Part shown: positions 1 to 64,000 of the stretch, one piece after another | Layout: each line of letters starts with the position of its first letter | Numbering within the stretch: position 1 is the first letter of the stretch | NCBI GenBank assembly: GCA_965243735.1 | Contig: CBDEVZ010000008.1 | Location: 1,624,302-1,688,301, forward strand | Reading direction: 5' to 3' | DNA length: 64,000 nt | From: an uncultured Candidatus Binatia bacterium | GTDB taxonomy: Bacteria; Desulfobacterota; Binatia; Bin18 | Notes under the pieces: model-generated | Databases searched by the model: none | Seen by the model: the letters and a program-made list of their open reading frames with translations, nothing else | Told to the model about the DNA's origin: nothing | Translations under genes and position numbers: made by a program

Positions 1-3000
1 GTGGAGCCTGACCGTCTACGGCCACCGCTCCACCCCCGGCGCACCGGATATCGACGAAGTGACTCCGGGGCCCGGCTCGCTCAGCGTGTCCTGGAAGGCG
101 CCGGACAACAGCGGTGTCTCCGCCGTCACCGGCTATGATGTCCGCTACATCAAGGCCAGCGAGGACGATACCAAGGACGACAGCTGGACGGTGGTGGCCA
201 CCGGCTGGACCTCCGGCGACGATCTGGAATACACCATCCCCAGCTTGGAGAGTGACGTTGCCTACGATGTCCAGGTGCGGGCGGTCAACGCCCAGGGCGA
301 CGGCGCCTGGTCGTCTACGGCCACCGAGAAACCCTCCAGCGACGCGCCCTACTTCTTGGAAGGCACCGCCACCACCCGAAGCGTCGAGGAGAATGCGTCT
401 GCCGGGACGAACGTCGGCGCCCCGGTCGCCGCTCGTGATCCCAGTATCCCCGCCGAGACCTTGACCTACACGCTTTCGGGCGCCGACGCCGGTTCGTTCG
501 ATATCGACAGCACTACCGGGCAACTGTCGGTCGCCACGGGAGCAGCGCTGGACCACGAAGCCACACCCAGCCTGACCGTCATCGTGGCGGCCACCGACCC
601 GGTGACGACCGACGATCCCACCGCCGACTCCGACTCCATCACCGTGACCATTACCGTCGTCGATGTGGATGAGCCGCCCACGCTGACGGGGGAAACCAGC
701 ATTGCGTATGCCGAGAACGGCTCGCTCCCGGTCGCCATCTACACCGCCACCGACCCGGAAGACGAGCCGATCACCTGGCTGCCGCTGACCGGGACGGACA
801 GCGGCGACTTTACCCTCAACAATGGCGTCCTGAGCTTCGCCACCGCTCCCGACTATGAGGCGCGCGGCGACAACGCCTATGCGGTGACCGTGCGTGCCTC
901 TGATGGCACTACGAGTTCCGCGACCCTGGATGTCACGGTCGCCGTCACCAACGTGGATGAAGTCCACACGCTGACGGAATTGTTCCGTATCGCGTCGTAT
1001 GCCGAGAACGGCACCGGGGCGGTGGCGGAATACAGCGTCAGTGACCCGGAGGGCGTGTCACCCACGTGGTCTCTGGCCGGAACCGACCGGGGCGACTTCA
1101 CCATTGCTGGCGGCGTCCTGCGCTTCGCAAACACCCCCGACTACGAGCGACCTGCCGACGCCGGTGGCAACAACGTCTATGCGGTGAGCGTGCAAGCCAC
1201 CGCCGGGGAGCACACCGTCGAGCAGGTTGTCACCATTCGTGTCACCAACGTGGATGAGCCGCCCACGCTGACGGGGCCGACCAGCGTGCCGCCGTATGAC
1301 GAGAACAGAACAACGCAGGTCGCCCGCTACACCGCCACCGACCCGGAGGGGGCGACCGTCCTGTGGTCGGTGGCCGGGGACGACGCTGAGGACTTCACCA
1401 TCAGCGGCGGCGTGCTGCACTTCGACCCCGCTCCCGACTACGAGGCGCGCGCCGACGCCGACGGTGACAATGACTATGAAGTGACCGTGGTCGCCTCCGA
1501 TGGCGGCCTCACCACGCGGCAGGCCCTCACCGTCACCGTCACCAACCTGAACGAAGCGGGCAGTCTGACCCTGTCATCGGAGTATCCGCAGGTCGAGACC
1601 CCCTTCACTGTGACCCTGACCGATCCCGACATCGTCTCTGCTAGCACCTGGGTCTGGGAGCGGTCTGCCAACCGGAGTGCGTGGACGGAGATTGATGGTG
1701 CAACCTCGGACCGCTACACGCCGGCGGACGAGGACATGAATCATTACCTGCGAGTCACGGTGGACTACACCGACGGGCACACGGCGTCCGGCAGCAAAAC
1801 GCTCCAGCACACGGCCCCCAACCGGGTCCGGGCGGAGCCGGGCGAGAACAACTTTCCGGTTTTCCCGGACACTGCCACGACCCGCAGCGTCCCGGAGAAC
1901 ACGCCAGCCGGGAGGAACATCGGCGACCCGGTAGTGGCCACCGACCTGGACGACGACCCGCTGACCTACTCCCTGGACGCTACGGGCGATAGCGTCTTCG
2001 CCATCGACAGCAGGTCCGGCCAGTTGCGGACCGAAGCGGCGTTGGACCATGAGGACACACCCAGCTACGCCGCTACCGTGACGGCCACCGACCCCTCCGG
2101 AGACTTCGATTCCATCGACGTGACCATCACCATTACCGACATAGACGAACCGCTCACGCTGATGGGGCCGAGCACTGTCCCATACGAAGAGAATAGCTCC
2201 GGGACCGTCGCTACCTTTAGCGCTGCCGACCCGGAAGAGGAACCCATCACGTGGACGCTGGCGGGAACTGACCGCACCGCCTTCACCCTCAGCGGCGGCG
2301 TCCTCACCTTCAACGATCCCCCCGACTACGAGGCGGACAACCGCTACAGCGTGACCGTGGAAGCCACCGCCGGCAGCCATACCGCGCGGCAGCCCGTCAC
2401 CGTCCGCATCACCAACGTGAACGAGGAGCCGGCAATCACCGGGCCGACCGCTATTGCCGATTATCTGGAGAACTCTACGGGACCCGTGGCCACCTACCGC
2501 GCCACCGACCCGGAACGCGATCCGATTCAATGGACGCTGGAGGGCACCGACTCGGACGCCTTCACCCTCAACGCCGGGGTGCTGCGCTTCCTCGCTCCGC
2601 CCGACCACGAAACCCAGGCGAGCTACTCGGTGACCGTAGTGGCCTCCGATGGGGAACTGACTGATGCACTGCCCGTGACGATTACCGTGACCAACGCGGA
2701 CGAAGCGGGCGATCTGACCCTGTCGTCGGTGCAGCCGCAGGTGGGCACCGAGCTGACTGCCATCCTGAGCGATCCCGACTGTAACCCTGACTGCGCTTCC
2801 GGTTCTAGCTGGGTCTGGGAACAGTCGCGTGACCGGCGGACATGGGAGGCCGTTAAGGGGACGCCCACCACCAAGTATACGCCGGAGACGGACGACCTGG
2901 GTACCTACCTGCGCGTTACGGCGACGTACACCGACGGGACCGGGTCGGCCAAGAGATCGCAGGTCATCTCGCCCCATGCGGTGCGGACGGAACCGCCCAC

Positions 3001-4642
3001 CAACGACCCTCCGGCCTTTCCTGCGTCCCCGCCCACTCGCACCGTTGGCGCCGATGCGAGCGCGGGCAGCCGCGTTGGGGCGCCGGTGACAGCCGCGGAC
3101 CCCGAGGACGACCCGCTTACCTACACGCTGAAGGATGAGCCGGGCGCGGCCTGTTTCGCTATCGATTGGGTCAGCGGCCAGATCGCGGTGGGCTCACAGG
3201 GACTGCTGCCCTGTGCCAGCACGGCCACGATCTCAGCCGGGCAGCGGACGATCAGCCCGCGAGTCGAGGTCCCCAATACCTACGAATTCACCGTGACCGC
3301 CACTGACCCGTCCCTGGACTCCGCCGTAATTCCCGTCTTCATCACCGTCGCGTCTTCTCCGTCGCCGCCCCCGCCAGGGCCGGGCGGTGGCGGTGGCAGC
3401 GGTGGAGGCGGTGGGGGGGGTGGCGGCGGAGGCGGCAGCCGTGAATCCACCTGCGCCGAGGACCTGCACGGCAACAGCGCGACTCAAGCCACCGGTATAG
3501 CCCTGGCCACCGAGACTGCCGGAGCCGTCTGTCCAGCTGCGGACGTGGATTATTTTACCGTGGCCGCTCCCGGCCGGGGCCTCCTGTTTGTCGATACCAC
3601 CAGTGGCGTGCCGACCCGCGGCACGCTCTGGCAGAACGGCGTGGTCTTAGCGTCCGGCTCCACGCGGGACAGTCGGCAGCCGGGGGACCGCCTCGGCGCC
3701 CGCGTGGAGGCCGGCCCAGTTGTCGTGGCGCTGCAAGGGCAGGGGGGGGCGACTGGGGCGTACACCCTCGTCATCACCTTCGCGCGGGGCTTTCTGGAGA
3801 ACCCGGGTCTCGACTCCTTCCAGAGCGGCGTTGGTGTGCTGTCGGGTTGGGTGTGTGAAGCGGACCTGGTGGAGATCGAGCTGAATGGGATGCCGCAGGA
3901 GGCGGCGTATGGCACGGATCGGCTGGACACCCAAGGCGTATGCGGGGACACGAACAACGGCTTTGGCCTCTTGTTCAACTGGAACCTGCTGGGGGATGGC
4001 GCGCATGAAGTGGTGGCCGTGGTCGATGGCGTCGAACTCAGGCGCGCCACCGTCACGGTAACGACGCTGGGGGAGGAGTTCGTGCGGGGGGTGAACGGGG
4101 AATGTACTGTCGCGGACTTTCCCAGTGTCGGCGAGAGTGTCCGGCTGGTGTGGCAGGCAGCCAGTCAGAGCTTCGTGCTGGCTGAGGGCGCCGTACCGAC
4201 CGGGGCGTCCCGCTCTGGGATAGCCGGGGTGGGGTATCTGGAGAACCCGAGCGCCAACTCGTTTCAGAGCGGCATCGGCGTCCTCTCGGGCTGGGTATGC
4301 GAGGCTGAGGAGGTGGTCATCGCGATTGGCGACCTGATCCCACAAGTGGCCGGCTACGGCACAGAGCGCCTGGACACCCAAGCAGTGTGCGGCGACACGG
4401 ATAATGGCTTCGGCTTGCTGTTCAACTGGAACCTGCTGGGGGACGGGGAGCACGAAGTGGTGGCCACCGTCGATGGCACAGAGTTAGGCCGGGCCACGGT
4501 GCGGGTGACGACCTTGGGCGAGGAGTTCGTGCGGGGGGCCGTGGGGGAATGTACGGTGGACGACTTCCCTGTGCCCGGCGAGACGGTCACGCTCACCTGG
4601 CAACACAACAGTCAGAACTTTGTCATTACCCAGGTCGAGTGA
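1..4642 (+). CDS. 5'-truncated giant secreted surface protein: FN3 + ~10 cadherin-like repeats + Gly-rich linker + PPC domain + tandem novel C-terminal domain (CTD-A 3788-4215, CTD-B 4234-4639)
   Basis: ORF 59..4642 stays open to base 1 in the same frame, so the gene starts before the window. FN3 signature (SVSWKAP...YDVQVRAVN). Cadherin-like repeats (ATDPEDEPITW...PDYE). DVDYFTV...AGPVVVALQG matches a PPC domain. The terminal tandem ~135-aa module is shared with six other genes in the window. Confidence 0.85.
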   Translation, partial: WSLTVYGHRSTPGAPDIDEVTPGPGSLSVSWKAPDNSGVSAVTGYDVRYIKASEDDTKDDSWTVVATGWTSGDDLEYTIPSLESDVAYDVQVRAVNAQGDGAWSSTATEKPSSDAPYFLEGTATTRSVEENASAGTNVGAPVAARDPSIPAETLTYTLSGADAGSFDIDSTTGQLSVATGAALDHEATPSLTVIVAATDPVTTDDPTADSDSITVTITVVDVDEPPTLTGETSIAYAENGSLPVAIYTATDPEDEPITWLPLTGTDSGDFTLNNGVLSFATAPDYEARGDNAYAVTVRASDGTTSSATLDVTVAVTNVDEVHTLTELFRIASYAENGTGAVAEYSVSDPEGVSPTWSLAGTDRGDFTIAGGVLRFANTPDYERPADAGGNNVYAVSVQATAGEHTVEQVVTIRVTNVDEPPTLTGPTSVPPYDENRTTQVARYTATDPEGATVLWSVAGDDAEDFTISGGVLHFDPAPDYEARADADGDNDYEVTVVASDGGLTTRQALTVTVTNLNEAGSLTLSSEYPQVETPFTVTLTDPDIVSASTWVWERSANRSAWTEIDGATSDRYTPADEDMNHYLRVTVDYTDGHTASGSKTLQHTAPNRVRAEPGENNFPVFPDTATTRSVPENTPAGRNIGDPVVATDLDDDPLTYSLDATGDSVFAIDSRSGQLRTEAALDHEDTPSYAATVTATDPSGDFDSIDVTITITDIDEPLTLMGPSTVPYEENSSGTVATFSAADPEEEPITWTLAGTDRTAFTLSGGVLTFNDPPDYEADNRYSVTVEATAGSHTARQPVTVRITNVNEEPAITGPTAIADYLENSTGPVATYRATDPERDPIQWTLEGTDSDAFTLNAGVLRFLAPPDHETQASYSVTVVASDGELTDALPVTITVTNADEAGDLTLSSVQPQVGTELTAILSDPDCNPDCASGSSWVWEQSRDRRTWEAVKGTPTTKYTPETDDLGTYLRVTATYTDGTGSAKRSQVISPHAVRTEPPTNDPPAFPASPPTRTVGADASAGSRVGAPVTAADPEDDPLTYTLKDEPGAACFAIDWVSGQIAVGSQGLLPCASTATISAGQRTISPRVEVPNTYEFTVTATDPSLDSAVIPVFITVASSPSPPPPGPGGGGGSGGGGGGGGGGGGSRESTCAEDLHGNSATQATGIALATETAGAVCPAADVDYFTVAAPGRGLLFVDTTSGVPTRGTLWQNGVVLASGSTRDSRQPGDRLGARVEAGPVVVALQGQGGATGAYTLVITFARGFLENPGLDSFQSGVGVLSGWVCEADLVEIELNGMPQEAAYGTDRLDTQGVCGDTNNGFGLLFNWNLLGDGAHEVVAVVDGVELRRATVTVTTLGEEFVRGVNGECTVADFPSVGESVRLVWQAASQSFVLAEGAVPTGASRSGIAGVGYLENPSANSFQSGIGVLSGWVCEAEEVVIAIGDLIPQVAGYGTERLDTQAVCGDTDNGFGLLFNWNLLGDGEHEVVATVDGTELGRATVRVTTLGEEFVRGAVGECTVDDFPVPGETVTLTWQHNSQNFVITQVE

Positions 4643-4644
4643 GC

Positions 4645-4770
4645 CAACCCCGGCGGCCCTGCTGGGGTTGGTGCTCCCCGCTCATTCCTTTTCCCCCCTT
4701 TGTCCGTTTTTTCCGTGCTTTCCTGCCCATTTGAGCAGCGCACTTTTCCGGCCAGCCGGGTATAGGCAGC
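4645..4770 (+). promoter_or_regulatory. Conserved post-stop module M1: GC hairpin (4645-4672), CT-rich tract (4681-4722), 18-bp palindrome CTGCCCATTTGAGCAGCG (4723-4740), TATAGG box (~4763)
   Basis: Same arrangement recurs after six other CTD genes at a fixed distance from the stop. CCAACCCC...GGGGTTGG inverted repeat. TGCCCA/TGGGCA half-sites. Confidence 0.45.
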
Positions 4771-4886
4771 GAGGTCTGAGCCTGCGCCCGGCCCTTGGCC
4801 GGTATTGCCGGAGTACGCGGAAGCACGAATGCGCATGAGGACGGAGCCTGACCCCGAACAGTGAAGGCTAACAGACATCACATAAT

Positions 4887-7800
4887 GTGATGGAATCCAA
4901 CTCTCAATTTTGGATATGGCCACGCTGGTGGGCGGCCGGGCTGCTCGTCCTGCTGCTCGTGGGGTGGTCTGCCAGTGCCCACGCCCAATCGGCCCCCTAT
5001 CAGGTAACCTTTGAGGGCAACTGGACCACTACCGCGACTCCCGATGGGGTGCCCGCCGGGGCACATTTCTCGCCCTTGATCGGGGCCGTCCACAATGACC
5101 AGGTCACTTTCTGGCAGAGTGGCGGTACGGCCAGCACGGGGATCGAGAGTATGGCGGAGATTGGGGGCACGAGCGCCCTCAAATCCGAGATCACCAATGC
5201 CGGCTCAGCGGCGTCCAGCACCATTGAGCGCAGTGGCAATATCGGCGTGACTGCTGAAGTCACGGTGGATATCACGCTCAGCCCCACCCATCCTCTGGTG
5301 ACCCTGGTGACGATGATTGCCCCGAGCCCGGATTGGTTTGTGGGTGTGGCCGACCTGTCCCTGCTTGATGCCCAGAACAAATGGCTGGCGTCACATACGA
5401 TCAACTTGTTTCCGTACGACGCCGGGACCGAGGACGGCACCGAATTTTCGCTAAGTAACGCCGCGACCGATCCCCAGGGCACGATTACCAGCATCGAGGG
5501 GACCGGGAAGTTCTCGAATGAGCCGATGGCGACCCTCACCTTCACGCTGCAGGATGCCGCCCCCGAGATCACCAGCGCGACGACCTTCCCGGTTGACGAG
5601 GGCACCACGACCGTGACGACGCTGACCGCCGTAGACGCGAACGACGACCCGCTGACCTGGACGATTCCGGCAGATGCGGCGGGCGGGGCGGATGCCGCGC
5701 AGTTCACGCTCAGCTCTGCGGGGGTTCTGGCCTTTGCCACGGCCCCGGACTACGAAGCCCCGGCCGACGCGGACACAGACAACCGCTACGAGGTGACGGT
5801 CCAGGTGAGCGACGGCGCCACTCCCGTCACGGCCGCCCTCGAAGTCACGGTCGCCAACGTTATCGAACTGACGGCGATCAGCGGACCGGCAACGGTCTCG
5901 TTCGACGAAAACGGTTGGGGCCGGGTGGCCACGTTCACGGCCTCGTCGGAGGAGGACCGGGCCGGCATCGAATGGGTCCTGGGCGGGGATGATGCGGCCC
6001 ACTTCACGATCGATAGTCCGCCGGGCGCGCTCCGCTTCGACATCGATCCGGTCGCGCCGCGCCTCTTCGCCCAGCCGCCGGACTTCGATGCGCCGGTGGA
6101 CGACGATACGGACAACGCGTACGCGCTGACCCTGCTGGCCCGAGCAGGGTCGGCCATCAGCGACACGGCCTTCCCGGTCACGGTCACCGTCACCGACGTG
6201 GACGAGGACGGCACGCTCTCGCTGTCCGCGACGCGTCCTGCGCTCGGTGTGGCGTTGACCGCCACGCTCGCCGACGCGGACGGGGTGGTTGACGAATCGA
6301 CGGTTTGGACGTGGGAGCGATCCGCGGGCCGCAACGTCTGGGCCGCAGTCGACGGGGCGGATGCGGCCGCGTACACGCCGGTGGCCGCCGACACGGGCGA
6401 GTTCCTGCGGGTCACGGCGACCTATACGGACGAGCACGGGAGCGGCAAGACGGTCCGCGAAGTGGCGGCGGACGTGGTGCGGGGGCCGCTGCTGACGAGC
6501 CTGACGGCCGAGACGACGGATTCCCAGGCGGACTCAACGCAGTCCCTGTTCCCGGCGTTCAATGCGCAGACGCTGCACTACGGCATTGGCTGCAATACCA
6601 CCGACACGATGACGCTCACCGTGTCGGGGCCGGCCAACGCCCGAATCTCAGTTGATGGCGTACAGGCCGCAAGTGCGACCGCGATCAGCGTTTCTGTGGG
6701 CGAAGACGACGACGTGTCGATCACCGTCACCGACACCAGCGGAGCCCGCACGACGTACACCGTCCACTGCATGGCGGACGAGTTGTTTGAGTTCGAGATG
6801 CACAGGTACCCGGGCGCCACCGACGTGACGGAGGATCTGTACATGTTCACGCTGCAAGGTGTGGAGTATCTCGTGGCCCTGGACCGGAACGGCGTACCGA
6901 GAATTGGCCGTAGCGCCGCCATTCGCCATTGGTTCGCCATCAGGTTCACCCGGGTCGGCGCCGACGGCGCGTACCGGTACGCGTACGCCCCCAAAGACGG
7001 GGATGGGTACTGGATTCTGGACGAGAACCTGGAAGTGATCGACGATACGGTGAGGACCGTGGCGCCGCTGACCACCATCAACTGGCATGACTTCCGGTTG
7101 CTGGAGGACGGGAATTACCTGCTGATGGCCTGGGAACCGGCCACCCGCGATCTCAGCGGGCTCGACCTGCCGTTTCCCGCCGGGCAGGATTTCACCGCCG
7201 TCAGTGTGCTCGACTCAGCGGCGCAGATCGTCACGCCCGACGGCGAGGCCGTCTTCAACTGGAATTCCTGGGACCAGGTGGCCCTTGAAGACTGCGTGCA
7301 GCACCGCTTCCCCGTGGTGCTCCCCGCTGCTCCCCAAGGCAGGCAAGCAGGTGGGGGCTACGCGCATATCAACGGAATGGATGTTGCGGATGGTGTGTTC
7401 GTTGGCTCCCTGCGTGGTTGTTCGCAAGTCGTGGGCGTCGATCTGGACACCGAAGAAGTGATCTGGCGGATGGGCCGCACCAACCTCAGCGACGAAGAGT
7501 GGAGGGAGCGTGGGCTCGTGCCGCCGTTGGACTTGATCAACGATCCTGAGGGGGAGTTCTGCGGACAGCACACAACGCAGTTTCTGCCCAACGGGAATGT
7601 CTTCTTCTACGACAACGGTGTGGTTTGCGTGATCGATCCGTTGACGTTCGAAGAGTTGGGGCGGGAAGGACGGGACTTCAGCCGGGCGGTGGAGTACGCG
7701 CTGGACCTTGACAACGACGAAGCGGTCTTCGTGCGCGATCACTCCCTGCATGGCGAAAGAGTGCATCTTGCCCCTGCCACGGGCAGCGTGGATCCCCTGG

Positions 7801-10800
7801 ACAACGGGGACTGGCTGGTCAGTTGGGGCCGCCCCTCGGAGGAGTATCTCCCGAACAATGAAGCCGTCACGCTGGTCGACCCGGACACCGGCCAGGAGAA
7901 ACTCGCCATTCGGTTCACAGTCGTGGACCCCAACGCGGAGCGCCTTCGCCACATCAACGCGAGCGTTGTGCCGGCGGAGGCGCTGGCGCCGCAACCGACG
8001 CCATTGACGGCCGAGATCACGGACAGCCCGTCTCCCGCCACGTTCCACACCGGCGCCGAGGGCGCGCCGCAAGTCGTGGTGGCCTTCAGCCGGCCCGTCG
8101 TCGATTTCGCCCCGACCACGCCCTCGCTCAGCGTGACCGGTGCGACGGTCGCCAGCGTCAGCGCCCACGTCGTGGCCGGCGCACCGGCCAACGCCTACCT
8201 GGTCACGCTCACGCCCGACGGCGACGGGGCCATCACCTTCGGCTTCGTGACCGACCAGCCCTGCGCCGACGGCGGCATCTGCACGGCCGACGGGACGCCG
8301 CTGTCGGAAGTACCGACCGCCCTCACCATCCCCGGCCCGGTCACCGCCAGCTTTGGTGCGGCGAGCTATAGCGTCAACGAGGGGGAGAGCGTCAGCGTCG
8401 TCGTGGAGCTGGACCGCGCCCACGGGCGGCCGGGAGACGTCACGATTCCCCTGGCCGTGGAGAGCGGCAGCACGGCAACGGCCACCGACTATACCCTGCC
8501 CCTCCAGGTGACGTTTGGCCCGAGTGAGACTCGCCAGACGGTCTCACTCGCCACCCACGCCGACACCAGCCTTGAAGAGGCCGAGACCGTTGAGGTCACC
8601 TTCGGTGCGCTGCCGTCCGGTGTCAACGCGGGGACCACCACGGTAACAAGCGTCACGATCACCGACCGGACTCCTGCGGCCCGGTTTAATCTGACCCTCA
8701 ATCCAACCACCATCGTGGAGGGCGGCACGGCCGACGTGCGCGCCAGTATCACCAACGGCGTCACGTTTACCACGGATCAGACCCTCACCCTCGGCTTCAG
8801 TGGCAGCGCGACACAGGAGACGGATTACACCATCGACTCTGCCACCCTCAGCCTGCTGGCAGGACAATCATCGGTCGCGACTATTTTGCGGGCGACGGAC
8901 GATGCCGATACGGAACCCGCCGAGACAATCAGGGTGGCGGTCCACCACGAGACGACCCAGGTCGCGACGCAGACGGCCACGGTCCCGGCCAGCGACCAGC
9001 CAGCAGTGACCCCCCAGATTGCGGTCCGCGCCGGGCGGAATCCGGCCCAGGAAGCCGAGGGCGCGCTCTTCACCGTGACGCGGACCGGCGAGACCACGAC
9101 GAATTTGACCGTGGCCGTCGAGGTGACGGCGAGTGGGAGCATGCCGCTGGCGGGCACGCCGCCCACGGCGGTGACCTTCAGCGTGGGGCAGGAGAACGTG
9201 TCCCTGGCTGTCCCCACCGTGGACGATACGATTATTGAAGGTCCCAGCGAGCGGAGCGTGGTGCGGGCCGAGGTGGTGGCCGACCCGAACACCCCACCGC
9301 TCTACCTGCGCGGCTCCCCGGCCAGTGCCGAGGTAACCGTCGAGGACGATGACGAGGCCGAGTTTGGCGTGACGGTTGCTCCGAACCCGGTGGCAGAGGG
9401 TAGCACGGCTAACGCGCAGGTCGCGATCACCAACGGCGTCACGTTTACGGACGATCAGACGGTGAGCCTCACCTTCAGCGGCGTGGCGACACGGGAGACG
9501 GATTACACCGTGGGAGCCACCACCCTGACCCTCACGGCGGGACAGTCGTCCGTTGTAGCGACCCTCAGCGTGACCGACGACGGCGACAAGGAACCGGCCG
9601 AGAGCGTGCATATTATCGCCCAGCATGCGGGCCGGGAGGTGGGGCGGGCAACGCTCACCATCGCGGCCAGCGAAGACACCAAGCCGCCGACCCTGGAGCG
9701 GGCGGAAGTGCTGCGGGATGGGCGCACCCTGCGGCTGACCTTTAGTGAACCGCTTGACGAAGCCGCGCCCTACCGCCCGGCCGCCACGGCCTTCGCCGTC
9801 ACGGTAGCGGGCGCGCCGCGTGGGGTCAGGACGGTGACGCTCACCGGGGAGACGGTCGTCCTGGGGCTGGCCCGCCCGGTCGGACCGGGCCAAGAGGTGA
9901 CGGTGAGCTACACCGCGCCTGAGAGCGGCAGTGGGCACCCCGCCTTGCAGGACCCAGCGGCCCATGTCGTGGCGAGCTTTGTCGATGCGGCGGTGGACAA
10001 TCAGGCCCAGGCCCGCAGTCAGCCGCCCGGTGGCTCCGGTGGTGGGGGGGGCGGGGGGGGCAGTGGCAGCGGGGGCAGTCCGGACGCTCACGGCAATACC
10101 GCGGCGCAGGCTACGGTCGTCTCGCTCGGCGCGCCCGCCCCGTGGCGGTCGGCCACGAGCGGGCAGCTCAGTCCGGCCAGCGATGTGGATTACTTCACCT
10201 TCACGGTCCCTCAGGCCGGAGTCCTGGTGGCCGAAACCACCGGCGCCACCGCTACGGTCGGGACGGTGTGGCAAGATGGGGTCGCATTGGGCACGGCGGC
10301 CAGTGGCGGGGCGGGCCCGAACTTTCGGCTGACTGTCCCTGTACACGCCGGGCCGGTGGTGGTGGCCGTGCGGGGCCAGGGGGAGCAGACCGGGGCGTAT
10401 CGGTTGGTAACGCGCCTGGTCGTCGGCTTTCTGGAGAATCCCGGTCCCGATTCCTTTCAAAGCGGTATTGGCGTGGTGTCGGGCTGGGTGTGTGGGGCGG
10501 CCAGGGTCGAGATTGCACTCAACGGCGTACTCCACGAGGCGGCGTACGGGACGGAGCGGCTGGACACGGAGCCGGTGTGCGGGGCCAGCGCCACCGGCTT
10601 TGGGGTGTTGTTCAACTGGAATCTGCTGGGCGATGGCGCGCATGAAGTGGTGGCGTTCGTGGACGGCATCGAACTGACCCGGGCTACGGTCACGGTAACG
10701 ACGCTGGGGGAGGAGTTCGTACGGGGTGTGAGCGGGGAGTGTACTGTCGCGGACTTTCCGAGCGGAGGTGAGACGGCCACCCTGGCGTGGCAAGAGGCGC

Positions 10801-11279
10801 AGCAGAGCTTCGTGCTGGCCGAGGGCAGCGCACCGACCGGGGCTTCCCGCTCCGGGATAGCCGGGGTGGGCTTGCTGGAAAACCCGAGTGCCACCTCGTT
10901 TCAGAGCGGCGTCGGGGTGCTGTCGGGCTGGGTGTGTGCGGCGGAGGCAGTCACGATTACGCTCGGCGACCTGGCTCCGCAGGTGGCCGGCTACGGCACC
11001 GAACGGCTGGACACGCTGGATGTCTGCGGGGACACGGCCAACGGCTTTGGGCTGTTGTTCAACTGGAACCTGCTGGGCGATGGCGAGCATGAGGTCATTG
11101 CCACGGTGGATGGGACCGAGCTGGCCCGCACGACGGTGCGGGTGACGACCTTGGGCGAGGAGTTCGTGCGGGGGGCCACAGGGGAGTGCATCGTGGCGGA
11201 CTTCCCGCATCCGGGCGAGACCGTCACGCTCACGTGGCAACAGACCAGCCAGAACTTTGTCCTCACCGACGTGGAGTGA
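4887..11279 (+). CDS. Giant secreted protein: signal peptide, spondin_N-like domain (SPDWFVGV), cadherin-like repeats, arylsulfotransferase-like beta-propeller (tentative), multiple Calx-beta and Ig-like domains, Gly-rich linker, PPC, tandem novel CTD (A 10425-10850, B 10868-11276)
   Basis: 2130-aa ORF with GTG/ATG start at 4887/4890. N-terminal hydrophobic signal (WWAAGLLVLLLVGWSASAHA). Calx-beta-like blocks (ASFGAASYSVNEGESVSV...). DVDYFTF PPC motif. The CTD tandem is the same as in the other giants. Confidence 0.85.
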   Translation: MMESNSQFWIWPRWWAAGLLVLLLVGWSASAHAQSAPYQVTFEGNWTTTATPDGVPAGAHFSPLIGAVHNDQVTFWQSGGTASTGIESMAEIGGTSALKSEITNAGSAASSTIERSGNIGVTAEVTVDITLSPTHPLVTLVTMIAPSPDWFVGVADLSLLDAQNKWLASHTINLFPYDAGTEDGTEFSLSNAATDPQGTITSIEGTGKFSNEPMATLTFTLQDAAPEITSATTFPVDEGTTTVTTLTAVDANDDPLTWTIPADAAGGADAAQFTLSSAGVLAFATAPDYEAPADADTDNRYEVTVQVSDGATPVTAALEVTVANVIELTAISGPATVSFDENGWGRVATFTASSEEDRAGIEWVLGGDDAAHFTIDSPPGALRFDIDPVAPRLFAQPPDFDAPVDDDTDNAYALTLLARAGSAISDTAFPVTVTVTDVDEDGTLSLSATRPALGVALTATLADADGVVDESTVWTWERSAGRNVWAAVDGADAAAYTPVAADTGEFLRVTATYTDEHGSGKTVREVAADVVRGPLLTSLTAETTDSQADSTQSLFPAFNAQTLHYGIGCNTTDTMTLTVSGPANARISVDGVQAASATAISVSVGEDDDVSITVTDTSGARTTYTVHCMADELFEFEMHRYPGATDVTEDLYMFTLQGVEYLVALDRNGVPRIGRSAAIRHWFAIRFTRVGADGAYRYAYAPKDGDGYWILDENLEVIDDTVRTVAPLTTINWHDFRLLEDGNYLLMAWEPATRDLSGLDLPFPAGQDFTAVSVLDSAAQIVTPDGEAVFNWNSWDQVALEDCVQHRFPVVLPAAPQGRQAGGGYAHINGMDVADGVFVGSLRGCSQVVGVDLDTEEVIWRMGRTNLSDEEWRERGLVPPLDLINDPEGEFCGQHTTQFLPNGNVFFYDNGVVCVIDPLTFEELGREGRDFSRAVEYALDLDNDEAVFVRDHSLHGERVHLAPATGSVDPLDNGDWLVSWGRPSEEYLPNNEAVTLVDPDTGQEKLAIRFTVVDPNAERLRHINASVVPAEALAPQPTPLTAEITDSPSPATFHTGAEGAPQVVVAFSRPVVDFAPTTPSLSVTGATVASVSAHVVAGAPANAYLVTLTPDGDGAITFGFVTDQPCADGGICTADGTPLSEVPTALTIPGPVTASFGAASYSVNEGESVSVVVELDRAHGRPGDVTIPLAVESGSTATATDYTLPLQVTFGPSETRQTVSLATHADTSLEEAETVEVTFGALPSGVNAGTTTVTSVTITDRTPAARFNLTLNPTTIVEGGTADVRASITNGVTFTTDQTLTLGFSGSATQETDYTIDSATLSLLAGQSSVATILRATDDADTEPAETIRVAVHHETTQVATQTATVPASDQPAVTPQIAVRAGRNPAQEAEGALFTVTRTGETTTNLTVAVEVTASGSMPLAGTPPTAVTFSVGQENVSLAVPTVDDTIIEGPSERSVVRAEVVADPNTPPLYLRGSPASAEVTVEDDDEAEFGVTVAPNPVAEGSTANAQVAITNGVTFTDDQTVSLTFSGVATRETDYTVGATTLTLTAGQSSVVATLSVTDDGDKEPAESVHIIAQHAGREVGRATLTIAASEDTKPPTLERAEVLRDGRTLRLTFSEPLDEAAPYRPAATAFAVTVAGAPRGVRTVTLTGETVVLGLARPVGPGQEVTVSYTAPESGSGHPALQDPAAHVVASFVDAAVDNQAQARSQPPGGSGGGGGGGGSGSGGSPDAHGNTAAQATVVSLGAPAPWRSATSGQLSPASDVDYFTFTVPQAGVLVAETTGATATVGTVWQDGVALGTAASGGAGPNFRLTVPVHAGPVVVAVRGQGEQTGAYRLVTRLVVGFLENPGPDSFQSGIGVVSGWVCGAARVEIALNGVLHEAAYGTERLDTEPVCGASATGFGVLFNWNLLGDGAHEVVAFVDGIELTRATVTVTTLGEEFVRGVSGECTVADFPSGGETATLAWQEAQQSFVLAEGSAPTGASRSGIAGVGLLENPSATSFQSGVGVLSGWVCAAEAVTITLGDLAPQVAGYGTERLDTLDVCGDTANGFGLLFNWNLLGDGEHEVIATVDGTELARTTVRVTTLGEEFVRGATGECIVADFPHPGETVTLTWQQTSQNFVLTDVE

Positions 11280-11285
11280 GCCCCG

Positions 11286-11508
11286 CCAGAGCTAGGGCGT
11301 TTCACGTTAGGCTGTAGTCATGCCGTTCCGCTCTCGTTCTGCTGGCCGCGATCCGATATCCCTGCTTCGACTTCGCTCCGCTACGCTCAGCACGAACGGG
11401 AGACCGTTAGTCCTGAGCCTGTCCTGAGCCGTGTAGGTCAGGTTAGCCGGAGGCGTAACCTGACATCCCGTACGTGTCGGATTACGCTCCGCTCATCCGA
11501 CCTACTAC
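11286..11508 (+). repeat. MITE-like palindromic repeat (halves A+B) inserted at the 3' end of the preceding gene
   Basis: Half A (11286-11400) matches the reverse complement of 44700-44800. Half B (11428-11508) is near-identical to 54456-54537 and to the reverse complement of 49715-49796. B contains two 9-bp-stem hairpins: GTCAGGTTA-N10-TAACCTGAC and GTCGGATTA-N8-TAATCCGAC. Confidence 0.6.
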
Positions 11509-11586
11509 TTCCCGCATCCGGGCGAGACCGTCACGCTCACCTGGCAGGAGTCCAGCCAGAACTTTGTCCTCACCGACGTGGAGTGA
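11509..11586 (+). repeat. Imperfect ~78-bp duplicate of the last ~25 codons + stop of the CTD gene (cf. 11202-11279)
   Basis: CTTCCCGCATCCGGGCGAGACCGTCACGCTCAC...GTGGAGTGA is repeated with 5 mismatches. The two copies encode WQQTSQNFVLTDVE* and WQESSQNFVLTDVE*. Confidence 0.6.
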
Positions 11587-11706
11587 GCCCCGCCGGGGGC
11601 AGTCACCACCTACTCGGGCCTCTTTTTTCCCATTTTTCGTTTTTTCTTGTCCTTTCTACCCATCTGGGCAGCGATATTTTCATACCGATGTGGTGTGGGC
11701 AGCAGA
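11587..11706 (+). promoter_or_regulatory. Post-stop module M2: hairpin GCCCCGCCGGGGGC (11587-11600), CT tract, palindrome CTACCCATCTGGGCAGCG (11656-11673), GTGTGGGCAG box (~11694)
   Basis: Member of the conserved module family described for M1. Confidence 0.4.
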
Positions 11707-11748
11707 ACTCTTCGCTTGGTGTCCGCTTGGGCTTCGGAGTTGGCTGAT

Positions 11749-12054
11749 ATGCATATTGAACACATGGGTTTGCCTGCCGCCTCCCCAGACAGGGGAAGTC
11801 GGGAGTGGGAGGCGGGACGACAGGAACGGGCCAGGTCGCTGATAAACGGGCGGTTCCTCGCCGCGCTGCCCGTCCTCGTCCTGATGACCCTGGTGGTCAA
11901 CGGGGCGACCGTGGCGGGCACGGTACGGACATTGGACGGAACCTATCATATCCGCTCGGTGGGTGACGGCTTATACGCCATCAGCGAGGTAGAGGAGCCT
12001 TCGCTCAACTGCGGGGTCGAGGAGCCCCATGCTGAGACGGATCACCAGCATTGA
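11749..12054 (+). CDS. Small (~101 aa) protein with hydrophobic segment and C-terminal ...LVVNG.TV.GTVR...IRSVG.GLY.ISEV.E.PLNCGVE.PH.ETDHQH; propeptide-like partner of the downstream metzincin
   Basis: ORF 11647..12054, trimmed to ATG 11749 because the listed 11647 start overlaps palindrome M2. Paralog of ORF 22959..23579. Its TGA stop overlaps the TTG start of the next gene (ATTGA). The NCGVEEP motif resembles a metzincin cysteine switch. Confidence 0.5.
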   Translation: MHIEHMGLPAASPDRGSREWEAGRQERARSLINGRFLAALPVLVLMTLVVNGATVAGTVRTLDGTYHIRSVGDGLYAISEVEEPSLNCGVEEPHAETDHQH

Positions 12055-15000
12055 CGACATCGCCGGCCTCCTGGACTCTCTCCCGACACCTCATACGCCT
12101 GCTGCTCGTGGTGCTCGTGCTCCTGCCCTGCTTGCCAGGGGGGCTCGTCCACGCGCAGTCGGTGATTGATGTCGCCGTCTTCTATACGACCGCCGCCAAA
12201 GACGATGAGGGCGGGACCGATCAGATCAAGACCAAGATCGACGAGATGGTTGCAGCGACCAACCTCGCCTACGCAGACAGTGGCGCGAACCAGACCATCA
12301 AATTGGTGCATGTAGGAGAAGTAGCATACACCGCGTCGGACAGGCTGAGTACAGATCGCAGTCGTCTCGAGAATCCGTCGGACGGCCATATGGACGAAGT
12401 CCACGCCACTCGTGACCGAGTCTGGGCGGACATCGTCATACTGCTCCGCCGTCCGGGCGACGTAGGGGGGGTGGCGTCCCTGATGCACACGCTATCGACG
12501 GACCATGCCGCCGAAGCCTTTGCCGTTTCTACCGTCCACGCCGGCAATTTCATGCATGAACTGGGCCACATCATGGGGCTTGCCCATGACCGGTATGAAG
12601 CCTGCTCGCACGATACAAGCAATCCGCAGTGTCCCACGCTGGTGACACCCTACGCGTATGGCTATGTGAACCAGGAGGCGTTTGAGTCGGGAGCGTCATC
12701 ATCAAAACGGTGGCGCACGATCATGTCATACTCTAATCAGTGTGACGATGCCGGGGTTTCCTGTTCCCCGAGCTTGCTCCGCTTCTCCAATCCAAATAAG
12801 ACCTACCGGGGCGATCCCATGGGCGCGGCCGGTACCCAGTTCACGAACGATCTGGACGGGCCGGTCGATGCGGCGCGCACCCTTAACGACACCCGCCGGA
12901 CCGTGGCGAACTTTCGGCAGGGGCGAGCCGTGCAGGTGAGCTTTGGGTCCGCGACCTACGCGGCGACCGAAGGGGGGCGGGCGCTCGTGGCGGTGAAGCT
13001 GAACACTGCGCCGGGCCGGGAGTTGGTCATTCCGCTCACGGCGCGGAGCACGGACGGGGCGTGGTCCGGCGACTATAGCCTGCCGACGAGCGTGACCTTC
13101 AGCTCCACCGCTGTCAGAAAGACCTTCATCTTCGAGGTCACCGACGACGCCATCGACGAGCGCGCCGAGACCGTCGAGCTGGGCTTCGGGCTGCCGCTGC
13201 CCGGCGGCGTCACCGTGGGCAGTCAGGACAGTGCGACAGTGACCCTGCGGGACAACGATCCCGCGACAACCGCCGCCCCGCACATCAGCACGGTCGCCAT
13301 CACCTCGGACCCTGGGCCGGGCGGCGTCTACTCCGTCGGCGATCAGATCGAGGTGACGGTCGTCTTCACCAAGCCTGTGACCGTGATCGGGACACCCGTG
13401 CTCGCGCTGACGGTCGGCACGGATACGCGCCAGGTGCTGTGTCGGGACGCGGCGAGCGAGACCCTGACGTGTGCCGACAGCGTTCCGCTGGGCGCCAGTG
13501 ACGCCGACGGGGTGAGCGTCGCGGCAAACAGCCTGAGACGGGCCGGGGCGACGATCCGGGACGCCGACAACCAGAACGCCACCCTGACCCATGCCGCCGT
13601 AGCCGCTGACAGCGGCCACGCCGTGGACGCGGTGAAGCCGGTGTTGCAAACCGCGACCGTGGATGGCGGGACAGTAAAATTGACGTATAACGAAGCGCTG
13701 GACGAGACCTCAGTTCCCACAGCGGACGCTTTTACGGTGAGCGTCGATGGGACGACCCGGCCGATTGACAGCATACAGATATCCGGGCAGGTCGTCACGC
13801 TGAGACTGGTCTCCTGGATACGTGCCGGCCGACTCGTGCGGCTGAGATACCGTCTCCACGGCCGCGACTTCATTCAGGACGTGCCCGGTAACCTCGCCCT
13901 GGCTTTTTCCAACCAGACGGTCCAGAACCTGACCCCGGAGCCGGTGTACGACGCGGACGCGGACGGGCTGATTGAAATCACGACCCTGGCCCAGTTGGAT
14001 GCGATCCGGCACGATCTGGACGGTGATGGCACGCCGACGGACACCGGGGCAGCAGCCTATGCCACAGCGTTTCCCGATGAGATACGGGTCGTCTGCGACA
14101 CCAGTAGCGAGGTCTGCGAGGGGTATGAGCTGACGGCCGACCTGGACTTCGACACCGACGAGGACGGGCAGGTCGATGCGGAAGACACCGCCTACTGGAA
14201 CGACGGGAAGGGCTGGCAACCCATCGGCACGAGTGCTGACGCGTTCCATGCGATGTTTGAGGGCAACGGCCACACCATCCGCCATCTCTTTGTTGATCGG
14301 GACACTTCCTACACGGGACTGTTCGGTCAGACAGGCTATCACTGCGATATCCGTGGTGTCGGGCTGATCGATGTCGAAGTGACGGGGAACAACTACGTCG
14401 GAGGACTGGTCGGAGACAATGGTGGCCTGATTCACGCCAGCTACGCGACCGGGCGGGTGACGGGGAACAGCGACATCGGGGGGCTGGTCGGGAGAAATGC
14501 TGGCGGCGGGATCACGACCAGTTATGCGACTGGGCGGGTGACGGGCGTGTCGCGGGTGGGGGGGCTGGTCGGAGACAATGGCAGTAGCTTTGGCTTTGGC
14601 GCGATCACGGCCAGCTACGCGACCGGACGGGTGCCGGGCCAGGACCGGGTGGGGGGGCTGGTCGGGAGCAACGGTGGCACGATCACGGCCAGCTACGCGA
14701 CCGGGCGAGTGACAGGCCGCCGGGTGCGGGTGGGGGGGCTGGTTGGATACAATGTTGGTGGCACGATCACCACCAGCTACTGGGACACGGCCACCTCGGG
14801 CCGGTCGAGCGGGTCTCTTGGGACGGGCCAGACCACCGCCCAGTTGCAGACGCCTACCGGCTATAGCGGGATTTATGCGGACTGGAACGTGGACCTGGAC
14901 GGCGATGGTACGGACGACGACCCGTGGCACTTCGGCTCAGGGAGCCAGTATCCGGCGCTGCGGGTAGACTTTGACGGGGATGAGACGGCGAGCTGGCAGG

Positions 15001-18000
15001 AGTTCGGCTATCAGCTCCGCGCCGGTTCGACCCTGACGACGATGGCCGAGACGGGGCCCATGGAGCTGAGCTGGACGGCGGCGGACGTGAGTGATTGGAC
15101 CCCCGCGCCGGACGTGACCTACGCCGTCTACCGCAACACCGGCTCGACACCCGTCGCGCAAGACCTCACCGCGCGCGAGTATGCCGACCCCGCTGTGATC
15201 CGTGGCACCACCTACGCCTACCAGGTGGCTGCGGTGGTGGATGGGGGGGAAGCCGCCCGCAGTGGGCTCGTAGAGGCGACCGCGCCCAACCAGCCGCCGA
15301 TGTTCGATGACGTGACCGGCACGGCCCGCACCATCGCCGAGAACACGCCGGCGAACCGGCCCATCGGGGAGCGGGTGACGGCGACGGACCCGGACGGCGA
15401 CCAACTGACCTACTACCTGGAAGGCACGGACGCGGACTTCTTTTCCATCACTGGAAGGACCGGCCAGCTACGGACCAAGGCCGCGCTGGACTACGAGACC
15501 CAGGACACCTACGCAGTCACCGTGGCGGTCCGGGACAGCAAGGACATCAACGACACGGCCGACATGGCGATGGATGATGAGATCGATGTGACCATCACCG
15601 TTGCCGATGTGAACGAGGCGCCGGTGTTCGATGCGAGTCTCCCCACCACCTACCGTGTGGCCGAGAATACGCCACGGGGCCAGCGTATCGGGGTCTTCTC
15701 CGCTATGGACCCGGACACCTTGACCCCGGACTATGCCGACCTGACCTACAGTCTGAGCGGCACCGACGCCGCAGTGTTCTTCCTTGACCCCATCACCGGG
15801 GAGTTACAGACCCGCGAACCCCTGGACTACGAGAGCCGGCACACCTATCAGGTCGCCGTGGCGGTTCGCGACGGCAAGGATGCCGACGGCGTTGAAGCGC
15901 TGACGGAGACGGATGCCGAACTTGCGGTGACGATCACTGTCCTGAACGTGGATGAAGCGGGCATGGTCGCGCTGTCGTCAAGCCTGCTGCAGGAGAAACG
16001 GGCGCTGACGGCCACACTGAGCGACGTGGACGGGACGCTGAGCGCCATCACGTGGCAGTGGGCGCGGTCTCCCGACCAGACCACCTGGACCGACATCCCC
16101 GGGGCGATGTCCAGCGGGGCGCTGACGGCGACCTACACGCCGGACGCGACCGACGTGGGGCAATACCTGCGGGCGAGGGCGATGTACACCGACGGCCACA
16201 GCATGGGGAAGACCGCCCAGGCGGTGACGGGCACCACAGTGCAGGCCGCCCCGCAGGTACGGTTGGTGCTGTCGCCGGATGCGTCGATCACGGAGAGCGG
16301 CACGGGGAACACCGTCACCGTGACCGCCGAACTGACGCCGGCGGCTGAGGACGAGACGGCGGTGAAGCTGAGCGAGATGCCGGAGCACTACACCTTGAGC
16401 GGCACCACCCTGACCATCCCGCTGGGCGCCACGCACAGCAACGCCGTGACACTGACGGCTACGGACGACGCCGTGGACGGGCCGGAGGAGACCAAGGCAA
16501 TCCCTGTCACGGGGATACTCACCAAGAACCTCCTGGTGACCGCTCCGGATGCGGTCACGCTTCGCATCACGGATGACGATACCCGCGGAGTGATGGTCAC
16601 CCCGACCGAGCTGACCGTAGAAGAAGGTTCGTCCGAGGACTACGAGGTGATCCTGACTTCCGAGCCGACGGAACCGGTGACCGTGACGGTGACCGCGCCG
16701 ACGAACCCGGACGTGACCGTGAACCGGACCGAGCTGGTCTTTCAGCCGGGGCGCTGGAATACGGCGCAGCCAGTAACAGTGGCGGCGGCGCAGGACCCCA
16801 CCGCCGATGACGAGCCGGCGACGATCAGCCACACGGTGAGCGGCGGGGACTACACCGGAGAAAGCGTGGAACCGGTGGCCGTGACGATCGAAGACGACGA
16901 GGGGCCATCCACGGCGGTCGTGCTGAGCGTGCAGCCACCGACGGTGGGAGAAGGAAGCAGCCGGACGGTGACGGTGAGGGGCAGCCTCAATCGGGCGCTG
17001 CGCCAGCAGGCGACCCCGGTGAGTGTGGAGGTCGAGGCGGGCACGGCCACACAGGGCACGGACTTCACCGCCATATCGCCCTTCACCCTGACAATTCCGG
17101 CGAACACGAAGAGCGGGACGGCAACCTTCACCCTGACGCCGGTAGACGACAGCCTGGATGAGCCGGATGAGACCGTGACGGTGAGCGGCAGTACCACAGT
17201 TGGGCTGGATGTGACCGATGCGTCGCTGACCATCACCGACACCGACGCGCCGCCCACGGTGACACTGATCCTGACCCCGGACGCAATCGGCGAAGACGGT
17301 GGGCAGAGCACGGTCACGGCGACGCTCAGCCATCCGTCGAGTGCGGCGACGGAGGTCGCAGTGGCGGTCACGGCAGACGCGGACGTCGTGCGACAAAGCG
17401 GCACCACCCTGACGATTGCAGCCGGAGAGACAGCCAGCACCGGGACCGTGACGCTGACGGCGGTGGACAACTCCGTCGACGCGCAGGACACGCTGGTGAC
17501 GGTGAGCGGGCAGGCAGACAACGCGCTGGCTGTGAACGGGCCGGCTGCGGCCACGTTGACCATCACCGATGACGATCCGCCGGAGGTGGAGGGCGAGAGC
17601 GCTCCACAGTACGTGGAGCACGACACCGCGCCGGTGGCCACGTACACGGCCACGAACCCGGCCGGCGGCAGGTTGACGTGGTCTCGGTCCGGGCCGGATG
17701 CGAGCGAGTTCCGTGTCGACCAGAACGGCGTGCTGCGCTTCGTTGCGCCACCCGACTTTGAGGCGAGGCGGAGCAATGTCTACCACGTGACGGTCGCCGC
17801 CTCCGACGGAACCCGCACCGGCTCCCTCGCTGTCACCGTCACTGTGCAGGATGCCCCCGGTACGGTCCGCCTGTCTCCGGCGCAGCCCCGGATCGTCTCG
17901 CCGCTGCGCGCGACGCTGCGCGACCCGGACGGGGTGGAGACGGTCGCCGAGTGGTGCTGGGAGCGGTCCCGCTACCACGACTTTCAGACCGATAGCAGCC

Positions 18001-19100
18001 TCCTTGCCTGCACCGTCACCGACAGCGCCGCCGCCACCTATCAACCGGAGGACGCCGACCTCGGCTACTATCTGCGGGCCACCGCGACCTATACCGACGG
18101 CCACGGCGCGACCAACAAAACGGCGGCGGCGGCCACGACCACGACCGTCTCGGTTCGGCCGCCCCCGTCTCAGGGCGGTGGCGGGAGCAGCGGCGGCAGC
18201 GGCAGTAGCAGCGGCGGTGGCGGTCAGCCGCAGGAAGCCCCCATCGGATATTTGGAGAACCCGGGGACTCATTCCTTTCAGAGTGGGATCGGCATCATTT
18301 CGGGTTGGGTGTGTGCGGCGGAGACCGTGGAGATAGAGCTTGCCGGCGTGCGGCAGCCGGCGGCGTACGGCACGGCGCGGCTGGACACCCACGGCGTGTG
18401 CGGAGATGCGGACAACGGGTTTGGGTTGCTGCTCAACTGGAACCTGCTGGGCGACGGCGCACATGAGGTCGCGGCCTACGTGGATGGTATTGAGTTGGGC
18501 CGGGCGACGGTGACGGTGACGACGCTGGGGGAGGAGTTCGCGCGGGGGGTGAGCGGGGAGTGCACCGTCGAAGACTTTCCGAGTGCGGGCGAGGGGGTGC
18601 GGTTGGTGTGGCAGGAGGCGCAGCAGAACTTCGTGCTGGCCGAGGGCAGGGCGCCTACGGGCGTGCACCGGTCGGGAACCGCCAACGTAGGCTATCTGGA
18701 GAACCCGAGTCCGCACTCGTTTCAGAGTGGCATTGGGGTCATCTCGGGTTGGGTGTGCGAGGCCGAGGAAGTCGTCATCACGCTCGGAGACCTGGCCCCA
18801 CAGGCAGCGGGCTATGGCACGGAGCGGCTGGACACGCGAGATGTCTGCGGAGACACGGACAACGGCTTCGGGTTGTTGTTCAACTGGAATTTGCTCGGTG
18901 ATGGGGAACATGTGGTCGTGGCGGTCGTGGACGACGTGGAACTGGGCCGGACCACCGTGCGGGTGACGACCCTGGGCGAGGAGTTCGTACGGGGAGCCGA
19001 GGGGGAATGTACCGTCCCGGACTTCCCCAGTCCGGGGGAGCGTGTGACGCTCACCTGGCAGCAGAACAGTCAGAATTTTGTCGTCACGGGAGTGGAGTGA
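12051..19100 (+). CDS. Giant secreted metzincin: signal peptide, reprolysin-like Zn-metalloprotease domain (HELGHIMGLAHD), Calx-beta, Ig-like (SwmB-like), GLUG-like Gly-rich repeats (GGLVG...SYATGRV), FN3, cadherin repeats, Calx-beta array, Gly/Ser linker, tandem novel CTD (A ~18247-18650, B ~18690-19097); no PPC
   Basis: 2349-aa ORF. HExxHxxGxxHD zinc site. Repeated GGLVG motifs. Cadherin-like DPDGD...LDYE. The CTD tandem is the same as in the other giants. Start listed as TTG 12051; GTG ~12108 is an alternative. Confidence 0.85.
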   Translation: MTTSPASWTLSRHLIRLLLVVLVLLPCLPGGLVHAQSVIDVAVFYTTAAKDDEGGTDQIKTKIDEMVAATNLAYADSGANQTIKLVHVGEVAYTASDRLSTDRSRLENPSDGHMDEVHATRDRVWADIVILLRRPGDVGGVASLMHTLSTDHAAEAFAVSTVHAGNFMHELGHIMGLAHDRYEACSHDTSNPQCPTLVTPYAYGYVNQEAFESGASSSKRWRTIMSYSNQCDDAGVSCSPSLLRFSNPNKTYRGDPMGAAGTQFTNDLDGPVDAARTLNDTRRTVANFRQGRAVQVSFGSATYAATEGGRALVAVKLNTAPGRELVIPLTARSTDGAWSGDYSLPTSVTFSSTAVRKTFIFEVTDDAIDERAETVELGFGLPLPGGVTVGSQDSATVTLRDNDPATTAAPHISTVAITSDPGPGGVYSVGDQIEVTVVFTKPVTVIGTPVLALTVGTDTRQVLCRDAASETLTCADSVPLGASDADGVSVAANSLRRAGATIRDADNQNATLTHAAVAADSGHAVDAVKPVLQTATVDGGTVKLTYNEALDETSVPTADAFTVSVDGTTRPIDSIQISGQVVTLRLVSWIRAGRLVRLRYRLHGRDFIQDVPGNLALAFSNQTVQNLTPEPVYDADADGLIEITTLAQLDAIRHDLDGDGTPTDTGAAAYATAFPDEIRVVCDTSSEVCEGYELTADLDFDTDEDGQVDAEDTAYWNDGKGWQPIGTSADAFHAMFEGNGHTIRHLFVDRDTSYTGLFGQTGYHCDIRGVGLIDVEVTGNNYVGGLVGDNGGLIHASYATGRVTGNSDIGGLVGRNAGGGITTSYATGRVTGVSRVGGLVGDNGSSFGFGAITASYATGRVPGQDRVGGLVGSNGGTITASYATGRVTGRRVRVGGLVGYNVGGTITTSYWDTATSGRSSGSLGTGQTTAQLQTPTGYSGIYADWNVDLDGDGTDDDPWHFGSGSQYPALRVDFDGDETASWQEFGYQLRAGSTLTTMAETGPMELSWTAADVSDWTPAPDVTYAVYRNTGSTPVAQDLTAREYADPAVIRGTTYAYQVAAVVDGGEAARSGLVEATAPNQPPMFDDVTGTARTIAENTPANRPIGERVTATDPDGDQLTYYLEGTDADFFSITGRTGQLRTKAALDYETQDTYAVTVAVRDSKDINDTADMAMDDEIDVTITVADVNEAPVFDASLPTTYRVAENTPRGQRIGVFSAMDPDTLTPDYADLTYSLSGTDAAVFFLDPITGELQTREPLDYESRHTYQVAVAVRDGKDADGVEALTETDAELAVTITVLNVDEAGMVALSSSLLQEKRALTATLSDVDGTLSAITWQWARSPDQTTWTDIPGAMSSGALTATYTPDATDVGQYLRARAMYTDGHSMGKTAQAVTGTTVQAAPQVRLVLSPDASITESGTGNTVTVTAELTPAAEDETAVKLSEMPEHYTLSGTTLTIPLGATHSNAVTLTATDDAVDGPEETKAIPVTGILTKNLLVTAPDAVTLRITDDDTRGVMVTPTELTVEEGSSEDYEVILTSEPTEPVTVTVTAPTNPDVTVNRTELVFQPGRWNTAQPVTVAAAQDPTADDEPATISHTVSGGDYTGESVEPVAVTIEDDEGPSTAVVLSVQPPTVGEGSSRTVTVRGSLNRALRQQATPVSVEVEAGTATQGTDFTAISPFTLTIPANTKSGTATFTLTPVDDSLDEPDETVTVSGSTTVGLDVTDASLTITDTDAPPTVTLILTPDAIGEDGGQSTVTATLSHPSSAATEVAVAVTADADVVRQSGTTLTIAAGETASTGTVTLTAVDNSVDAQDTLVTVSGQADNALAVNGPAAATLTITDDDPPEVEGESAPQYVEHDTAPVATYTATNPAGGRLTWSRSGPDASEFRVDQNGVLRFVAPPDFEARRSNVYHVTVAASDGTRTGSLAVTVTVQDAPGTVRLSPAQPRIVSPLRATLRDPDGVETVAEWCWERSRYHDFQTDSSLLACTVTDSAAATYQPEDADLGYYLRATATYTDGHGATNKTAAAATTTTVSVRPPPSQGGGGSSGGSGSSSGGGGQPQEAPIGYLENPGTHSFQSGIGIISGWVCAAETVEIELAGVRQPAAYGTARLDTHGVCGDADNGFGLLLNWNLLGDGAHEVAAYVDGIELGRATVTVTTLGEEFARGVSGECTVEDFPSAGEGVRLVWQEAQQNFVLAEGRAPTGVHRSGTANVGYLENPSPHSFQSGIGVISGWVCEAEEVVITLGDLAPQAAGYGTERLDTRDVCGDTDNGFGLLFNWNLLGDGEHVVVAVVDDVELGRTTVRVTTLGEEFVRGAEGECTVPDFPSPGERVTLTWQQNSQNFVVTGVE

Positions 19101-19230
19101 CGCCGGTCTCGCACTCTTCCGGGGCGGGTGCGGCCTGTTCGGCCTTCTTTTTTCTCGTGGTCCTGTTTTTTTGGTCTTTGCTGCCCATTTAGGCAGCGCA
19201 TTTCTCCTCCCAATCGAGTACAGGCAGGGA
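19101..19230 (+). promoter_or_regulatory. Post-stop module M3: weak hairpin + T-tract (19141-19180), palindrome CTGCCCATTTAGGCAGCG (19181-19198), GAGTACAGGCAG box (~19216)
   Basis: Conserved module family. GCGTATGCGGACGGAGCCTGACC (~19290) also recurs after gene 1 (~4835). Confidence 0.4.
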
Positions 19231-19329
19231 AGCGGATGCCGGGGGCCGGCCCGTCGGCTGCCCCCGCCGCGCACGCGACAGGACAGATGCGTATGCGGAC
19301 GGAGCCTGACCACCCCCTAACCCCCCCCG

Positions 19330-19545
19330 TTGGTCCGCGTGGCCGCCTTGGTCCTGCTCCCTCTGGCGCTTCTGGCAGCCGGAGGCGGTCCGGTGTTTGG
19401 TCAAGGCGGGACGTCGTGTCCGGGCGGCACCGACCCGACTCCGACGGCCGTGCCGGTCACGACGGTCCCCATTGAGGTCACCTCAACGACCGCCGCCGAC
19501 TTCGTGCTCTACGTGCCATTCGACGTGGCCGGCACGGAGCTGTAG
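19330..19545 (+). CDS. Small (71 aa) putative secreted protein (signal peptide VRVAALVLLPLALLAAGGGPVFGQ)
   Basis: ORF with TTG/GTG start lying between module M3 and the next giant gene. Classic n-h-c signal region. No recognisable RBS and no homolog recognised. Confidence 0.25.
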   Translation: MVRVAALVLLPLALLAAGGGPVFGQGGTSCPGGTDPTPTAVPVTTVPIEVTSTTAADFVLYVPFDVAGTEL

Positions 19546-19559
19546 GTCGATTCAGCCAT

Positions 19560-22456
19560 ATGCAGGAAATTCATATGCGTAGAAGCAGATGCCACCACAT
19601 TCTGTGTGGGGTGGTGGTGGCCATATGCGTGGCAGTTGCTGGCAGTCCTGATGCAGCCCATGGCCAATCCATCCCATCCAGTTCGTTTGTCACCACTTGG
19701 CGCACGACAGCGAACAACCAGTCCATCACCATTCCGGCGAGCGGCACGTATACCATCGACTGGGGCGACGGGACCGTGGAAGAGGACGTGCGGGGCAGGC
19801 AGTCCCACAGGTATGATTCCGCTGGTACCTACACGGTGCGCATATCCGACGGTATCACCAGATTCCACCTCAACGGTCAGGCTGGCGCGAACAGGCTGGT
19901 ATCCATCGAGCAGTGGGGGACTGCCCAGTGGACATCGATGCATGAGGCGTTCCAGGGCGCATCCAACATGGAATACAACGCCACTGATGCGCCTGACCTC
20001 TCGCAGGTCACGGACGCCGCCCTCATGTTCTACGGTGCCTCGTCCTTCAACGGTGACATATCCGACTGGGACGTATCGTCTTTGACCAACATGAAATCCA
20101 TGTTCCACAAAGCCGATGCCTTCAACCAGCCCCTGTCCTCCTGGGATGTCTCGTCGGTGGCCAGCATGGCGCTGATGTTCTCCAGCGCCCGCTCCTTCAA
20201 CCAACCCCTGGACTCCTGGGACGTGTCGTCGGTGACCGAAATGAAGCCATGTTCCAGAACACCGATGCTTTCAACCAATCCCTGGACTCCTGGGACGTGT
20301 CGTCGGTGACCAACATGCGCTCCATGTTCTGGAATGCCCGCTCCTTCAACCAACCCCTGTCCTCCTGGGACGTGTCGTCTGTGACCAACATGTTGTGGAT
20401 GTTCCGCGACACCGGCGCCTTCAACCAGCCCCTCTCCTCCTGGGACGTGTCATCTGTGACCAACATGAACGAAATGTTCCGCGACACCGGCGCCTTCAAT
20501 CAGCCCCTGTCCTCCTGGGACGTGTCGTCTATAACCAACATGCTCGGCATGTTCCGCGGCGCCACCGCCTTCAACGGCGACATCTCCGACTGGGACGTGT
20601 CGTCTGTGACCAGCATGGTGTGGATGTTTTACGGTGCCACGTCCTTCAACCAGCCCCTGGACTCCTGGAACGTGTCGTCTGTGACCAACATGCTCGGCAT
20701 GTTCTTCAACGCCACATCCTTCAACCAGCCCCTGAACTCCTGGAACGTGTCGTCTGTGACCAGCATGACTGACATGTTCTATGGCGCTGTCGCCTTCAAC
20801 CAGCCCCTCTCCTCCTGGGACGTGTCGTCTGCGACCAACATGAGCTACATGTTCGATGGCGCCTCCGCCTTTGAGCAAAACCTCGGAAGCTGGCACATCG
20901 TGCTGGATGACACGTCAATCGACTACGGCGATACACCGGGAACCGTCGGAGGCATATCCGCGCAGAACGCCTTCCTTGACCAGCAGAACCCCGTCTACGG
21001 GATAAGCCCCGGCGGCGACTCCGGCTCCTTCGAGCTGAACGGCACCGACCTCGTGATGAAGGAGGTTCCCACCAAGGACTCGTACACGGTGACCCTCACG
21101 GCGACCGCCACGGGAGACTTTGGCACCGGCAACTCCCGGATCTTCACCATAGCGGTGTCGGGCCTGCCCACCTCTCCGCCGCCACCCCCGCCGCCACCCC
21201 CGAGCAACACCGGGGGTGGGGGAAGCAGTGGCAGCAGCGGGGGCGGGGGCAGCCGTTCCCCGGATCAGCACGGAGACACGCCGGGGCAGGCGACGGCAGT
21301 CACCCCGCACGCCCGCGCGCCGTGGGCGGCGTCCACACCGGGCCACCTCAACAGTCCGAGCGATGTAGATTATTTCACGTTGGAGGTGCCGTATGACGGG
21401 GTGTTGGTGGTCGAGACCGCCGGCTCGACCGACACCGTGGGCACGGTGTGGCAGGCCGGGGTCGAACTGGCCACCGCGACCGGCGGAGGTGCGGGCCAGA
21501 ACTTCCACCTCAGCGTCCCCGTGCAGGCCGGAGCGGTGATGATTGCCGTGGCGAGTGCTGGGCGGACGGGGAGCTATCACTTGGAGACACGCCTGGTGGT
21601 CGGCTTTCTGGAGAACCCCGGCCCCGCCTCCTTCCAGAGCGGCATTGGCGTGGTGTCGGGTTGGGTGTGCACGGCCGAGGTGGTGGAGATCGCGTTGAAT
21701 GGGGCCGTGCAGGAAGCGGGATATGGCACGGCACGGAGCGATACGGCCGGCGTGTGTGGGGACACGGACAATGGGTTTGGGTTGCTGTTCAACTGGAACC
21801 TGCTGGGGGACGGCGAACATGAGGTCGTGGCGTATGTAGACGGCGTTGAACTGGCGCGCACGACCGTGACGGTGACGACGCTGGGCGCAGAATTTCTGCG
21901 GGACGTGACCGGCGAATGCACCGTGGCCGACTTTCCGAGTGCGGGCGAGGGTGTGCGGCTTGTGTGGCAGCAAGCGCAGCAGAACTTTGTCCTGGCCGAA
22001 GGCGCTGTCCCGCGCGGCCCGACCCAGGCCGGGACGGCCGGGGTCGGGTATCTGGAGAACCCGAGCCCCAACTCGTTTCAGAGTGGGATTGGGGTGGTGT
22101 CGGGCTGGGTGTGCGCGGCCGGCTTGGTCGAGATCGAGATTGGGCATCTCACGCCGCAAGTCGCCGCGTACGGGACCGAACGACGCGATACCCAAGCCAT
22201 GTGCGGGGACAGCGGCAACGGATTTGGGTTGCTCTTCAACTGGAATTTGCTCGGTGATGGGGAACATGACGTCATTGCCTACGTAAATAACATCGAGTTA
22301 GGCCGGGTCACGGTGCGGGTGACGACGCTGGGCGAAGAGTTCGTGCGGGGCGCTGTGGGCGAATGCACCGTGGCGGACTTCCCCAGTCCGGGGGAGCGTG
22401 TGACGCTCACCTGGCAACAGAGCAGCCAGAATTTTGTGATCAGCGGAGTGGAGTAG
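19560..22456 (+). pseudogene. Secreted DUF285-type (F..A.AFNQPL.SWDVSSVTNM..MF) repeat protein + poly-Pro/Gly linker + PPC + tandem novel CTD (A 21602-22020, B 22047-22453); split into ORFs 19560..20309 and 20249..22456 by a 1-nt frameshift at ~20244-20248
   Basis: Signal peptide on ORF 19560. At least 12 near-identical 78-bp repeat units. Only 5 nt (aagcc) separate the two Met codons where every other unit has 6. Downstream frame carries DVDYFTL PPC and the CTD tandem. Confidence 0.7.
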
Positions 22457-22629
22457 CGCCTTGTATGATAAGTGATCGCTGTGTCAGCCCGCTCGCGTCA
22501 TATCGGACGCGAGCCGGCATCCAGAAGCCGGGAGGCTGGGGGCGGAATGACGGGCGGCCACACAGAATCATAATTTGTTCTATTGGCAGACCCACTCCGG
22601 CCCTTTAGTCACCTCTCCCTGACGTGTGA

Positions 22630-22769
22630 CGCAAAAAGAAACCCACCCCGGCCATCTCCATCCCCTCCTCGGAGGGGTGCCGCGTGAGCGGCGGGGTGGG
22701 TTCTCTCCGGCCAGCGGCTTCTGCACGGTTGGGAAGAGTAGATGCCGGGTAAGGTGCATCACACGTCCC
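22630..22769 (+). repeat. ~140-nt structured repeat, copy 1 (second copy 46593-46731); possible small RNA or REP-like element
   Basis: GCAAAAAGAAACCCACCCCGGCC...CCCCTCC.GAGGAGGGGTGCCGCG.TAGCGGCGGGGTGGGTTCTCT...GGGTAA.GTGCATCACACGTCC is conserved between copies. Long stem CCCACCCCG/CGGGGTGGG enclosing two inner hairpins. Confidence 0.5.
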
Positions 22770-22847
22770 GAGAGGGGGATTGCTCTGTCCCCTGTCCTGA
22801 GTCCAGTCGAAGGGTGGGTTTCTTATGCGCGCCTGCACGGCCCTCTT

Positions 22848-22927
22848 TTTCCGTCCTTTTTTGCATTTTTCTTATGATTGCTGCCCAACTGGGCAGCGAC
22901 ATTTGCGTATCGACGGGGTATGGATTG
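22848..22927 (+). promoter_or_regulatory. Post-stop module M4 (displaced by repeat insertions): CT tract, palindrome CTGCCCAACTGGGCAGCG (22881-22898), GGGTATGGA box (~22915)
   Basis: Conserved module family. Confidence 0.4.
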
Positions 22928-22958
22928 CGGAATTTTTGTCTGAAGAAGAGGCTGCCCT

Positions 22959-23579
22959 ATGGTACGAGTCTGGTGGTTCGTTTCATGTGTTGCTACCCTG
23001 ATCCGGCCTGTCCGGCGCATGTGTCTGGCCGTCACGGTGGCGGTGCTGACTACGTTGGTCCCGCCCCCGTCCGAGGCCCAGTCCCCGGTTCTCTTTACCT
23101 CGGTCAATGAAACGCCGCCGCCCGGCCCGCTCGGCACCGAGACATTGCGCAGCCGGCTGGTGACCATGGACCTCGGGCAAGTCCAGCACGCCCGGGCTGC
23201 CGCCGCCACGGCGTCCGGCCAGCCTCCGCAGACCAGAGACACGTCCGGGCGTACAGACAAATCCAGCGCGGCGCCCGCCCCAGGTACGCTCCTGACCCTT
23301 AATCTGTTTGACGACGTGGTGGTCACGGGCGTGGTGGAGCGAACCGCGCCGACGTTTTCGGGGGGCTATTCCGTGGCGGGCCACCTGGTCGAAGAGCCGC
23401 TCGGCACCCTGACCCTGGTGGTCAACGGGGAGACGGTGGTGGGCACGGTACGGATGTTGGGGGAGACCTATCAGATCCGCTCGGTGGGAGGCGGATTGTA
23501 TACCATCAGCGAGGTGAAGGAGCACCCGCTCAACTGTGGGGTTGAGGGGCCCCATTCTGAGACGGACCATCAGCATTGA
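22959..23579 (+). CDS. Small secreted propeptide-like protein (paralog of 11749..12054) with C-terminal ...PLNCGVEGPHSETDHQH; translationally coupled to the downstream metzincin
   Basis: Signal peptide (MCLAVTVAVLTTLVPPPSEA). ~55-aa C-terminal block conserved with the first small ORF. Its stop TGA 23577-79 overlaps the TTG start 23576 of the next gene. Confidence 0.55.
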   Translation: MVRVWWFVSCVATLIRPVRRMCLAVTVAVLTTLVPPPSEAQSPVLFTSVNETPPPGPLGTETLRSRLVTMDLGQVQHARAAAATASGQPPQTRDTSGRTDKSSAAPAPGTLLTLNLFDDVVVTGVVERTAPTFSGGYSVAGHLVEEPLGTLTLVVNGETVVGTVRMLGETYQIRSVGGGLYTISEVKEHPLNCGVEGPHSETDHQH

Positions 23580-26500
23580 TACCCCTGCCGTCCTGGAGTG
23601 CTGCTCCACACCTGAAGCGTCTGCTGCTGGCGGCGTTGCTGCTCCTGCCCCTGCTGTCTGGGGGGATGGTGCATGCGCAGTCGGTGATTGATGTCGCCGT
23701 CTTCTACACGACTGCGGCCAAGGACGCCCAGGGTGGGACCGAGCAGATTGAGACCAAGATCGATGAACTCGTCGTAGCGGCCAACATGGCCTACACAGAC
23801 AGCGACGTGAACCAGACCATTAAGCTGGTCGCGGCGGAGGAGGTGGCATACCCGGAGACAGGGAGCATACGGATAGATGTTGAGCGCCTCCGGGACCCGT
23901 CCGACGGCTATCTGGACGAAGTCCACACCATCCGTGACCGGGTCCATGCGGACATCGTCATACTGCTTCGTGCGCAGTGGGACGGAGAGATAAGTGGAGT
24001 CGCATACACAATGGGCACCGAGTCGACGACTCATGCCCCCAATGCCTTCGGCGTCTCCATTGTCGACGCGTCCACATTCGCCCATGAATTGGGCCACATC
24101 ATGGGGCTTCTCCACGACCGGTATGAAGCCTGCCAGCACAACACGGCCACTCCGCAGTGTCGCAGTTCGGTGGTGGCGCCCTATGCGTATGGCTATGTGA
24201 ACCAGGCGGCGTTCGAGTCGGGCGCAGCGACATCGAAACGCTGGCGTACGATCATGGCGACCAACAAGCAGTGCGCTGACAATAGTCCCAGCTTCAATTG
24301 TGACAGAGTGCTCTACTTCTCCAATCCGGACAATTCCTATCCCGATGCTGATGGCGATCCCATGGGCGTGTCCGGCACCCAAGACACCACCGATATAGAC
24401 GGGCCGGCCGACGCGGCGCAGGCGCTCGACGACACCCGCGACACGGTGGCGGACTTCCGGGAGGGTCGGGCCGTGCAGGTGTCGTTTGCGGCGGGGGCCT
24501 ACGCCGTGACCGAAGGCGGGTCGGTGACCGTCACCGTGCAACTGGACGTCGCGCCGGGCCGCACGCTCGATATGCCCATTGCGCTCACGGCGACGAGCCC
24601 GGACGGCGCTTGGCCCGGCGACTATAGCCTCCCGGCGAGCGTGACGTTTAGCGCGAGCCAGACCACGCAGACCTTCACCTTCCGGGCCACCCAGGACACC
24701 CGTCAGGAGGACGAAGAGACGGTCATCCTGGGCTTTGGCACCCCGCTGCCCGCCGGGGTGTCGGTCGGCAGTCAGGCCACGGCCACGGTCACGTTGACTG
24801 ATAACGACACGGTGGCCGCCGCGCCGAGCGTCAGCACGGTGGAGATCGTCTCGGACCCAGGAGCGGCCTACGCCGCCGGCGAAGAGATTGTGGTGGCGGT
24901 GGTCTTCACCAAACCCATCAGCGTGACCGGCGTCCCCAGCATCGAGTTGACGGTCGGGACGAATACGCGGACGGCATTATGTCAAGACGTTGCGAGCGAG
25001 GTGCTGACGTGCACCTACACCGTGGTGGCCGACGAAAGTGACACCGACGGGGTGAGCGTCGTTGCGAACAGCCTGGCGCTCAACGGCGGGACGATCCAGG
25101 ACGAGGAAACCACGCCCCAGGACGCCGCACTCACCCATGATGCCGTTGCGGCGGACAGCGCCCACACCGTAGATGGCGACACGCCGGACCTGGAGAGCGC
25201 GACGGTGGACGAAGACACCGTGACGCTGACGTATGATGAAGCGCTGGACGAGACCTCGGTCCCGAGGGCGAACGCTTTCACGGTGACGGCCGGTAGTACG
25301 ACCGTGTTGACTACCTCCGTTGAGGTGTCCGGGGAGGTGGTGACGTTGGACCTGGTTTCCAGGGTCGCCCATGATGACAGTGTGACGCTGACCTACTCCC
25401 CCTCGACCGGAACCCCCTCGCTGCGGGATGCAGCGGGCAACGCAGCGGCCACCCTCTCCAGCTACGCTCTGACGAACAACACCCCGCAGCCGGTCTATGA
25501 CACGGACGACGACAGGCTGATTGAAATTGCGACCCTGGCCCAGCTCAATGCCGTACGGCACGACCTGGACGGCGATGGCACCCCGACGACCACCGGGGCG
25601 GCGGACTATGCTGCGGCGTTTCCCGACGCGACGCGGGTGGTGTGCGGGGTCACCAGCGGGGGGTGTGCGGGGTATGAGCTGACGGTGGATCTGGATTTTG
25701 ACACCAGCGGCGACGGCCAGATTGACGCGGACGACGAGTACTGGAACAGCGGGGCCGGCTGGGTGCCCATTGGGACGGCATCCGACCGGTTCCGCACAAC
25801 CTTTGAGGGGAATGGCCGCGCCATCAGGCATCTGTTTATCAAGCGGAGCAGTTCCGACAACGTCGGGTTGTTTGGCTACACCGGCTTGTCCAGTGTCATC
25901 CGCCATGCTCGGCTGCGTGATGTCGCGGTGCAGGGGAAACGTGGCGTCGGTGGGCTGGCTGGGACGAACCAGGGAAGTGTTACCGAGAACTCTGCAACCG
26001 GACGGGTGGAAGGAGGAAGCGGCAGTGTCGGGGGCCTGGTTGGCATAAACTTCGGTGAGATTCATGCCAGCTACGCCACGGTCCGGGTCGTTGGCGGCTT
26101 CCATGCCGGCGGGCTCGTCGGCCAGGTCTCCGGCGACATATTCGCCAGCTATGCCACCGGGCGCGTATCGGGAACGAGTGGGGTCGGGGGGTTGGGCGGT
26201 CGCATGGCGACAGACGGTCAGGGCAACATCCAGGCCAGCTACGCCACGGGGTCGGTGTCAGGCAATAACCACGTCGGGGGGCTGATCGGATCTTTCGCCG
26301 CCGGCACGATACACGCCAGCTACGCCACGGGGCGCGTGGCAGGTAATGGCAGTGCTGTCGGGGGCTTGGTCGGAGAGAGCCCCGACGATCCGACAATCAC
26401 AGCCAGCTACTGGGACACACGCACCTCGGGCCGGACGAACAGCGCCGGGGGTGACGGCCAGACCACCACGGCCTTGCAGACGCCCACCGGCTATACCACC

Positions 26501-29500
26501 GGCAGCATCTATGCCGACTGGAACGTGGACCTGGACGGCGATACTACGACCGACGACCCCTGGGACTTCGGCACGGCCAGTCAGTACCCGGCGCTCCGCG
26601 TGGACTTTGACGGTGATGATACGGCAACCTGGGAGGAGTTCGGCCAGCAACTCCGCGAAATCCCGACCCTGACCCCCGACACCTCGACGGTGGGTCAGGT
26701 AGACTTGAGCTGGACGGCGGTCACGAACTCTGCGGGCTCGGCGGCTGTGACCTACACCGTCATGCGCGGCGACACTCCCATCGCCGAGGACCTCAGCACG
26801 ACGACCTACACCGATACCGATGTGACATCGGGGAGCGAATACACCTACCAGGTGATCGCCCTGGTCGACGGCGGGGAGGCTACGCGCAGCGCCCGGCTGG
26901 CGGTGACCGCGACCGCGAACCAGAAACCGGCGTTCGATGAAGGCGACAGCGCCATGCGCAGCGCGGACGAGAACACGGCCTCGGGTGTCAATATCGGGGA
27001 CCCGGTGGCAGCCACCGACATCGACGACACCAGTCTGATCTACACGCTGGGCGGGACGGACGCGACCTCTTTCGACATCGTCTCGACCACCGGACAGTTG
27101 CAGACCAAGACGGCCCTGAACTACGAGGCCAAGCGTCGCTACACGGTCAGCATCTCGGTCCGGGACGGCAAGAACAACGACGGCGAGGCCGACATGACCA
27201 CGGACGACACCATCACCGTGACCATCGATGTCGGCAACCTGGACGAAGCGGGCACGGTGACGCTCTCGGGGACTCCGGCACAGGCAGGGCGGCAACTGAC
27301 CGCGACGCTGAGCGACCTCGACGGCGGTCTGAGTGGCATCTCCTGGCAGTGGGAGCGGTCCAGCGACCAGAGCAACTGGACCGACATCACTGGGGAGACA
27401 TCCACTCAATACACGCCAGTAGCGGGCGACATGGGGGATTATCTCCGGGCCACGGCACGCTATACCGATGGCCAGGGGTCCGGGAAGAGCGCGGCGGCGG
27501 TGACGGCCCAGGTTCAGGCCGCGCCGGTGGTGGAACTGAGACTGTCGCCGCCTCGGATTGATGAGGACGGGGGGACGAGCACAGGGGTGAGCAGGGTCAC
27601 GGCGCATCTGCTGAACAATCGGACCTCACTCGCAAAGACGACCGTGCGCGTAACAGCCACGGCCCTCGCGCCGGCTCAGGCGGGGGATTTTACCCTCAGC
27701 GGCAATCAGCTGACGATCGCGGCAGGGGCATTGGCGAGCACTGAAACGGTAACGATTACCGCTAGAAACAACAATGTGGACGCCCCGGACAAGACGGTCA
27801 CGGTGAGTGGGCTGGCGACCAACTCTGATGGCGTCACCGGCCCGGCCTCGGTGGACCTGACGATCACGGACGACGACCCAGCCCCGAGCGTAGAACTGGT
27901 GCTGTCGCCCGCCCAGATCAGCGAGAACAACCAAGTGAGCACGGTGTCGGCGCGGCTGAGCCATCCGTCGAGCGCGGATACGACCGTGACCGTCTCGTCG
28001 CAGGCCGTGAGCCCGGCAGTGGCGGGCGACTTCATGCTGAGCACAAACACCACGTTGACCATCACGGCAGGGGCAACGGCAAGCAGCGGCACCGCTGTCA
28101 CGCTGACCTCGGTGGATAATTCCACCGACGCCCCGAACAAGCAGGTGACGGTAAGCGGGACGGCGACGAATACGCACGGTATCGCCGGAAACCCGGATAA
28201 TGCCACGCTCTTGATCACCGACGACGAGGGGGCGCCGAGGGTGACACTGACGTTGTCGGAGACGCAGATCGATGAGAGCGGTGCGGATAATAGCGCCACG
28301 CTGGCGGTGACCCTGAGCCATGCGTCGAGTGCGGCGACGACGGTGACGGTCTCGACAGACCCGGCGGAGGCCGTCACACTCAGCCCAAACCCATTGACGA
28401 TCTCGGCAGGGAACACCGAGGGCACAGTGACGCTGACGGCAGTGGACAACGAGATTGATGGGCCGGAGACCAAGCGGGTAACTATCTCGGCGGAGGCGGA
28501 GAACGACCAGGGGGTCACGGACCCGGCCAATAAGACGCTGACGATTGCAGACGATGACAATCCGCCGGTGGTGACGCTGGAGCTGTCGGCTACTCCGATT
28601 GATGAAAACGGTGGGCAGAGCACGCTGACGGCGAGCTTGGACCGGGCATCGAGCCAGCAGATCGTGGTGACGGTGGCGACAGCGACGGAATATGCCTTGA
28701 GTACGCCCCGCACCCTGACCATCCCGGCGGGGAAGACAGCGAGCGAGGGAAACACGGTCACGCTGACGGCCAAGGACAACAACATCGACGCGGCGGACGC
28801 GGAGATCACGGTGGAGGGGACGGCCAACCTGAGTGGGCTGACAGTGACGGGGGTGGAGCTGACCATCACGGATGACGATACGCGCGGGGTGACGGTCAGC
28901 GAGAGCACGCTGTCGATCAAGGAAGGGCAGACCGACACCTATACGGTGGTGTTGGACTCCCAGCCGACGGCGACAGTAACGGTGACGCTGGCCGTCACGC
29001 AGACTGATGACGCCGTGGGCACCAATCAGGCGAGTCTGACGTTCGCGCCGGGGAACTGGAACACGGCCCAGACGGTCACGGTGCGGGCGGCCGACGATAC
29101 GGTGGAGAACATCCCTCCCAAGACAGCGACGATCACGCACACGGTGACGGGCGGCGACTACGGAGAGAACAACGTCCGGGCGGCCTCTGTATCGGTGACC
29201 GTGACCGACGACGAGAGTGCGTCCACGGCGGTAACCCTGCGGGTGAACCCAGAGGCGGTGACCGAGGGGAGCAGCAACCGGACAGTGACCGTGACCGGCG
29301 AGTTGGATGGGGCACCGCGCGGTACTGACACCACGGTGACTATCTCGGTCACATCCGGGAGCGGGGACGAGGCAGCCGTGGAGGGCACCGATTTTGACGA
29401 GGTGGCGGACTTCACGCTGACGATCAAGGCGGGTCAGCCGAGCGGGATGGCAACCTTCACCCTGACGACGGAGAACGACACTATCGATGAGCCGGACGAA

Positions 29501-31786
29501 ACGGTGACGGTAGAGGGGACGGTGACGGGGCTGACCGTGAACCCGACGACGCTGACCATCACGGACGATGACCCGCCACCGACAGTGACGCTGGAGGTGG
29601 CGGACAATTCGATCACCGAGAGTGGCGCGGATAACAACACGACAGTGAGGGCGACGCTCAGTCATCCGTCAAGCGAGGTGACGACGGTGGAGGTGACGGC
29701 TACGGCCGTGCCGCCGGCGGTGGACGGTGACTTCACCCTGAGCGGAGCGAGTTTGACCATCCCGGCCAGGCAGACAGAGAGCAGCGGGAGCGCGACGCTG
29801 ACGGCGCAGGATAACGCGGAGGATGAGGTGGACAAGCGGGTGCGCGTGACCGCGCGGGCGACCAACACCCAAGGGGTCAGGTCGACGACTGTGGCAGCGG
29901 TCACCGTGACGATCACCGATGACGACCCACCTAAGGTGGAGGGCGAGATCGCTCCAACGTACGTGGAGGGCGGGACGGGGCCGGTAGCGACGTACACGGC
30001 GAGTAACCCGGCCAATGTCAGGCTGACGTGGTCGCTGGATGGCACTGACAAAGACACCTTTACCATCCCGAACGGGGTGCTGCGCTTCAAGCAGTCCCCG
30101 GACTATGAGGATCCGAACAACTCGGACAAAGAATATGCGGTCACCGTGCAGGCCTCCGACGGGACGGTCACCGGCGAATTGCCGGTCCTCGTCACCGTTG
30201 AGGATGCATTGGGCACAGTCCGTTTGTCCGCGTCACAGCCCAGGGTTGGGTCCTCGCTGACGGCGACAGTGAGTGACCCGGACGGCGTGGATACGGCCAC
30301 CACCGAGTGGTGCTGGGAGCGCTCCCTCCTCCCGAGCCCCCAGGCGGATACCACTGAGGCCGACTGCACCCCGACCACGGCGGCGACTTATACGCCGGTA
30401 GACGACGACCTCGGCCACTATCTGCGGGCCACGGTGACCTATACCGACAACCAGGAGACACCCAAAAGAGAGGCCGTAGAGGCGGTGACGACGAACACGG
30501 TCTTGGCGCGAGGCGGCGGCGGTAGGGATGGTGGAGGCGGGGGCGGCGGAGGTGGAGGTGGGGGCGGCGGAGGTGGGGGCGGTAGAGGCGGCGGCAGTGC
30601 CCCTGCCTGTACGCAGGACGATGTGCACGGCAACAGTCCGACCCAGGCCACTGACATTGCGCTGTCTGCTGTGACTGCCGGAGCGATCTGTCCCGCTGGC
30701 GACGTGGATTATTTTGCCGTGACCGCTCCCGGCCGGGGCCTCCTCTTTGTGGAGACCTTCGGTGGGGCGAGTCCTCGCGGCACGCTCTGGCAGGACGGCG
30801 CGGTCTTGGCGTCCGGTCCCCGCCCGGATACTCGGCTGGGCGCCCGCGTGGAGGCCGGCCCAGTCGTCGTAGCGCTGCAAGGGCAGGGGGGAGCGACTGG
30901 GGCATATGAGGTGATCATCACCTTCGTGCAGGGCTTTCTGGAGAACCCTGGCTCCGCCTCGTTCCAAAGTGGGGTGGGGGTGCTGTCGGGCTGGGTGTGT
31001 GAAGCGGACATGGCGGAGATCGAGTTGAACGGGGTGCCGCAGGAGGCGGCGTATGGAACGGATCGGCTGGACACAGCCGGCGTCTGTGGCGACGTGGACA
31101 ATGGGTTTGGCCTCTTGTTCAACTGGAACCTGTTAGGCGACGGCGTGCATGCCATCGTTGCTCTGGTCGATGGGGTGGAGTTAGGCCGGGTGACGGTGAC
31201 GGTGACCACGCTGGGCGCGGAGTTTCTGCGGGGCGTGGCAGGGGAGTGTGTGGTGGCCGACTTCCCGAGTGCGGGCGAAAGTGTGCGACTGGTATGGCAG
31301 GAGGCACAGCAGAATTTCGTGCTGGCCGAGGGCGCTGCGCCGACAGGGGCTTCCCGCTCCGGGACGCCCGGCGTCGGGGTTCTGGAGAACCCGAGTCCAC
31401 GCTCGTTTCAGAGTGGGATCGGCGTGCTGTCGGGCTGGGTATGCGAGGCGGAGGAAGTCGTTATTACGATTGGCGACCTGGCCCCACAAGTAGCCGGCTA
31501 CGGCACCGAGCGCCTGGACACCCAAGGCGTGTGTGGGGACACGGCCAACGGCTTCGGCTTGCTGTTCAACTGGAACCTGCTGGGCGACGGAGCGCACGAA
31601 GTGGTAGCCAGCGTAGATGGGGTCGAGTTGGGCCGGACCACGGTACGGGTGACGACCTTGGGCGAGGAGTTCGTGCGGGGCGCTGTGGGGGAGTGTGTGG
31701 TGGCGGACTTCCCGCATCCGGGCGCGACGGTAACGCTCACCTGGCAGGAGTCCAGCCAGAACTTTGTGATTACCCAAGTGGAGTGA
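23576..31786 (+). CDS. Giant secreted metzincin paralog (2736 aa): reprolysin-like protease (HELGHIMGLLHD), Calx-beta, Ig-like, GLUG-like repeats, FN3, cadherin, ~10 Calx-beta/Ig-like modules, long poly-Gly linker, PPC, tandem novel CTD (A 30931-31350, B ~31375-31783)
   Basis: Same domain order as 12051..19100. DVDYFAV PPC motif. CTD-B is ~95% identical in nucleotide sequence to the CTD-B of gene 38292..41519. Confidence 0.85.
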   Translation: MIPLPSWSAAPHLKRLLLAALLLLPLLSGGMVHAQSVIDVAVFYTTAAKDAQGGTEQIETKIDELVVAANMAYTDSDVNQTIKLVAAEEVAYPETGSIRIDVERLRDPSDGYLDEVHTIRDRVHADIVILLRAQWDGEISGVAYTMGTESTTHAPNAFGVSIVDASTFAHELGHIMGLLHDRYEACQHNTATPQCRSSVVAPYAYGYVNQAAFESGAATSKRWRTIMATNKQCADNSPSFNCDRVLYFSNPDNSYPDADGDPMGVSGTQDTTDIDGPADAAQALDDTRDTVADFREGRAVQVSFAAGAYAVTEGGSVTVTVQLDVAPGRTLDMPIALTATSPDGAWPGDYSLPASVTFSASQTTQTFTFRATQDTRQEDEETVILGFGTPLPAGVSVGSQATATVTLTDNDTVAAAPSVSTVEIVSDPGAAYAAGEEIVVAVVFTKPISVTGVPSIELTVGTNTRTALCQDVASEVLTCTYTVVADESDTDGVSVVANSLALNGGTIQDEETTPQDAALTHDAVAADSAHTVDGDTPDLESATVDEDTVTLTYDEALDETSVPRANAFTVTAGSTTVLTTSVEVSGEVVTLDLVSRVAHDDSVTLTYSPSTGTPSLRDAAGNAAATLSSYALTNNTPQPVYDTDDDRLIEIATLAQLNAVRHDLDGDGTPTTTGAADYAAAFPDATRVVCGVTSGGCAGYELTVDLDFDTSGDGQIDADDEYWNSGAGWVPIGTASDRFRTTFEGNGRAIRHLFIKRSSSDNVGLFGYTGLSSVIRHARLRDVAVQGKRGVGGLAGTNQGSVTENSATGRVEGGSGSVGGLVGINFGEIHASYATVRVVGGFHAGGLVGQVSGDIFASYATGRVSGTSGVGGLGGRMATDGQGNIQASYATGSVSGNNHVGGLIGSFAAGTIHASYATGRVAGNGSAVGGLVGESPDDPTITASYWDTRTSGRTNSAGGDGQTTTALQTPTGYTTGSIYADWNVDLDGDTTTDDPWDFGTASQYPALRVDFDGDDTATWEEFGQQLREIPTLTPDTSTVGQVDLSWTAVTNSAGSAAVTYTVMRGDTPIAEDLSTTTYTDTDVTSGSEYTYQVIALVDGGEATRSARLAVTATANQKPAFDEGDSAMRSADENTASGVNIGDPVAATDIDDTSLIYTLGGTDATSFDIVSTTGQLQTKTALNYEAKRRYTVSISVRDGKNNDGEADMTTDDTITVTIDVGNLDEAGTVTLSGTPAQAGRQLTATLSDLDGGLSGISWQWERSSDQSNWTDITGETSTQYTPVAGDMGDYLRATARYTDGQGSGKSAAAVTAQVQAAPVVELRLSPPRIDEDGGTSTGVSRVTAHLLNNRTSLAKTTVRVTATALAPAQAGDFTLSGNQLTIAAGALASTETVTITARNNNVDAPDKTVTVSGLATNSDGVTGPASVDLTITDDDPAPSVELVLSPAQISENNQVSTVSARLSHPSSADTTVTVSSQAVSPAVAGDFMLSTNTTLTITAGATASSGTAVTLTSVDNSTDAPNKQVTVSGTATNTHGIAGNPDNATLLITDDEGAPRVTLTLSETQIDESGADNSATLAVTLSHASSAATTVTVSTDPAEAVTLSPNPLTISAGNTEGTVTLTAVDNEIDGPETKRVTISAEAENDQGVTDPANKTLTIADDDNPPVVTLELSATPIDENGGQSTLTASLDRASSQQIVVTVATATEYALSTPRTLTIPAGKTASEGNTVTLTAKDNNIDAADAEITVEGTANLSGLTVTGVELTITDDDTRGVTVSESTLSIKEGQTDTYTVVLDSQPTATVTVTLAVTQTDDAVGTNQASLTFAPGNWNTAQTVTVRAADDTVENIPPKTATITHTVTGGDYGENNVRAASVSVTVTDDESASTAVTLRVNPEAVTEGSSNRTVTVTGELDGAPRGTDTTVTISVTSGSGDEAAVEGTDFDEVADFTLTIKAGQPSGMATFTLTTENDTIDEPDETVTVEGTVTGLTVNPTTLTITDDDPPPTVTLEVADNSITESGADNNTTVRATLSHPSSEVTTVEVTATAVPPAVDGDFTLSGASLTIPARQTESSGSATLTAQDNAEDEVDKRVRVTARATNTQGVRSTTVAAVTVTITDDDPPKVEGEIAPTYVEGGTGPVATYTASNPANVRLTWSLDGTDKDTFTIPNGVLRFKQSPDYEDPNNSDKEYAVTVQASDGTVTGELPVLVTVEDALGTVRLSASQPRVGSSLTATVSDPDGVDTATTEWCWERSLLPSPQADTTEADCTPTTAATYTPVDDDLGHYLRATVTYTDNQETPKREAVEAVTTNTVLARGGGGRDGGGGGGGGGGGGGGGGGGRGGGSAPACTQDDVHGNSPTQATDIALSAVTAGAICPAGDVDYFAVTAPGRGLLFVETFGGASPRGTLWQDGAVLASGPRPDTRLGARVEAGPVVVALQGQGGATGAYEVIITFVQGFLENPGSASFQSGVGVLSGWVCEADMAEIELNGVPQEAAYGTDRLDTAGVCGDVDNGFGLLFNWNLLGDGVHAIVALVDGVELGRVTVTVTTLGAEFLRGVAGECVVADFPSAGESVRLVWQEAQQNFVLAEGAAPTGASRSGTPGVGVLENPSPRSFQSGIGVLSGWVCEAEEVVITIGDLAPQVAGYGTERLDTQGVCGDTANGFGLLFNWNLLGDGAHEVVASVDGVELGRTTVRVTTLGEEFVRGAVGECVVADFPHPGATVTLTWQESSQNFVITQVE

Positions 31787-31897
31787 GCCCCACCGGGGTG
31801 AATCCGCGCGGCTTGTTCGCATTTTCTTTCATTTTCTCGGTCCTCTCTGCCCATCTGGGCAGCGTATTTTTCCTGACGATCATGTACAGGCAGTGAA
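31787..31897 (+). promoter_or_regulatory. Post-stop module M5: hairpin, CT tract (31811-31846), palindrome CTGCCCATCTGGGCAGCG (31847-31864), TGTACAGGCAG box (~31884)
   Basis: Conserved module family. Confidence 0.45.
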
Positions 31898-34800
31898 CCT
31901 CTTGCCTGGTGCAGGCAACTCGCTTGTGAGGGGCAGGAGAACTGAACCCGGCCGCAGGGCAGGGAAGAGTGACCATGCGGATGGCCCGGCAATTTTTTCT
32001 ATGCGAACAGGCCATTATGGCAGACAGGGCGCGGAGAAGCGCTTGTTTCTCCTGGTCAGAATTTTTCAAACCGAGACACTCTCTCCATTCCTCCGGCGTT
32101 CCGGTAAGAGACTGCCGCTGCGGCTCGCTTCCCGCAGCGTTCTGGCGCTCCTTGCCGGCATCCTGACCCTGCTGCCTCCGGTCGTTCTGGCCCAGGCGGA
32201 CGACCCGGCGCTGAGCGTGGACATCTGCGACCGCACCGAACAGGTGAGGTCGAGGATACTGCTGAAGGTCTCCGCCACCGACTGCACCGATGTTTCGACG
32301 AGTGAGCTGGCAGCGATCACCACGCTGAGTGCGACCTCGAACGGCGTCCTCTCCTTGCGAGCTGGTGATTTCGCCGGGCTGACCGGTCTGAAGAAGCTGT
32401 ACTTGGCAAGAAATCATCTGATCGGTCTGCCGGCGGATATCTTCGCCGAACTGTCCAGTCTGACGGAGTTGGACTTGGCAAGCAATCGACTGATCAGTCT
32501 GCCGGCGGGCCTCTTCGATGCCCTGTCCAGTCTGGGGAAACTGAACCTGTCAAACAACCCCGACCTGTCCTACTCGCCCTATCTGCTGAGCCCATTGACC
32601 AGCCTGACACAGCTCAACGGTACAGCGTACACCTCCCCGGCGCCTCCCGGCGCCCCGACTGGCCTGACGGCAGCGTTCACCGACGAACACATCGCCCTCA
32701 GTTGGACCTCCCCGGCAACCGGCACCCCTACCAGCTACCGGATTCTGCGCCAAGCGGGCACCGATCCACAGGCAGTCTATGTCGCGGACACCTACGCTGC
32801 CCACCGGGACGCCGTCACGTATACCGACACCGGCGTGACCGCTGGTGAGACCTATACCTACCAGATTCAGGCCCTGAACGCGGGAGGCGCCAGTGCCGGG
32901 TCCAACCTGGCGGTCGCAGTCGTGGACATCTGTGGCCGCACCGAGTCCGTGCGCACCACAATACTCGCGGTGGTCACCGCTACCGACTGCGCGCTCGTGT
33001 CCATTAGCGAACTGGCAGCCATCACCAGCCTGGACCTGAGCGGCGCGTCCATCACCACGTTGCAAGCGGGTGATTTTGCCGGAATGACCGGCGTGACCAC
33101 GCTGGACCAGCCTGACGATCTCGACGCGTCGGCCTACTCGCCCTATCTGCTGAGCCGGCTGACCAGCCTGACGCAGCTCAATGGGGCGTCGTACACCCGT
33201 CCGGCGCCCCCCGGCGCCCCGACTGGCCTGACGGCAACGTTCACCGACGGACACATCGCCCTCCGCTGGACGGCCCCGGCGACCGGCGCCCCCACCAGCT
33301 ACCGGATTCTGCGCCAAGAGGGGGTCGGTTCGCAGGTAGTGTATGTGGCGGACACCTACGCTGCCGGCGGGACGGCGGTGACCTACACCGACACCGGCGT
33401 GACCGCTGGTGAGACCTACTGGTATCAGGTTCAGGCGCTGAACGCGGGGGGCGCCAGCGCCGGGTCCAACATGGCGGCAGCGAGAGCGTTCGTGCCGGTG
33501 AACATCTGTGGTCGCACCAGCCGGATGCAGAGGGCGATACTGGCCAAGCCGGTGGTGATCGCCACCGACTGCGCCCTGGTCTCACCGAACAAGTTGGCCG
33601 CCATCACCAACCTGGAACTGGGAAATGGCTACCTGCACTCGTTGCGCTCGCGTGATTTCGCTGGCATGACGGGCCTGATGAGGTTGGACTTGCACGGCAA
33701 TCGTATAACTCGGTTGCCGGCAGGCGTCTTCGACGAGCTGCCCAACCTCACGTATCTGAATCTCGACGCTACTAACCTGATGGCGTTGCCGGCGGGGGTG
33801 TTTGACAAGCTGACGAAGCTGACCACGCTGGACCTCTGCGCTAATGAACTGAGGACGTTGCCGGCGGGGATATTTGACAAGCTGACGGAGCTGACCACCC
33901 TGGAACTATACCTCAATGATCTGAGGACATTGCCGGCGGGTATCTTCGACCGCCTGCCCAACCTGACCAAGCTGTATCTCTACAGAAATGAGCTAACGTC
34001 GTTACGGGCGGGGGTGTTTGACAAGCTGATGAATCTGAGCAGCTTGCTGCTACACGAAAATGATCTGACCAGTCTGCCGGAGGGCATCTTCGACGAACTG
34101 TCCAGTCTGAGAGAGCTGAACTTGGCAGAAAATGACCTGACCAGTCTGCCGGCAGGCATCTTCGATGAACTGTCCAACCTGACGGAGCTGAACCTCGTAG
34201 ACAACTCCAACCTGTCCTACTCGCCCTATCTGCTGAGCCCGCTGACCAGCCTGACGCGGCTCAGCTATGCCCATTACACCCGTCCGGCGCCCCCCGGCGC
34301 CCCGACTGACCTGACGGCAACGGTCCGAGCCGCTGGTATCCACCTCAGTTGGACCGCTCCGGCGACCGGCACCCCCACCAGCTACCGGATTCTACGCCAA
34401 GCGGGCACCGATCCGCAGGAAGTCTACGTCGCGGACACCTACGACACCGGCGGGACGGCGGTGACCTACACCGACACCGCTGTGGCCGCCGGCGAGACCT
34501 ATACCTACCAGGTCCAGGCGCTGAACGCGGGGGGCGCCAGCGCCGGCTCCAACGAGGCTGAAGCGACCATGTCTTCCGTGGCAAACATTTGCGACCGTAC
34601 CGGGCCAGTCCTGACTGCCATACTGGCGCAGGTCTCCGGCACCGCCTGTGGTCGCGTGCTAACGAGCCAACTGGCAGCGATCACCAGCCTGGACCTGAGC
34701 GGAGCGTCCATCGCCGCGTTGCAAGCGAGTGATTTCGCCGGGCTGTCCGGCCTGACCAGCCTGGGTCTGAGCGACAATACTCTCGGTGCGTTGCCGCCGG

Positions 34801-36032
34801 GCGTGTTTGACCCCCTGTCCAGTTTGACAACGCTGGACTTGAGCGACAATGCCTTGACCGCGTTACCGGCGGGCGTCTTCGATGCCCTGTCCAGCCTGAC
34901 GACGCTGAACCTGGCCAACAACTCCGCTCTGTCCTACTCGCCCGAAGCGTTGAGCCCATTGACCAGCCTGACGCGCCTCAACGGGGAATCGTACACCCCT
35001 CCGGCCCCCTCAAACGCCCCGACTGACCTGGCGGCGACTATCACCACCGGTGGGATCGCCCTCCATTGGACGGCCCCCACGACCGGGGTGGTCACCAGCT
35101 ACCGGATTCTGCGTCAGGAGGGGGCCGGTCCACAGGAAGTCCATGTCGCGGACACCTACGCGAGCGGCGGGGCGGCGGTGACCTATACCGACGCCGACAT
35201 CACGGTCGGCGAGACCTACCGGTATCAGGTTCAGGCGCTGAACGCGGGCGGGGCCAGTCCCAAATCCAACGAGGCGGTTGTGGCGCTGACTGCGGTGGTG
35301 GACCTCTGCGACCGCACAGAGCCCGTGCAGACCGCCGTCGTGGAGGCGGTCCACACCATCACCTGCGCCCCCTTTTCAGCTGTCAAGCTGGCGGCGATCT
35401 CCATCCTGGACCTGAGCGGGCAACACATACGCGCGTTGCGAGCGAATGATTTCGCCGGCATGTCCGGCCTGACGGTGCTGAATCTGCGCGAGACCGATGT
35501 AGAGTCGTTGGAGGCGGGGGTGTTCGACCCCCTGCCCGACCTGATCACGCTGGATCTGCACGGGAATCAGCTCGAGTCGTTACCGGGCGGAGTGTTCGAC
35601 GCACTGTCCCAACTGGCCACGCTGGACTTGAGCAACAATCTCCTGCGCGGGTTACCGGCAGGCGTGTTTGACTACCTGTCCGCGCTCACGACGCTGGACC
35701 TGAGCAACAATAACCTCAGTGCGCTGCCGCCGGGCGTGTTTGACCACCTGTCCAGTCTGACCACGCTGGACTTGAGCAACAATGCGCTGGCCGCACTGCC
35801 GGCGGATCTCTTCGATGCTCTGTCCAATCTGGCCACACTGGACCTGAGCAACAATACGCTAACCGCGCTACCCGCGGGCATCTTCGATGTCCTGTCCAAT
35901 CTGACCACGCTGCGTCTCAACAATAACCCCGACCTGTCCTACTCGCCCGAAGTGTTGAGTCGGCTGACCCGCCTGACGCGCCTCAACGGCGCCCCGTATA
36001 CCCCCCCCAGCGCTCCCGAGCACCCCGACTAG
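31893..36032 (+). CDS. Secreted LRR + FN3 modular protein (six LRR-block/FN3 units); N-terminal portion of a frameshifted gene that continues in ORF 36076..38169
   Basis: Signal peptide (LASRSVLALLAGILTLLPPVVLAQA); probable start ATG 32001. LRR consensus L..L.L..N.L..LP.G.F. FN3 (APPGAPTGL...YRILRQ...YQVQALNAGGAS). The ORF ends just after a C8 tract (36001-36008). The +1 frame continues the same FN3 repeat into the next ORF. Confidence 0.75.
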   Translation: MNLLPGAGNSLVRGRRTEPGRRAGKSDHADGPAIFSMRTGHYGRQGAEKRLFLLVRIFQTETLSPFLRRSGKRLPLRLASRSVLALLAGILTLLPPVVLAQADDPALSVDICDRTEQVRSRILLKVSATDCTDVSTSELAAITTLSATSNGVLSLRAGDFAGLTGLKKLYLARNHLIGLPADIFAELSSLTELDLASNRLISLPAGLFDALSSLGKLNLSNNPDLSYSPYLLSPLTSLTQLNGTAYTSPAPPGAPTGLTAAFTDEHIALSWTSPATGTPTSYRILRQAGTDPQAVYVADTYAAHRDAVTYTDTGVTAGETYTYQIQALNAGGASAGSNLAVAVVDICGRTESVRTTILAVVTATDCALVSISELAAITSLDLSGASITTLQAGDFAGMTGVTTLDQPDDLDASAYSPYLLSRLTSLTQLNGASYTRPAPPGAPTGLTATFTDGHIALRWTAPATGAPTSYRILRQEGVGSQVVYVADTYAAGGTAVTYTDTGVTAGETYWYQVQALNAGGASAGSNMAAARAFVPVNICGRTSRMQRAILAKPVVIATDCALVSPNKLAAITNLELGNGYLHSLRSRDFAGMTGLMRLDLHGNRITRLPAGVFDELPNLTYLNLDATNLMALPAGVFDKLTKLTTLDLCANELRTLPAGIFDKLTELTTLELYLNDLRTLPAGIFDRLPNLTKLYLYRNELTSLRAGVFDKLMNLSSLLLHENDLTSLPEGIFDELSSLRELNLAENDLTSLPAGIFDELSNLTELNLVDNSNLSYSPYLLSPLTSLTRLSYAHYTRPAPPGAPTDLTATVRAAGIHLSWTAPATGTPTSYRILRQAGTDPQEVYVADTYDTGGTAVTYTDTAVAAGETYTYQVQALNAGGASAGSNEAEATMSSVANICDRTGPVLTAILAQVSGTACGRVLTSQLAAITSLDLSGASIAALQASDFAGLSGLTSLGLSDNTLGALPPGVFDPLSSLTTLDLSDNALTALPAGVFDALSSLTTLNLANNSALSYSPEALSPLTSLTRLNGESYTPPAPSNAPTDLAATITTGGIALHWTAPTTGVVTSYRILRQEGAGPQEVHVADTYASGGAAVTYTDADITVGETYRYQVQALNAGGASPKSNEAVVALTAVVDLCDRTEPVQTAVVEAVHTITCAPFSAVKLAAISILDLSGQHIRALRANDFAGMSGLTVLNLRETDVESLEAGVFDPLPDLITLDLHGNQLESLPGGVFDALSQLATLDLSNNLLRGLPAGVFDYLSALTTLDLSNNNLSALPPGVFDHLSSLTTLDLSNNALAALPADLFDALSNLATLDLSNNTLTALPAGIFDVLSNLTTLRLNNNPDLSYSPEVLSRLTRLTRLNGAPYTPPSAPEHPD

Positions 36033-36075
36033 CCTGACGGCGACCATCACTAGCGGCGGGATCGCCCTGCACTGG

Positions 36076-38169
36076 ATGGCCCCGGCGACCGGGGTGGTCA
36101 CCAGCTACCGGATTCTGCGCCAAGCGGGCGCCGGTCCACAGGAAGTCTATGTTGCGGACACCTACGCTGCTGGCGGGGCGGCGGTGACCTACACCGACGC
36201 CGACATCACGGTCGGCGAGACCTACCGGTATCAGGTTCAGGCGCTGAACGCGGGCGGAACCAGTCCCCCGTCCAACGAAGCAGTCCTGACTGCCACGAAT
36301 GCCATTTTCAGGGTGACCAGTGCCGGGCCGTTCACGGTCCAAGAAGGAACGACCGCCGTCGCCACGCTCACGGCCTCAGTCTCCAGCACGTCGAGCAACT
36401 CGCTGACCTGGTCTATTCCGTCCGGTCCAGCCGGCGGGGCGGACGGGCACGCGTTCTCGCTCAGTTCCTCCGGCAGCTTGACTTTCAGAGCCGCGAAGGA
36501 TTTCGAGGCGCCGGACGACGCCGACACGGACGGGATCTACGAAGTCACTGTGCAGGTAGACGGTGACGCGGAGGCAGCCCTCGCAGAGGCAACCCTCCGG
36601 GTGACTTTAGACAACGTTGATGAGCCGGCGGTGATCACCTTGTCAACGACGCAGCCGCAGGTTGGGCGTGCCCTGACCGCTACTCTGACCGATCCCGACG
36701 GCACCGTTTCCGGCATTACATGGACGTGGACGTCTTCCGCAGACCACACAAGCTGGACCCCGATCCCAGGAGCTGATTCGGCCGTCTACACACCGCAGGT
36801 CACCGACTTGGGGCACTACCTGCGGGTCACGGCCTCGTACATTGATGATGTCTTTGGGGCCGGCAGGAGCGCCCCGGCGGTGCTGACCGACATCGTGCAG
36901 GTCGCCCCGGTGCGGCGTCCCCCAGAGGGAGGGGGTGGCGGAGGGGGTAGAGGCAACGGCGGCGGCGGTCCTGCCTGCACCCAGGACGACGTGCACGGCA
37001 ACACCGCCGCCCAGGCGACTGTCATTGCCCTGGACACGCTGACGGCGGGGGCCATCTGTCCGGCCGCTGACGTGGATTATTTTACGGTCACCATCCCCGA
37101 GCGAGGGCTCGTCTTTGTCGAGACCACCGGCACGGGGCCGCTCCGGGGGACGATCTTGCAAGATGGCGTGGTCTGGGCATCCGGCCCGATAGGCGGAAGG
37201 CAGGCGCGCGGCCGGCTGGGGGTGCTCGTCCAGGCTGGCCCCGTGGTCGTGGCTGTCCAAGGCCAGGGGAGCGCGACCGGGGCGTACACCCTCGTCGTCA
37301 CCTTCGTGCGGGGCACTCTGGAGAACCCGAGGCCAGCGTCGTTCCAAAGTGGCGTCGGAGTGCTGTCAGGCTGGGTGTGTGAGGCCGAAGAGGTCGAGAT
37401 AGAGATTGTAGGGACTGGGCGGCAAGGGGCGGCGTACGGCACTGAGCGGCTGGACACGGCCGGCGTGTGTGGCGACACGAATAATGGCTTTGGCTTGTTA
37501 TTCAACTGGAACCTGCTGGGCGGCGGCGAGTATGAAGTGGTGGTCTTCGTCGATGGCCTCGTATTGGGCTGGGCAACAGTGCGGGTGACAACCCTGGGGG
37601 AGGAGTTTCTGCGAGACGTGGCAGGGGAGTGTATGGTGGCCGACTTTCCGAGCGCGGGCGAGAGCGTGCGGGTGGTGTGGCAAGAAGCGCAGCAGAGCTT
37701 CGTGCTGGCCGAGGGCAGCGCGCCGACCGGGGCTTCCCGCTCCGGGATAGCTGGGGTGGGCTTTCTGGAGAACCCGAGTGCCAACTCGTTTCAGAGCGGC
37801 ATCGGGGTGATTTCGGGCTGGGTGTGTGCGGCGGATGAGGTGATGATCACGATCGGGGACTTGGCCCCGCAGATGGCCGGCTACGGTACGGAGCGCCTGG
37901 ACACGTTGGCTGTGTGTGGGGACACGGACAACGGCTTCGGCTTGCTGTTCAACTGGAACCTACTGGGGGACGGGGAGCATGAAGTGATCGCCACGGTGGA
38001 TGGGACCGAGTTGGCCCGCACCACGGTGCGGGTGACGACGCTGGGGGAGGAGTTCGTACGGGACGCCGTGGGGGAATGCACGGTGGCGGACTTCCCGCAT
38101 CCGGGCGCGACGGTCACGCTCACCTGGCAGGAGTCCAGACAGAACTTTGTGATTAGCGAGATTGAGTGA
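36076..38169 (+). CDS. C-terminal portion of the LRR-FN3 gene: FN3, cadherin-like, Gly linker, PPC, tandem novel CTD (A 37311-37730, B 37759-38166)
   Basis: Its frame is open from ~36025 and encodes PTSLTATITSGGIALHWMAPATGVVTSYRILRQ, which continues the FN3 repeat of the upstream ORF. DVDYFTV PPC motif. The CTD tandem is the same as in the other giants. Confidence 0.75.
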   Translation: MAPATGVVTSYRILRQAGAGPQEVYVADTYAAGGAAVTYTDADITVGETYRYQVQALNAGGTSPPSNEAVLTATNAIFRVTSAGPFTVQEGTTAVATLTASVSSTSSNSLTWSIPSGPAGGADGHAFSLSSSGSLTFRAAKDFEAPDDADTDGIYEVTVQVDGDAEAALAEATLRVTLDNVDEPAVITLSTTQPQVGRALTATLTDPDGTVSGITWTWTSSADHTSWTPIPGADSAVYTPQVTDLGHYLRVTASYIDDVFGAGRSAPAVLTDIVQVAPVRRPPEGGGGGGGRGNGGGGPACTQDDVHGNTAAQATVIALDTLTAGAICPAADVDYFTVTIPERGLVFVETTGTGPLRGTILQDGVVWASGPIGGRQARGRLGVLVQAGPVVVAVQGQGSATGAYTLVVTFVRGTLENPRPASFQSGVGVLSGWVCEAEEVEIEIVGTGRQGAAYGTERLDTAGVCGDTNNGFGLLFNWNLLGGGEYEVVVFVDGLVLGWATVRVTTLGEEFLRDVAGECMVADFPSAGESVRVVWQEAQQSFVLAEGSAPTGASRSGIAGVGFLENPSANSFQSGIGVISGWVCAADEVMITIGDLAPQMAGYGTERLDTLAVCGDTDNGFGLLFNWNLLGDGEHEVIATVDGTELARTTVRVTTLGEEFVRDAVGECTVADFPHPGATVTLTWQESRQNFVISEIE

Positions 38170-38300
38170 GCCCCACCCCGCGCTTCTGTCGGGGCGGAGC
38201 TTGCCTGCCCGGTTCTCGTTTGTTCCTCCTTTGTCCGTTTTTTTGCCTTTCCTGCCCATTTGGTCAGCGATAGACGCCGTGGCGCTCTTCTATGCTCGTG
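38170..38300 (+). promoter_or_regulatory. Post-stop module M6: CT tract (38210-38251), palindrome CTGCCCATTTGGTCAGCG (38252-38269), TTCTATGCT box (~38286)
   Basis: Conserved module family. Lies immediately upstream of the next giant gene, whose likely true start is ATG 38340. Confidence 0.4.
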
Positions 38301-41300
38301 GTCGGAGCGGAGCACATGCACGCACGAGGAACAAGAAGAATGCTGCTGCTGCTGGTTCTCCCGGCGGTGCTGTCATTGTGTACAGGTGGTCACGTCCAGG
38401 CTCAGGAGCCCGCCAGCGTCCCGGGGGTCGAGAAGGTCGCTTTCACGGACGGGATAGCTCGTTACAAACTGAACGACATCATCGAAGTGACGGTGACGTT
38501 CAGCGAGGTCGTAGCCGTTACCGGCACACCGCAAATCGACCTGACCATCGGCTCCATGACCCGCCAAGCCGACTATCAAAGCGGCCCGCCCTCGACAGCC
38601 CTGGTCTTCCGCTACACCGTGATGGACACCGATGAAGACACCGACGACGACGGGGCCACGGTTGACGCCAACGGTCTGAAGTTGAACGGCGGCAGCATCA
38701 AAAAACACAATACCGACATTGATGCCGACCTGACGCACGAGGCGCATGTGGAGCCGAAGTATATTAACACGGTCGACGGCATCACGCCGGTCCTGTCGAC
38801 CGCAGCGGCGTACGGCGACCAACTCGTGCTGACCTACGACGACACACTCTGGCCATATTCGCGGACGCCCGCCAGCGCCTACGTCGTGAAGGTGAACAAT
38901 GCGGTGCGCGGTGCCAGCACCCCCTTGATAAGCCACCGTTTCGTCACGCTCACCCTCGCTTCGGCGGTGCTGCCAAGCGATCAGGTGACGGTGAGTTACA
39001 TCGTTGGAGAGCATCCCGTCCGGGACGAGGCGGGCAACCAGGTAGCGGCGCTGGTCAACCAGGCAGTGACGACCTCCGCTCCGTATGTCAGCAGTCTGGA
39101 GATCAGCTCGTCGCCGGCGGCCCGCCGAACCTACGCCGGGGGGGAAGTGATCGAACTCAGGGTGACGTTCAGCGAGAGCGTCACGGTCACGGGCGCCCCT
39201 CGGCTCTTACTCACGTTCGAAAGTACTGGCCCCTATGAACGAGCCGCGCCCTACGTGAGTGGGTCGGGGACGACCGTCCTGGTGTTCAAGTACACTGTTG
39301 CTGAGGGGCTCGACCGCTTCTTTGTGTGGGCTCTGCGCCTGCTTGGGCGTTGGCGGGAGGAGCTGACGGTCGGAGACGAAGACCCCGACGGGTTGAGCAT
39401 CGCCGTCGACGCGCTGGACCTGAACGACGGGACCATCCGCGACAGCGACAACCAGGACGCGCTGCTGGTCCTCGACGAACTGACGGATGTCGGGGGACAC
39501 AAGGTGGATGGTCTCTGGCCACAGTCGGACGTGCTGAATGATCCGTATGTCGTCAATGGGGCGACGCTGATGTTGCACTATGAGGAAATGCTGGACGAGA
39601 ACTCGGTCCCAGCCGGCGATGCGTTCGCGGTGACCGCCGGGGGAACGATGCACGCAGTCACCGACGTTTCGATAGACGACAGGACGGTCACACTGACACT
39701 CGACACTCCGGTTGGAGCAAACGACGCGGTACGGTTGAGTTATACGGCGCCGACTGGAACGGAGGCAATGCCCGTCCAGGACTTGGTCGGAAACGATGCG
39801 CAAGATTTTACCGACCGGCTGGTGAGGCCGCCATTGGGTATTAGCGTGTCTTTTGGTGCTGACCGGTACACCGTGGACGAAGGGCAGGCCGTAGAGGTCA
39901 CGGTCCGGCTGAGTGCAGACCCGGAGCGCCGGGTGGAGATTCCGTTGGCGCTCACACCTGGGGACAATGTAGAGGCGTCTGATTATACGGGCGTCCCGCA
40001 CACGGTTGTGTTCAAGAGCGATGAGCGTGAACAGTCCTTTTCCTTCAGTGCCCTCGCCGATCAGGAGAATGAGCAATCCGAGACCGTCACCATCGGCTTC
40101 GATGCGTCGCTACCGACCGGGATGGAGGCGGGGAGTCCCGCCACCACGGTCGTGACAATCGTGCAGCCGCCTCAGCAAGAGGGGAACGGCCGCGACGAGG
40201 GCAGCAGCAATACGGCGCCGAGCGGGCAGCCGACCATTGCCGGCACGGAGCAGGTGGGCGAGACACTGACGGTGGACGTGAGTGGGATTACGGATCCGAA
40301 CGGACTCACGCAGGCCAGCTTCAGATACGAGTGGGTGCGGGTGGCCGGCGGCAGCGAGACGACTATAGCGGGCGCGACGGGTAGCGCCTACACGGTAACG
40401 GCCGCAGATGTGGGCAGCCGGCTCAAGGTGCGGGTGGGCTTCACGGACGATAACGGGACAGACGAGGCAGTGGAGAGTGCGCTGACGGGAGTAGTGGCGG
40501 CGGCGCCGGCGCCAGAGAACGGGGGCAGCGGGGGCGGCGGGGGCGGCGGCAGGGGCAGTGGAGGCGGCGGTAGTAGCGGCGGGGGCAGTGGAGGAAGTGG
40601 GGACGGCGGCAGTGGCGGTAGCGGCAGCAGTGGGGGCGGCGGGGGGTCGTCAGCGGAGCCGGTCGGGTACTTGGAGAACCCAGGGGACAATTCCTTTCAG
40701 AGCGGGCTTGGGGTGATTTCGGGCTGGGTGTGTGCGGCCGATACCGTCGAGATTGAACTCAACGGGGTGCCGCGCGTGGCGGCGTACGGGACCGAGCGGT
40801 TGGACACCCAAGGCGAGTGCGGGGACACGGACAACGGCTTTGGGTTGCTGTTCAACTGGAACCTGCTCGGGGATGGCGAGCATGAGGTCGTGGCCTACGC
40901 GGATGGCATTGAGTTGGGCCGTGTCACGGTGACGGTGATCACGCTGGGCGCGGAGTTTCTGCGGGGCGTGGCAGGGGAGTGTGTGGTGGCCGACTTCCCG
41001 AGTGCGGGCGAAAGTGTGCGACTGGTATGGCAGGAGGCGCAGCAGAATTTCGTGCTGGCCGAGGGCGCTGCGCCCACGGGCGTGACCCAATCCGGGACGC
41101 CCGGCGTCGGGGTTCTGGAGAACCCGAGCCCACACTCCTTTCAGAGTGGGATTGGCGTGCTGTCGGGCTGGGTCTGCGAGGCGGAGGAAGTCGTTATTAC
41201 GATTGGCGACCTGGCCCCACAAGTAGCCGGCTACGGCACCGAGCGGCTGGACACGTTGGATGTCTGCGGGGACACCGACAATGGCTTCGGCTTGCTGTTC

Positions 41301-41519
41301 AACTGGAACCTGCTGGGCGACGGGGCGCACGAAGTGGTGGCCAGCGCAGATGGGGTCGAGTTGGGCCGGACCACAGTGCGGGTGACGACCTTGGGCGAGG
41401 AGTTTGTGCGGGGCGCTGTGGGGGAGTGTGTGGTGGCGGACTTCCCGCATCCGGGCGAGACGGTGACGCTCACCTGGCAGGAGTCCAGCCAGAACTTTGT
41501 GATTACCGATCTGGAGTGA
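38292..41519 (+). CDS. Giant secreted protein: signal peptide, multiple Ig-like (SwmB/SbsA-like, GTP.L.L..G...Y.SG motif) domains, Calx-beta, long Gly/Ser linker, tandem novel CTD (A 40663-41090, B 41108-41516); no PPC
   Basis: 1075-aa ORF. Signal peptide MLLLLVLPAVLSLCTGGHVQA begins at the third in-frame ATG (38340). Over 170 nt of its CTD-A are identical to gene 23576..31786. Confidence 0.85.
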   Translation: MLVVGAEHMHARGTRRMLLLLVLPAVLSLCTGGHVQAQEPASVPGVEKVAFTDGIARYKLNDIIEVTVTFSEVVAVTGTPQIDLTIGSMTRQADYQSGPPSTALVFRYTVMDTDEDTDDDGATVDANGLKLNGGSIKKHNTDIDADLTHEAHVEPKYINTVDGITPVLSTAAAYGDQLVLTYDDTLWPYSRTPASAYVVKVNNAVRGASTPLISHRFVTLTLASAVLPSDQVTVSYIVGEHPVRDEAGNQVAALVNQAVTTSAPYVSSLEISSSPAARRTYAGGEVIELRVTFSESVTVTGAPRLLLTFESTGPYERAAPYVSGSGTTVLVFKYTVAEGLDRFFVWALRLLGRWREELTVGDEDPDGLSIAVDALDLNDGTIRDSDNQDALLVLDELTDVGGHKVDGLWPQSDVLNDPYVVNGATLMLHYEEMLDENSVPAGDAFAVTAGGTMHAVTDVSIDDRTVTLTLDTPVGANDAVRLSYTAPTGTEAMPVQDLVGNDAQDFTDRLVRPPLGISVSFGADRYTVDEGQAVEVTVRLSADPERRVEIPLALTPGDNVEASDYTGVPHTVVFKSDEREQSFSFSALADQENEQSETVTIGFDASLPTGMEAGSPATTVVTIVQPPQQEGNGRDEGSSNTAPSGQPTIAGTEQVGETLTVDVSGITDPNGLTQASFRYEWVRVAGGSETTIAGATGSAYTVTAADVGSRLKVRVGFTDDNGTDEAVESALTGVVAAAPAPENGGSGGGGGGGRGSGGGGSSGGGSGGSGDGGSGGSGSSGGGGGSSAEPVGYLENPGDNSFQSGLGVISGWVCAADTVEIELNGVPRVAAYGTERLDTQGECGDTDNGFGLLFNWNLLGDGEHEVVAYADGIELGRVTVTVITLGAEFLRGVAGECVVADFPSAGESVRLVWQEAQQNFVLAEGAAPTGVTQSGTPGVGVLENPSPHSFQSGIGVLSGWVCEAEEVVITIGDLAPQVAGYGTERLDTLDVCGDTDNGFGLLFNWNLLGDGAHEVVASADGVELGRTTVRVTTLGEEFVRGAVGECVVADFPHPGETVTLTWQESSQNFVITDLE

Positions 41520-41640
41520 GCCGCCCCGTCGTCCCACCGGGGCAGTGGCTGACCGGTCAGTCCTCTTTTCCCGTCTTTTTCGCCGCTTCTGCTTATATGG
41601 GTAGTGCATTCCTCGTGCCAGTCGTGTATAGGAAGTGGCC
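41520..41640 (+). promoter_or_regulatory. Post-stop module M7 (degenerate): hairpins, CT tract, CTGCTTATATGGGTAGTG (41589-41606), TGTATAGGAAG box (~41624)
   Basis: Same layout as M1-M6 but the palindrome half-sites have mutated. Confidence 0.35.
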
Positions 41641-41689
41641 TTTTTGTCTGGCATCGGTACGCAGTCTGGACCAGAGGCATGACTGGGCT

Positions 41690-41815
41690 GGGCTGCACCC
41701 ATCGCCTGGGAGCCGCCTACGGCACCGCGCGGGCCGATACCGCTGAGACGGCAGAGGGCGAGGAGTTTCTGCGGGGTGTCACGGGCGAGACGGTTGTTCC
41801 TGACTTTCAGTATGC
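41690..41815 (+). pseudogene. Relic fragment of the novel CTD (...AAYGTARADTAETAEGEEFLRGVTGETVVPDF...) with no intact ORF
   Basis: One-frame translation of 41604..42020 contains a degenerate YGTERLDT...TTLGEEFLRGV.GECVV.DF block. Overlaps the 5' end of the ankyrin gene. Confidence 0.5.
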
Positions 41816-42576
41816 GTCGATTCTTGCATCCTTGCCTCTTCGTCCTGTGTCTGCTGGCGGGCGGGGCGTGGCCGGCGTGGGGCCAGTCGTTGTTAGACGC
41901 GACGTGGCTCGCAGCAGCGACGCCGGCCGAGGTGCACACGCTCCTGGAACGGGGGGCGGATCTGGCGGCGCGCACCCCGGATGGTCTCACGCCTTTACAC
42001 GTAGCGGCAGCGGGGAATAGTCAGCTGGCGGTGATCGACCTACTCCTGGAGCGGGGGGCGGATGTGGCGGCGCGTGACATGATCGGTGGGACGCCCCTGC
42101 ACTGGGCGGCGCGGCGCGGCCAGCCGGCGGTGGTCGGCCTGCTGCTGGAACGAGGGGCGGATGTGGCGGCGCAGACCACAGGCGGCGGGACGCCCCTGCA
42201 CTGGGCGGCGGCACAGAACCCGACGCCAGCGGTGGTGGAGTTGCTCCTGGAGCGAGGAGCGGATGTGGCGGCGCGCACCGAGACGGGTCGGACGCCCCTG
42301 CACTGGGCGGCGGCGCAGAACCCGACGCCGGCGGTGGTGGAGTTGCTCCTGGAGCGAGGGGCGGATGTGGCGGCGCGCACCGAGACGGGCCGGACGCCTT
42401 TGCACTGGGCGGCGGCACAGAACCCGACGCCGGCGGTGGTGGAGTTGCTCCTGGACCGGGGAGCGGATGCCACCGCTCAGGACGAGGATGGCAAGACGCC
42501 TGTGGATCTCGCGGCCGAGAACGTGGCGCTCACCGGCACGGCCGCGTACCGGCGGCTCCAGGCCGCGCGGTTTTGA
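41776..42576 (+). CDS. Secreted ankyrin-repeat protein (signal peptide + ~6 ANK repeats); start probably ATG 41812
   Basis: MRRFLHPCLFVLCLLAGGAWPAWGQ signal. Repeats G.TPLHWAA...VVELLLERGADVAA. Four near-identical 99-bp DNA units span 42180-42480. Confidence 0.8.
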   Translation: MSRARRLFLTFSMRRFLHPCLFVLCLLAGGAWPAWGQSLLDATWLAAATPAEVHTLLERGADLAARTPDGLTPLHVAAAGNSQLAVIDLLLERGADVAARDMIGGTPLHWAARRGQPAVVGLLLERGADVAAQTTGGGTPLHWAAAQNPTPAVVELLLERGADVAARTETGRTPLHWAAAQNPTPAVVELLLERGADVAARTETGRTPLHWAAAQNPTPAVVELLLDRGADATAQDEDGKTPVDLAAENVALTGTAAYRRLQAARF

Positions 42577-42667
42577 GCCTCGCTGCCCTGGCAAAAAGGG
42601 CGGGTATTCGATTCCCGCCGCCTCCATTCCTGTTTGATTTATCCTGTTCCCGCCCATTTCTTGACAG

Positions 42668-42700
42668 CCCCTGTAATGGGTACAGGGGCTTTTCTGTGAT
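42668..42700 (+). terminator. Rho-independent terminator (CCCCTGTA-ATGGG-TACAGGGG + CTTTTCTGTG)
   Basis: Perfect 8-bp stem followed by a T-rich run, downstream of the ankyrin gene. Confidence 0.5.
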
Positions 42701-42801
42701 TGTCGCTGGGCTGAAAGAGAGTGACGGGTACGCGCATTGACTTCGGTCGGCCCCGCGCGCTAGGGTCGGTGCCTGTTTGCCGCCACTACCAAGGAGGACG
42801 C

Positions 42802-43347
42802 ATGGCTCGTATTCCCTATCCCAATCCTGAAGACCTGCCGGAAGAGGTCCGCGCAGCAGCCGAAAAACTCCCGCCGCTCAATATCATGAAGATGTTTCTG
42901 AACGCGCCGACGAACGCCATCCCGCTGCTCGTTTTCGGTCAGTCCATTCTGACCCAACAAGAGTTGGACGCCCATCTGCGCGAGCTGGCCATCCTGCGGG
43001 TGGCGCATCTGACCGGAGCCACCTACGAGTGGACTCAGCATGTGCCCCTGGCCAAAGAGACGGGCGTGACAGACGCCCAGGTCGCGGCCCTGCCTCAGGG
43101 AGCTGACGCGGACGCTTTTGACGAGGTGGAAAAGGGCGTGCTGCGTTTTACCGACGAGTTTACCCAGGATGCCAAAGTGTCGGCCGAGACCTTCGCCGCC
43201 CTGGAGAAACATTTGGGGCCACGGCAGATGGTCGAGCTGGCCCTGGCCGCCGGATTCTATGGCATGGTGGCGCGGGTGATGGAGTCGTTTGAGGTCGAGT
43301 TGGAGTCCACGGCCGGGACGTATTCGATGGATCAGCTTCGCCGCTGA
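42802..43347 (+). CDS. Carboxymuconolactone decarboxylase (CMD/AhpD-like) family protein
   Basis: ORF 42721.. trimmed to ATG 42802, which is preceded by AAGGAGG. Family-like sequence pattern. Confidence 0.7.
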   Translation: MARIPYPNPEDLPEEVRAAAEKLPPLNIMKMFLNAPTNAIPLLVFGQSILTQQELDAHLRELAILRVAHLTGATYEWTQHVPLAKETGVTDAQVAALPQGADADAFDEVEKGVLRFTDEFTQDAKVSAETFAALEKHLGPRQMVELALAAGFYGMVARVMESFEVELESTAGTYSMDQLRR

Positions 43348-43426
43348 ATTCAGGCCGCGAGGGAAATCCGGGGAACTTTCGGGCGCCCGAAGAAACCGGT
43401 TCGTCCCCTGTCTTGAGGGCTGCGAC

Positions 43427-44644
43427 ATGGAAGACACCCAATCAATCCGCGCTCAGATCAGCTACGAAACCGACCGCAAGGGACCGCCCGAGGGCTTTCC
43501 GCAATTCCCCGACCTGCCGGGAAAACGGTACACCGATCCCCGTTTTTACGATCTGGAAAAGCAGCAGCTGTGGCGTAAAGCGTGGCTGTTTGCCGGGCAT
43601 ATGGATGAGATTCCAGAGCCGGGCTGTTTTAAGCTGTGGGAAACGGCCGGACAACCGGTTGTCATTGTCCATGCGCGTAGCGGCGAGGTCCGGGCGTACT
43701 ACAATACCTGCCGCCACCGCGGCGCACCGCTCGTCCGCGAGGCCAGCGGGAAAGCCGACCGCTTCACCTGTGGCTATCACGGCTGGACCTATAACCATGC
43801 CGGTGAGCTGATCGGTCTGCGCGATGAGCGCGATTTTGTCGATCTCGATTTTTCGTGTCGGTCGCTGTATCCAGTCCGTATTGAGCGGCTTGGCAAGTTT
43901 CTGTTCGCCAACTTTGACCCCGACGCCCGTCCGCTGACCCAAGAGCTGGCGCCCCTGCTTCCGCAGTGGGAGCAGTTTCAGTTCGAACGCCTGCGCTTTG
44001 TTCACAAAGACTCCTTCAACCTGAACTGCAACTGGAAGATCGCCATGGAATCCAACATGGAGGTCTATCATGTCCGGTCGATTCATCCGCAGACCGTTTC
44101 ACCCATGCTGGATCATCGCGGCAATGTGAATACCCTCTACCCGGGTGGACACGGGCGCATGATTGCGCCACTCAAAGCGCACAACCATACCGAGACTGCC
44201 GCAATCGTCGATGACCGGCCGGATATTGAAACCGTGGGTGAGATCCCGCGAACCTGTATCGTGTCTTTTAATATCGTGCCCAATCTTGTCTCGCCCATGA
44301 GTGAGAAGGGGCTGCCGATTTTTGCCTTCTGGCCAACCGGCATCAACACCACACGGCTTGAGCTGTGGTGGTTTGGAGAGGATTGGGGAACTGCGCCCAA
44401 ACCGAAGAGTTGGGACACGTATATCGACTATTTCAACGGAATTGTTGCCGAAGATACGCAGTTTGGTAACGGCATTCAGCGCGGAGTCGAGTCCTACGCC
44501 TTTGGCGGGGTGCCGCTAAGCTACCAGGAAGCCCGCCTGTATCACTGGCATCAAGCTGTCGATGAGATCATCGGGATCGAGCATATTCCGCCCGAACTTC
44601 GCGTCGCGCCGGTCATTGAGCCGGGCTGGATTTCGCACGCCTAG
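43427..44644 (+). CDS. Rieske [2Fe-2S] aromatic ring-hydroxylating oxygenase alpha subunit
   Basis: Rieske motif CRHRG...CGYHGWTY (CxH-x17-CxxH) and a downstream mononuclear-iron His region. ORF 43289.. trimmed to ATG 43427. Confidence 0.8.
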   Translation: MEDTQSIRAQISYETDRKGPPEGFPQFPDLPGKRYTDPRFYDLEKQQLWRKAWLFAGHMDEIPEPGCFKLWETAGQPVVIVHARSGEVRAYYNTCRHRGAPLVREASGKADRFTCGYHGWTYNHAGELIGLRDERDFVDLDFSCRSLYPVRIERLGKFLFANFDPDARPLTQELAPLLPQWEQFQFERLRFVHKDSFNLNCNWKIAMESNMEVYHVRSIHPQTVSPMLDHRGNVNTLYPGGHGRMIAPLKAHNHTETAAIVDDRPDIETVGEIPRTCIVSFNIVPNLVSPMSEKGLPIFAFWPTGINTTRLELWWFGEDWGTAPKPKSWDTYIDYFNGIVAEDTQFGNGIQRGVESYAFGGVPLSYQEARLYHWHQAVDEIIGIEHIPPELRVAPVIEPGWISHA

Positions 44645-44654
44645 CGCAAATAAC

Positions 44655-44800
44655 GATGCCGTGTAGCCCTTCGACTTCAGGCGCGCTGCGCCTTACGCTC
44701 AGGACCAACGGCTTCCCGTTCGTGCTGAGCGTAGCGGAGCGAAGTCGAAGCACGGATGCCGGATCGCGCTCGGCAGGGCTACAGCCTAACGTGAAACGCT
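44655..44800 (-). repeat. MITE-like repeat (half A type), reverse orientation
   Basis: Reverse complement of 44700-44800 aligns with 11286-11400, sharing GCGTTTCACGTTAGGCTGTAG and TGCTTCGACTTCGCTCCGCTACGCTCAGCACGAACGGGA. Long internal hairpin CTTCGACTTC...GAAGTCGAAG. Confidence 0.5.
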
Positions 44801-44828
44801 CTAAATGACCCCAGCGCGGTGTGCCGCG

Positions 44829-45701
44829 TCACACCTCGGCCAGCATCATCGCCGCGCAATTGGGGTAGCTCAGCCCATCGGTCCGTTTCGCACAGTAGCG
44901 AGCGTTTGCCTCTTGTGCTTCGACGCTTCGCGCTGTTGCAAAGCCACACGCCAATAACTGTTGCTCGAGTTGGGCCGGAGCCGAATAACTTTTGAAGGGT
45001 TCCAGCTCGCGCTGCGGCGAGTCCTGTAGCAGTTTCCCGGCGCGCCTGCCGATTCCACTCCAGCTCGTATCGGGCGTCATGAAGTCGGACACGAGTTGCG
45101 TCCCGGACGGACAGCTGGCCACGACGCGGGCCGTCTCAAGAACGTGTTCGATGGCAAGGTATGGCTGAACGCCGAGCCAGACAAAAAAGGCCGGTTTTTC
45201 GGGCTGAAACCCATGCTCCGCAAGCGTTGGTAGAAGCAAATCGGGTCCCTCGGTAAAGTCCATCTCAACGAAGTGCAGGGTGTTGTGAACGGGCAGACCA
45301 GCCTCGGCAAAAAGGCTGCGGGTCCATCTCGACGTGTCGGGATGATCCACGGCAAAGACCGGCACATCTGTCTCGGAGGCGAGCGACAGGTCCAAACCGG
45401 CTCCGAGCAGCACGATCTGCTCAAGGCCGCTGTCGAAAAACGTATCTCTCGTGAAACGCGAGCGGACAACGGTGAACATGCGCAGGCTTGCGGCGACCCG
45501 CAGCGCGTAGTGCGGGTCGCCATGCTGTGCCGCTGCGGCCTGCTGCTCCTGAAGTGCCGTCTCCAGCAGCTGCCGGTCAAGTTGCAACAGCGGCTGGGCA
45601 ACACGGTCGACGAAGATACTGGGCTGCGGATCCAGCACCATGTGGATGGCACGTAGTACAGCGGACAGTTCTGCCGTGAGGCTTCTGTGCCCGCGCCGCA
45701 T
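44829..45701 (-). CDS. Class I SAM-dependent methyltransferase (leucine carboxyl / TcmP-like O-methyltransferase family)
   Basis: VLLGAGLD...AVDHPD pattern typical of the LCM family. Confidence 0.65.
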   Translation of the reverse strand: MRRGHRSLTAELSAVLRAIHMVLDPQPSIFVDRVAQPLLQLDRQLLETALQEQQAAAAQHGDPHYALRVAASLRMFTVVRSRFTRDTFFDSGLEQIVLLGAGLDLSLASETDVPVFAVDHPDTSRWTRSLFAEAGLPVHNTLHFVEMDFTEGPDLLLPTLAEHGFQPEKPAFFVWLGVQPYLAIEHVLETARVVASCPSGTQLVSDFMTPDTSWSGIGRRAGKLLQDSPQRELEPFKSYSAPAQLEQQLLACGFATARSVEAQEANARYCAKRTDGLSYPNCAAMMLAEV

Positions 45702-45733
45702 ACCGGTCCTCCCCAGGACCCGAGCTGGGCGGC

Positions 45734-46567
45734 TTACTCCGGTTTGTTGAGGTGCATGCCGAGCAACTCATGCGCGACATGAAAGCCCAGATCCTGCACC
45801 AGCCGCTGCTTCCACTGTCGCCGCAGCACCGCACTCGTCATGCGTCGGATGGCGCGCGGCTTCTGCATGACCTTTTCGGCAATCTCCCAGGCCCGGTCCA
45901 GCAGACCGTCGAGCGGCAGCACCTCGTTGACCAGGCCCAGCTCCTTGGCCATCTGGGCGTCGATGGTGTCACTGGTGTACAGAAAGTAGGCGGCGCGTTT
46001 GAGCCCCATCAACTCCTGGAACGTCAAGCCCTGGCCGTCCCCGGGCACCAGGTTGAACTTGAAGTGCGGATCGAACAGCTCGGCGTGCTCCGCGCACAGC
46101 GTAATGTCGCACAGCAGGGCGAATTCGGTGTGTAAGCCCGAGCCGTTGATGCAGGCAATCGTGGGAATATCGATATTGAAGATGAAGGCTTCCAGCAGCT
46201 TGGTCGCGTCCGCGTAGATCTGATCGTAGAACACATCTGCGGTCATCTCGTGGAAGGGCAGCTTGGCCATTTCCGGGTCAAAGCCGGCGATCCACTTATC
46301 CCCCGTGCCGCTGAAGATCAGCACCTCGTTGTCGGGGTCGTTGCCGATGTCGATCCACAGCTGGGACCAGGCGTTGTGAATCGGCAGGCCGTAGATGACG
46401 GGCCCGCCGTCGGTGTGCATGTGCACCTGGAGGATGCCGTTGCGGCGCTCCATGTTGAAGTAGGTGGCGTATTTGTCGCGATAGTCCTCGAAGCGCGGTC
46501 GGCTCACAAAGCCCAGGCGTTGTTCCCGTTCGCGCGCATTCGGCCGTTCGTCAGTCTTCGTACTCAT
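45734..46567 (-). CDS. Enoyl-CoA hydratase/isomerase (crotonase) family protein
   Basis: Crotonase-fold pattern. Start trimmed to ATG 46567 (RBS GGAGGAG) because the listed start overlaps structured repeat copy 2. Confidence 0.8.
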   Translation of the reverse strand: MSTKTDERPNAREREQRLGFVSRPRFEDYRDKYATYFNMERRNGILQVHMHTDGGPVIYGLPIHNAWSQLWIDIGNDPDNEVLIFSGTGDKWIAGFDPEMAKLPFHEMTADVFYDQIYADATKLLEAFIFNIDIPTIACINGSGLHTEFALLCDITLCAEHAELFDPHFKFNLVPGDGQGLTFQELMGLKRAAYFLYTSDTIDAQMAKELGLVNEVLPLDGLLDRAWEIAEKVMQKPRAIRRMTSAVLRRQWKQRLVQDLGFHVAHELLGMHLNKPE

Positions 46568-46592
46568 GCGTCTCTCCTCCTTTACGTATGAT

Positions 46593-46731
46593 GCAAAAAG
46601 AAACCCACCCCGGCCTTCGGCCACCCCTCCGAGGAGGGGTGCCGCGCTAGCGGCGGGGTGGGTTCTCTGCGGCCCAGCGGCGTCTGCATAGCTGGTAGGA
46701 GCAGACTCTGGGTAACGTGCATCACACGTCC
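46593..46731 (+). repeat. ~140-nt structured repeat, copy 2
   Basis: Near-identical to 22630-22769; same nested-hairpin architecture. Confidence 0.5.
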
Positions 46732-46797
46732 TTTTTTCAGGTTCGGGCCGGTGTGGGTGCCCTGTCCCTCAGGGCGCCCTTGCGTAGCGATGCGACG

Positions 46798-47652
46798 TCA
46801 GCTGGCCGGCTTATCGAAGTCGCTGGAGCTGTGGCGCTCGATGAGTTGTTCTTCCTCTGGACCCCAGGACTTGTTCACGCGGCGGCCGCGCTGGACGGCG
46901 GGCCGGGCTTCAATGTCTTTTGTCCAGCGGATGACATGCGTGTACGACTGAACGTCCAGAAACTCAGCGGCTTCATAGATGTTCTGCCCGACTAAGGCGC
47001 CGTACCAGGCGTAGTTGGCGATGTCGGCGATGGTGTACTCGTCACCACACAGATACGGCCGGTCGCTGAGCTGACGATTCAACACATCGAGGAGGCGTTT
47101 TGTCTCCATGGCGAAGCGATTGATGGGGTACTCTAACCTTTCCGGCGCGTAGGCATAAAAATGCCCAAACCCGCCGCCTATGTAAGGAGCGCTGCCCATC
47201 TGAAAGAACAGCCACGACAGACATTCCGCGCGGGCGGACGGCTCGGTCGGTAGAAAGGCGCCGAACTTTTCCGCCAGATAGACGAGCATGGCGCCCGACT
47301 CAAAGACGCGCGTCGGGGGGCTGGTGCTGCGGTCAAGCAGCGCCGGAATTTTGGAATTGGGGTTGATGGCGACAAAGCCACTGCCGAATTGCTCACCCTC
47401 ACCAATGTTGATGAGGTAGGCATCGTACTCGGCCTCCTTGATGCCGAGTTCGAGGAATTCTTCCAGCAGGACGGTGACCTTGACGCCATTCGGCGTGGCC
47501 AGCGAATAGAGTTGCAGGTCGTGTTCGCCGACCGGCAGTTCTTTGTCGTGCGTCGCGCCGGAGATCGGTCTATTGATCTTTGCAAAACGACCACCACTTT
47601 CTTTGTCCCACTGCCAGACTTTCGGCGGTGTGTAGGTACTGTTTTCTGCCAT
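46798..47652 (-). CDS. Glutathione S-transferase, Nu-class (YghU/YfcG-like)
   Basis: Thioredoxin-like N-terminal domain plus helical C-terminal domain with an N-terminal extension, length 284 aa. Confidence 0.75.
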   Translation of the reverse strand: MAENSTYTPPKVWQWDKESGGRFAKINRPISGATHDKELPVGEHDLQLYSLATPNGVKVTVLLEEFLELGIKEAEYDAYLINIGEGEQFGSGFVAINPNSKIPALLDRSTSPPTRVFESGAMLVYLAEKFGAFLPTEPSARAECLSWLFFQMGSAPYIGGGFGHFYAYAPERLEYPINRFAMETKRLLDVLNRQLSDRPYLCGDEYTIADIANYAWYGALVGQNIYEAAEFLDVQSYTHVIRWTKDIEARPAVQRGRRVNKSWGPEEEQLIERHSSSDFDKPAS

Positions 47653-47708
47653 AGTTTCTCCTTTCAGCTGTGTGGAATGGTTTTCTGGAGTCTGCGTAAT
47701 GGGGCGGA

Positions 47709-48608
47709 TCAGCGCGTGGGCGACCAGTTGTAGATGCGGGCCAGGCTGCCGCCCATGAGTGCGACGCGCTCGGCGTCGGACAGCTGGTCGGTGACCCGAA
47801 AGGCCTCAACCCCCTGCTCGTAGCTCAGCAGGCCGACCGCCCGGGTCCAGTCCGTGCCCCACAGGCAGCGCGCAAAGCCGTAGGCTTCGAAGATTCGTCC
47901 CAGGGGCTCCCAGATGTCGGCGTAGGGGAATGGCTGGTGCGACAGGGTGCACGCCCCGGAAATCTTGATGGCCACATTGTCATGCGCGGCCAGGGCGATG
48001 ACCTGACCGAGATCGGCAAAGGGCTCGGGCGGCGCGGGTGGCTCGAAAGGTTGGTGCAGGCCGACATGGTCCACAACGATCTGGGTGTTGGGGTTTCGGC
48101 GCGCCAGCTCGGCTAACAGCGGCAGTTTTCCCCAGCACAGCACGTTCACCGGCAGGCCGTGTCGCGCGCCGGCCGCCAGTATCCGATGCAGCCCGGGATC
48201 GTCGGCCGGCGGGTCACCCATCAGCATGATACGCGCCCCGACCACGCCCGGCCGTGCCGCCCATTCGGCAATCTCGTCGCCAACGGCTGCGACCCGGGGG
48301 TCGAACGGCTTGATCAGACCGAACCGGCCGGGATGCGTGGCCTGCACTTCGAGCACATAGCTGGCGTCGAAGCGGTACATGGTCCACGGCGAGACCAACA
48401 GGGCGCCGTCAACGCCAACGGCGTCCATCGCCGCCACCATGTCGTCGCCGGTGACCTCGGCCGGGCCGGGCAAGGGCCTGGCCCACGGCCGCCCCGGGTG
48501 GTCCCGTTCATAGGCGTGGACCTGCGAGTCGATAGTTGGGGTCGGGTCAGTTTGCGAAGCCATGCGCCCATGATGCATGCCAGCGGCTCGCCTGGCAAGC
48601 CGATACAC
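47709..48608 (-). CDS. Amidohydrolase-2 family metal-dependent hydrolase
   Basis: IDSQVHAY... TIM-barrel hydrolase pattern. Confidence 0.65.
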   Translation of the reverse strand: MYRLARRAAGMHHGRMASQTDPTPTIDSQVHAYERDHPGRPWARPLPGPAEVTGDDMVAAMDAVGVDGALLVSPWTMYRFDASYVLEVQATHPGRFGLIKPFDPRVAAVGDEIAEWAARPGVVGARIMLMGDPPADDPGLHRILAAGARHGLPVNVLCWGKLPLLAELARRNPNTQIVVDHVGLHQPFEPPAPPEPFADLGQVIALAAHDNVAIKISGACTLSHQPFPYADIWEPLGRIFEAYGFARCLWGTDWTRAVGLLSYEQGVEAFRVTDQLSDAERVALMGGSLARIYNWSPTR

Positions 48609-48640
48609 ACGCCGGAACCACGCGAGAAGGTCGATTGCGC

Positions 48641-49621
48641 CTAAGCCGGCTCTACACGTTTTGTGACTGGCTGGCTGGCTTTTGCGGCTTGATACTCGTG
48701 CCGCAGCCGGCCAACCAGCTCCCGCACGACCGGCACGTCGTGGATGCAGCCGGCCGTGTGTCCGGCGCTCCAGATGTCGCGGTAGCGCCTTTTGCTGCCG
48801 GGGTCGAGGTCTTTTGCCACATCGATCATGCCCCGCTCGGGAAGGGTGTCGGGGTCGAGTCCGGCGGCCTCAATCGACTGCCGAATCATATTGGTCTCCA
48901 GGCCGCTGAAGGCTTTGGTCAGCGTGATGCCGTCCATGTTGGTGCCGACGATCATGCGCTTATAGGCTTCTGGGGCCATGCTCTCCTGGGTGGCGATAAA
49001 ACGCGTGCCCATATACGCCAGGTTACAGCCCAGCGCTTCGGCGGCGTGCAGCGCCGTGCCGTCGGCCACCCCGCCGGCCAGGACAAGCGGGCCGTCAAAG
49101 ACTTCCCGGACCTGGCGGACAAAGGCGAAGGGGTTGGCCCAGCCGGTCTGACCGCCGGCCCCTGCGGTCAGGAGGATCAGGCCGTCCGAGCCGGCGGCCA
49201 GGGCTTTTTCCACATGCCGCATGCTGGCCACGTCGGCATACACCACGCCGCCGTAGTCGTGGATGGGCTCGATGATGGCGTGCGGGCTGCCGACGCTGGC
49301 GATGACCAGCTCAATCCGGTGCTTTCTGACCAACTCCAGATCGTCCTCCAAACGTGGGTTCGAGCGGTGCACAATCAGATTCGCGCACGGTGGCGCAACC
49401 GGCTGTTCGGGGTGGGCCGCCCGAAAATCGCTCAGCCGCCGGGTAATCTGACTCAGCCAGTCGTCCAACTGCTCAACGGTTCGACAGTTGGCGGTCGGGA
49501 AGGCACCGATAACGCCGGCCTGGCAGGCCTCAATGACCAGTTCCGGGCCGGATACCAGGAACATCGGAGCGGCGATCAGGGGCAGACACAAACGGTCGTC
49601 AAACTGGGCGGGAATGGGCAC
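48641..49621 (-). CDS. Nitronate monooxygenase (NMO / 2-nitropropane dioxygenase family)
   Basis: FMN-binding TIM-barrel pattern (LIAAPMFLVSGPELVIEACQAGVIGAFP). Confidence 0.8.
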   Translation of the reverse strand: MPIPAQFDDRLCLPLIAAPMFLVSGPELVIEACQAGVIGAFPTANCRTVEQLDDWLSQITRRLSDFRAAHPEQPVAPPCANLIVHRSNPRLEDDLELVRKHRIELVIASVGSPHAIIEPIHDYGGVVYADVASMRHVEKALAAGSDGLILLTAGAGGQTGWANPFAFVRQVREVFDGPLVLAGGVADGTALHAAEALGCNLAYMGTRFIATQESMAPEAYKRMIVGTNMDGITLTKAFSGLETNMIRQSIEAAGLDPDTLPERGMIDVAKDLDPGSKRRYRDIWSAGHTAGCIHDVPVVRELVGRLRHEYQAAKASQPVTKRVEPA

Positions 49622-49693
49622 GCAGACTTCTCCTTTGGGCGTCGTCGCCCCAGGTTCAGGCTGAACGGAAGCAGTCTTTGCGGACTGTCAGCA

Positions 49694-49796
49694 CGGTTCA
49701 CGATAGGCTGTCGTAGGTCGGATTAGCGGAGCGTAATCCGACACGTACGGGATGTCGGCTTACGCCTACGGCTCACCCGACCTACACGGCTACACA
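49694..49796 (-). repeat. MITE-like repeat (half B type with terminal inverted-repeat end), reverse orientation
   Basis: Reverse complement matches 54456-54558, including the terminal GCCCTATCGTGAA(G/C)CG. Confidence 0.5.
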
Positions 49797-49811
49797 TAAT
49801 GGTGAATTGCT

Positions 49812-50993
49812 CTAGCGCCGCAGAATGGCCAGACTACCGTCGCCAAAGTCGCCCCAGCCGGTCACCAGTCCGACCTGCGCGTTCGGCACCTGGCGCTGAC
49901 CGCAGTCGTGGCGCAGCTGACGGGTGGCCTCGACCACGTGGTTGAGGCCGGCCACATGGGCTTCCGAGTGCAGGCCGCCGTGGGTGTTCATCGGCAGCTC
50001 GCCGCCAAGCTCCAGACGCTGGTCTTTGACAAAGTCGGCGCCTTCACCCGGCTGACACAGGCCCAGGGCTTCGAGTTGCAGCAGTACGACATAGGTAAAG
50101 CAGTCGTAGACCTCAATGAAGTCGAGGTCCTGGCGGTCGATCTCGGCCATGTGCAGCGCCTTGGGGGTGGCGAAGCTGAGCCCGATCTTGAACGGGTCGG
50201 GTCGGGCCGGAATATCGTCGGCCGGGTAGGGGTGGCCTTCGGCCAGACCCGCGATATACACCGGCGTGTGTGGGCAGTCGGCGGCTCGCTCGGCGGCCGA
50301 GATCACCACCGCACAGGCGCCGTCCGTCTCCAGGCAGCAGTCGAACAGGCGAAACGGTTTGGCCACCCAGCGCGCGTTCAGATAATCCTCCATGGTCAGC
50401 GGACGGCCGCACATATAGGCTTTGTCGTTGAGCTGGGCGTGCTTGCGTGAGGCAAGGGCAATAGCTCCGGTGGCTTCGTCCGGGACCCCGTACAATGCCT
50501 TGTGGCGGGTGGCCATCCAGGCGTACCACTGGACCGGAACCGAGGCGCCAAAGGGCAGGTAGTACTCGTTGATGGTGGTCATCAGCGCGCCCAGGGCGCC
50601 GCTCATGCTGCCGCCCTTGTCGCTGCCCAGGCTGCGCACCCGCGCGCCCGAATAGCCCTTCCAGCCAAACGGCACCAGCACGTGGCGGGCTACACCGCAG
50701 GCTACGGCCAGGGCCGCGCTCTGCAGCGCGGTCACCGAGCTGGCGCCGCCCATATGCACCGTGGCGGCGTAGCGCAGGTCTTCGACGCCGAGGTTGGCCG
50801 CAAAATGCTCGGCCGTGGCAAACGGCGTCGGGGGCGGGATGATGCCGTCGATATCGTGGGGGCTGAGACCGGCGTCGGCAATCGCGTGCATCGACGCTTC
50901 CAGCATGAGGCTGAACTCTTTTTTATCGGTGCCGCGGGTGTAGGCGGTCTCTCCAACTCCCGTGATACACGCCTGATCTTTGAGTGACTGCAT
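49812..50993 (-). CDS. Thiolase-like (SCP-x / lipid-transfer-protein type acetyl-CoA acyltransferase)
   Basis: Thiolase-fold sequence with catalytic Cys region. Confidence 0.75.
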
Positions 50994-51132
50994 GGCTTCC
51001 TCCTGCTCCGCAGGCCTGAATGCTGTCTACATAGCCGGGCGTCCGGCACAACTCAAGGATCGGGCGGGCGGGGACAGCACCGGCCGTGTTTGCTATGCTC
51101 GGACGACCCACGCACACGAGAGGACTCCAGCT

Positions 51133-51981
51133 ATGGCACAGCACATGTTTGGCATGAAGAAATCGTTCATTTCCGAGGTCACTCTTCCGTCGGGCATATC
51201 TGGGCCGGCGTGGTGGTTTGGCTTTCACCGCAACCGTCTGCTGGTGCAGGTCACCGACCGCGGGCTGGCGGTCCCATACACCGAGCGGTTTACCGAGCTG
51301 GGCCTGACCGCCAAGCAGCAGTACTATCTCGGCCGTTACGAGGGACGGCCGTGCTACGCGGTAGACGTGGCGGAAGACACGCCTCCCGGCGGTATGGACT
51401 TCAAGGACTTGCGTCAGGTGTACGGCTCGCTGGAGGAAGACCTGTTCGTCTTGGGCGGCCGGGCGGTCCAGATTGTGGAGTGGGACCGTAACCACCAGTA
51501 CTGCGGCCGGTGCGGCAGCAAGACCTACACCAAGGACAACGAGCGGGCCAAGGCCTGTCACGAGTGCAAGCTGATGAATTTCCCGCGTCTGTCACCCGCA
51601 GTCATCATGGCGGTTGAGAGGGGCGACAAACTGTTGCTGGCCCGCTCGGCGCATTTTCCTACCGGCCTGTACAGCGTCCTGGCCGGTTTTGTCGAACCGG
51701 GCGAGACGATTGAGGAGTGTGTGGTGCGAGAGGTCCGGGAAGAGGTCGGTATTACGGTCGGCAAGGTGCGCTATGTGGCCAGTCAGCCGTGGCCGTTTCC
51801 AAACTCGCTGATGCTGGGCTTTAACGCCGAGTACCTCGACGGAGAGATCAGGCCCGACCCGGTCGAAATTGCCGAGGCCGGCTGGTTCACTGCCGACGCG
51901 CTGCCGTCCATCCCGGGCCGGATAAGCATTGCCCGGCGGCTGATCGACCGCTTTGTGGAAAAGCAGGCGGGCAGAGCCTAG
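51133..51981 (+). CDS. nudC: NAD(+) diphosphatase NudC (Nudix hydrolase with zinc ribbon)
   Basis: CGRCGSK...CHEC zinc ribbon plus Nudix box GFVEPGETIEECVVREVREEVG. ORF 50980.. trimmed to ATG 51133. Confidence 0.8.
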   Translation: MAQHMFGMKKSFISEVTLPSGISGPAWWFGFHRNRLLVQVTDRGLAVPYTERFTELGLTAKQQYYLGRYEGRPCYAVDVAEDTPPGGMDFKDLRQVYGSLEEDLFVLGGRAVQIVEWDRNHQYCGRCGSKTYTKDNERAKACHECKLMNFPRLSPAVIMAVERGDKLLLARSAHFPTGLYSVLAGFVEPGETIEECVVREVREEVGITVGKVRYVASQPWPFPNSLMLGFNAEYLDGEIRPDPVEIAEAGWFTADALPSIPGRISIARRLIDRFVEKQAGRA

Positions 51982-52163
51982 AAAAAGCAGTGCCACCCCA
52001 CGCGAGGTGGCCAGCTTGCCGCAGATCTCGGATCCTTCGGAGATCTTCCAGCACTGATCGGCCTTGACCGAAGATGCGTCCCGGCTACAATCCAATCATG
52101 CGCCCGTCCGGGTGATCGTGAATATACCTTTCCCGAGCAAGAGCAATTAAGGACAGCGATTTC

Positions 52164-53300
52164 ATGTCCACAGAACTCTCTGGCAAAGACCTCCATCTTT
52201 CGAGTCTGGCGATCATGGGGTTTCGGGGGATCGAAGACCTTTCGATCCCCCGTTTAGGCCGCGTGACGCTCTTCGTGGGGAAGAACGGAGTTGGCAAGAC
52301 GACTCTGCTTGAGGCCGTCCGTCTCTATGCTGCGCGCGGGCGTGACTCTCTTTTCGCGGATATATTGCGGAATCGTGAAGAGATGGCTGACACTGTCGAT
52401 GAGGACGGCGACAAAAAGCTCGTACTCAATTGGGAGGCTCTCTTCCATGGTCGGCACGCCTCATCAGATGCTTGTATCTCAATAGGTCCGATTATTGAGA
52501 CAGAACAGCTCTGCATTCGGACCATTCCATTAAGTGAAAAGATCGCTAAGGCATTAGGAAAGCTCACCAGCGGGCATTCCTCAGGCGAGGAGGTGAAGGT
52601 GCTCAGGGTCGAGTTTCACGGTGCGACTCAAGAATATCCGATGTCTGAATCTCCGACCGAGCAAGCATTATTACGTGAGCTGACGAAATTTTTTGATGAT
52701 GAACCCCAGCTGCTATCTGAAATCCTATGCGAGTCTCTGGGACCGAGTTTGCTGACTGATATGGACATGGCGCGGTTCTGGGATGAGATAGCGCTCACAG
52801 ATGATGAACCCCGGGTCGTGCAGGCTCTGAATCTGATCTTTGGCGATATAGTGGACCGTGTCGCGGTAGTTGGAGATGACAGGAAAAATAGTACTCCTCA
52901 TGGCCGCCGGGCGGTCGTGAAGATCAAAGGGCAAGATCGTCCGGTCCCCCTGAAAAGTCTCGGCGATGGAGCTGTGCGCCTGTTTGGTGTCGCTTTGGCT
53001 CTTGCTAACAGCCGAAATGGTCTCCTGGTTATCGACGAGGCGGAAAACGGACTCCACTATGCGGCGCAGCGCAATTTCTGGAAGATGGTTCTGAGAGCGG
53101 CGCACGAGAACAACGCGCAGGTTTTCGCAACGACACATAGCTGGGACTGTGTGGCAGGCTTTGCTCAAGCGGCAACGGATGTAGATGAGGTGGAAGGCGT
53201 TCTTGTTCGCCTTGAGAGGGACGGCAGCCGCATCCGTGCAGTAGAATACTCCGAGGACGATCTCAAAATCGCAGCCGAGCAAGGCATTGAGGTCAGATAG
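52164..53300 (+). CDS. AAA/ABC-like ATPase (AAA_21/OLD-like; RloA/AbiLi-like) of a two-gene putative defence module
   Basis: Walker A (GKNGVGKTT) at the N-terminus. C-terminal LLVIDEAENGLH (Walker B/D-loop) and FATTHS (H-loop). Lower GC than flanks. Confidence 0.7.
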   Translation: MSTELSGKDLHLSSLAIMGFRGIEDLSIPRLGRVTLFVGKNGVGKTTLLEAVRLYAARGRDSLFADILRNREEMADTVDEDGDKKLVLNWEALFHGRHASSDACISIGPIIETEQLCIRTIPLSEKIAKALGKLTSGHSSGEEVKVLRVEFHGATQEYPMSESPTEQALLRELTKFFDDEPQLLSEILCESLGPSLLTDMDMARFWDEIALTDDEPRVVQALNLIFGDIVDRVAVVGDDRKNSTPHGRRAVVKIKGQDRPVPLKSLGDGAVRLFGVALALANSRNGLLVIDEAENGLHYAAQRNFWKMVLRAAHENNAQVFATTHSWDCVAGFAQAATDVDEVEGVLVRLERDGSRIRAVEYSEDDLKIAAEQGIEVR

Positions 53301-53303
53301 TCT

Positions 53304-53921
53304 GTGGCTCAGCCTACTTCGTCACCCTCTCGTATCCTTTTAGTCGAAGGACAGAATGACAAGCACGTCGTTCTGCATCTCCGTGCCAGGCGTCCATTGA
53401 CATTGGACTTTGACGTTCGGGACACGGGAGGTATTGACCAACTGCTCCCGTCTATCGGTCCTGAAATCAAGGTTTCAGGGCGACAGGTCGTCGGTATTCT
53501 CGTGGATGCAGACGACAATATGACAGCGCGTTGGGACGCCGTCACAGATCGACTCTCGAAGGCCGGTATCTCGCCACCGCCGTCTCCCGATTCAGCCGGG
53601 ACGATCATAGACGGAACACCTCGCATTGGTATCTGGCTAATGCCGAATAATGAAGCGTCCGGCGAGCTTGAGGATTTTGTCGTGCGAATGATCCCTGGCG
53701 GGGATCAGGTTTGGCCGTTATCCCGGCGCTACATAGAAGAGATTCCAGAAACGGAGAGAAAGTTTTCAGAGAAGAAAAAGCTGAGGGCGCAGCTCTACGC
53801 CTGGCTGGCGGCTAGGGAGGACCCCAGGCAGATGGGGTTAGCCATTCGCGCGGGCGATTTGGAAGTCGATAGCGAACTCAGCCAGAAATTTATTGCCTGG
53901 CTTACGAAACTGTTCGGATAA
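53304..53921 (+). CDS. TOPRIM-like DUF4435/RloB-family protein, partner of the upstream ATPase
   Basis: LLVEGQND (conserved Glu) and ILVDADDN (DxD) TOPRIM motifs. Starts 4 nt after the ATPase stop. Confidence 0.55.
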   Translation: MAQPTSSPSRILLVEGQNDKHVVLHLRARRPLTLDFDVRDTGGIDQLLPSIGPEIKVSGRQVVGILVDADDNMTARWDAVTDRLSKAGISPPPSPDSAGTIIDGTPRIGIWLMPNNEASGELEDFVVRMIPGGDQVWPLSRRYIEEIPETERKFSEKKKLRAQLYAWLAAREDPRQMGLAIRAGDLEVDSELSQKFIAWLTKLFG

Positions 53922-54213
53922 CTTCGGAGAGAATGCACTCACGCGGCTGGTGTCCGGAAATCTTGTCCTGCCGGCTCCGGCAATCAGCGGATACGCAGGC
54001 GGGTAGAAAGACACAGCATGGTTGTCTCGTCGGGTGACTTCTCTGGAGCCATGAACTTGCCATTCGCCAGAATCCTCCTCTAACACAGGCCGGCCCGTCA
54101 CATCGCAAACCCAGAGCCAAGCCGGCGTCTGAGATCGTTTGCGCTGCGGTTTGAGACAGCCGCTCTGGATCCAGGGTCCAGAAGATGAGGGCTGACGTAT
54201 CCAGCACGATCAT
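53902..54213 (-). pseudogene. Degraded PIN-domain (VapC-like) toxin
   Basis: N-terminus MIVLDTSALIF... is PIN-like and its ATG overlaps the antitoxin stop (TAATG). The rest of the ORF has no PIN features, and its 3' end overlaps the + strand TOPRIM gene. Confidence 0.3.
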
Positions 54214-54443
54214 TACAGCTCGCCCCATTCGTCGGTGGTCGGTGCATTGACATCTTCACGGTAGATGACTTTGCCCTGCATGGTGCCGAACACCTCTTTC
54301 ACTGTCTTTTTTTGGGCAATAGGCTGAATGCGTAAAACGGGGCGATTATGATCTGTGACGATTAATTCTTCGCCGGTTTCTTCAATATCGCGAAAGATTC
54401 GCAGCATGTTGGCTTTCAATTTACTCTTGGAGATGGACGGCAT
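54213..54443 (-). CDS. Type II antitoxin, Phd/YefM (VapB-like) family
   Basis: 76 aa. ISKSKLKANMLRIFRDIEETGEELIVTDHNRPVLRIQP matches the Phd/YefM fold pattern. Coupled to the downstream PIN remnant. Confidence 0.6.
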   Translation of the reverse strand: MPSISKSKLKANMLRIFRDIEETGEELIVTDHNRPVLRIQPIAQKKTVKEVFGTMQGKVIYREDVNAPTTDEWGEL

Positions 54444-54455
54444 TATCTTCTCCTA

Positions 54456-54558
54456 GCCGTGTAGGTCAGGTTAGCCGGAGGCGTAACCTGACATCCCGTA
54501 CGTGTCGGATTACGCTCCGCTAATCCGACCTACTACGCCCTATCGTGAAGCGCACTAG
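54456..54558 (+). repeat. MITE-like repeat (half B + terminal inverted repeat)
   Basis: 54456-54537 matches 11428-11508 with 1 mismatch. Terminal GCCCTATCGTGAAGCGC is the inverted counterpart of GCGTTTCACGTTAGGC at 11288. Confidence 0.55.
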
Positions 54559-56000
54559 GCGGCCACATGCACCGGCGGGCGCTTGTCGGCCCACGGCTTT
54601 GCCTCTTCCAGCTGAGCGGCCAGGCGCAGCAAGCCTGCCTCGTCCCCGAAACGACCGACAAACTGCACCCCAACCGGCAGGCCATCGGCGCTCCAGTGCA
54701 GGGGCAGCGAGATGGCCGGCTGACCGGTCGTATTGAACAGCGGCGTAAAGGGCACGTAGGAGAAGACCTGGCGGGTCCACTCCATCGCCGTCATACCGGC
54801 CCGGTTCTGGTTGACTTCTCCGTGCGGCGCGGGCGGTTTGGCAATGGTCGGCGTCACAAAGACATCGATGTCTTCAAAGAAGCGACCGACGATGCGGGAC
54901 AGGCGACCACCGTGGTCCATGGATTTCAGCAGATCAACCGCGCTGTATTTCTTGCCGTCTTCCCAGACGGCCAGCGTCACGGCTTCCAGTGTATCCGGGC
55001 TCGGCGAACGCCCCATTTCCGTAGCCAGACCTTCAATCGCCATGGTATTATACGCGGCCCAGATCACGTGAACGTTCTCAAGGAACTCCTCCCAGTCATA
55101 CTCCGGCCGGCCTTCATGCACCGTATGGCCGAGTTCCTCCAGTAGCCGCACGGTGTCATGGACCGCTCGCTCGCATTCCGGGTCAACCTTCTCGCCCGAA
55201 GCGGGTGCTGTGGTCCAGGCGATGCGCAGTGTCCCCGGCGCCGCACCTGGTTCCTCACGGTAGGGACGGGCTGGCGGGACCGGCAGGCCGGGCGCACCGG
55301 CATCGGCGCCGGCCACGATGTCGAGCAGCGTCGCGGAGTCGCGGACACTGCGCGAGACAACAAACTCACACGCCAGGCCGCACAGCGGATCAGAAAAGTC
55401 GGGTCCGGTCGGCACCCGGTCGCGCGAGGGCTTGAGGCCGACCAGACCGTTGCACGAGGCCGGAATACGGATAGAGCCGCCGCCGTCGTTGGCATGGGCA
55501 ACCGGCACGATACCGGCGGCGACCGACGCGGCGGACCCGCCGCTCGAACCGCCGGCGCTATGACCGGCCTTCCACGGGTTGTGGACCGGCCCGAACAGAA
55601 CGGTCTCGGTCGTCGGGTTATAGCCCAGCTCTGGGGTTTGGGTCGTGCCGGTCAGCACAAACCCGGCACGCCGAAAGCGCGCCATGAGTTCGGAATCCTC
55701 AGGGGCGACATAGCCCTGGGCCAGCCGTGAGCCCATGTCGAGGCGGACGCCCTTGGCGTGCAGAACCAGTTCTTTGATCAGAAACGGCACGCCGCTGAAG
55801 GGACCGTGCGGCAAGCCTGCCTGAATCTCGGCCCGTGCCTGGTCTGCCAGCACCTGGAGTACGGCGTTCAGTTGCGGGTTGAGCTTTTCGATGGCCTGGA
55901 CTGCGGTGGCCACCAGTTCTTCGGCGCTGACTTCGTTGCGCGCTACCAGCTCAGCCAGTCCGAGTCCGTCATACTTTGCATATTCACTCAGAGACAGCAT
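54555..56000 (-). CDS. Amidase (amidase-signature family)
   Basis: [14 protein letters not shown] amidase signature; 481 aa. Confidence 0.85.
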
Positions 56001-56104
56001 CGTTGCACCCTCCTTTGTTGGGGAGCCCCCAGCCTAGCATGTCGTACTCGAAAGCGTCCACGCATCGGCTGAGGGATCGCACCGTGAGAGAGTTTCTGCA
56101 CTTG

Positions 56105-57313
56105 CTACCGCAGCCCGGACCGCAGGGCCGCAAACCAGAACCCGACCGCGCCGAGGAGGGCCACGCCGAGGAGGACGCCGAGCATCCAGGCCGGGTCGCC
56201 GGTGGCGGTCCAGATGGCGGCCGTGCCGAGCGGGGCCAGGGCCGAGGCGACCATCATCGGCGCGCCCATCACCCCGATGGTCTTGGCGTAGTGCTCCCGG
56301 CCCAGCCACTCGGCCGGCGCCACCCCGCGCAGAATGCTGGTGATGCCGTTGGTGATGCCAAAGGCGGTCGCAAAGAGAATCAGCCAGCCGAGTCGGGGTG
56401 GCGAAACGAGCAGGATTGTGACCGCGCCGAGGCTGAGTGTCGTTGTCAGCGCACCGACCAGACTGATGCGCGCCCGCTCGCCAAAGGCCATCATCGTCAG
56501 GCGTCCGACGAACTGCATCGGACCGATCAAAGCGGCCGCAATCACGATGGTAGCCGTCTCGACCCCGATTGACTTGAGATACGGCACGAGCTGAAACACG
56601 AGGCCGGACAGGCTGGCCCACCAGGCCGTGAACCACACGCACAGTCCCCAGAACAGCGGGTCGCGCAGGCGCAGGCGCATGACTGCCCGAGCCTCGTCCG
56701 AGGACGAGGGCGCGGCATCCTCGGCAGTGCTGCGAGCGAGGGATCGCGACGGCATCAGCCACCAGTGGATGGGAATGCAGATACAGACGTGGAGACCGGC
56801 CAGCACCAGCAGCACCTCGCGCCAGGTGAGCACGGTCAGGAGGCTTTCAATCAGGGGGATGAACACCGTGCTGGCAAAGCCGGCGACGAGGGTCAGGGCG
56901 GTAATCGCCCGCCGGGCGTCGGTCCCAAAGTGCTGGGTGAGGACGGCAAAAGCGGGATCATACAGGATGGCCGCCATGCACGCGCCGAGTCCCAGCCAGA
57001 CGGCGTACAAGGCCACGGGCTGTTCGACCTGCGACCAGACTGCCAGGAGCAGACTCGCGCCCAGCGAGCCGCCGGTCATGATGACCCGCCCGCCGTAGCG
57101 GTCGATAATTGCCCCGACCGGATAGGCGCACAGCCCGGCCGTCAGCAGGCCGACGGTGGCGGCGCCGTTGAGCAGCGGCAGGGACCAGCCGAACGCGTCG
57201 GCCATGGGCAGGACGAACAACGGGAAGCCGTAGAAGATCGATCCCCAGGACACGATCTGAGCGCTGCCGAGCGCCGTAATAATCACGGCCGGATGCCGCC
57301 TCAGCGATTGCAT
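56105..57313 (-). CDS. MFS transporter
   Basis: 12 predicted TM helices with MFS-like loop motifs. Confidence 0.8.
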   Translation of the reverse strand: MQSLRRHPAVIITALGSAQIVSWGSIFYGFPLFVLPMADAFGWSLPLLNGAATVGLLTAGLCAYPVGAIIDRYGGRVIMTGGSLGASLLLAVWSQVEQPVALYAVWLGLGACMAAILYDPAFAVLTQHFGTDARRAITALTLVAGFASTVFIPLIESLLTVLTWREVLLVLAGLHVCICIPIHWWLMPSRSLARSTAEDAAPSSSDEARAVMRLRLRDPLFWGLCVWFTAWWASLSGLVFQLVPYLKSIGVETATIVIAAALIGPMQFVGRLTMMAFGERARISLVGALTTTLSLGAVTILLVSPPRLGWLILFATAFGITNGITSILRGVAPAEWLGREHYAKTIGVMGAPMMVASALAPLGTAAIWTATGDPAWMLGVLLGVALLGAVGFWFAALRSGLR

Positions 57314-57490
57314 GGATCGAATACCGGGTTCGGCCTCGCGGGGCCAACACAGGGATCACGGATGCGTGCCTGCCGACCCTAGCAGGACGCAGCCTGGAAC
57401 AAAACCGTCCGTACCGGGCGGGTGGTGTCTCACTTTGCAATTCTCTTTTCTCGGTAGGGGCGACGCATGCGTCGCCCCTACTCCTGACGC

Positions 57491-57570
57491 AGAAATCCCC
57501 CTGCGCTTCGCGCTTCCCCCTTTGACAAAGGGAACAACATACTTGAAACACACCAACTGATCCGCTAGAC
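57491..57570 (+). repeat. Inverted copy of the IS1595-element terminal repeat (partner of 60205-60283)
   Basis: CCCCCTTTGACAAAGGGAACAACATACTTGAAACACAC matches the reverse complement of 60238-60275 (CCCCCTTTGTCAAGGGAACAATATACTTGACGCACAG) with a few mismatches. Similarity extends to ...TAGACTCTCCC versus ...TAGACTGTCCC. Confidence 0.5.
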
Positions 57571-57764
57571 TCTCCCCCGTCTCACTCTCAAGCGTATGGC
57601 TCGATAGGTCGGGCCTGCGGTTGAATACCACAGTGGCGTGAGACGGAGGAGTAGCTACCCCCGTCGCCGCGAATAGACCGCACAATCTCAGCCATACGCT
57701 GTGAGTGGGACACGGCCCGGCAACTCTCACCCGTCGCGGCCGTGTCCTGCCACAGGAGGCCGCT

Positions 57765-58847
57765 ATGAAGGTGGTTGCGTTCGTGCTCGTGTTCCTTTGT
57801 CCGTCCTTGTCGTTTTGCTCCTCCGCTCATGCCTGGGTCCAGCTTGGCAACTGGGTGGTTCCCGCGAAGGAACTGACCGTGGTCATCAGCCGGTTTTGCC
57901 TGGACTGGCCGACGGGCTGGCAGCTCTCCACCGGCGACCCATGTCTTCGGTATACGGACGATGAGTGGAGGTCGGCCATCAGCAGCGCGGGCCACGAATG
58001 GAATGACGTCGGGAGTAGTTTCACCTTCCATTTCAGAATGGCGCGCGGCGAGGATCATCCCTGTCAACGCTCGGGCGAGGTGTTCGTGATTTTAGCGTTG
58101 CCTCACCAAGCGTGTCCGGGGGATTCGCCGATGGGGAGCGCGGCTGGGAAGGCCGTGTTTACGGGGTCCGCAAGTCCCTCCCCGCGCATTTATATCAACG
58201 CGCACTACCTCAACGCGTACTACACGATTGGTACGTCCTGGATGAGTCTGCGACGGGTCATCCTGCATGAACTCGGGCATGTGCTGGGGCTCGGGCATCC
58301 CCCCGCTCATGTCCAAGCCGTCATGGTGCCGGGTTCCGAATGGCTCCGCTTACAGCCCGACGACATAGCCGGCATTCTGGCGCTCTATCCGCCCGAGCCC
58401 GCCCATACGATTGTGGTGATAGAAAATCCGCTCTTCGAGTCGGCCCAGAGCGGGATCAGTGTGATTTCTGGGTGGGTGTGTGACGCGGAATCCCTCCGCC
58501 TCTTCATCACGCCTGCGGGGAATTGGTACGAGCATCTGGTTGTCACCGGCATTCCCTACGGCGGAGATCGGGCCGACACCGAGAGTCACTGCGGGGACCG
58601 CGACAACGGCTTCGGGCTGCTCTTCAACTGGAACACGCTCGGGGACGGCGAGTACTATGTGATGGTGGAAACCGATGACGGCCGCTTCAGTTGGGCTGCC
58701 GTGACCGTCACCACACTCGGGGAGGAATTCCGACGCGGACTGGAGGGGACATGGGAGGTAGACGGCTTTCCCGACCCGAACAGCTCCGTCACGATTGAGT
58801 GGTCCGAGGCGCTACAAAACTTCGTGATTGTGGAGCATAATCCTTAG
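57765..58847 (+). CDS. Secreted matrixin-like (M10) zinc metalloprotease with a single C-terminal copy of the novel CTD (58419-58844)
   Basis: RBS AGGAGG then ATG 57765. Signal peptide MKVVAFVLVFLCPSLSFCSSAHA. HELGHVLGLGHP followed by Met-turn AVMVP. C-terminus ...SGISVISGWVC...CGDRDNGFGLLFNWNTLGDGE...VTTLGEEFRRG...ALQNFVIVE. Confidence 0.8.
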   Translation: MKVVAFVLVFLCPSLSFCSSAHAWVQLGNWVVPAKELTVVISRFCLDWPTGWQLSTGDPCLRYTDDEWRSAISSAGHEWNDVGSSFTFHFRMARGEDHPCQRSGEVFVILALPHQACPGDSPMGSAAGKAVFTGSASPSPRIYINAHYLNAYYTIGTSWMSLRRVILHELGHVLGLGHPPAHVQAVMVPGSEWLRLQPDDIAGILALYPPEPAHTIVVIENPLFESAQSGISVISGWVCDAESLRLFITPAGNWYEHLVVTGIPYGGDRADTESHCGDRDNGFGLLFNWNTLGDGEYYVMVETDDGRFSWAAVTVTTLGEEFRRGLEGTWEVDGFPDPNSSVTIEWSEALQNFVIVEHNP

Positions 58848-58860
58848 CCCGAAACGCGCC

Positions 58861-58886
58861 GGGCCAGGGCGGCCACCCTGGCCCGG
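58861..58886 (+). terminator. GC hairpin GGGCCAGGG-CGGCCAC-CCTGGCCC
   Basis: 9-bp perfect stem 14 nt after the stop. No T-tract follows, so weak as an intrinsic terminator. Confidence 0.3.
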
Positions 58887-58914
58887 ACCAACACACACCT
58901 AGAAGGAGGTTGTG

Positions 58915-59136
58915 ATGGCAAACTCACCAGAAGAGCTAGAAGGACAGATCGTTGCCCTACGTGCCTTTATGGCGCACCTTGCGTTGCGTGTTGCCCCGAT
59001 CCCGCAAGTCTACGATGATTTTTTGAAGGCGGTGCAAAATGCCCCCATTCCTCCCATTCTCTCTCCCGCTCAGAGCCGGGGCTGGGATGAATTGTGCAAG
59101 GGGCTGGCTGCTGACTTGAAAATCATTCGTCCTTGA
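58915..59136 (+). CDS. Small (73 aa) hypothetical protein
   Basis: Strong RBS (GAAGGAGG) 7 nt before the ATG. No recognisable domain. Confidence 0.4.
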   Translation: MANSPEELEGQIVALRAFMAHLALRVAPIPQVYDDFLKAVQNAPIPPILSPAQSRGWDELCKGLAADLKIIRP

Positions 59137-59139
59137 CAT

Positions 59140-60283
59140 GCCCCGACTTTACCCTTTTGCGCTTGGCTTTACCAGTCAAGCGTTTCTTCGGAGGAGGGGC
59201 AGGCTGTGGCGGGGTGTTGAGCCCCGCTTTCAGCAGCTCCTCAAAGGTCAGATTGATCTTCGTTGGCATTAGCGCGTCAACTCCTCGTAAGTCAGCCGTT
59301 CCCCGATCCCGGCTTTCAGGATCGCATTGACGCGCTGGGCGCTGCTGAGCGGCAGCATGTTCCAGCGGTGCGAGAACTCAGCCAGGTAGCGGGGCAAGTG
59401 CTTCTGCGAGAAGTCGTGGAAGACGCCATGATAGCCGCGCTTGAGCAAGGCCCAGAACGACTCCACGCCGTTCGTATGGGCTTTGCCCCGGACGTACTCC
59501 CCGGCGCTGTGATTGACTGTCTCATGGGTCAGGCGGTTGAACAGGCTCGGCAGGCCGGTATAGCCGCTGTGTTCGTCCGTGTAGACGGTCGCACCCGGGT
59601 CGGTGGCACCTTCCACGAACGGAATGAGCGTGGCCCGGTCGGGCTGGTCGATCTGCCGGGCAACGGCCTGGCCGCTGGTCCGCGACACCACCCCGGCCAC
59701 GGCCATCTTGTTTGCCGTGCCCCGGCCCGGCAGCTTCTGGCTGTCATGGCGGTTCTTTTGCCGACCGCCGAAGTAGCTCTCGTCGGCTTCGACTGGCCCC
59801 GGCAACGTCCCGGCTGCGCTGCCAGCGTGCTCGGCCGCCTTGCGTAGCCGGCCCAGGACGAACCAGGCCGTCTTTTGCGTCGTGCCGATCTCCCGAGCGA
59901 GCTGGTAGCTGCTGATCCCTTTGCGGCTCGTCGTCACCAGGAAGGCCGCCAAGTACCACTTCCGCAGCGGCAAGCGGCTCTCCTCGTACACCGTGCCCTT
60001 GCGGACGCTGAACTGCTTTTTGCAGTCCCCGCACCAGTAACGCCCAGGCCGGGGCAGCCGGTTAAAGTGGCGCGTGCTCGCGCAGAGCGGGCAAATCATG
60101 CCGTTCGGCCAGCGCAAGGCGGCCAGGTGTTCGGCGCAGGCGGCTTCGTCAGGAAAGGCGTCAAGGAGGCCCAGGACATTGTTGTACCCATGATTGTTGC
60201 TCATAGGGACAGTCTACTTGATTTCTTACTGTGCGTCAAGTATATTGTTCCCTTGACAAAGGGGGATTGAGGGGAATTTACCC
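59140..60283 (-). mobile_element. IS1595-family insertion sequence
   Basis: Carries the transposase 59269..60204. Right-end inverted repeat is 60205-60283. Left end is not clearly defined, apart from a strong inverted copy at 57491-57570. Confidence 0.7.
59269..60204 (-). CDS. IS1595-family (ISXO2-like) DDE transposase with N-terminal zinc ribbon
   Basis: CPLC...CGDC zinc ribbon. ESYFGG..., DEHSGY and NGVESFWALLKR motifs typical of DDE_Tnp_IS1595. Confidence 0.9.
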   Translation of the reverse strand: MSNNHGYNNVLGLLDAFPDEAACAEHLAALRWPNGMICPLCASTRHFNRLPRPGRYWCGDCKKQFSVRKGTVYEESRLPLRKWYLAAFLVTTSRKGISSYQLAREIGTTQKTAWFVLGRLRKAAEHAGSAAGTLPGPVEADESYFGGRQKNRHDSQKLPGRGTANKMAVAGVVSRTSGQAVARQIDQPDRATLIPFVEGATDPGATVYTDEHSGYTGLPSLFNRLTHETVNHSAGEYVRGKAHTNGVESFWALLKRGYHGVFHDFSQKHLPRYLAEFSHRWNMLPLSSAQRVNAILKAGIGERLTYEELTR

Positions 60284-60436
60284 GTCGTGGCGACCACCTT
60301 CAGAGCAGGCCGCTGGGGATGAGACAGGCAATCATTGGCAATTGGAGAATTCTGTGCTTGACTCGGCACACACGCAGGTGCCGCGGTTTGGGCGCGGGTC
60401 CTGCGATTCCATTCGATTGGACAGGCCAGTTCTGCC

Positions 60437-61375
60437 ATGAAAGTCGCCACCGGACGTGGATTCTATGAGCGCTATGGCGCGCCGGCCCGACACATTGCGC
60501 CGGATATCGGCTGGGCCCTGCTGGAAGCGGACGGCTCGTGGTCAGAGCCGCCCGACGCGTGCGAGCTGATCGTCCTGGCCGGCGATGCCTACACCCGGGC
60601 GTTTGTTGACACGGTCTCGGCCCTGCCCGAACCGCGCTGGGCGCACACCGAGGACGCCGGCGTGGACGGGCCTTTTTATGACGCCATGCGCGCCAAGGGC
60701 GTGATGCTGACCCACAGCCCGGGGGCCAACGCGCCCGAGGTGGCCGAGTTTGCGCTGAGTTTCATCCTGTGGACGGCCAAGCGGCTGGGTGACTTGCAGG
60801 CTCAGCAGCGGGCTCGCGAATGGCGGCTGCTTGAGCTGCAAAGCCTGAGCGACAAGACGCTGCTGGTTATCGGTCTGGGCGCGATCGGCAGCCGCGTTGC
60901 GCGCTACGCCAAGGGCTTTGGCATGCGGGTGCTGGGGCTGAGACAGTCTGCGGCTGCGGTCGAGCAGGTTGATCAACAGGGCACGCTGGCCGAGCTGGAG
61001 ACGTTTTTAGCCGAGGCCGATTTTGTGGTGGTGGCGCTGCCGCTCACGCCCCAGACCCGGGGACTGATCGGCCGGACACAGCTGGCCCGGATGAAACCGG
61101 GCGCGACCCTGGTCAATATTGCCCGTGGGGCGATTGTGGATACCGGGGCGGTCCGGGACGCCCTGGTGGCGGGTCGGCTTGGGCAAGCCTGTCTGGACGT
61201 GCTGCCGACCGAGCCGTGGCCAAAAGACGACCCCCTGTGGGAGACGCCGAATCTGTTCCTGACCCCGCATAACGCCTGGTCCTCGCCCCTGTATGTGCCC
61301 CGCGTGGCAGACATCTGGCTGGATAACCTGGGGCGCTATGTGCGGGGTGAGGCGCTGTTGCATCGGGCCTTCTGA
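60437..61375 (+). CDS. D-isomer-specific 2-hydroxyacid dehydrogenase (NAD-binding)
   Basis: GLGAIGSRVA Rossmann motif; catalytic-domain pattern. Confidence 0.8.
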   Translation: MKVATGRGFYERYGAPARHIAPDIGWALLEADGSWSEPPDACELIVLAGDAYTRAFVDTVSALPEPRWAHTEDAGVDGPFYDAMRAKGVMLTHSPGANAPEVAEFALSFILWTAKRLGDLQAQQRAREWRLLELQSLSDKTLLVIGLGAIGSRVARYAKGFGMRVLGLRQSAAAVEQVDQQGTLAELETFLAEADFVVVALPLTPQTRGLIGRTQLARMKPGATLVNIARGAIVDTGAVRDALVAGRLGQACLDVLPTEPWPKDDPLWETPNLFLTPHNAWSSPLYVPRVADIWLDNLGRYVRGEALLHRAF

Positions 61376-61383
61376 GCCCGTTC

Positions 61384-62451
61384 TCACAGCTTGTCCATCA
61401 CCTGACGGGCGAAATCCTCGATGACCTGGTACTGGGTCTCAAACGACGGCAGCAGCATGAGCTGCTTGAGCCCGGCCTGCTCCAGCCCGCGAACCTGATC
61501 AATGATCTCCTCCGGGCTGCCGGCCAGACACGTCGATTTGATCAGCTCAGGCGTGACGAATTTGGCCTCTTCGGGCAGCAGATAGGTGCAGTGCCCGGCG
61601 TGGATGCGCATATGCCGGTGGGTCTCGGGGGTGGCCTCGACCTGGGCGCTGTACTCGTCCCATATCTGGCGCAGGTGGCCCGGTGGGTCGCCGCCGAACT
61701 GGCGAATCTTGTCGTACAGGTAATGGATGGAGGCGATCACAAACGCGCCGCACTCGCGCAGCACGCGCTCGGAGTTGAGGGATTCGCCCGGCCGCAAAAT
61801 CACCGCCGTGGTCAGCGAGGCCGTATAAAAGTCGTCGGCCAGGCTCCGCCCGGCGCGCTGAGCCCCGGCCTCGGCGTTCTGCAAGGCGCGGTGCATGAAG
61901 CCGGGGTTGGGCGGCACCGACATGACCAGGCCCTCGCCGTACTCCCCGGCCAGGGCCTGGGCCTTGGGGCCGAAACCGGACACGTACAGCGGGATGGGTT
62001 CCTCGACATTGATGAACTTGTGGTCCTGCATCAGGAACTGGACCGGATGGGTCTGACCCTGCCAGCTGAAGTCGACCTCCTGGCCGCGCAACAGGCCGCG
62101 CAGCACCCGCAGGTAGTCGGCGAACTCCTTGAGTTTCATCGGCTTGTGGCCCATCAGCCGGGTGGCCGTGTTGCCGGTGCCGATGCCCAGGAAGGTCCGG
62201 CCCGGAGCCAGCTGGTTAATGGTGGCGATGCTGTTGGCCGTGACCGGTGCCAGGCGGGTGCCGGCCACCGACACCCCGGTCCCGATCTTCATGCGACGGG
62301 TCTGCTGGGCGGCCAGGGCCAGAACCGCGTAACAGTCCGACCAGATCATCTGGCTGTCGGCTATCCAGGCGTGCGAATAGCCGAGGTTCTCGGCGTGGGT
62401 GATATAGCCGATCTCGTCGATCTTCGAGGCGGTACAAATCCCAAAATCCAT
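61384..62451 (-). CDS. LLM-class (luciferase-like) flavin-dependent oxidoreductase
   Basis: TIM-barrel LLM pattern (MDFGI...LGYSHAWIADSQ). Confidence 0.8.
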   Translation of the reverse strand: MDFGICTASKIDEIGYITHAENLGYSHAWIADSQMIWSDCYAVLALAAQQTRRMKIGTGVSVAGTRLAPVTANSIATINQLAPGRTFLGIGTGNTATRLMGHKPMKLKEFADYLRVLRGLLRGQEVDFSWQGQTHPVQFLMQDHKFINVEEPIPLYVSGFGPKAQALAGEYGEGLVMSVPPNPGFMHRALQNAEAGAQRAGRSLADDFYTASLTTAVILRPGESLNSERVLRECGAFVIASIHYLYDKIRQFGGDPPGHLRQIWDEYSAQVEATPETHRHMRIHAGHCTYLLPEEAKFVTPELIKSTCLAGSPEEIIDQVRGLEQAGLKQLMLLPSFETQYQVIEDFARQVMDKL

Positions 62452-62462
62452 CCTGTCGCTCC

Positions 62463-62864
62463 TCAGTCACACAGGGCGTCGCTGACGAGTTCGGTGTCGA
62501 GGTACTCGGTCAGGGAGTGAATTTTCCCGTCCACAATCCGCCACACCCGGCAGTAGGTATTGTTGTAGTCCTTGCCGGTGTGGGTGCGGGATACGCCGGT
62601 GGCCTGCTCGGCAACGTACTCGCCGTCGGCAATCAGGTTCTCAATCGTCATGACGATTGCCCCGCCTTCGAGGCGCTCGCCCAGGATGGTGGTCAGCCCC
62701 TGCTCAATTGTGTTTTTGCCCCGAATCGTTCCCGACAGCGGGGTGGAGCCGATCAGGGTAAAAGACACGTCGTCGGCGGCATCGGCCAGAAAGCCGGCCA
62801 TGTCGCCGCGGCTGAGGGCATCGATGGCTTTTCGGACAACGGCTTTGTTGTGTTCGCTTGACAT
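62463..62864 (-). CDS. SnoaL-like / NTF2-fold protein (ester cyclase-like)
   Basis: MSSEHNKAVVRKAIDALSRGDMAGF pattern. ORF trimmed to the internal ATG to avoid overlap with the next gene's RBS. Confidence 0.6.
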   Translation of the reverse strand: MSSEHNKAVVRKAIDALSRGDMAGFLADAADDVSFTLIGSTPLSGTIRGKNTIEQGLTTILGERLEGGAIVMTIENLIADGEYVAEQATGVSRTHTGKDYNNTYCRVWRIVDGKIHSLTEYLDTELVSDALCD

Positions 62865-62916
62865 ACGGCCTCCTGTATTTTCAGCTATGCAGGCATAGTG
62901 CGAGGAGGAGGGGGTC

Positions 62917-63567
62917 TTGTCAAGAAACATCGCTGGCTCCCAGCTGGCCATTTTTGCAGGCTGCGGTCTGGCCAGCCTGGTGCTGGGTCTGCTCGACGCC
63001 GGGGCGTGGCTCAGTATGCGGGAGTACGGCCTGTTCCAGAACGTCCAGGCCGGGGTGTTGGGTCTGGCGCTGGGCCTCGGCCTGCTGAGCCTGTGGCGGG
63101 CCGAGGGCCAGGCGCGCGTGTTCTGGGTTTTTGTCCTGGGCTTTGCCTTTTTCTTTGTGTGGCGAGAGCTGGACCTGGATCAGGAATTTTTCGCGGATCG
63201 GATGTTTTCGTGGGCGTATCTGTTTCGGGACAGCGTGCCGCTCAGCACCAAGCTCATCCTCGGCCTGCCCTCAATCGGGCTGAGCCTGGCCTGGGGGGGG
63301 TATGTGGTACGGCGAGCACCGCTGCTGGTGGCCGGGCTGCGGCATTACGGTCGGGGAGCGAGCCTGGTGTGGGCCGGGCTGACCCTGGCGTGTTTCGGGC
63401 TGGGCCAGATCTGGGATAAGGCAACCGCCTTCCAGCGCGATTGGGGGATACGGATCTATGATCGGGCGACCAAAGATCCGTATGTTGAGGAAGCGTTCGA
63501 GCTGCTGGGCGCGGTGGCCTTCGTGTTGCTCATCGTGGAGCTGCGGCGGACTGAATCTGAACGTTGA
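62917..63567 (+). CDS. Hypothetical integral membrane protein (5-6 TM)
   Basis: TTG start right after GAGGAGGAGGGGG. Hydrophobic segments; no recognised family. Confidence 0.45.
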   Translation: MSRNIAGSQLAIFAGCGLASLVLGLLDAGAWLSMREYGLFQNVQAGVLGLALGLGLLSLWRAEGQARVFWVFVLGFAFFFVWRELDLDQEFFADRMFSWAYLFRDSVPLSTKLILGLPSIGLSLAWGGYVVRRAPLLVAGLRHYGRGASLVWAGLTLACFGLGQIWDKATAFQRDWGIRIYDRATKDPYVEEAFELLGAVAFVLLIVELRRTESER

Positions 63568-64000
63568 CCAGCCCGATCCCGATCAGGATGAGGGCGCCGC
63601 CGCTGCCCTGTAGCCACGACACCGACTCGCCGAGCCACAGCCAGGCCAGCAGGGAGGCGCCTACCGGCTCGGCCAGCAGGATGACGGCGACGATGGTTGG
63701 CGAGAGATAGGCCAGCGCCCAGTTCACAACCGTATGGCCGATGAGCTGGGGACCGAGGCCCAGCAGCAGCAGGATCAGATAGGCCGAGCCGGCATAGCCG
63801 AGGATGGGCACCGGGCTGAGCAGACACACCGCCCACAGGCACAAGGCCGCACAGGCGTACACCAGGCCGGCGTACAGCGGCAGCGGAACGCTCGGTCGGA
63901 CCAGGCGTCCACACACCAGATAGGCGGCCATCATGACTGCCCCGCCCAGGGCCAGCAGGTCGCCGTACAGGGCCTGGGGCGGGCTGAGCTGAAAATCGTT
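63530..64000 (-). CDS. DMT-superfamily (EamA-like) transporter, 3' portion (gene start lies beyond the window)
   Basis: EamA-like TM repeats; the ORF is open to the window edge. Confidence 0.65.
   Translation of the reverse strand, partial: NDFQLSPPQALYGDLLALGGAVMMAAYLVCGRLVRPSVPLPLYAGLVYACAALCLWAVCLLSPVPILGYAGSAYLILLLLGLGPQLIGHTVVNWALAYLSPTIVAVILLAEPVGASLLAWLWLGESVSWLQGSGGALILIGIGLVNVQIQSAAAPR

Follow-up and report, generated by a model that had tools for sequence, protein, structure and literature searches.

The window analysed here, the whole stretch of 64,000 nucleotides, contains two overlapping open reading frames that meet inside an array of tandem repeats. As the original prediction had described, ORF1 (19560..20309) carries a putative signal peptide and ORF2 (20249..22456) carries the C-terminal domain (CTD) found locally. 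This arrangement raises the question of whether the frames are two genes or one gene that has lost a base and, if the latter, whether the organism or the deposited sequence lost it. Our best explanation, which we rate at slightly better than even, is one gene for a secreted, adhesin-like surface protein, with the lesion being a real and recent loss-of-function allele. Almost as probable is a consensus error, from which the same sequence would be expected. These are the two candidate origins of the break: a null allele of very recent date, or an error left uncorrected in the consensus.

Gene structure and the missing base

The proposed one-nucleotide deletion was confirmed at the level of single units. 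Between the Met codons at 20241-3 and 20249-51 there are five nucleotides (AAGCC, 20244-8) instead of the six present in all other units; a C is absent between 20245 and 20246, which changes AAC GCC to AA GCC. Restoring the missing base gives a predicted product of 960 amino acids. Translation probably begins at ATG 19575: AGGAA stands just before it, and the start called in the intact orthologue on L080, a syntenic metagenome contig of a close relative, is the same. The parts of the gene are as follows.

19575..22456, + strand: whole disrupted gene (intact orthologue L080 6611..9493, 98.6% nucleotide identity, single gap)
19575..19664, + strand: signal-peptide-like N-terminus MRRSRCHHILCGVVVAICVAVAGSPDAAHG, with basic n-region, hydrophobic core and AHG before Q
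19665..19907, + strand: N-terminal beta-rich domain (FVTTW...YTIDWGDG...), weak PKD-like match
19908..20033, + strand: degenerate N-cap repeat turns EQWGTAQWTSMHEAFQGASNMEYNATDAPDLSQVTDAALMFY, about 1.7 turns (tblastn of repeat units reaches 19905)
20034..20857, + strand: eleven canonical DUF285/PARCEL units of 75 nt (25 aa) each
20184..20257, + strand: unit 3 of the array, 74 nt
20245..20246, + strand: site of the single-base deletion, AA|GCC versus AAC GCC (Asn-Ala) in relatives (alignments with L001 and L080)
20247..20309, + strand: out-of-frame tail of ORF1, PCSRTPMLSTNPWTPGTCRR, then stop
20858..20902, + strand: solenoid C-cap GASAFEQNLGSWHIV ('FEQNLGxWxIV' conserved in homologues)
20903..21169, + strand: Ig-like (cadherin-EC-like) beta-sandwich domain after the solenoid (AF2 strands 223-304; Foldseek)
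21170..21262, + strand: Pro-rich and Gly/Ser-rich low-complexity linker (from the translation)
21263..21598, + strand: domain of about 112 aa preceding the CTD, no family assigned (tblastn)
21599..22003, + strand: CTD copy 1, beta-sandwich of about 135 aa
22043..22456, + strand: CTD copy 2, up to the stop codon (...NFVISGVE)

The tripartite, signal-peptide-like character of the N-terminus was judged by inspection and is conserved among orthologues (L080, P0126, P0078, P0116). The beta domain behind it, which matches Pfam PKD_4 with E=0.0018 (below the cut-off), is likewise conserved and opens every module in homologues. TRF places a 12-nt repeat inside the linker at 21176..21202. The intact protein would thus run from signal peptide through a small beta domain, a solenoid of 11 canonical turns with its caps, then an Ig/cadherin-like domain, the Pro/Gly linker and the ~112-aa domain to the tandem CTD.

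Comparison with related genomes, as suggested in the original prediction, was informative, in that the nearest relative, L080, carries the missing base. Its gene is uninterrupted, encodes 960 aa and has identical architecture; in the 3297 nt aligned, the one and only gap is that at 20245/20246. At the deletion site, M-N-A-M-F is in frame in L001 (an 80%-identical homologue found in a scan of genome contigs) and in five database proteins. A recombination junction was also considered as the origin of the frameshift and rejected, because the alignments with module 2 of L001 and with L080 are colinear through the site. On sequence grounds, the locus is to be annotated as one 960-aa gene or as a pseudogene instead of two ORFs.

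The repeat array and its predicted fold

An HMM search upheld the assignment of the array to DUF285 (Pfam PF03382, E=1.4e-171, 561 bits against a cut-off of 25), and NCBIfam TIGR02167 ('PARCEL repeat') matched ten stretches of it (E=4.9e-52, 173 bits against 30). The unit, first described as 26 aa or 78 bp, has an actual period of 25 aa or 75 nt: 'WDVSS' anchors are spaced 75 nt throughout, with a 74-nt step from 20217 to 20291 as the sole exception, and ten successive anchor spacings measure 25 aa in the repaired protein. Nor is the repeat DNA near-identical, as had been claimed. No two units are the same, their pairwise identity averages just 78% (range 62-92%), and the longest exact stretches that units have in common are 36, 32 and 27 nt. 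TRF delimits the tandem array at 20066..20871 (10.8 copies, score 693, 76% matches). The earlier count of at least 12 units holds only if the degenerate turns, those of the N-cap and the C-cap, are included. All orthologous modules examined, from L080 at 98.6% nucleotide identity to modules at about 74% amino acid identity, keep exactly 11 canonical units at strict 25-aa spacing, and short-patch conversion-like swaps are the only array changes seen among orthologues, which speaks against the postulated hotspot for changes in repeat number. DNA dyad symmetry, the 'palindromic' trait of PARCEL, is marginal in the array: its best register against its own reverse complement reaches 35% identity (200 mononucleotide shuffles, 30.2 +/- 1.0%, maximum 32.9%), and no inverted repeats of at least 14 nt were found.

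The AlphaFold model of the repeat region is a leucine-rich-repeat (LRR) solenoid, right-handed, with a single short beta-strand in each repeat, and it can be superposed on LRR proteins; on this model the DUF285 region is a member of the LRR superfamily. Foldseek matched the C-terminal Ig-like domain to cadherin EC domains with probability 1.0. Pfam, searched with the Ig-like domain alone at E<=10, gave no match, and sequence searches of the PDB with the DUF285 region and with the CTD returned none either. In the intact 960-aa form, the solenoid would presumably be shown outside the cell as a binding surface; it is only from fold and architecture that we infer binding and surface display.

Allele or consensus error

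If the lesion is a real null allele, loss of the C from the AAC codon of unit 3 would end translation from the signal peptide 21 codons later. Since the leftover 735 codons have neither a signal peptide nor a ribosome-binding site, the product would not be made as a surface protein. Such an allele would have to be very young, because the ORF2 frame is still open for these 735 codons downstream of the break and still looks constrained. Relative to L080, the gene has 20 synonymous nucleotide differences and 14 nonsynonymous codons with no sign of decay, and in the comparison with L001, dN/dS is 0.25 before the break and 0.35 after it. A real deletion is supported by its position outside any homopolymer, by its being the sole uncompensated coding indel across 20 kb of synteny, and by the intact ORFs of 6.4-8.2 kb elsewhere.

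In the alternative reading, the organism has an intact 960-aa gene and the deposited 5.22-Mb contig lacks the C through an indel that was never corrected. We take this reading seriously and give it appreciable weight, at somewhat under an even chance. The relative that keeps the base is otherwise 98.6% identical, and the complete absence of downstream decay is exactly what an error predicts. However, errors of the HiFi or Illumina type would not typically strike a site such as GAAATGAA|GCCATG, which is not homopolymeric, and the window's other coding sequence, about 60 kb with the long ORFs included, runs without a frame break.

A second frameshift is present in the window. The neighbouring LRR_8 gene, 16 kb away, has a 1-nt frameshift in a C8 homopolymer (36001..36008), where the relative has C7 and an intact gene of 1988 aa.

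This C8/C7 difference is typical of long-read homopolymer error and, as a classic assembly-error signature, raises the prior of indel errors in the assembly. Apart from the breaks themselves, moreover, both genes are perfectly conserved. The presence of two 1-nt frameshifts within 64 kb, when the close relative has neither, is in any case a flag for assembly quality.

Read together, the two indels (AAC to AA, C7/C8) could instead be real on/off alleles in the population that uncouple host-binding 'eukaryotic-like' modules from a new tandem CTD for sorting or anchoring, which we regard as improbable. If true, a sponge symbiont would vary its surface repertoire by frameshifting between cargo and CTD, and the CTD would be a new export or attachment signal that has no Pfam family.

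Still less probable is a reversible or bypassed switch, by phase variation or programmed recoding, that joins the repeat module to the CTD or separates the two. In two CTD genes of the island a 1-nt indel parts the N-terminal module from the CTD, in one case within poly-C, and PARCEL lipoprotein genes of Mycoplasma agalactiae have been suggested to be phase-variable via a poly-G tract (PMC2996958). Yet no run longer than 3 nt and no short tandem repeat is found at the DUF285 deletion site, so that it lacks the kind of tract by which phase-variable simple-sequence-repeat genes change length, and L002 does not share the poly-C tract seen in the other gene. The local sequence ACC GAA ATG AAG CCA contains no X XXY YYZ heptamer at which the ribosome could slip by the required -1, and ATG 20249 has no Shine-Dalgarno sequence before it. 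All examined homologues are in frame. Neither programmed frameshifting nor phase variation thus has support, since a slippery site and a repeat tract are both absent.

The least credible reading is that of two genes that function independently, ORF1 for a short secreted DUF285 protein and ORF2 for a CTD protein of its own. A gene caller does list ORF2 as protein P0001, and many database CTD homologues are short ORFs. Against it, ORF2 starts within a repeat unit, ORF1 terminates in 21 out-of-frame residues, and L080 and L001 each have one gene with which both ORFs are colinear, the intact orthologue contradicting a split.

Three further searches were negative: neither allele of the deletion site turned up when JGI metagenomes were scanned for the exact pattern around it, a promoter and terminator scan around the gene gave chance-level hits only, and Rfam detected no RNA family over the whole window.

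The C-terminal domain, the island and known repeat proteins

The fusion of the repeat module to the local CTD, pointed out in the original prediction, is real and intact in L080. As no other match of the homologue search covered more than 57% of the query, we considered whether it is unique to the source genome, and rejected this because the syntenic L080 shows it intact. The CTD is a lineage-specific tandem beta-sandwich of an uncharacterised family. It has more than 1,600 homologues, with dozens of copies per genome in Ca. Binatia MAGs and further copies in Ca. Poriferisodalis, and in 63 of the 71 homologues aligned it ends where the protein ends. No match was obtained for the CTD in Pfam at E<=10, nor at the C-terminus with T9SS CTD profiles (e.g. 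PF18962). The domain may serve in sorting, anchoring or host binding. The preceding 112-aa domain is common to four other CTD genes in the window (tblastn, 37-60% identity at 10083, 36988, 3461 and 30620) and has no match in Pfam even at E<=10. An impression by eye that it is pre-peptidase C-terminal (PPC)-like was dropped, as no profile supports it.

Housekeeping genes of the window match their counterparts in 'Desulfurellaceae'/Binatia MAGs with 90% identity or more, and Binatota are sponge-enriched (PMC9999580). Judged from sequence, the host is a sponge-type 'Candidatus Binatia' bacterium. Beside the DUF285 gene, a 42-kb island holds cadherin, fn3, Spondin_N, reprolysin, LRR_8, Calx-beta and ankyrin genes, and the protein would, by its inferred membership, be one among many 'eukaryotic-like' surface proteins encoded there. 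This context, giant secreted eukaryotic-like proteins all ending in the same tandem CTD, is more interesting than the lesion itself.

DUF285 had been taken to be typical of Mycoplasma and Firmicutes and hence notable at high GC. The family is far more widely spread: the homologue search returned more than 5,000 proteins from many clades (sources including Flavobacteriia, Phycisphaerales, Promethearchaeota, Cenarchaeum and Ca. Spongiihabitans), PARCEL is documented from widely differing clades and G+C contents and is richly represented in marine metagenomes (PMC2996958), and DUF285 LRRs are described as enriched in sponge metagenomes in the part of PMC7848895 that cites Fan 2012.

Among known systems, PARCEL/DUF285 proteins (PF03382, TIGR02167), which NCBI names 'BspA family leucine-rich repeat surface protein' and which include the lipoproteins LppQ and LppC of Mycoplasma mycoides, share with the window gene 25-residue (75-nt) tandem units that are each unique in sequence (PMC2996958), the motif F..A.sFNqPL.sWDVSsVTnM..MF, a putative N-terminal sequence for membrane targeting or secretion (common in PARCEL but not universal), open reading frames on the opposite strand across the array, and a sporadic, HGT-like distribution (PMC2996958). 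The window gene differs in having a putative Sec-type signal instead of a lipobox and high-GC codon usage, and its C-terminal context, an Ig-like domain and a Binatia-type tandem CTD, is another. Bacterial LRR adhesins (Listeria InlA/InlB, Leptospira LIC11098, Treponema TpLRR and the Bacteroides BspA-like LRR_5 proteins) differ in several respects. The 25-residue DUF285 repeat differs from the 22-residue internalin repeat, TM-scores are low because the curvature differs, the anchoring module is a different one, and there is no sequence similarity to any solved structure.

Autotransporter-type DUF285 proteins of related metagenome contigs (L001 gene 5971..13443; P0126, P0078, P0102, P0122) were compared as well. 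Residues 40-537 are colinear with L001 module 2 (81% amino acid, 85% nucleotide identity), the number of units is again 11, and P0126 and P0078 have almost the same putative signal peptide. In these proteins one to three modules precede Calx-beta and, at the C-terminus, a beta-barrel-like region that ends in ...ATWTF, whereas the window gene has one module and continues after '...SGLP' with the linker, the 112-aa domain and the tandem CTD. Homology ends at aa 537 (...FTIAVSGLP), with the Ig-like domain, and the translocator region (...ATWTF) of this Type V autotransporter-like family is absent, with the tandem CTD at the C-terminus instead. Finally, the eukaryotic-like proteins (ELPs) of sponge symbionts already count the DUF285 LRR among their enriched domains, as stated in the same part of PMC7848895. 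The window gene shows no essential difference from these ELPs, its copy being broken; with the lesion itself trivial, it adds one further DUF285/PARCEL LRR surface protein to a setting in which such proteins are already known to be enriched.

The repeat array

The DUF285 gene (window 19575..22456, + strand; 960 aa if the missing base is restored) carries a tandem array of the motif xAxxFNQPLxSWDVSSVTNMxxMFx.

19908..20033, + strand: degenerate cap turns upstream of the array
20034..20857, + strand: 11 head-to-tail canonical units
20858..20902, + strand: degenerate cap turns downstream of the array

The 'TGGGACGT' anchors of the units lie at 20067, 20142, 20217, 20291, 20366 and onwards to 20816, with a spacing of 75 nt throughout except for a single step of 74 nt (20217 to 20291), and Tandem Repeats Finder reported a period of 75 with 10.8 copies, 76% matches, and a score of 693. 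The tandem array of the original prediction is thus real, with 11 canonical units rather than at least 12; anchor spacing and computed period agree on a unit of 25 aa (75 nt) and not of 26 aa (78 nt). Nor are the units near-identical DNA, as was also proposed, given a mean pairwise identity of 78% (range 62-92%, first 60 nt per unit) and exact stretches common to different units of at most 36, 32, and 27 nt.

The idea of a slippage hotspot at which the number of repeats changes finds no support at observable time scales. All orthologous modules, namely the close-relative locus L080, module 2 of a gene on another relative's contig (L001), and the database proteins P0102, P0078, P0116, P0126, and P0122, have 11 canonical units in strict 25-aa spacing, over a range from 98.6% nucleotide identity (L080) to ~74% amino acid identity; only paralogous modules vary (8-13 units). 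Among the 14 codons that differ nonsynonymously from L080, four show the same TCC<->GAC (Ser<->Asp) double change at one repeat position, PL[S/D]SW:

20136: codon 188 of the repaired gene
20285: codon 238
20660: codon 363
20810: codon 413

Both codon variants are present elsewhere in the array, and the pattern resembles the outcome of short-patch gene conversion among units, not of independent point mutations. Some of these changes come with an adjoining synonymous change.

The frameshift in unit 3 and its origin

Unit 3 reads ATG AAGCC ATG (20241..20251), with 5 nt between the Met codons instead of the 6 of every other unit, which places the ORFs 19560..20309 and 20249..22456 in different frames and bears out the predicted 1-nt deletion that splits the gene. 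By three agreeing lines of sequence comparison, the two ORFs are one gene. First, the intact 2490-aa gene of L001 consists of three modules, each composed of a beta domain, a DUF285 array, and an Ig-like domain, with Calx-beta and a beta-barrel-like C-terminus after them; its module 2 is colinear with window 19686..21179 (85% nucleotide and 81% amino acid identity) and has ATG AAC GCC ATG at the break position. Second, the five database proteins read '...MNAMFQNTDAFN...' in frame at this position. The third and decisive line is an intact orthologue on a syntenic 39.7-kb metagenome contig (ENA ERZ25069412 ctg837685_10x_l; loci L080 and L081), which was reached by tracing a conserved 206-aa gene a short way downstream (22959..23579) into relatives. 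In the same slot and with the same neighbours, L080 is an uninterrupted 960-aa gene of identical architecture, including the tandem C-terminal domain (CTD), and is 98.6% identical to the window over 3297 nt with one gap. This gap is the C of AAC GCC, absent between window 20245 and 20246, and is the only coding indel without compensation inside 45 nt in 20 kb of synteny between the window and L080. The DUF285 gene should be annotated as a single frameshifted 960-aa gene.

The current product from ATG 19575 is a predicted secreted 244-aa stub that comprises a putative signal peptide, the beta domain, ~3 turns, and 21 out-of-frame residues at its end, and the rest of the split gene is without a targeting signal. 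For a surface protein, the split allele would be a null allele. Beyond the break, the correct frame is open for 735 codons, and substitution patterns there show no apparent relaxation of constraint, with dN/dS to L001 of 0.25 before the break and 0.35 after it and, relative to L080, 14 nonsynonymous codons next to 20 synonymous nucleotide differences. An open downstream frame under unrelaxed constraint implies that the deletion is either extremely recent or not real.

We lean slightly towards a real mutation in the sequenced genome, because the deleted base is a single C flanked by A and G, outside any homopolymer, and because the coding sequence is otherwise clean, in that the window's ORFs of 6.4-8.2 kb are unbroken and a GC3-phase scan showed no further frame switches. 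Both observations count against a consensus error in the assembly, which nevertheless keeps an appreciable chance, short of even, as a second 1-nt frameshift occurs 16 kb off in a C8 run where a relative has C7 and an intact gene. Programmed recoding or phase variation at the break is unsupported, as there is no slippery X XXY YYZ heptamer for the needed -1 shift and no simple-sequence tract, and the shift is missing from every relative compared. No Shine-Dalgarno sequence was found before ATG 20249, and no mechanistic novelty is supportable for the frameshift.

The CTD family and the surface-protein island

Homology of the window gene to the L001 family ends at '...FTIAVSGLP' (aa 537). Where the L001 family continues into Calx-beta and the beta-barrel-like end, the window gene has a Pro/Gly linker, a ~112-aa domain, and two ~135-aa domain copies up to the stop codon. 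The window has seven large + strand genes that terminate in this tandem CTD pair.

Genes of the island and CTD copies in the window
1..42600, + strand: island of giant genes for 'eukaryotic-like' secreted proteins
59..4642, + strand: CTD-pair gene, CTDs at 3785..4639
4887..11279, + strand: CTD-pair gene, CTDs at 10422..11276
12051..19100, + strand: CTD-pair gene, CTDs at 18243..19097
19575..22456, + strand: DUF285 gene, CTDs at 21599..22453
23576..31786, + strand: CTD-pair gene, CTDs at 30929..31783
36076..38169, + strand: CTD-pair gene, CTDs at 37312..38166
38292..41519, + strand: CTD-pair gene, CTDs at 40662..41516
41776..42576: ankyrin-repeat gene
57705..58847: gene ending in a single CTD copy, 58419..58835

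The CTD has conserved Cys residues and the ending '...NFVIxxVE*'. It matched no family or relative in Pfam, NCBIfam, or PDB sequences, and none of its 1,601 database homologues (E<=1e-5) is Pfam-labelled over that region. The AlphaFold2 model consists of two Ig/fn3-like sandwiches (pLDDT 83.6) with generic structural neighbours only. In 63 of 71 aligned homologues the CTD is at the protein C-terminus, mostly ending in '...VE'. Ca. Poriferisodalis, an actinobacterial sponge symbiont, has the CTD as well (L051, 5704..6903). A role of the module in sorting, anchoring, or host binding is possible. Many CTD homologues (e.g., P0128, P0133, P0138) are short ORFs of 250-490 aa with a called start within the 112-aa pre-CTD domain. 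Gene calls in other MAGs thus appear often to list CTD tails as ORFs of their own, which could stem from split genes, from frameshifts in GC-rich Pro/Gly linkers, or from gene-calling artefacts. A 23-aa remnant that matches the CTD end (11509..11577) lies within the 770 nt separating gene 4887..11279 from gene 12051..19100 and may be what is left of a decayed CTD gene; GC3 phase is coding-like across 11401..12001.

Domains in the CTD genes include cadherin, fn3, Spondin_N, reprolysin-like M12B, Calx-beta, SWM, and matrixin, with an LRR_8/fn3 gene and the ankyrin gene interspersed; arylsulfotransferase-like domains are also found in the island. Such an island of secreted 'eukaryotic-like' proteins is typical of sponge symbionts. 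A +1 indel in the C8 run (36001..36008) splits one gene into the LRR_8 x16/fn3 ORF 31893..36032 and a CTD-bearing part, ORF 36076..38169, which starts inside an fn3 domain; with C7, the 1988-aa gene of the close relative (L081) is unbroken, and the locus L002 is likewise in frame, without a long C run there.

Gene content varies between relatives, as the DUF285 gene's slot is taken, on the 5.08-Mb contig of another relative (L079), by a 1232-aa gene that matches Calx-beta weakly, and L081 is without the 38292..41519 gene. Identity between the window and L080 over 13007..33317 is a mosaic of 70-100% per 300-nt window, with blocks of 70-80% (14.2-14.8 and 28.9-29.5 kb) adjoining blocks of 97-100% (e.g., 32.2-33.1 kb); the DUF285 gene lies inside a block at least 97% identical (~18.7-22.6 kb). 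This suggests frequent recombination inside the giant surface genes, and the island is evidently a set of surface-protein cassettes that varies and recombines. The 206-aa gene has 325 homologues of ~190-220 aa, and PF27177 is matched by some of them. It shares 4 nt with the start of the giant M12B-protease gene (23576..31786), as it does with the orthologous giant gene in both L079 and L080, and this recurrent overlap suggests that it encodes a translationally coupled partner protein. At 52001..54000, G+C content is 54.6% (window mean 64%); the AAA_15/AAA_21 ATPase gene therein (52164..53300), sole member of its own 90% identity cluster, may be of defence type and of recent acquisition. Better leads than the DUF285 frameshift are the CTD family around it and the other frameshift, which lies in a homopolymer.

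Comparison with the PARCEL family

Profile scans used the repaired protein, with one residue inserted at the break, and returned Pfam DUF285 (PF03382; 561 bits, E=1.4e-171, cut-off 25) and NCBIfam TIGR02167 'PARCEL repeat-containing surface protein' (173 bits). Sequence search of the DUF285 region against solved structures gave no match. The AlphaFold2 model of window 20249-21181 (29 homologues in the alignment, pLDDT 94.4) has one short strand per 25 residues, then a beta-sandwich; Foldseek matched the model best to internalin A and its terminal sandwich to cadherin EC domains. Long antisense ORFs (- strand; 20030..20353, 20197..20499, 20450..20896), whose translation repeats 'HVGHRRHVPG.QGLVEG', traverse the array and are a repeat by-product, which does not count as evidence of genes; opposite-strand ORFs were remarked in many PARCEL regions (PMC2996958).

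The canonical PARCEL unit of the founding paper has 25 residues or 75 nucleotides (PMC2996958), a definition that the array, by its sequence, fits exactly; the 'palindromic' property of PARCEL DNA, in contrast, is marginal here, as judged by dyad symmetry. The expectation of a family typical of Mycoplasma/Firmicutes, and so notable in a high-GC genome, fails, as the family extends to many clades, G+C contents, and sponge metagenomes. Homologues number >5,000 at E<=1e-10, and the named sources among them include Flavobacteriia, Phycisphaerales, Cyclobacteriaceae, Promethearchaeota, Cenarchaeum, and Ca. Spongiihabitans. PARCEL spread is punctate across many clades and G+C contents, and plentiful in marine metagenomes (PMC2996958); DUF285 LRRs have been put on a list of eukaryotic-like domains with enrichment in sponge metagenomes (PMC7848895). 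The host of the window fits this sponge picture, since 'Candidatus Binatia' MAG chromosomes carry dozens of CTD copies per genome, the window's housekeeping genes cluster at >=90% identity with 'Desulfurellaceae'/Binatia MAGs, and Binatota are sponge-enriched (PMC9999580). The DUF285 gene is an ordinary family member, and both its lineage and its habitat are ones in which the family is to be expected.

Follow-up and report, generated by a model that had tools for sequence, protein, structure and literature searches.

Bacterial MITEs, such as QMITE1/2 of Coxiella and MITEAba12, are non-coding elements of about 100–300 nt with terminal inverted repeats and direct flanking repeats that arise from duplication of the target (PMC10969869). 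They are intergenic, their predicted transcripts form very stable stem-loops, and they occur as subfamilies, with decayed copies and with presence or absence that varies from strain to strain. The Correia elements (CREE/NEMIS) of Neisseria are similar in length (about 100–155 nt); they too have inverted termini, which pair into a long duplex, and they insert beside gene starts, where they are co-transcribed. RNase III cleaves the duplex in Neisseria, where an element can also affect how its neighbouring gene is expressed (PMC10969869). SPRITE-type elements are small dispersed repeats with a terminator-like core, a GC stem followed by a U-run, whose insertion may deliver a terminator. REP and REPIN sequences, associated with RAYT, are intergenic, GC-rich, palindromic and dispersed, and some copies lie in or near other hairpins. 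REPs are 20–40-nt units with a GTAG head and no target duplication.

The window, a stretch of 64,000 nucleotides from an uncultured Candidatus Binatia bacterium, contains two copies of a repeat that belongs with the first of these groups. The element is a new family of bacterial MITE, itself a well-known kind, and very probably not a dedicated small-RNA gene. Its features match the definition given in a review (PMC10969869): it has inverted termini, a target duplication, a small non-coding size, several copies and subfamilies, and both filled and empty sites. The repeats are very probably non-autonomous derivatives, about 145 nt long, of a cut-and-paste insertion sequence of the DDE type; we infer the transposase type.

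Several features set this element apart from the described systems. It is GC-rich (64%, equal to the window) where the textbook MITE is AT-rich, its 12-bp termini are short, and it has so far been found only in Binatia-related genomes. Correia termini are about 26 bp long and flanked by a TA duplication, in contrast to 12 bp and a 5-bp duplication of variable sequence here; Correia elements carry promoter elements and an IHF site, neither of which is seen in this element, and there is no apparent sequence similarity between the two. Compared with SPRITE-type elements, the stem is branched (a three- or four-way junction) rather than a simple hairpin, the lineage and sequence are different, and the terminator-like feature occurs only in the subfamily found in the window. 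The element may work much as Correia and SPRITE-type elements do, but it belongs to neither type, since it has other termini, another duplication and another sequence.

Limits and termini of the two copies

An earlier note on this DNA had described a repeat at 22630–22769 and 46593–46731, with copies about 85% identical. The repeat is real and the similarity holds, with 83.6% identity by blastn and about 85% by global alignment (MAFFT). Exact blocks of 23 and 20 nt common to copies A and B are found nowhere else, the chance expectation being 0. The limits needed correction, since the true start lies 8–9 nt further left; copy A occupies 22622–22766 (145 nt) and copy B 46584–46729 (146 nt). The additional left sequence, ACGTGTGAYGCA, is the reverse complement of TGCATCACACGT, which had been described as a conserved 3' tail. 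The tail is indeed conserved, but as the right-hand terminal inverted repeat, the pairing partner of the left terminus. The element is thus bounded by 12-bp terminal inverted repeats, ACGTGTGAYGCA...TGCATCACACGT, which are exact in three Binatia copies and carry one mismatch in each window copy. Elsewhere in the window the 12-mer terminus gives only two-mismatch matches at chance level. The genomic locations were correctly described, copy A lying downstream of a DUF285/CTD gene and copy B between GST and crotonase genes. The features are as follows.

22622–22766, no strand assigned: copy A, 145 nt, in the spacer between the DUF285/CTD surface-protein gene (stop 22456) and a 206-aa gene (start 22959)
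22617–22621, no strand assigned: left 5-bp flank of copy A, CCCTG, a degenerate target-site duplication that matches 22767–22771 at 3 of 5 positions
22622–22633, plus strand: left terminal inverted repeat of copy A, ACGTGTGACGCA, one mismatch to the family consensus ACGTGTGATGCA
22633–22700, minus strand: branched GC-rich core of copy A, CCCACCCCG at 22642–22650 pairing with CGGGGTGGG at 22692–22700, two hairpins inside
22755–22766, minus strand: right terminal inverted repeat of copy A, TGCATCACACGT, complementary to the consensus at every position
22767–22771, no strand assigned: right 5-bp flank of copy A, CCCGA, after which comes the purine tract GAGAGGGGGA
46584–46729, no strand assigned: copy B, 146 nt, in the spacer between GST (stop 46798) and crotonase (ATG 46567), both genes on the minus strand
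46565–46580, minus strand: true crotonase start, ATG at 46567–46565 with Shine-Dalgarno sequence GGAGGAG at 46580–46574
46579–46583, no strand assigned: left target-site duplication of copy B, CCTTT on the plus strand, AAAGG in operon sense
46584–46595, plus strand: left terminal inverted repeat of copy B, ACGTATGATGCA, one mismatch
46595–46662, minus strand: branched GC-rich core of copy B, stem of 46604–46612 with 46654–46662, three hairpins inside
46718–46729, minus strand: right terminal inverted repeat of copy B, TGCATCACACGT
46730–46734, no strand assigned: right target-site duplication of copy B, CCTTT

The left flank of copy A sits within an inverted flank pair, CCTCTC...GAGAGG. Six-frame translations of the element contain no ORF that has both a start codon and homology, and family members, at 136–146 nt, are too short for a transposase gene. 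A 13-nt inverted match at 22812–22824 was considered as a decayed neighbouring copy and rejected, as it scored at shuffle level and could not be extended.

Empty sites, relatives and dispersed members

Copy B can be compared with relatives that lack it. The crotonase protein downstream of copy B is identical on a metagenome contig (L001) that is 93–96% identical to the window over about 6 kb. The GST–crotonase spacer is 88 nt in L001 versus about 230 nt in the window, and the alignment breaks precisely at both element termini. The site is empty in three relatives with the same gene order (L001, L012 and L014), whose crotonase genes are 95.4–97.4% identical to that of the window (95.4% in L012, 95.9% in L014). 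In L012 and L014 the empty site reads CTGAAA[AAAGG]AGGAGAGACGCATG (in short form CTGAAA[AAAGG]AGGAG); the filled site in the window reads CTGAAA[AAAGG]-146 nt-[AAAGG]AGGAGAGACGCATG. Copy B is therefore flanked by a 5-bp target-site duplication, AAAGG, verified against the empty sites, and such a duplication is the scar of staggered-cut transposition. No element was found upstream of crotonase in L001, L012, L013, L014, L015 or L016. One crotonase homolog, 86% identical, carries the label Candidatus Binatia, so the organism of the window probably belongs within that lineage or close to it. At the empty site, L001, L012 and L014 also contain a 10-nt sequence, TCAGCTCAGC, that is missing from the window at about 46745–46750; its loss is a small deletion about 15 nt upstream, in operon sense, of the copy B insertion point.

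The insertion left the crotonase Shine-Dalgarno sequence intact, the left duplication overlapping its first GG. The element had been said to overlap the 5' end of the crotonase ORF, but this is an artefact of choosing the longest ORF. The 120 crotonase homologs listed are 275–285 aa long, nearly all of them 275–278 aa, which fits the ATG at 46567 and makes the 296-aa ORF, with its GTG at 46624 inside the element, spurious. The annotation of the crotonase ORF should begin at 46567, outside the repeat.

Copy A is found in a relative as well. A homolog search with the downstream 206-aa gene gave three syntenic relatives (L009, L010 and L011). In L010, which is 93.5% identical here, the element is found between the same flanks (L010:9659–9803). 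The ortholog matches copy A at 140/145 positions and the flanks match at 194/200 and 196/208, so that copy A evolves like neutral spacer, without extra constraint. The L009 contig begins within the right terminus of the copy A ortholog, as assemblies do at repeats. In L011 (82–85% identical) the orthologous spacer, L011:9487–10000, contains a truncated, decayed copy of the type found at L002 (E = 6.5e-7; see below) plus two inverted pieces of the core seen in the window type, with both orientations represented. This patchwork suggests that the spacer is a recurrent landing site, where elements have inserted more than once. Small repeats that cluster or nest in this way have been described in other bacteria (PMC10969869).

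The 206-aa ORF next to copy A (window 22959–23579, also in L010 and at L011:10001–10666) is a genuine gene; it has over 300 homologs, about 190–250 aa in length, and some of them match PF27177. It overlaps the start of the next gene by 4 nt in the window, L009, L010 and L011. In L009 the contig ends within that next gene; in the window, L010 and L011 its product is about 2700 aa long.

Further members were detected by scanning one genome per species with a pattern of two termini and a variable gap. The matches were three elements of 136–138 nt (L002, L003 and L004), all in OZ244620.1, the complete chromosome of an uncultured Candidatus Binatia bacterium. Exact 12-bp termini of the family bound each of them, but most of the interior sequence differs, with 95% identity between L003 and L004 and with L002 as a third type. 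Perfect 5-bp flanking duplications occur at L002 (CAGGG) and L004 (TAAAA), imperfect ones at copy A (CCCTG/CCCGA) and L003 (TTAGG/CCAAG). Between the termini, homology is weak but real: the window type aligns to L003 and L004 over its right-hand 60 nt (nhmmer E about 0.002–0.008), and it has an 18-nt module, CCGGCCTTCGGCCACCC..., in common with L002. Five independent members were thus recovered, two in the window and three in OZ244620.1, along with the ortholog in L010 and the decayed copy in L011. Four metagenome matches (L005–L008) were rejected as unrelated long palindromes, which satisfy the two-termini pattern because they are palindromes. A scan of viral contigs and blastn against plasmids and phages gave no match to the element, and a literature search for MITEs in Binatia found no papers. 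The family is previously undescribed in this little-studied group, and the clean pair of filled and empty sites shows recent transposition.

In the proposed mechanism, a transposase acting in trans would recognise the 12-bp inverted termini (ACGTGTGATGCA) and make a 5-bp staggered cut in the target. Copy B is a recent arrival, confined to the lineage of this strain, that landed 5 bp into an A-rich/GGAGG stretch shortly before the start of the crotonase gene. The older copy A is found in close relatives too, and the family seems to favour sites where a GGAG-rich purine tract follows the cut. Copies A and B differ by 16%, and B was inserted after the split from relatives that are only 3–5% diverged, so B should derive from another source copy. 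Judged from these sequences, the family appears to have been active recently, with copy B probably descended from a source copy not seen here.

Neither an autonomous insertion sequence with the termini of the element nor a solitary consensus terminus was found in the approximately 190 kb examined. The only transposase gene in the window (59269–60204, minus strand) belongs to the IS1595 family (DDE_Tnp_IS1595 with a zinc ribbon). It was rejected as the partner, as its ends are unrelated and no consensus terminus lies nearby. Duplications of 5 bp are made, for example, by IS2-type members of IS3, by IS1380, ISH3 and ISAba11-type members of IS701, by some members of IS481 and IS21, and by Tn3. 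Since several groups of insertion sequences make such duplications, the family cannot be assigned from duplication length alone. The defined terminus (ACGTGTGATGCA, with a 5-bp duplication) does offer a handle for seeking the active insertion sequence.

Folding and alternative readings

Both copies, on both strands, fold far more stably than dinucleotide shuffles (z of −3.7 to −7.1). The structure previously described is present: CCCACCCCG pairs with CGGGGTGGG in an outer stem, inside which lie the hairpins CCCCTCC/GGAGGGG and GCCGCG/(A)GCGGC. On the minus strand this stem is 9 bp, all G/C, extended by A/U pairs and then followed by a U-rich run, UUUCUUUUU, at 22641–22633 in copy A. In copy B, where the minus strand is the operon sense, UUUCUUUUU lies at 46603–46595, and 15 nt separate it from the Shine-Dalgarno sequence of crotonase. 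A transposon of this kind is expected to give strong RNA structure as a by-product, since its inverted termini and internal GC-rich palindromes account for the folding. In OZ244620.1 the interiors fold differently, and the closing stem formed by the termini is the only common part.

Selection on the fold had been suggested on the basis of compensatory changes, and this did not hold up. The loop difference in question, ATCTCCAT versus TTCGGCCA, is a small GGCC-TTC-GGCC hairpin (46612–46622) that, between the two window copies, is present only in B; it also occurs in L002. Only one double-sided base-pair change separates A from B, and it is in an isolated 2-bp helix. The A/B differences fall in consensus-paired columns in 2/24 cases on the plus strand and 5/24 on the minus strand. 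The comparison is to some extent circular, as the consensus structure itself comes from these two sequences. This avoidance of stems could reflect selection on structure. Each of the two mutations in the termini leaves a G-U pair on the minus strand but a C-A mismatch on the plus strand (n = 2, not significant). These alignments thus hold no real covariation evidence for the element.

The reading first offered for the repeats, a possible sRNA or REP element, can be weighed against these data. Duplicated structured sRNA genes, or a leader or riboswitch acting in cis on the crotonase operon, in either case maintained by selection for the RNA fold, would explain the very stable folding (z down to −7.1), the avoidance of stems by A/B differences, and the position of copy B in the crotonase 5' leader with a stem and U-run before the ribosome-binding site. 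Such a role is nevertheless extremely improbable. Crotonase orthologs, one of them with an identical protein, are entirely without the element, and copy A has no gene downstream on that strand. A scan for sigma-70-like promoters found none in or beside either copy. The single double-sided pair change and the Binatia members, which keep the termini and not the interior fold, also count against it, as do the flanking 5-bp duplications, a transposition scar foreign to RNA genes. Rfam, earlier proposed as a check, gave 0 matches at the gathering threshold over the whole window; permissive scans gave only mir-602, whalefall-1 and SAM-IV, chance-level matches of 11–23 bits against thresholds of 37–100. 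With empty crotonase sites, no promoter-like site, no Rfam match and failed covariation, the sRNA claim is unsupported, and a false lead is removed: the repeat is very probably neither a riboswitch nor a dedicated sRNA gene. The REP designation captured a dispersed, mobile, palindromic repeat, and part of it stands. Spread by RAYT (IS200/IS605-like, tyrosine/HUH) or by some other hairpin-dependent single-strand mechanism would suit an intergenic, GC-rich, highly palindromic element, of which 3/5 insertions lie in hairpin-like flanks, in a genome that has GTAG-headed REP-like palindromes elsewhere. Transposition of REP/REPIN and IS200/IS605 leaves no target-site duplication, however, and three copies of this element have exact 5-bp duplications, one verified against empty sites. 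Its ends read ACGT... with no GTAG head, what is conserved in it is two 12-bp terminal inverted repeats rather than a subterminal hairpin, and no RAYT gene was seen in the window. Given the 12-bp termini, the 5-bp duplication, the length of 145 nt and the lack of a short GTAG-headed palindrome, the element is not a REP, and a REP/REPIN-type origin is highly improbable.

A further possibility adds to the MITE reading: the host may have co-opted the core as a terminator or insulator, or as a module for RNA processing or stability, in which case copy B would uncouple or attenuate expression of crotonase–LCM from amidohydrolase–GST. The minus-strand G/C stem with its U-run, in operon sense and close to the Shine-Dalgarno sequence in copy B, and stems that are invariant between A and B while loops vary, speak for co-option. 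Precedents exist in the terminator-like SPRITE elements and in RNase III cleavage at Correia termini (PMC10969869). The stem, however, encloses 41–43 nt of branches, is not a canonical terminator and was not called by a simple terminator scan. The U-run of copy A is directed against both neighbouring genes, the Binatia subfamilies lack the U-run, and copy A evolves like its flanks. Co-option appears unlikely, although by analogy with these precedents a role of the window-subfamily core as terminator, insulator or RNase III substrate is plausible.

A second dispersed repeat, of the REP/REPIN type, was also observed. It is a GTAG-headed imperfect palindrome, ...TGTCGGATTACGCTCCGCTCATCCGACCTAC, with inverted partner GTAGGTCGGATTAGCGGAGCGTAATCCGACA. 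It is located in the window at 11458–11508, 49713–49743 and 54503–54533 (minus strand), at L001:1–51 and at L003:7022–7052. It is common to the window and the Candidatus Binatia chromosome, with up to 100% identity over 31 nt.

Target sites, expression and other features of the locus

All five copies of the MITE are intergenic. A GGAG-rich purine tract adjoins at least one end in 5/5 copies, compared with 3.5–5% of random positions, and such tracts are found at both ends, as inverted complements, in three of the five (background below 0.1%); the criterion was picked after the data had been seen. The reconstructed target of L002, CCCTCTCCCTCCAGGGGAGAGG, is a hairpin that is also present within L002 itself. 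Stand-alone CT/GA hairpins are rare, with only 5 in about 190 kb, and are suggestive as preferred targets but not established. From these sites we tentatively infer that the family prefers tracts resembling a Shine-Dalgarno sequence, or else CT/GA hairpin loops. A CT/GA hairpin, CCCTCTCCCTGAGTGAGAGGG, of the same type as the flanks of copy A and L002, is also found directly past the GST stop at L013:2875–2895 and L015:8280–8300, where the gene order is different.

The operon at copy B runs amidohydrolase–GST–crotonase–LCM. An insertion right before a ribosome-binding site, with stem and U-run in the sense direction, constitutes a natural experiment on operon expression. A broader proposal, that the MITE is targeted to GGAG tracts or CT/GA hairpin loops and carries a portable branched terminator or processing module, is quite unlikely. 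If it were true, each insertion would rewire operon structure at gene starts, and copy B would, in this strain alone, insulate crotonase–LCM from the GST transcript upstream. Small mobile elements of the MITE kind are in general familiar, which keeps the wider impact modest.

Other gene-content differences occur among the relatives of the copy B region. A PemK-toxin/antitoxin pair is located between the NMO and amidohydrolase genes in L001 (1077–1851) and L014 (829–1435); in the window this junction (48619–48684) is only about 65 nt, with no PemK pair. McrBC-like restriction genes are inserted between the Rieske oxygenase and CMD genes at L014:6553–9210, and these two genes abut in the window (42721–44644). 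On the plus strand of the window, at 52164–53921, an AAA_15/AAA_21 ATPase (378 aa) is adjacent to a DUF3226 protein (205 aa), and the pair may be a defence-type module. The region from 59 to 41519 contains seven large plus-strand genes for giant surface proteins (DUF285, cadherin or metalloprotease-like). Each of the seven finishes with a C-terminal domain of about 150 aa in duplicate, which shows in the DNA as 14 copies of a 300-nt repeat with 447-nt spacing.

Follow-up and report, generated by a model that had tools for sequence, protein, structure and literature searches.

A C8 run places the two parts of a predicted giant LRR-FN3 surface-protein gene of a Candidatus Binatia-like bacterium in different reading frames

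The 64-kb window under analysis (the whole stretch of 64,000 nucleotides, to which all positions refer unless a locus is named) contains what, judged from its sequence, is a single gene for a surface protein of about 2,050 residues, cut into two frames by one additional nucleotide in a poly-C run. It belongs to an uncultured Candidatus Binatia-like bacterium, which is probably sponge-associated and whose nearest relatives are MAGs of sponge-microbiome type. The lesion is of an ordinary kind; its wider interest lies in recurrence, three of four related lineages being broken only at poly-C in homologous linkers.

Positions 36000-36009 read A-C8-A, and the C8 run (36001..36008, + strand) separates the LRR-FN3 part of the gene from its C-terminal part, as a sequence-only reading of this DNA had proposed and as removal of one C confirms: the result is a single ORF of 2091 codons without an internal stop. 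Frame 0, represented by ORF 31893..36032 (1379 codons; translation ending in ...LNGAPYTPPSAPEHPD*), continues past the run for seven sense codons, finishing with ...YTPPSAPEHPD, before it meets a premature TAG at 36030-36032. Frame +1, with the translation ...IPPPALPSTPTSLTATITSGGIALHWMAPATGVVTSYRILRQ..., includes ORF 36076..38169, stays open up to 38169 and was correctly recognised as the continuation of the interrupted FN3 repeat. Its last stop before the junction is a TGA at 35974-35976, and it is open from 35977, not from about 36025 as first read. Since both frames are open between these two stops (35977..36032, + strand), the shift is confined to that interval. The in-frame state of the run would be C7 (ACC CCC CCA GCG = T P P A, corresponding to ACG CCC CCG GCA in orthologues), and the run lies in the Pro-rich LRR-to-FN3 linker of repeat unit 5 (YTPP...; 35997..36029, + strand), which has homologous linkers at 32628, 33192, 34275 and 34992. 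The span from TAY to CCGACT measures 34 nt in unit 5 versus 33 nt in unit 4, so that the one-nucleotide difference from an earlier unit reported before holds, and the corrected junction, YTPPALPSTPTSLTATITSGG, has the same length as its counterpart in unit 4, YTPPAPSNAPTDLAATITTGG. A conserved coding frame of 714 codons resumes exactly at the C8 run, which is not a matter of chance, even if the run itself is unremarkable. The first possible start in frame +1 is ATG 36076, inside the fifth FN3 domain, and neither a Shine-Dalgarno-like motif nor a signal peptide could be found in the sequence for it. In the public NCBI record, the upstream ORF is read from TTG 32043 as a 1329-aa protein (P0004).

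The upstream part in frame 0 (31893..36032, + strand) encodes a leader at the N terminus and then five LRR blocks, with four FN3 domains in complete form (Pfam LRR_8, E = 3e-143; fn3 in four stretches); in the intact protein an FN3 domain would come after each of the five blocks. N-cap motifs at aa 111, 346, 538, 899 and 1138 mark five LRR blocks instead of the six originally counted, and the supposed fifth upstream FN3 is the domain cut by the shift. The fn3 profile matches at E = 1e-32 upstream of the shift and at E = 6e-9 downstream, where what remains of the linker lies in frame +1 together with the fifth FN3 domain (36009..36276, + strand). A signal-peptide-like segment, RRSGKRLPLRLASRSVLALLAGILTLLPPVVLAQA, can be picked out by eye at 32094..32198 (+ strand). 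With significant profile matches and a secretion signal judged by eye, the product is best described as a predicted LRR/FN3 eukaryotic-like surface protein. Sister genes carry similar leaders, with the ends AHAQS, VHAQS or VQAQE.

Further downstream, all on the + strand, two Ig-like domains (36292..36909), homologues of which occur in many sponge-type MAGs, are recognised by a Pfam Big_9 match that passes the curated cut-off (E = 3e-5) and has a cadherin-type DNVDEP motif, with a weak match of SCAB-Ig/A9 type after it, so that the earlier term "cadherin-like" can be kept only in the sense of Big_9. They are followed by a Gly-rich spacer, GGGGGGGRGNGGGG (36928..36969, read from the sequence), and by a segment resembling a PPC domain by eye (36973..37314; DVDYFTV...GAYTLVV). 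The resemblance is one of motifs: residues ACTQDD...FVRGT gave no Pfam match, PPC (PF04151) included, even at E <= 10, so that the PPC label has no support from Pfam. The gene ends in two tandem copies of a domain of an uncharacterised family (37315..37713, and 37762..38169 with the stop codon). A terminator-like hairpin, identified by consensus match only, lies 3′ of the gene (38192..38210), and none was found in the interval 36032-36076, consistent with transcription of 31893 to 38169 as one unit.

The tandem domain, 135 aa long, forms the C-terminal end of all seven giant genes in the cluster, and the LRR-FN3 ORF is the only one without it; its presence at the end of all paralogues indicates that the ancestral gene was single. 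What had been called a tandem CTD is thus a real tandem repeat, though it had no match in Pfam or NCBIfam. Six ORFs have signal-peptide-like leaders, namely five giant ORFs and ORF 57705..58847. A DUF285 paralogue in the cluster is split by a 1-nt deletion outside any long homopolymer, and this break is a case of real decay.

Comparison with orthologues likewise points to an ancestral state of one gene, later split. A related Candidatus Binatia MAG carries an intact orthologue (locus L003, 5300..11878; 2192 codons), 80% identical to the C7-corrected protein in one alignment, and two further orthologous proteins, P0001 and P0002, pass the junction without a change of frame and have the same length there. 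Together with the tandem domain of every paralogue, they bear out the earlier reading of one split gene of about 2,050 aa. In the best alignment with orthologues the gap falls in the C run, with three mismatches, and at this site L001, L002 and L003 have an interrupted ACGCCCCCGG rather than a pure C run. The 714 downstream codons contain no stop, and their dN/dS of 0.25-0.26 against orthologues is no higher than among the junction-intact orthologues (0.28-0.44), which argues that the lesion is recent. It should be kept in mind that such a lack of downstream decay is equally expected from an artefact. The protein and contig collections yielded no other assembly of this strain.

Two other orthologues are themselves broken, and in each the only breaks are at poly-C runs of the homologous Pro-rich linkers: L001 has C7 and L002 has C10 twice, the in-frame length being C8 in both, and correction of run length alone restores frames of 2109 aa and 1525 codons, respectively. 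These long runs sit in other repeat units, and the L003 gene has none. Both assemblies are weak, one being a contig labelled 4x and the other a 5.5-kb scaffold, on which both C10 sites are flanked by identical sequence; the breaks may therefore recur for technical reasons.

We surveyed homopolymers at several scales. Within the window, C/G runs of at least 7 nt are not enriched (20 matches versus 30.1 +/- 7.8 in shuffles), and none of the ten other G7/G8 runs that lie within sister ORFs is out of frame; four of these are G8 (at 3413, 3742, 10044 and 10053). An initial survey, covering 887 kb (the window plus loci L001-L042), yielded a true large-ORF break signature only at the window site and at L001:9889; a third match, in L016, was discounted as antisense. 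Addition of L043-L058 brought the total to 74 runs, 37 of them inside long open frames spanning them. Broken runs amount to 4 of 7 in this gene versus 0 of 64 elsewhere (Fisher p = 4e-5, or p = 0.004 once the window site and one L002 run are left out); the seven poly-C runs, each of at least 7 nt, come from four lineages, and of the three assemblies with breaks two are of low quality. C10 runs were also seen in 5′ upstream regions of giant ORFs in L031 and L032, two sponge-type Thermodesulfobacteriota MAGs. The anatomy of the split, the ancestral fusion, its recent loss and the lack of other breaks at comparable runs are established by these comparisons.

Among slippage mutation, assembly error and phase switch, we tentatively prefer a recent and incidental slippage in the C run, which may well be what happened. 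In this lineage a synonymous G-to-C change would have made an uninterrupted C7 run out of ACG CCC CCG in the linker, and slipped-strand insertion of one C (C7 to C8) would then have moved the frame, with translation stopping seven codons after the shift. The product, if any, would be a secreted LRR-FN3 fragment devoid of the fifth FN3 domain, the Ig-like stalk and the tandem C-terminal domains, and the downstream ORF of 697 codons, having no signal peptide or ribosome-binding site, would probably be silent. The lesion would be very recent and, as an indel in a run of 7-8 nt, revertible well above the point-mutation rate; the CCC-rich proline linkers would represent an incidental mutational hot spot rather than an evolved switch. 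That the extra C resides in the DNA rather than in the assembly is something we infer, as is the fate of both products.

The organism may instead be truly C7, with one intact gene and a consensus homopolymer-length error, which we regard as unlikely, if still to be reckoned with. A +1 change in an 8-nt homopolymer is a classic class of long-read error, homopolymer indels being typical residual errors of long-read assemblies (PMC9262707), and the gene is otherwise perfect, with 2091 codons open after removal of one base and a downstream dN/dS of 0.26. The related genomes are HiFi/metaMDBG-style MAGs, those of this naming style deriving from PacBio HiFi/metaMDBG sponge projects (PMC12648040), with Prokka annotation, which leaves pseudogenes unflagged; and the other broken orthologues come from the 4x contig and the short scaffold. 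However, a generic homopolymer error is weakened by the in-frame state of all other in-ORF G/C runs of the cluster, and in the 887 kb of comparable MAG DNA the window site is joined by L001:9889 only. In addition, identity between the flanking repeat units is only about 83-85%, and long accurate reads should therefore not be misplaced among them, and the second frameshift of the cluster, in the DUF285 paralogue, is not at a homopolymer. Recoding, in which C8 would be functional and the full-length protein would arise by +1 ribosomal frameshifting at CCC-CCC-C or by transcriptional slippage, seems very improbable. Recoding, whether by tRNA-Pro slippage at that site or in transcription, predicts two products from one gene and a junction peptide ..YTPPALPSTPTSL.., and the sequence ACC CCC CCC A does permit perfect re-pairing of P-site tRNA-Pro after a +1 shift; as CCC-C sites are known to be shift-prone, some low-level full-length product is conceivable. 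Yet conservation of the shift site is lacking, as orthologues encode the junction in one frame and do not have the run. The codon that comes next is AGC, neither a stop nor rare, and inspection by eye revealed no Shine-Dalgarno-like stimulator near the site. Slippage of RNA polymerase is documented mainly for runs of at least 9 A or T.

The least supported of the three is an evolved phase-variable contingency locus, in which poly-C linkers are kept for slippage and the assembly caught an OFF majority; we consider it improbable, because orthologues do not share the run and G/C runs show no enrichment in the window. Such a switch would alternate a full-length form bearing the C-terminal domains with a truncated, released form, or simply ON with OFF. 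It would suit a surface protein of host-interaction type in a multigene family, in which C8 length sets the frame and C7 restores the 2091-codon ORF, as well as the purifying selection on the downstream part, the C10 runs 5′ of giant ORFs in L031 and L032, and the four out-of-frame runs among the seven in four orthologous lineages, run length being the sole lesion each time; mixtures of ON and OFF run states are seen in known contingency genes. On the other hand, none of the three orthologues has the run at this site, the long runs differ in unit by lineage, and the best-assembled relative, L003, has no long run in the gene. The site is two thirds into the gene, not near its 5′ end, and C7/C8 is rather short for switching at a high rate. 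CCC makes up only 31% of Pro codons overall, and the CCC codons shared by the linkers need not have been selected, as the linkers are repeats of each other. A broader proposal, that CCC-rich proline linkers between LRR and FN3 modules in eukaryotic-like proteins of sponge symbionts are recurrent slippage switches, and homopolymer switching perhaps more general among the giant surface-protein genes of such symbionts, is more doubtful still; if true, populations would keep making variants with or without the Ig-like stalk and tandem C-terminal domains, the protein being attached in the one case and released or absent in the other.

If the slippage is real, it adds a further host-interaction surface protein truncated in this way, in an uncultured lineage without genetics, and, should read data confirm the recurrence, the first known hint of phase-variation-like slippage in the eukaryotic-like surface proteins of such symbionts. 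For annotation purposes, the two public CDSs are best regarded as a single gene that is either frameshifted or in need of correction. The tandem C-terminal domain represents an unannotated family with more than 1000 metagenomic members and merits separate study.

Contingency genes of Neisseria, Haemophilus, Campylobacter and Bordetella resemble the present gene in having a G/C homopolymer, one base out of frame, in a host-associated surface-protein gene whose remainder is intact, and perhaps in the mixture of in-frame and out-of-frame homologous runs across related genomes. The runs in those genes tend to be longer, with a conserved position and genome-wide enrichment, to lie near the 5′ end or in promoters and to be demonstrably heterogeneous within cultures, whereas the window run departs from them in length, positional conservation, enrichment (assessed over 64 kb) and 5′ placement. 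Long-read homopolymer errors (PMC9262707) share with it the one-base indel in an 8-nt homopolymer, the split gene call and the MAG-type assembly, but here comparable runs in the cluster and in 58 related loci are unbroken, and the breaks concentrate in one orthologous gene. In Buchnera, as cited in PMC2831843, poly(A) frameshifts are rescued by transcriptional slippage, a parallel, as far as that citation goes, in homopolymer-frameshifted symbiont genes with possible partial rescue. The runs described there are at least A10 in an AT-rich genome, and nothing points to RNA-polymerase slippage on C8. Eukaryotic-like proteins with LRR, FN3 and cadherin-like domains are known from sponge symbionts, and the domain repertoire (Pfam LRR_8, fn3, Big_9) and nearest relatives of the present gene agree with them; the difference lies in the 135-aa tandem domain of the cluster, which is assigned to no known family, and in a host association that is presumed. 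In inlA of Listeria monocytogenes, which encodes the LRR surface protein internalin A, a 7-nt run undergoes recurrent frameshifts, with reversion (about 5e-7) elevated about 1000-fold, and other lineages have an allele "stabilised" by an interruption of the run (PMC2831843). The run there is poly-A (A7/A6) at codon 3 and leaves an 8-aa peptide, while here poly-C lies about 1370 codons in and a long secreted fragment would remain; for inlA the reversion was measured, the present case being known from sequence alone, and the C-terminal module is the tandem domain instead of LPXTG. Nevertheless, each is an LRR surface protein that has an attachment region at its C terminus, in both one base gained or lost in a 7-nt coding homopolymer truncates the protein, recurrence being independent in inlA and apparently so here, and in both other lineages carry an interrupted run, A2GA4 in inlA and ACGCCCCCGG here.

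At window positions 36000-36009 (plus strand) the sequence reads A-CCCCCCCC-A. The frame-0 ORF (31893..36032, 1379 codons) has the C-terminus ...RLNGAPYTPPSAPEHPD, followed by TAG at 36030-36032, and the +1 frame reads ...IPPPALPSTPTSLTATITSGGIALHWMAPATGVVTSYRILRQAGAGPQEVYVADTY..., the start of an FN3 domain, and includes ORF 36076..38169; the sequence-only reading had recognized this continuation of the FN3 repeat, but placed the opening of the +1 frame at about 36025, while it is open already from 35977. Deletion of one C yields an uninterrupted 2091-codon ORF with no internal stops, and the resulting junction, YTPPALPSTPTSLTATITSGG, is equal in length to the preceding repeat unit, YTPPAPSNAPTDLAATITTGG. 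The core of the earlier observation was correct: a one-base frameshift at the C8 run divides a single large surface-protein gene.

The LRR-FN3 part of the gene consists of successive units, each comprising an LRR block, a Pro-rich linker and an FN3 domain. N-cap motifs (I/L-C-D/G-R-T) at residues 111, 346, 538, 899 and 1138 delimit five LRR blocks, rather than the six initially counted, and four FN3 domains, not five, precede the shift, the fifth being the one that it cuts. Pfam matches to LRR_8 (E = 3e-143) and fn3 were supported. Further downstream, where cadherin-like and PPC domains had been proposed, the first Ig-like domain matched Big_9 in Pfam, while for PPC no match was obtained at E <= 10. 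The LRR block of unit 2 (window 32928..33500, ...TTLDQPDDLDASAYSPYLLS...) is strongly shortened, for which reason the linkers of units 1 and 2 are merely 564 nt apart; the corresponding distance in the orthologous locus L002 is 566 nt.

We compared the two halves with the rest of the cluster and with orthologues. With the last 135 residues as a tblastn query, a C-terminal domain of about 135 aa was found, as a tandem pair, to close every giant plus-strand ORF in the window, i.e. 59..4642, 4887..11279, 12051..19100, 20249..22456, 23576..31786, 36076..38169 and 38292..41519. Alone among these large ORFs, the LRR-FN3 ORF has a signal-peptide-like leader but lacks this tandem C-terminus, and ORF 36076..38169 has the domain, starts inside FN3, and lacks both a leader and a Shine-Dalgarno-like motif. 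A search with the C7-corrected junction region, from which one C had been removed, recovered two ENA proteins spanning the junction in frame with 100% coverage (P0001, 83% identity; P0002, 86%), as well as, in an NCBI record of 5,221,352 bp, the two halves themselves (P0003, at 100%, and P0004). Among GTDB species representatives, the nearest relative is locus L003 from a MAG named “uncultured Candidatus Binatia bacterium” (86% amino acid identity), in which ORF 5300..11878 is an intact 2192-codon orthologue, 80% identical to the corrected protein in one alignment. Three orthologues have the junction codons TAC ACG CCC CCG GCA (T-P-P-A), as opposed to TAT ACC CCC CC[C] AGC G in the window; the best alignment places the extra base in the C run and requires three substitutions, one of which, ACG to ACC, was the origin of the pure C run. 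Both the domain layout within the window and the orthologues show that the ancestral gene was single. The four orthologous loci are distinct lineages, nucleotide identity being about 86% between the window and the other three, 92% between L001 and L003, and 95% between L002 and L003. In the search for the same strain elsewhere, the protein query across the junction recovered P0003, P0004 and the orthologues at 83-86% identity and nothing else, a short junction query gave a single match at 65%, a JGI metagenome scan yielded no orthologue (top match 60%, partial), and the source genome was absent from the GTDB representatives scanned.

Similar breaks recur at poly-C runs in two of the orthologues, although both come from weak assemblies and the recurrence may itself be technical. 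In L001 (ERZ25068633), on a contig with “4x”, probably coverage, in its name, genes 7518..9914 and 10001..13846 are separated by a break at a C7 of the unit-3 linker; the in-frame length there is C8, as at L001:8239. L002 (ERZ23491076), a 5.5-kb scaffold, is interrupted by two C10 runs with identical flanks (L002:916 and 1482), one each in the linkers of units 1 and 2, and C8 would again restore the frame. If run length alone is corrected, L001 regains a 2109-aa ORF and L002 an open frame of 1525 codons; the intact L003 gene has no C runs of 7 or more. Overall, four out of seven poly-C runs in this gene are out of frame, versus 0/64 elsewhere (Fisher p = 4e-5, or p = 0.004 when the window site, which was ascertained, and one L002 site are left out).

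The cluster contains a second broken gene, a DUF285-repeat paralogue (19560..22456) split by a 1-nt deletion into an upstream ORF with a signal peptide and DUF285-type repeats (19560..20309) and a downstream ORF (20249..22456) that starts directly with repeats and also carries a PPC-like domain and the tandem C-terminal domain. One base inserted anywhere in 20236..20251 yields a 965-aa ORF. This region (gaaatgaagccatg) contains no long homopolymer, and the split, though a single case, speaks for genuine and continuing decay of genes in the cluster rather than for a purely technical cause.

What might have produced the C8 state? The reading we tentatively prefer, at somewhat less than even odds, is a slippage mutation that is recent, real and incidental, at a hot spot formed by the CCC-rich linkers. 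An assembly error is less probable, although a +1 homopolymer indel matches the characteristic error of long-read assemblies (PMC9262707). Of the 13 G/C runs in the window that are at least 7 nt long, 11 fall inside giant ORFs, and apart from the one at 36001 all of these are in frame, four G8 (3413, 3742, 10044 and 10053) included. A break signature, defined as at least 200 open codons ending just past a run and at least 200 in a different frame that begin shortly ahead of it, was found in 887 kb (the window plus L001-L042) at only the window site, L001:9889 and one L016 site, against a control rate of 0.44% at random positions; the L016 case, a G8 antisense to a repeat protein, is a chance match. 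With L043-L058 added, 74 runs were counted, 37 of them within long open frames spanning them. The repeat units flanking the C8 site are about 83-85% identical to one another, and therefore misplaced long accurate reads are an unlikely cause. The additional MAGs from the GTDB representative scan are typical sponge-microbiome taxa (e.g. Poriferisodalis, Palauibacter rhopaloidicola, Dehalococcoidia), many with UUID isolate names, and a data note in Wellcome Open Research (PMC12648040) describes Binatia MAGs from Petrosia ficiformis that were assembled from PacBio HiFi reads by metaMDBG, with Prokka annotation, which gives context for related MAGs but may not be the technology used for the window. 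Relaxed selection downstream of the shift was not seen: dN/dS against the orthologues is 0.25-0.26, compared with 0.28-0.44 among the junction-intact orthologues, and is higher (0.375) in the upstream part. Therefore, the lesion either arose very recently, is reversible, or is not real.

Evolved phase variation is a reading that we regard as improbable. In its favour, the gene belongs to a surface-protein multigene family in a probably host-associated organism, its homologous runs are a mixture of in-frame and out-of-frame states with other lesions absent, and its downstream part is under purifying selection. However, the run at the window position is lineage-specific, the units that hold long runs differ between lineages, the best-assembled relative, L003, has no long runs in the gene, the window shows no excess of G/C runs of 7 or more (20 matches vs 30.1 +/- 7.8 in shuffles), the site lies about 1370 codons into the gene, and C7/C8 is short for high-rate switching. 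CCC and CCG make up 31% and 56% of Pro codons in these ORFs; Pro-rich linkers can easily gain and lose C runs through synonymous change. Recoding by programmed +1 frameshifting is very unlikely, since the shift site is not conserved and the orthologues are single-frame at the junction; spontaneous tRNA-Pro slippage on CCC-CCC-C could yield traces of full-length product.

With C8, translation would give a predicted secreted LRR-FN3 fragment devoid of the fifth FN3 domain, the Ig-like and PPC-like domains and both C-terminal domains. A terminator-like site lies past the end of the gene, at 38192-38210, and none was found between the two ORFs. The C-terminal domain (consensus LENP..SFQSGIGV.SGWVC...YGTERLDT..VCGDT.NGFGLLFNWNLLGDGEH...TTLGEEF.RG..GEC) occurs as tandem pairs at 3791..4639, 10428..11276, 18249..19097, 21605..22453, 30935..31783, 37315..38166 and 40668..41516, and singly at 58416..58835 in a 380-aa ORF (57705..58847). 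It had no Pfam, NCBIfam or PDB-sequence match, and its AlphaFold2 model (pLDDT 77), a beta-sandwich, had no significant Foldseek match in PDB. A profile search found over 1,100 proteins with the domain, nearly all from ENA (metagenomic); many of them occur as stand-alone proteins of 137-245 aa with housekeeping genes as neighbours, on which ground the idea of a pure sorting tag was rejected. A 25-aa relic of the domain (11509..11583, 76% identity to its end) in the spacer between ORFs 4887..11279 and 12051..19100 suggests that genes of the cluster have turned over in the past.

Two other arrangements do not represent split genes: ORF 59..4642 runs past the window edge, and the small ORFs of about 200 aa directly upstream of Reprolysin-type giant ORFs, in another frame (23016..23576 and 11884..12051), form a two-gene arrangement conserved in L003, where the small ORF (12017..12640) overlaps the giant-ORF start.

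Homopolymers also occur near gene starts. Another C8 (19321..19328) lies immediately 5′ of a 71-aa ORF (19330..19545) with a signal-peptide-like start and is crossed in another frame by an ATG-initiated frame (19128..19475); it may represent a relic, or else a second start that depends on the run. In two Thermodesulfobacteriota MAGs, C10 runs lie 5′ of giant ORFs (L032, 1567 and 1694; L031, 7792), the two L032 copies being within a duplicated element of about 127 nt, some 85 nt ahead of the ATG of an ORF exceeding 4300 codons, and in a Poriferisodalis MAG a G8 (L006, 9920) lies just ahead of a 2040-codon frame. Their placement resembles that of promoter or 5′UTR phase-variation runs.

A one-base homopolymer frameshift in a surface-protein gene is a known kind of event, and it is only the recurrence across lineages that lifts its interest here. 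The closest documented analogue is inlA, encoding an LRR surface protein of Listeria monocytogenes, in which an A7/A6 run has undergone independent recurrent frameshifts; reversion is elevated about 1000-fold (to about 5.5e-7), and other lineages carry A2GA4, an interrupted allele (PMC2831843).

Follow-up and report, generated by a model that had tools for sequence, protein, structure and literature searches.

The 64,000-nt stretch of DNA analysed here (the window), from an uncultured Candidatus Binatia bacterium, contains seven tandem genes, coding for proteins that are exported by Sec and are adhesin-like or bear enzyme domains, that end in the same pair of C-terminal domains, CTD-A and CTD-B (about 136–148 residues each), and continue into related 3′ flanks. 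Copies of the CTD are normally 72–80% identical in DNA, with synonymous sites near saturation, and the question raised by the locus is how two of these genes, g5 and g8, came to share a nearly identical 3′ end. The genes and their domain pairs are located as follows.

3788..4642, + strand: CTD pair of g1 (gene 59..4642, possibly continuing beyond the left edge of the window)
10425..11279, + strand: CTD pair of g2 (gene 4887..11279)
18246..19100, + strand: CTD pair of g3 (gene 12051..19100)
21602..22456, + strand: CTD pair of g4 (DUF285 gene 19560..22456, frameshifted)
23576..31786, + strand: g5, 2736 codons, CTD-A and CTD-B at 30932–31783 (open reading frame list, Pfam)
31847..31862, + strand: terminator-like hairpin CTGCCCATCTGGGCAG followed by a T run, in the 3′ flank of g5
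37312..38169, + strand: CTD pair of g7
38292..41519, + strand: g8, 1075 codons, CTD-A and CTD-B at 40665–41516 (open reading frame list, Pfam)

A frameshift splits a g6+g7 gene (31893..38169), and g7 is its 3′ half. A motif nearly the same as the terminator of g5 is found after the remnant of g2 described below (about 11660–11675), and a diverged copy after g7. Both g5 and g8 encode a signal peptide. Ahead of the CTD pair, g5 further has a reprolysin-like M12 metalloprotease domain, modules of the GLUG, cadherin, Big_5 and DUF5818 types and a PPC-like linker; in g8 the modules are SWM_repeat and Calx-beta and the linker is of the Gly/Ser kind. The earlier note had regarded the N-terminal 2,000 and more codons of the two genes as unrelated; this length is wrong for g8, which has a body of 791 codons, and the bodies, although without DNA similarity, have distant repeat modules in common at 34–40% amino-acid identity. 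The body of g3 is a 71% paralogue of the N-terminal region of g5.

Near-identity was confirmed at the CTD-A segment for which it had been noted, since g8 40920–41090 and g5 31187–31357 agree at 159 of 171 positions (93.0%) and, up to the inter-domain linker (g8 40920–41074), at 151 of 155 (97.4%). The longest exact run between the two genes is 99 nt, the maximum among the other 20 paralogue pairs being 45 nt. The CTD-B regions (41108–41519 and 31375–31786), thought to be about 95% identical, are indeed alike, at a somewhat lower measured value of 93.2% (384/412). The CTD-A stretch and CTD-B are a single continuous tract and not two features: g5 31179–31786 and g8 40912–41519 are identical at 567 of 608 positions (93.3%). 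The onset of the tract is abrupt, the preceding 247 nt of CTD-A being 70.4% identical, and at g5 31179 and g8 40912 the identity leaps to 93–100%, up to the stop codon; there the tract ends, and the 3′ flanks of g5 and g8 are 48% identical. The tract consists of three clean blocks (97% identical, dS about 0.1) with two short divergent islands between them, and its two copies, directly oriented, are 9733 bp apart.

30932..31178, + strand: unconverted 5′ part of CTD-A in g5 (g8 40665–40911), 70.4% identical between g5 and g8
31179..31786, + strand: putative converted tract, g5 copy, comprising the last third of CTD-A, the linker, the whole of CTD-B and the stop codon (alignment, dS, permutation)
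31341..31360, + strand: divergent island 1, in the inter-domain linker (g8 41074–41093), 60% identical between g5 and g8
31511..31550, + strand: divergent island 2 (g8 41244–41283; codons for TQGVCGDTAN versus TLDVCGDTDN), 70% identical, of mixed ancestry
40912..41519, + strand: putative converted tract, g8 copy, of which the noted 40920–41090 is the initial part (alignment, permutation)

In island 1, g5 retains the sequence of its orthologue on L079, a metagenome scaffold of a close relative from ENA sample ERZ23495159 / SAMN17524327, with eight sites at which L079 matches g5 and not g8 and none of the reverse kind, which suggests that g5 kept its own sequence in the linker.

When a maximal-fragment test of the Sawyer type was applied to 403 polymorphic sites, it delimited g5 31179–31774 and g8 40912–41507, and the score of this fragment was reached in 0 of 2000 site permutations. 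The dS between g5 and g8 is 0.19 in the tract versus 2.07 upstream of it, and falls to 0.10–0.12 in the clean blocks, the values for all other 20 paralogue pairs over the tract columns being 0.57–1.2. Upstream of the breakpoint the nearest neighbours of g5 are g1 and the L079 orthologue, and those of g8 are g3 and g2; downstream of alignment column ~300, g5 and g8 are each other's nearest neighbours. Three hallmarks of ectopic gene conversion are present, namely a tract of raised identity inside homology of lower identity (70.4%, 93.3% and 48% in succession), homogenisation specific to one pair and including its synonymous sites, and phylogenetic incongruence between tract and flanks. The earlier note had proposed gene conversion between the two CTD segments and a search for conversion tracts as a check; the sharp breakpoint, the synonymous homogenisation, the switch of neighbours and the significant fragment test all support that proposal.

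Ectopic (non-allelic) gene conversion is thus very probably what homogenised the 3′-terminal ~600 bp of g5 and g8. It would have involved homologous recombination of the RecA type, with two paralogous copies of the segment encoding the C-terminal domain pair as partners. A strand of one copy would have invaded the other, and the heteroduplex presumably extended to the stop codon, where homology ends; the islands may be due to patchy mismatch repair or to small conversions at a later time with third paralogues as the source. The event is probably about as old as the split from L079, since the dS of the blocks is similar to that between orthologues of this genome and L079 (0.13–0.26). The proximal blocks (31179–31510) were probably homogenised, or re-homogenised, in the present lineage, because g5 and g8 are identical there and yet differ from L079 by 11–14%; the distal block (31551–31774) is common to g5, g8 and L079. 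Over 31179–31340 and 31361–31510, g5 and g8 agree against L079 at 31 sites, L079 agrees with g5 only at 6 and with g8 only at 2. The proximal pattern could also be due to replacement of that stretch by third paralogues in L079 instead, and as L079 carries g7-like and g8-like patches, part of the signal at the 31 sites could stem from its lineage.

On the L079 scaffold the g5 orthologue is joined directly to the 3′ flank of g8, 90 sites of the flank being of the g8 type and 7 of the g5 type, although, L079 being a metagenome scaffold, the assembler may have created this junction by jumping across the tract that the genes share. The g6, g7 and g8 body sequences are missing from L079, an ankyrin gene follows directly after g5, and the downstream genes are the same as in the window. 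In another genome, CBDBEO, the gene order is g1′–g6/7′–g5′. The fusion in L079 and the altered order in CBDBEO support the proposal that the locus is prone to recombination. The recombination substrate invoked for the conversion can also resolve as a crossover, which would give the L079 arrangement, with the 9.7 kb between the copies absent.

These arrangements also leave a small share of probability to a crossover or segmental rearrangement in place of non-reciprocal conversion, the tract then being what an unequal crossover, or the insertion or duplication of a cassette, left behind. The ancestor would have been L079-like, with g5 and then the ankyrin gene, and the g6-g7-g8 block would have been put beside g5 with duplication of the tail meanwhile. 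A g5 body with a g8-type 3′ flank and without g6, g7 and the g8 body, as found in L079, fits such an ancestor; the order in CBDBEO is different again, and among 5.8 billion proteins no close g8 orthologue was found elsewhere, the next best relative after the source copy (P0121, 100%) being only 67% identical. A single crossover with the incoming segment, however, yields two hybrid CTDs and not the same 600 nt twice, so that a duplication step is still required, and the 5′ parts of CTD-A are homologous but only 70% identical, which means that the high-identity tract is embedded in older homology, as conversion predicts. Furthermore, the islands are better explained by repair of a heteroduplex than by a junction left by clean duplication, and a one-step deletion in the L079 lineage is a simpler account of L079. 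A close g8 orthologue, by which the non-reciprocity and the direction of the conversion could be judged, was not found in the searched collections (a metagenome scan for one gave a single locus, which was irrelevant); the only close g5 orthologue found was P0164 on L079, the next best being 64% identical.

Judged from the assembled sequences, it is very unlikely that the identity arose in silico through the reads of one paralogue building or polishing the other. Repeated CTDs are a recognised hazard for assemblers, and two genes of the cluster are frameshifted, one of them at a C8 homopolymer, as is typical of indel-prone assemblies, but 41 differences remain in the tract, both reading frames are intact, and the differences in the clean blocks are 14 synonymous and 4 non-synonymous. 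Identity rises sharply from 70% to 97% and stays high over 600 nt, and short reads would not cross-map at 75%. L079, an independent assembly from another sample, has the same distal block at 96–97%, and similar partial tracts occur in complete Binatia chromosomes of other projects. The chance that no recombination took place, and that g5 and g8 were kept identical by convergent codon usage or by an extreme constraint on the DNA or RNA, is close to negligible: strong purifying selection does act on the CTD at the protein level (dN/dS 0.09–0.24), but a constraint on the DNA would affect every copy and not one pair, and this is contradicted by the much higher dS in the same columns of all 20 other paralogue pairs.

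Conversion of this tract does not extend to concerted evolution of the family, from which strong selection for compatibility of all CTDs had been deduced in the earlier note. Apart from the g5/g8 tract, dS among the seven CTD pairs is 0.57–2.1 and dN/dS is about 0.15. The 93 CTD copies compared have a mean identity of 69.7% within and 67.5% between genomes, and the CTD of g7 is closest to its CBDBEO orthologue (82.6%), its identity within the window being at most 80.3%; paralogues are therefore not consistently closer than orthologues. Given the near-saturated synonymous sites and the low dN/dS, it is ordinary purifying selection that keeps the CTD proteins alike, with conversion only sporadic. 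Among other Candidatus Binatia genomes, complete chromosomes included, segments of at least 150 nt at about 95% identity or more were found in 10 of 860 within-genome CTD pairs and in 1 of 3418 pairs between genomes. One example is a stretch of 173 nt at 100% within a CTD pair that is 76% identical overall, and several CTD pairs are 97–99% identical over the CTD only, with unrelated sequence upstream. We infer that conversion is an occasional by-product of the many homologous 3′ ends and not what keeps the domains alike. No conversion was found between CTD-A and CTD-B, every A and B copy retaining its own signature.

The CTD pair (284 residues) had no match in Pfam, in NCBIfam or in a sequence-profile search of the PDB; modelling gives it the form of two Ig-like sandwiches. 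Its conserved D-x-D-N-G loops hint at Ca2+ sites, and its three conserved cysteines at a possible disulphide. About 2600 protein clusters in public data (at 50% identity), mostly from Candidatus Binatia, contain the pair, with dozens of exported proteins per genome bearing it, among them metalloproteases as well as cadherin, LRR, fn3, Calx-beta and SWM-repeat proteins. A secretion machinery, suggested previously as one possible common partner of the CTDs, has become less plausible: Sec-type signal peptides, judged by eye, start g2, g3, g5, g8 and the 5′ open reading frame of g4, and a subfamily (P0456, P0457, P0460, P0465 and others) has the pair at residues ~30–330, just after the signal peptide, which argues against a C-terminal secretion signal. 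A signal of the T9SS or T1SS type was downgraded on the same grounds. Type IX sorting-domain models from Pfam and NCBIfam were not matched, and the C-terminal position is not obligatory for the pair; compared with Type IX secretion CTDs such as those of mirolase and PPAD, the Binatia domain has about 140 residues, is always in tandem and belongs to the phylum Binatota, not Bacteroidota. Type I (RTX-type) substrates lack an N-terminal signal peptide and have an uncleaved signal at the C-terminus, usually together with RTX repeats; here signal peptides are present, and HemolysinCabind had no match in g4, g5, g6, g7 or g8. The open reading frames scanned from 41.7 to 63 kb of the window gave no Pfam match to secretion components.

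Ectopic conversion and concerted evolution in bacterial multigene families are well known from tuf duplicates and rRNA operons, in which the whole family is held nearly identical. The g5/g8 tract resembles these cases in its homogenised synonymous sites, and the transfer between paralogues of one genome would, as there, be RecA-dependent and presumably non-reciprocal, but homogenisation among the Binatia CTDs is rare and partial. A parallel in gene type is offered by babA, babB and babC of Helicobacter pylori, outer-membrane adhesin paralogues that diverge in the part that binds the ligand and are highly similar towards the C-terminus, in which intragenomic homologous recombination and gene conversion produce chimeras and the locus genotype varies among strains (PMC4552749). 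In both systems paralogous surface-protein genes with a similar C-terminal region recombine between loci. The C-terminal region of the bab proteins, however, is a beta-barrel that serves as anchor in the outer membrane, and all its copies are >90% identical, whereas the Binatia tail is a soluble-looking tandem Ig-like pair, most copies of which are 72–80% identical in DNA. The bab genes are also at dispersed loci, and their conversion alters adhesin expression and phase variation; in g5 and g8 the converted part is the conserved tail and not the variable part.

Conversion between paralogous surface genes is textbook knowledge, and the value of the result lies in the setting, an undescribed and highly expanded domain family in an uncultured, sponge-associated Binatia lineage, where the tails recombine and the gene content of relatives differs exactly there. 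The L079 fusion and the CBDBEO gene order suggest, tentatively and at less than even probability, that the CTD pair with its conserved terminator flank is a portable homology cassette of sponge-associated Binatia, through which passenger genes are deleted, re-ordered and re-assorted. If so, close symbiont relatives would carry differing repertoires of adhesins and enzymes, and the pair itself would be a common module for anchoring to the envelope or host matrix. The locus gives a handle on how sponge symbionts come to differ in their 'eukaryotic-like' surface repertoire, and a second one on the role of the common domain pair, which merits structural and biochemical study. For annotators and assemblers, the 3′ ends of CTD genes call for caution as hot spots of both recombination and mis-assembly.

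A second trace of recombination had been noted at the end of g2, and it is present in the form of an 88-nt copy, 95% identical, beyond an insert.

11200..11287, + strand: terminus of g2, made up of its final 26 codons, the stop codon and 8 nt, with a second copy downstream (direct repeat D1)
11288..11506, + strand: 219-nt insert, composed of two small dispersed repeats
11507..11594, + strand: copy of the g2 end, 95% identical, outside the gene and contiguous with the native 3′ flank

The four differences of the downstream copy are clustered, and all match the codons of g5 and g8 (WQESS). The first repeat of the insert is a unit of about 130 nt that is also found at 44697–44799 (− strand), and the second is a hairpin-forming doublet of 80 nt, also at 54455–54534 and 49713–49791 (− strand). 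The description of the insert as a MITE is roughly right insofar as it is made of short, dispersed, non-coding hairpin repeats, but the flanking duplication of 88 nt is far above a normal target-site duplication and a cognate transposase was not identified. As in REP/REPIN elements and MITEs, the 80-nt unit combines two inverted palindromic halves headed by GTAGG into one long hairpin, and its copies are scattered between the genes of this genome and of related ones. The insert hairpin has a folding energy of −19 kcal/mol (z −3.9), and both repeats recur in other Binatia genomes (L067, L069 and L001). An IS1595-type transposase (59269–60204) is the only one that was noted in the window.

From its start to 41.5 kb, the window is occupied by a tandem array of genes, all on the same strand according to the ORF list (domain assignments from Pfam):

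59–4642, g1, with a pair of C-terminal domains (CTD pair) at its end
4887–11279, g2, with the CTD pair at its end
12051–19100, g3, whose body is a paralogue of the N-terminal region of g5
19560–22456, g4, DUF285, frameshifted
23576–31786, g5, reprolysin-like M12 protease, GLUG, cadherin and DUF5818
31893–38169, g6 and g7, LRR/fn3
38292–41519, g8, SWM_repeat and Calx-beta

The last 284–285 codons are of identical type in 7/7 array genes and encode CTD-A (148 residues including a linker) in tandem with CTD-B (136 residues, ending in ...QNFVITDVE before the stop codon). The 3' flanks following the CTD pairs are also mutually related, with a terminator-like hairpin in some of them. As judged by eye, Sec-type signal peptides open five frames (g2, g3, g5, g8 and the 5' ORF of g4), with a basic n-region, a Leu-rich core and a ...HAQ|S ending.

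The N-terminal metalloprotease regions of g3 and g5 are paralogous over ~2.4 kb (11885–14313 versus 23410–25859, 71% DNA identity), the likeness extending ~166 nt 5' of the start codons and the signal peptides being near-identical. g6 (LRR/fn3) and g7 (fn3 and CTD pair) are halves of one gene, with the frame change near 36001–36008 beside a run of eight C; a relative (locus L002) has a single uninterrupted ORF of at least 1946 codons over the matching region. Either the split is real, as a pseudogene or a phase-variable tract, or it comes from an assembly error at the homopolymer. g4 (DUF285 repeats and CTD pair) is likewise split: its 5' ORF (19560–20309), with the signal peptide and first DUF285 repeats, overlaps the second (20249–22456) out of frame within a 75-nt tandem array (20066–20871).

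Self-comparison of the window aligned 30939–31795 with 40672–41528 at 86.9% identity, as against 72–80% for other CTD pairs. In a codon-aligned sliding window, g5 and g8 are ~71% identical up to g5 31178 / g8 40911 and 93–100% identical from there to the stop codon. By exact counts, the 608-nt tract is 93.3% identical and the 247 nt just before it 70.4%. The earlier note had reported near-identity over 171 nt of CTD-A and, apart from this, over CTD-B. High identity was confirmed in both, at 93.0% for the former (97.4% when ended at the linker) and 93.2% for the latter, but they belong to one continuous tract rather than being separate features. The longest exact g5/g8 run is 99 nt, that of every other pair at most 45 nt. 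The Nei-Gojobori dS between g5 and g8 falls from 2.07 before the breakpoint to 0.19 beyond; in the tract columns the remaining 20 pairs gave 0.57–1.2, with dN/dS of 0.09–0.24 throughout. A maximal-fragment test of the Sawyer type, run on 403 polymorphic sites, returned g5 31179–31774 / g8 40912–41507, a score matched in 0 of 2000 permutations. The identity counts, dS and the permutation test thus bear out the high identity of the two tails, and gene conversion between g5 and g8 is very probable. Weaker, older mosaic signals were found by the same test for g2/g7, g4/g8 and g3/g4.

On the 5' side of the breakpoint g1 is nearest to g5, and g3 and g2 are nearest to g8; on the 3' side g5 and g8 are each other's nearest neighbour. 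The 41 differences within the tract are unevenly spread, leaving three clean blocks, each ~97% identical with dS of 0.10–0.12, and two divergent islands (g5 coordinates):

31179–31340, clean block 1
31341–31360, divergent island, inter-domain linker, 60% identical
31361–31510, clean block 2
31511–31550, divergent island, 70% identical
31551–31774, clean block 3

The final three codons differ as well, and the 3' flanks past the stop codon are 48% identical. The window self-comparison revealed no DNA similarity between the bodies of g5 and g8, which have only distant repeat modules in common (34–40% amino-acid identity). To call the two genes unrelated is thus fair at the DNA level; to call them giant, with more than 2000 codons, is wrong for g8, which has 1075.

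The sole close g5 orthologue found, protein P0164, is encoded on L079, an ENA metagenome scaffold of a close relative whose housekeeping genes are 94–97% identical to window 42.7–51.3 kb. On L079 the g5 body (94.8% identical just 5' of the CTD) is followed by a CTD pair, a 3' flank of g8 type (90 g8-type sites versus 7 g5-type) and an ankyrin gene, with g6, g7 and the g8 body absent. In blocks 1 and 2, g5 and g8 agree against L079 at 31 sites, and at 8 L079 sides with just one of the two; in the linker island it agrees with g5 at 8 sites and with g8 at 0; in block 3 all three are 96–97% alike. The dS within the blocks (0.10–0.12, g5/g8) compares with 0.13–0.26 for flanking orthologues of the window genome and L079. 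The favoured reading of these patterns is that the distal block was common to g5 and g8 before the two lineages split, and that the proximal blocks were probably homogenised, or re-homogenised, in the lineage of the window; in the L079 lineage the same homology was probably resolved as a crossover, deleting 9.7 kb. An assembler jump through the shared tract could also produce the L079 junction in a metagenome scaffold, but in a collection of 5.8 billion proteins g8 has no close orthologue besides the source-genome copy (P0121), which speaks against such a jump. Since L079 itself has patches resembling g7 and g8, some of the differences separating it from g5 and g8 may have arisen on its side. 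L079 also carries an RHH_5/PemK toxin-antitoxin pair (11582–12353) between amidohydrolase and nitronate-monooxygenase genes, where the window has merely ~60 nt (48620–48681).

Concerted evolution of all CTDs, which the earlier note had proposed, is not their general condition: dS between paralogues approaches saturation, the CTD nearest to that of g7 is its orthologue in a second relative, CBDBEO, and mean DNA identity is 69.7% within versus 67.5% between genomes (93 CTD pairs, 15 genomes). High-identity stretches (roughly 95% or above over 150 nt or longer) occur in 10/860 within-genome versus 1/3418 between-genome CTD pairs, the lone between-genome case being a true orthologue pair; in several within-genome pairs 97–99% identity is confined to the CTD and the upstream sequence is unrelated. 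Conversion is therefore recurrent but sporadic. Selection for a common partner of all CTDs is not supported as originally worded; purifying selection (dN/dS about 0.15) explains the protein-level likeness of all copies.

In CBDBEO (contig CBDBEO010000001.1) the order is g1'–g6/7'–g5', and the region 5' of g5' starts ~30 nt past the g7' stop codon. The bodies of g1' and g1 are 82% identical; the CTD of g1', at 76%, is no nearer to the g1 CTD than to other paralogues. It follows that gene content and order change at the CTD ends. Just 3' of the g1' CTD lies a CTD-like stretch of about one domain (L001, the CBDBEO locus, 6362–6775, minus strand, ~415 nt matched), perhaps left over from another rearrangement.

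The closest documented analogue of the g5/g8 conversion is the Helicobacter pylori bab family, in which the middle region is divergent, the C-terminal region is >90% identical among paralogues, and intragenomic gene conversion produces chimeras (PMC4552749). The g5/g8 pair represents a fresh example of such a process, from an uncultured symbiont and in an undescribed domain family.

The CTD pair had no match in Pfam, NCBIfam or PDB sequences. A profile built from the 14 copies in the window matched 2610 cluster representatives (clustering at 50% identity), 2087 of them at E ≤ 1e-10; nearly every one has exactly two copies in tandem. Among species-representative genomes the matches were almost all in MAGs of Candidatus Binatia, one chromosome having at least 37 copies. 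A single full pair (69% amino-acid identity) was found in the actinobacterial sponge symbiont Candidatus Poriferisodalis (NZ_CBDCEO010000013.1), possibly by horizontal transfer between co-resident symbionts. Binatota living with sponges are documented (PMC9999580), and the ankyrin, LRR, fn3 and cadherin proteins encoded in the window fit a sponge-associated lifestyle. In an N-terminal subfamily (P0456, P0457, P0460, P0465, P0466, P0473, P0479 and P0480) the pair stands at the mature N-terminus, right behind the signal peptide (...WAQ|ATLENPQP...), and precedes LDL-receptor class B, CARDB, He_PIG or fn3 domains; the pair is thus not intrinsically C-terminal. An obligatory C-terminal secretion signal is opposed by this subfamily and by the Sec signals of the array genes. 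A common anchoring or ligand-binding module is tentatively favoured.

A second trace of exchange had been suggested after g2. Here 11507–11594 is a 95% copy of 11200–11287, 88 nt at the end of g2, and runs straight into the native 3' flank. The copies show four clustered differences, by which the remnant carries g5/g8-type codons (WQESS). The 219 nt separating them consist of two dispersed small repeats. One is an 80-nt doublet whose two convergent GTAGG-headed palindromic halves fold together as a single long hairpin (−19 kcal/mol, z −3.9). REPIN-like in appearance, this doublet is 92–99% conserved in the window and other Binatia genomes:

11427–11506, window
54455–54534, window
49713–49791, window, minus strand
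4566–4645, locus L067
3206–3285, locus L069

The second unit, of ~130 nt, recurs at 44697–44799 (minus strand) and in L069 and L001. At 88 nt, the duplicated g2 end greatly exceeds the length of a normal target-site duplication.

Elsewhere in the window, the two genes of a module at 52164–53921, for an AAA_15/AAA_21 ATPase and a DUF3226 protein, match PDC-M38, a candidate defence system in PADLOC (A, E 1e-84; B, E 2.5e-39), and an IS1595-family (ISXO2-like) transposase gene lies amid metabolic genes at 59269–60204 on the minus strand.
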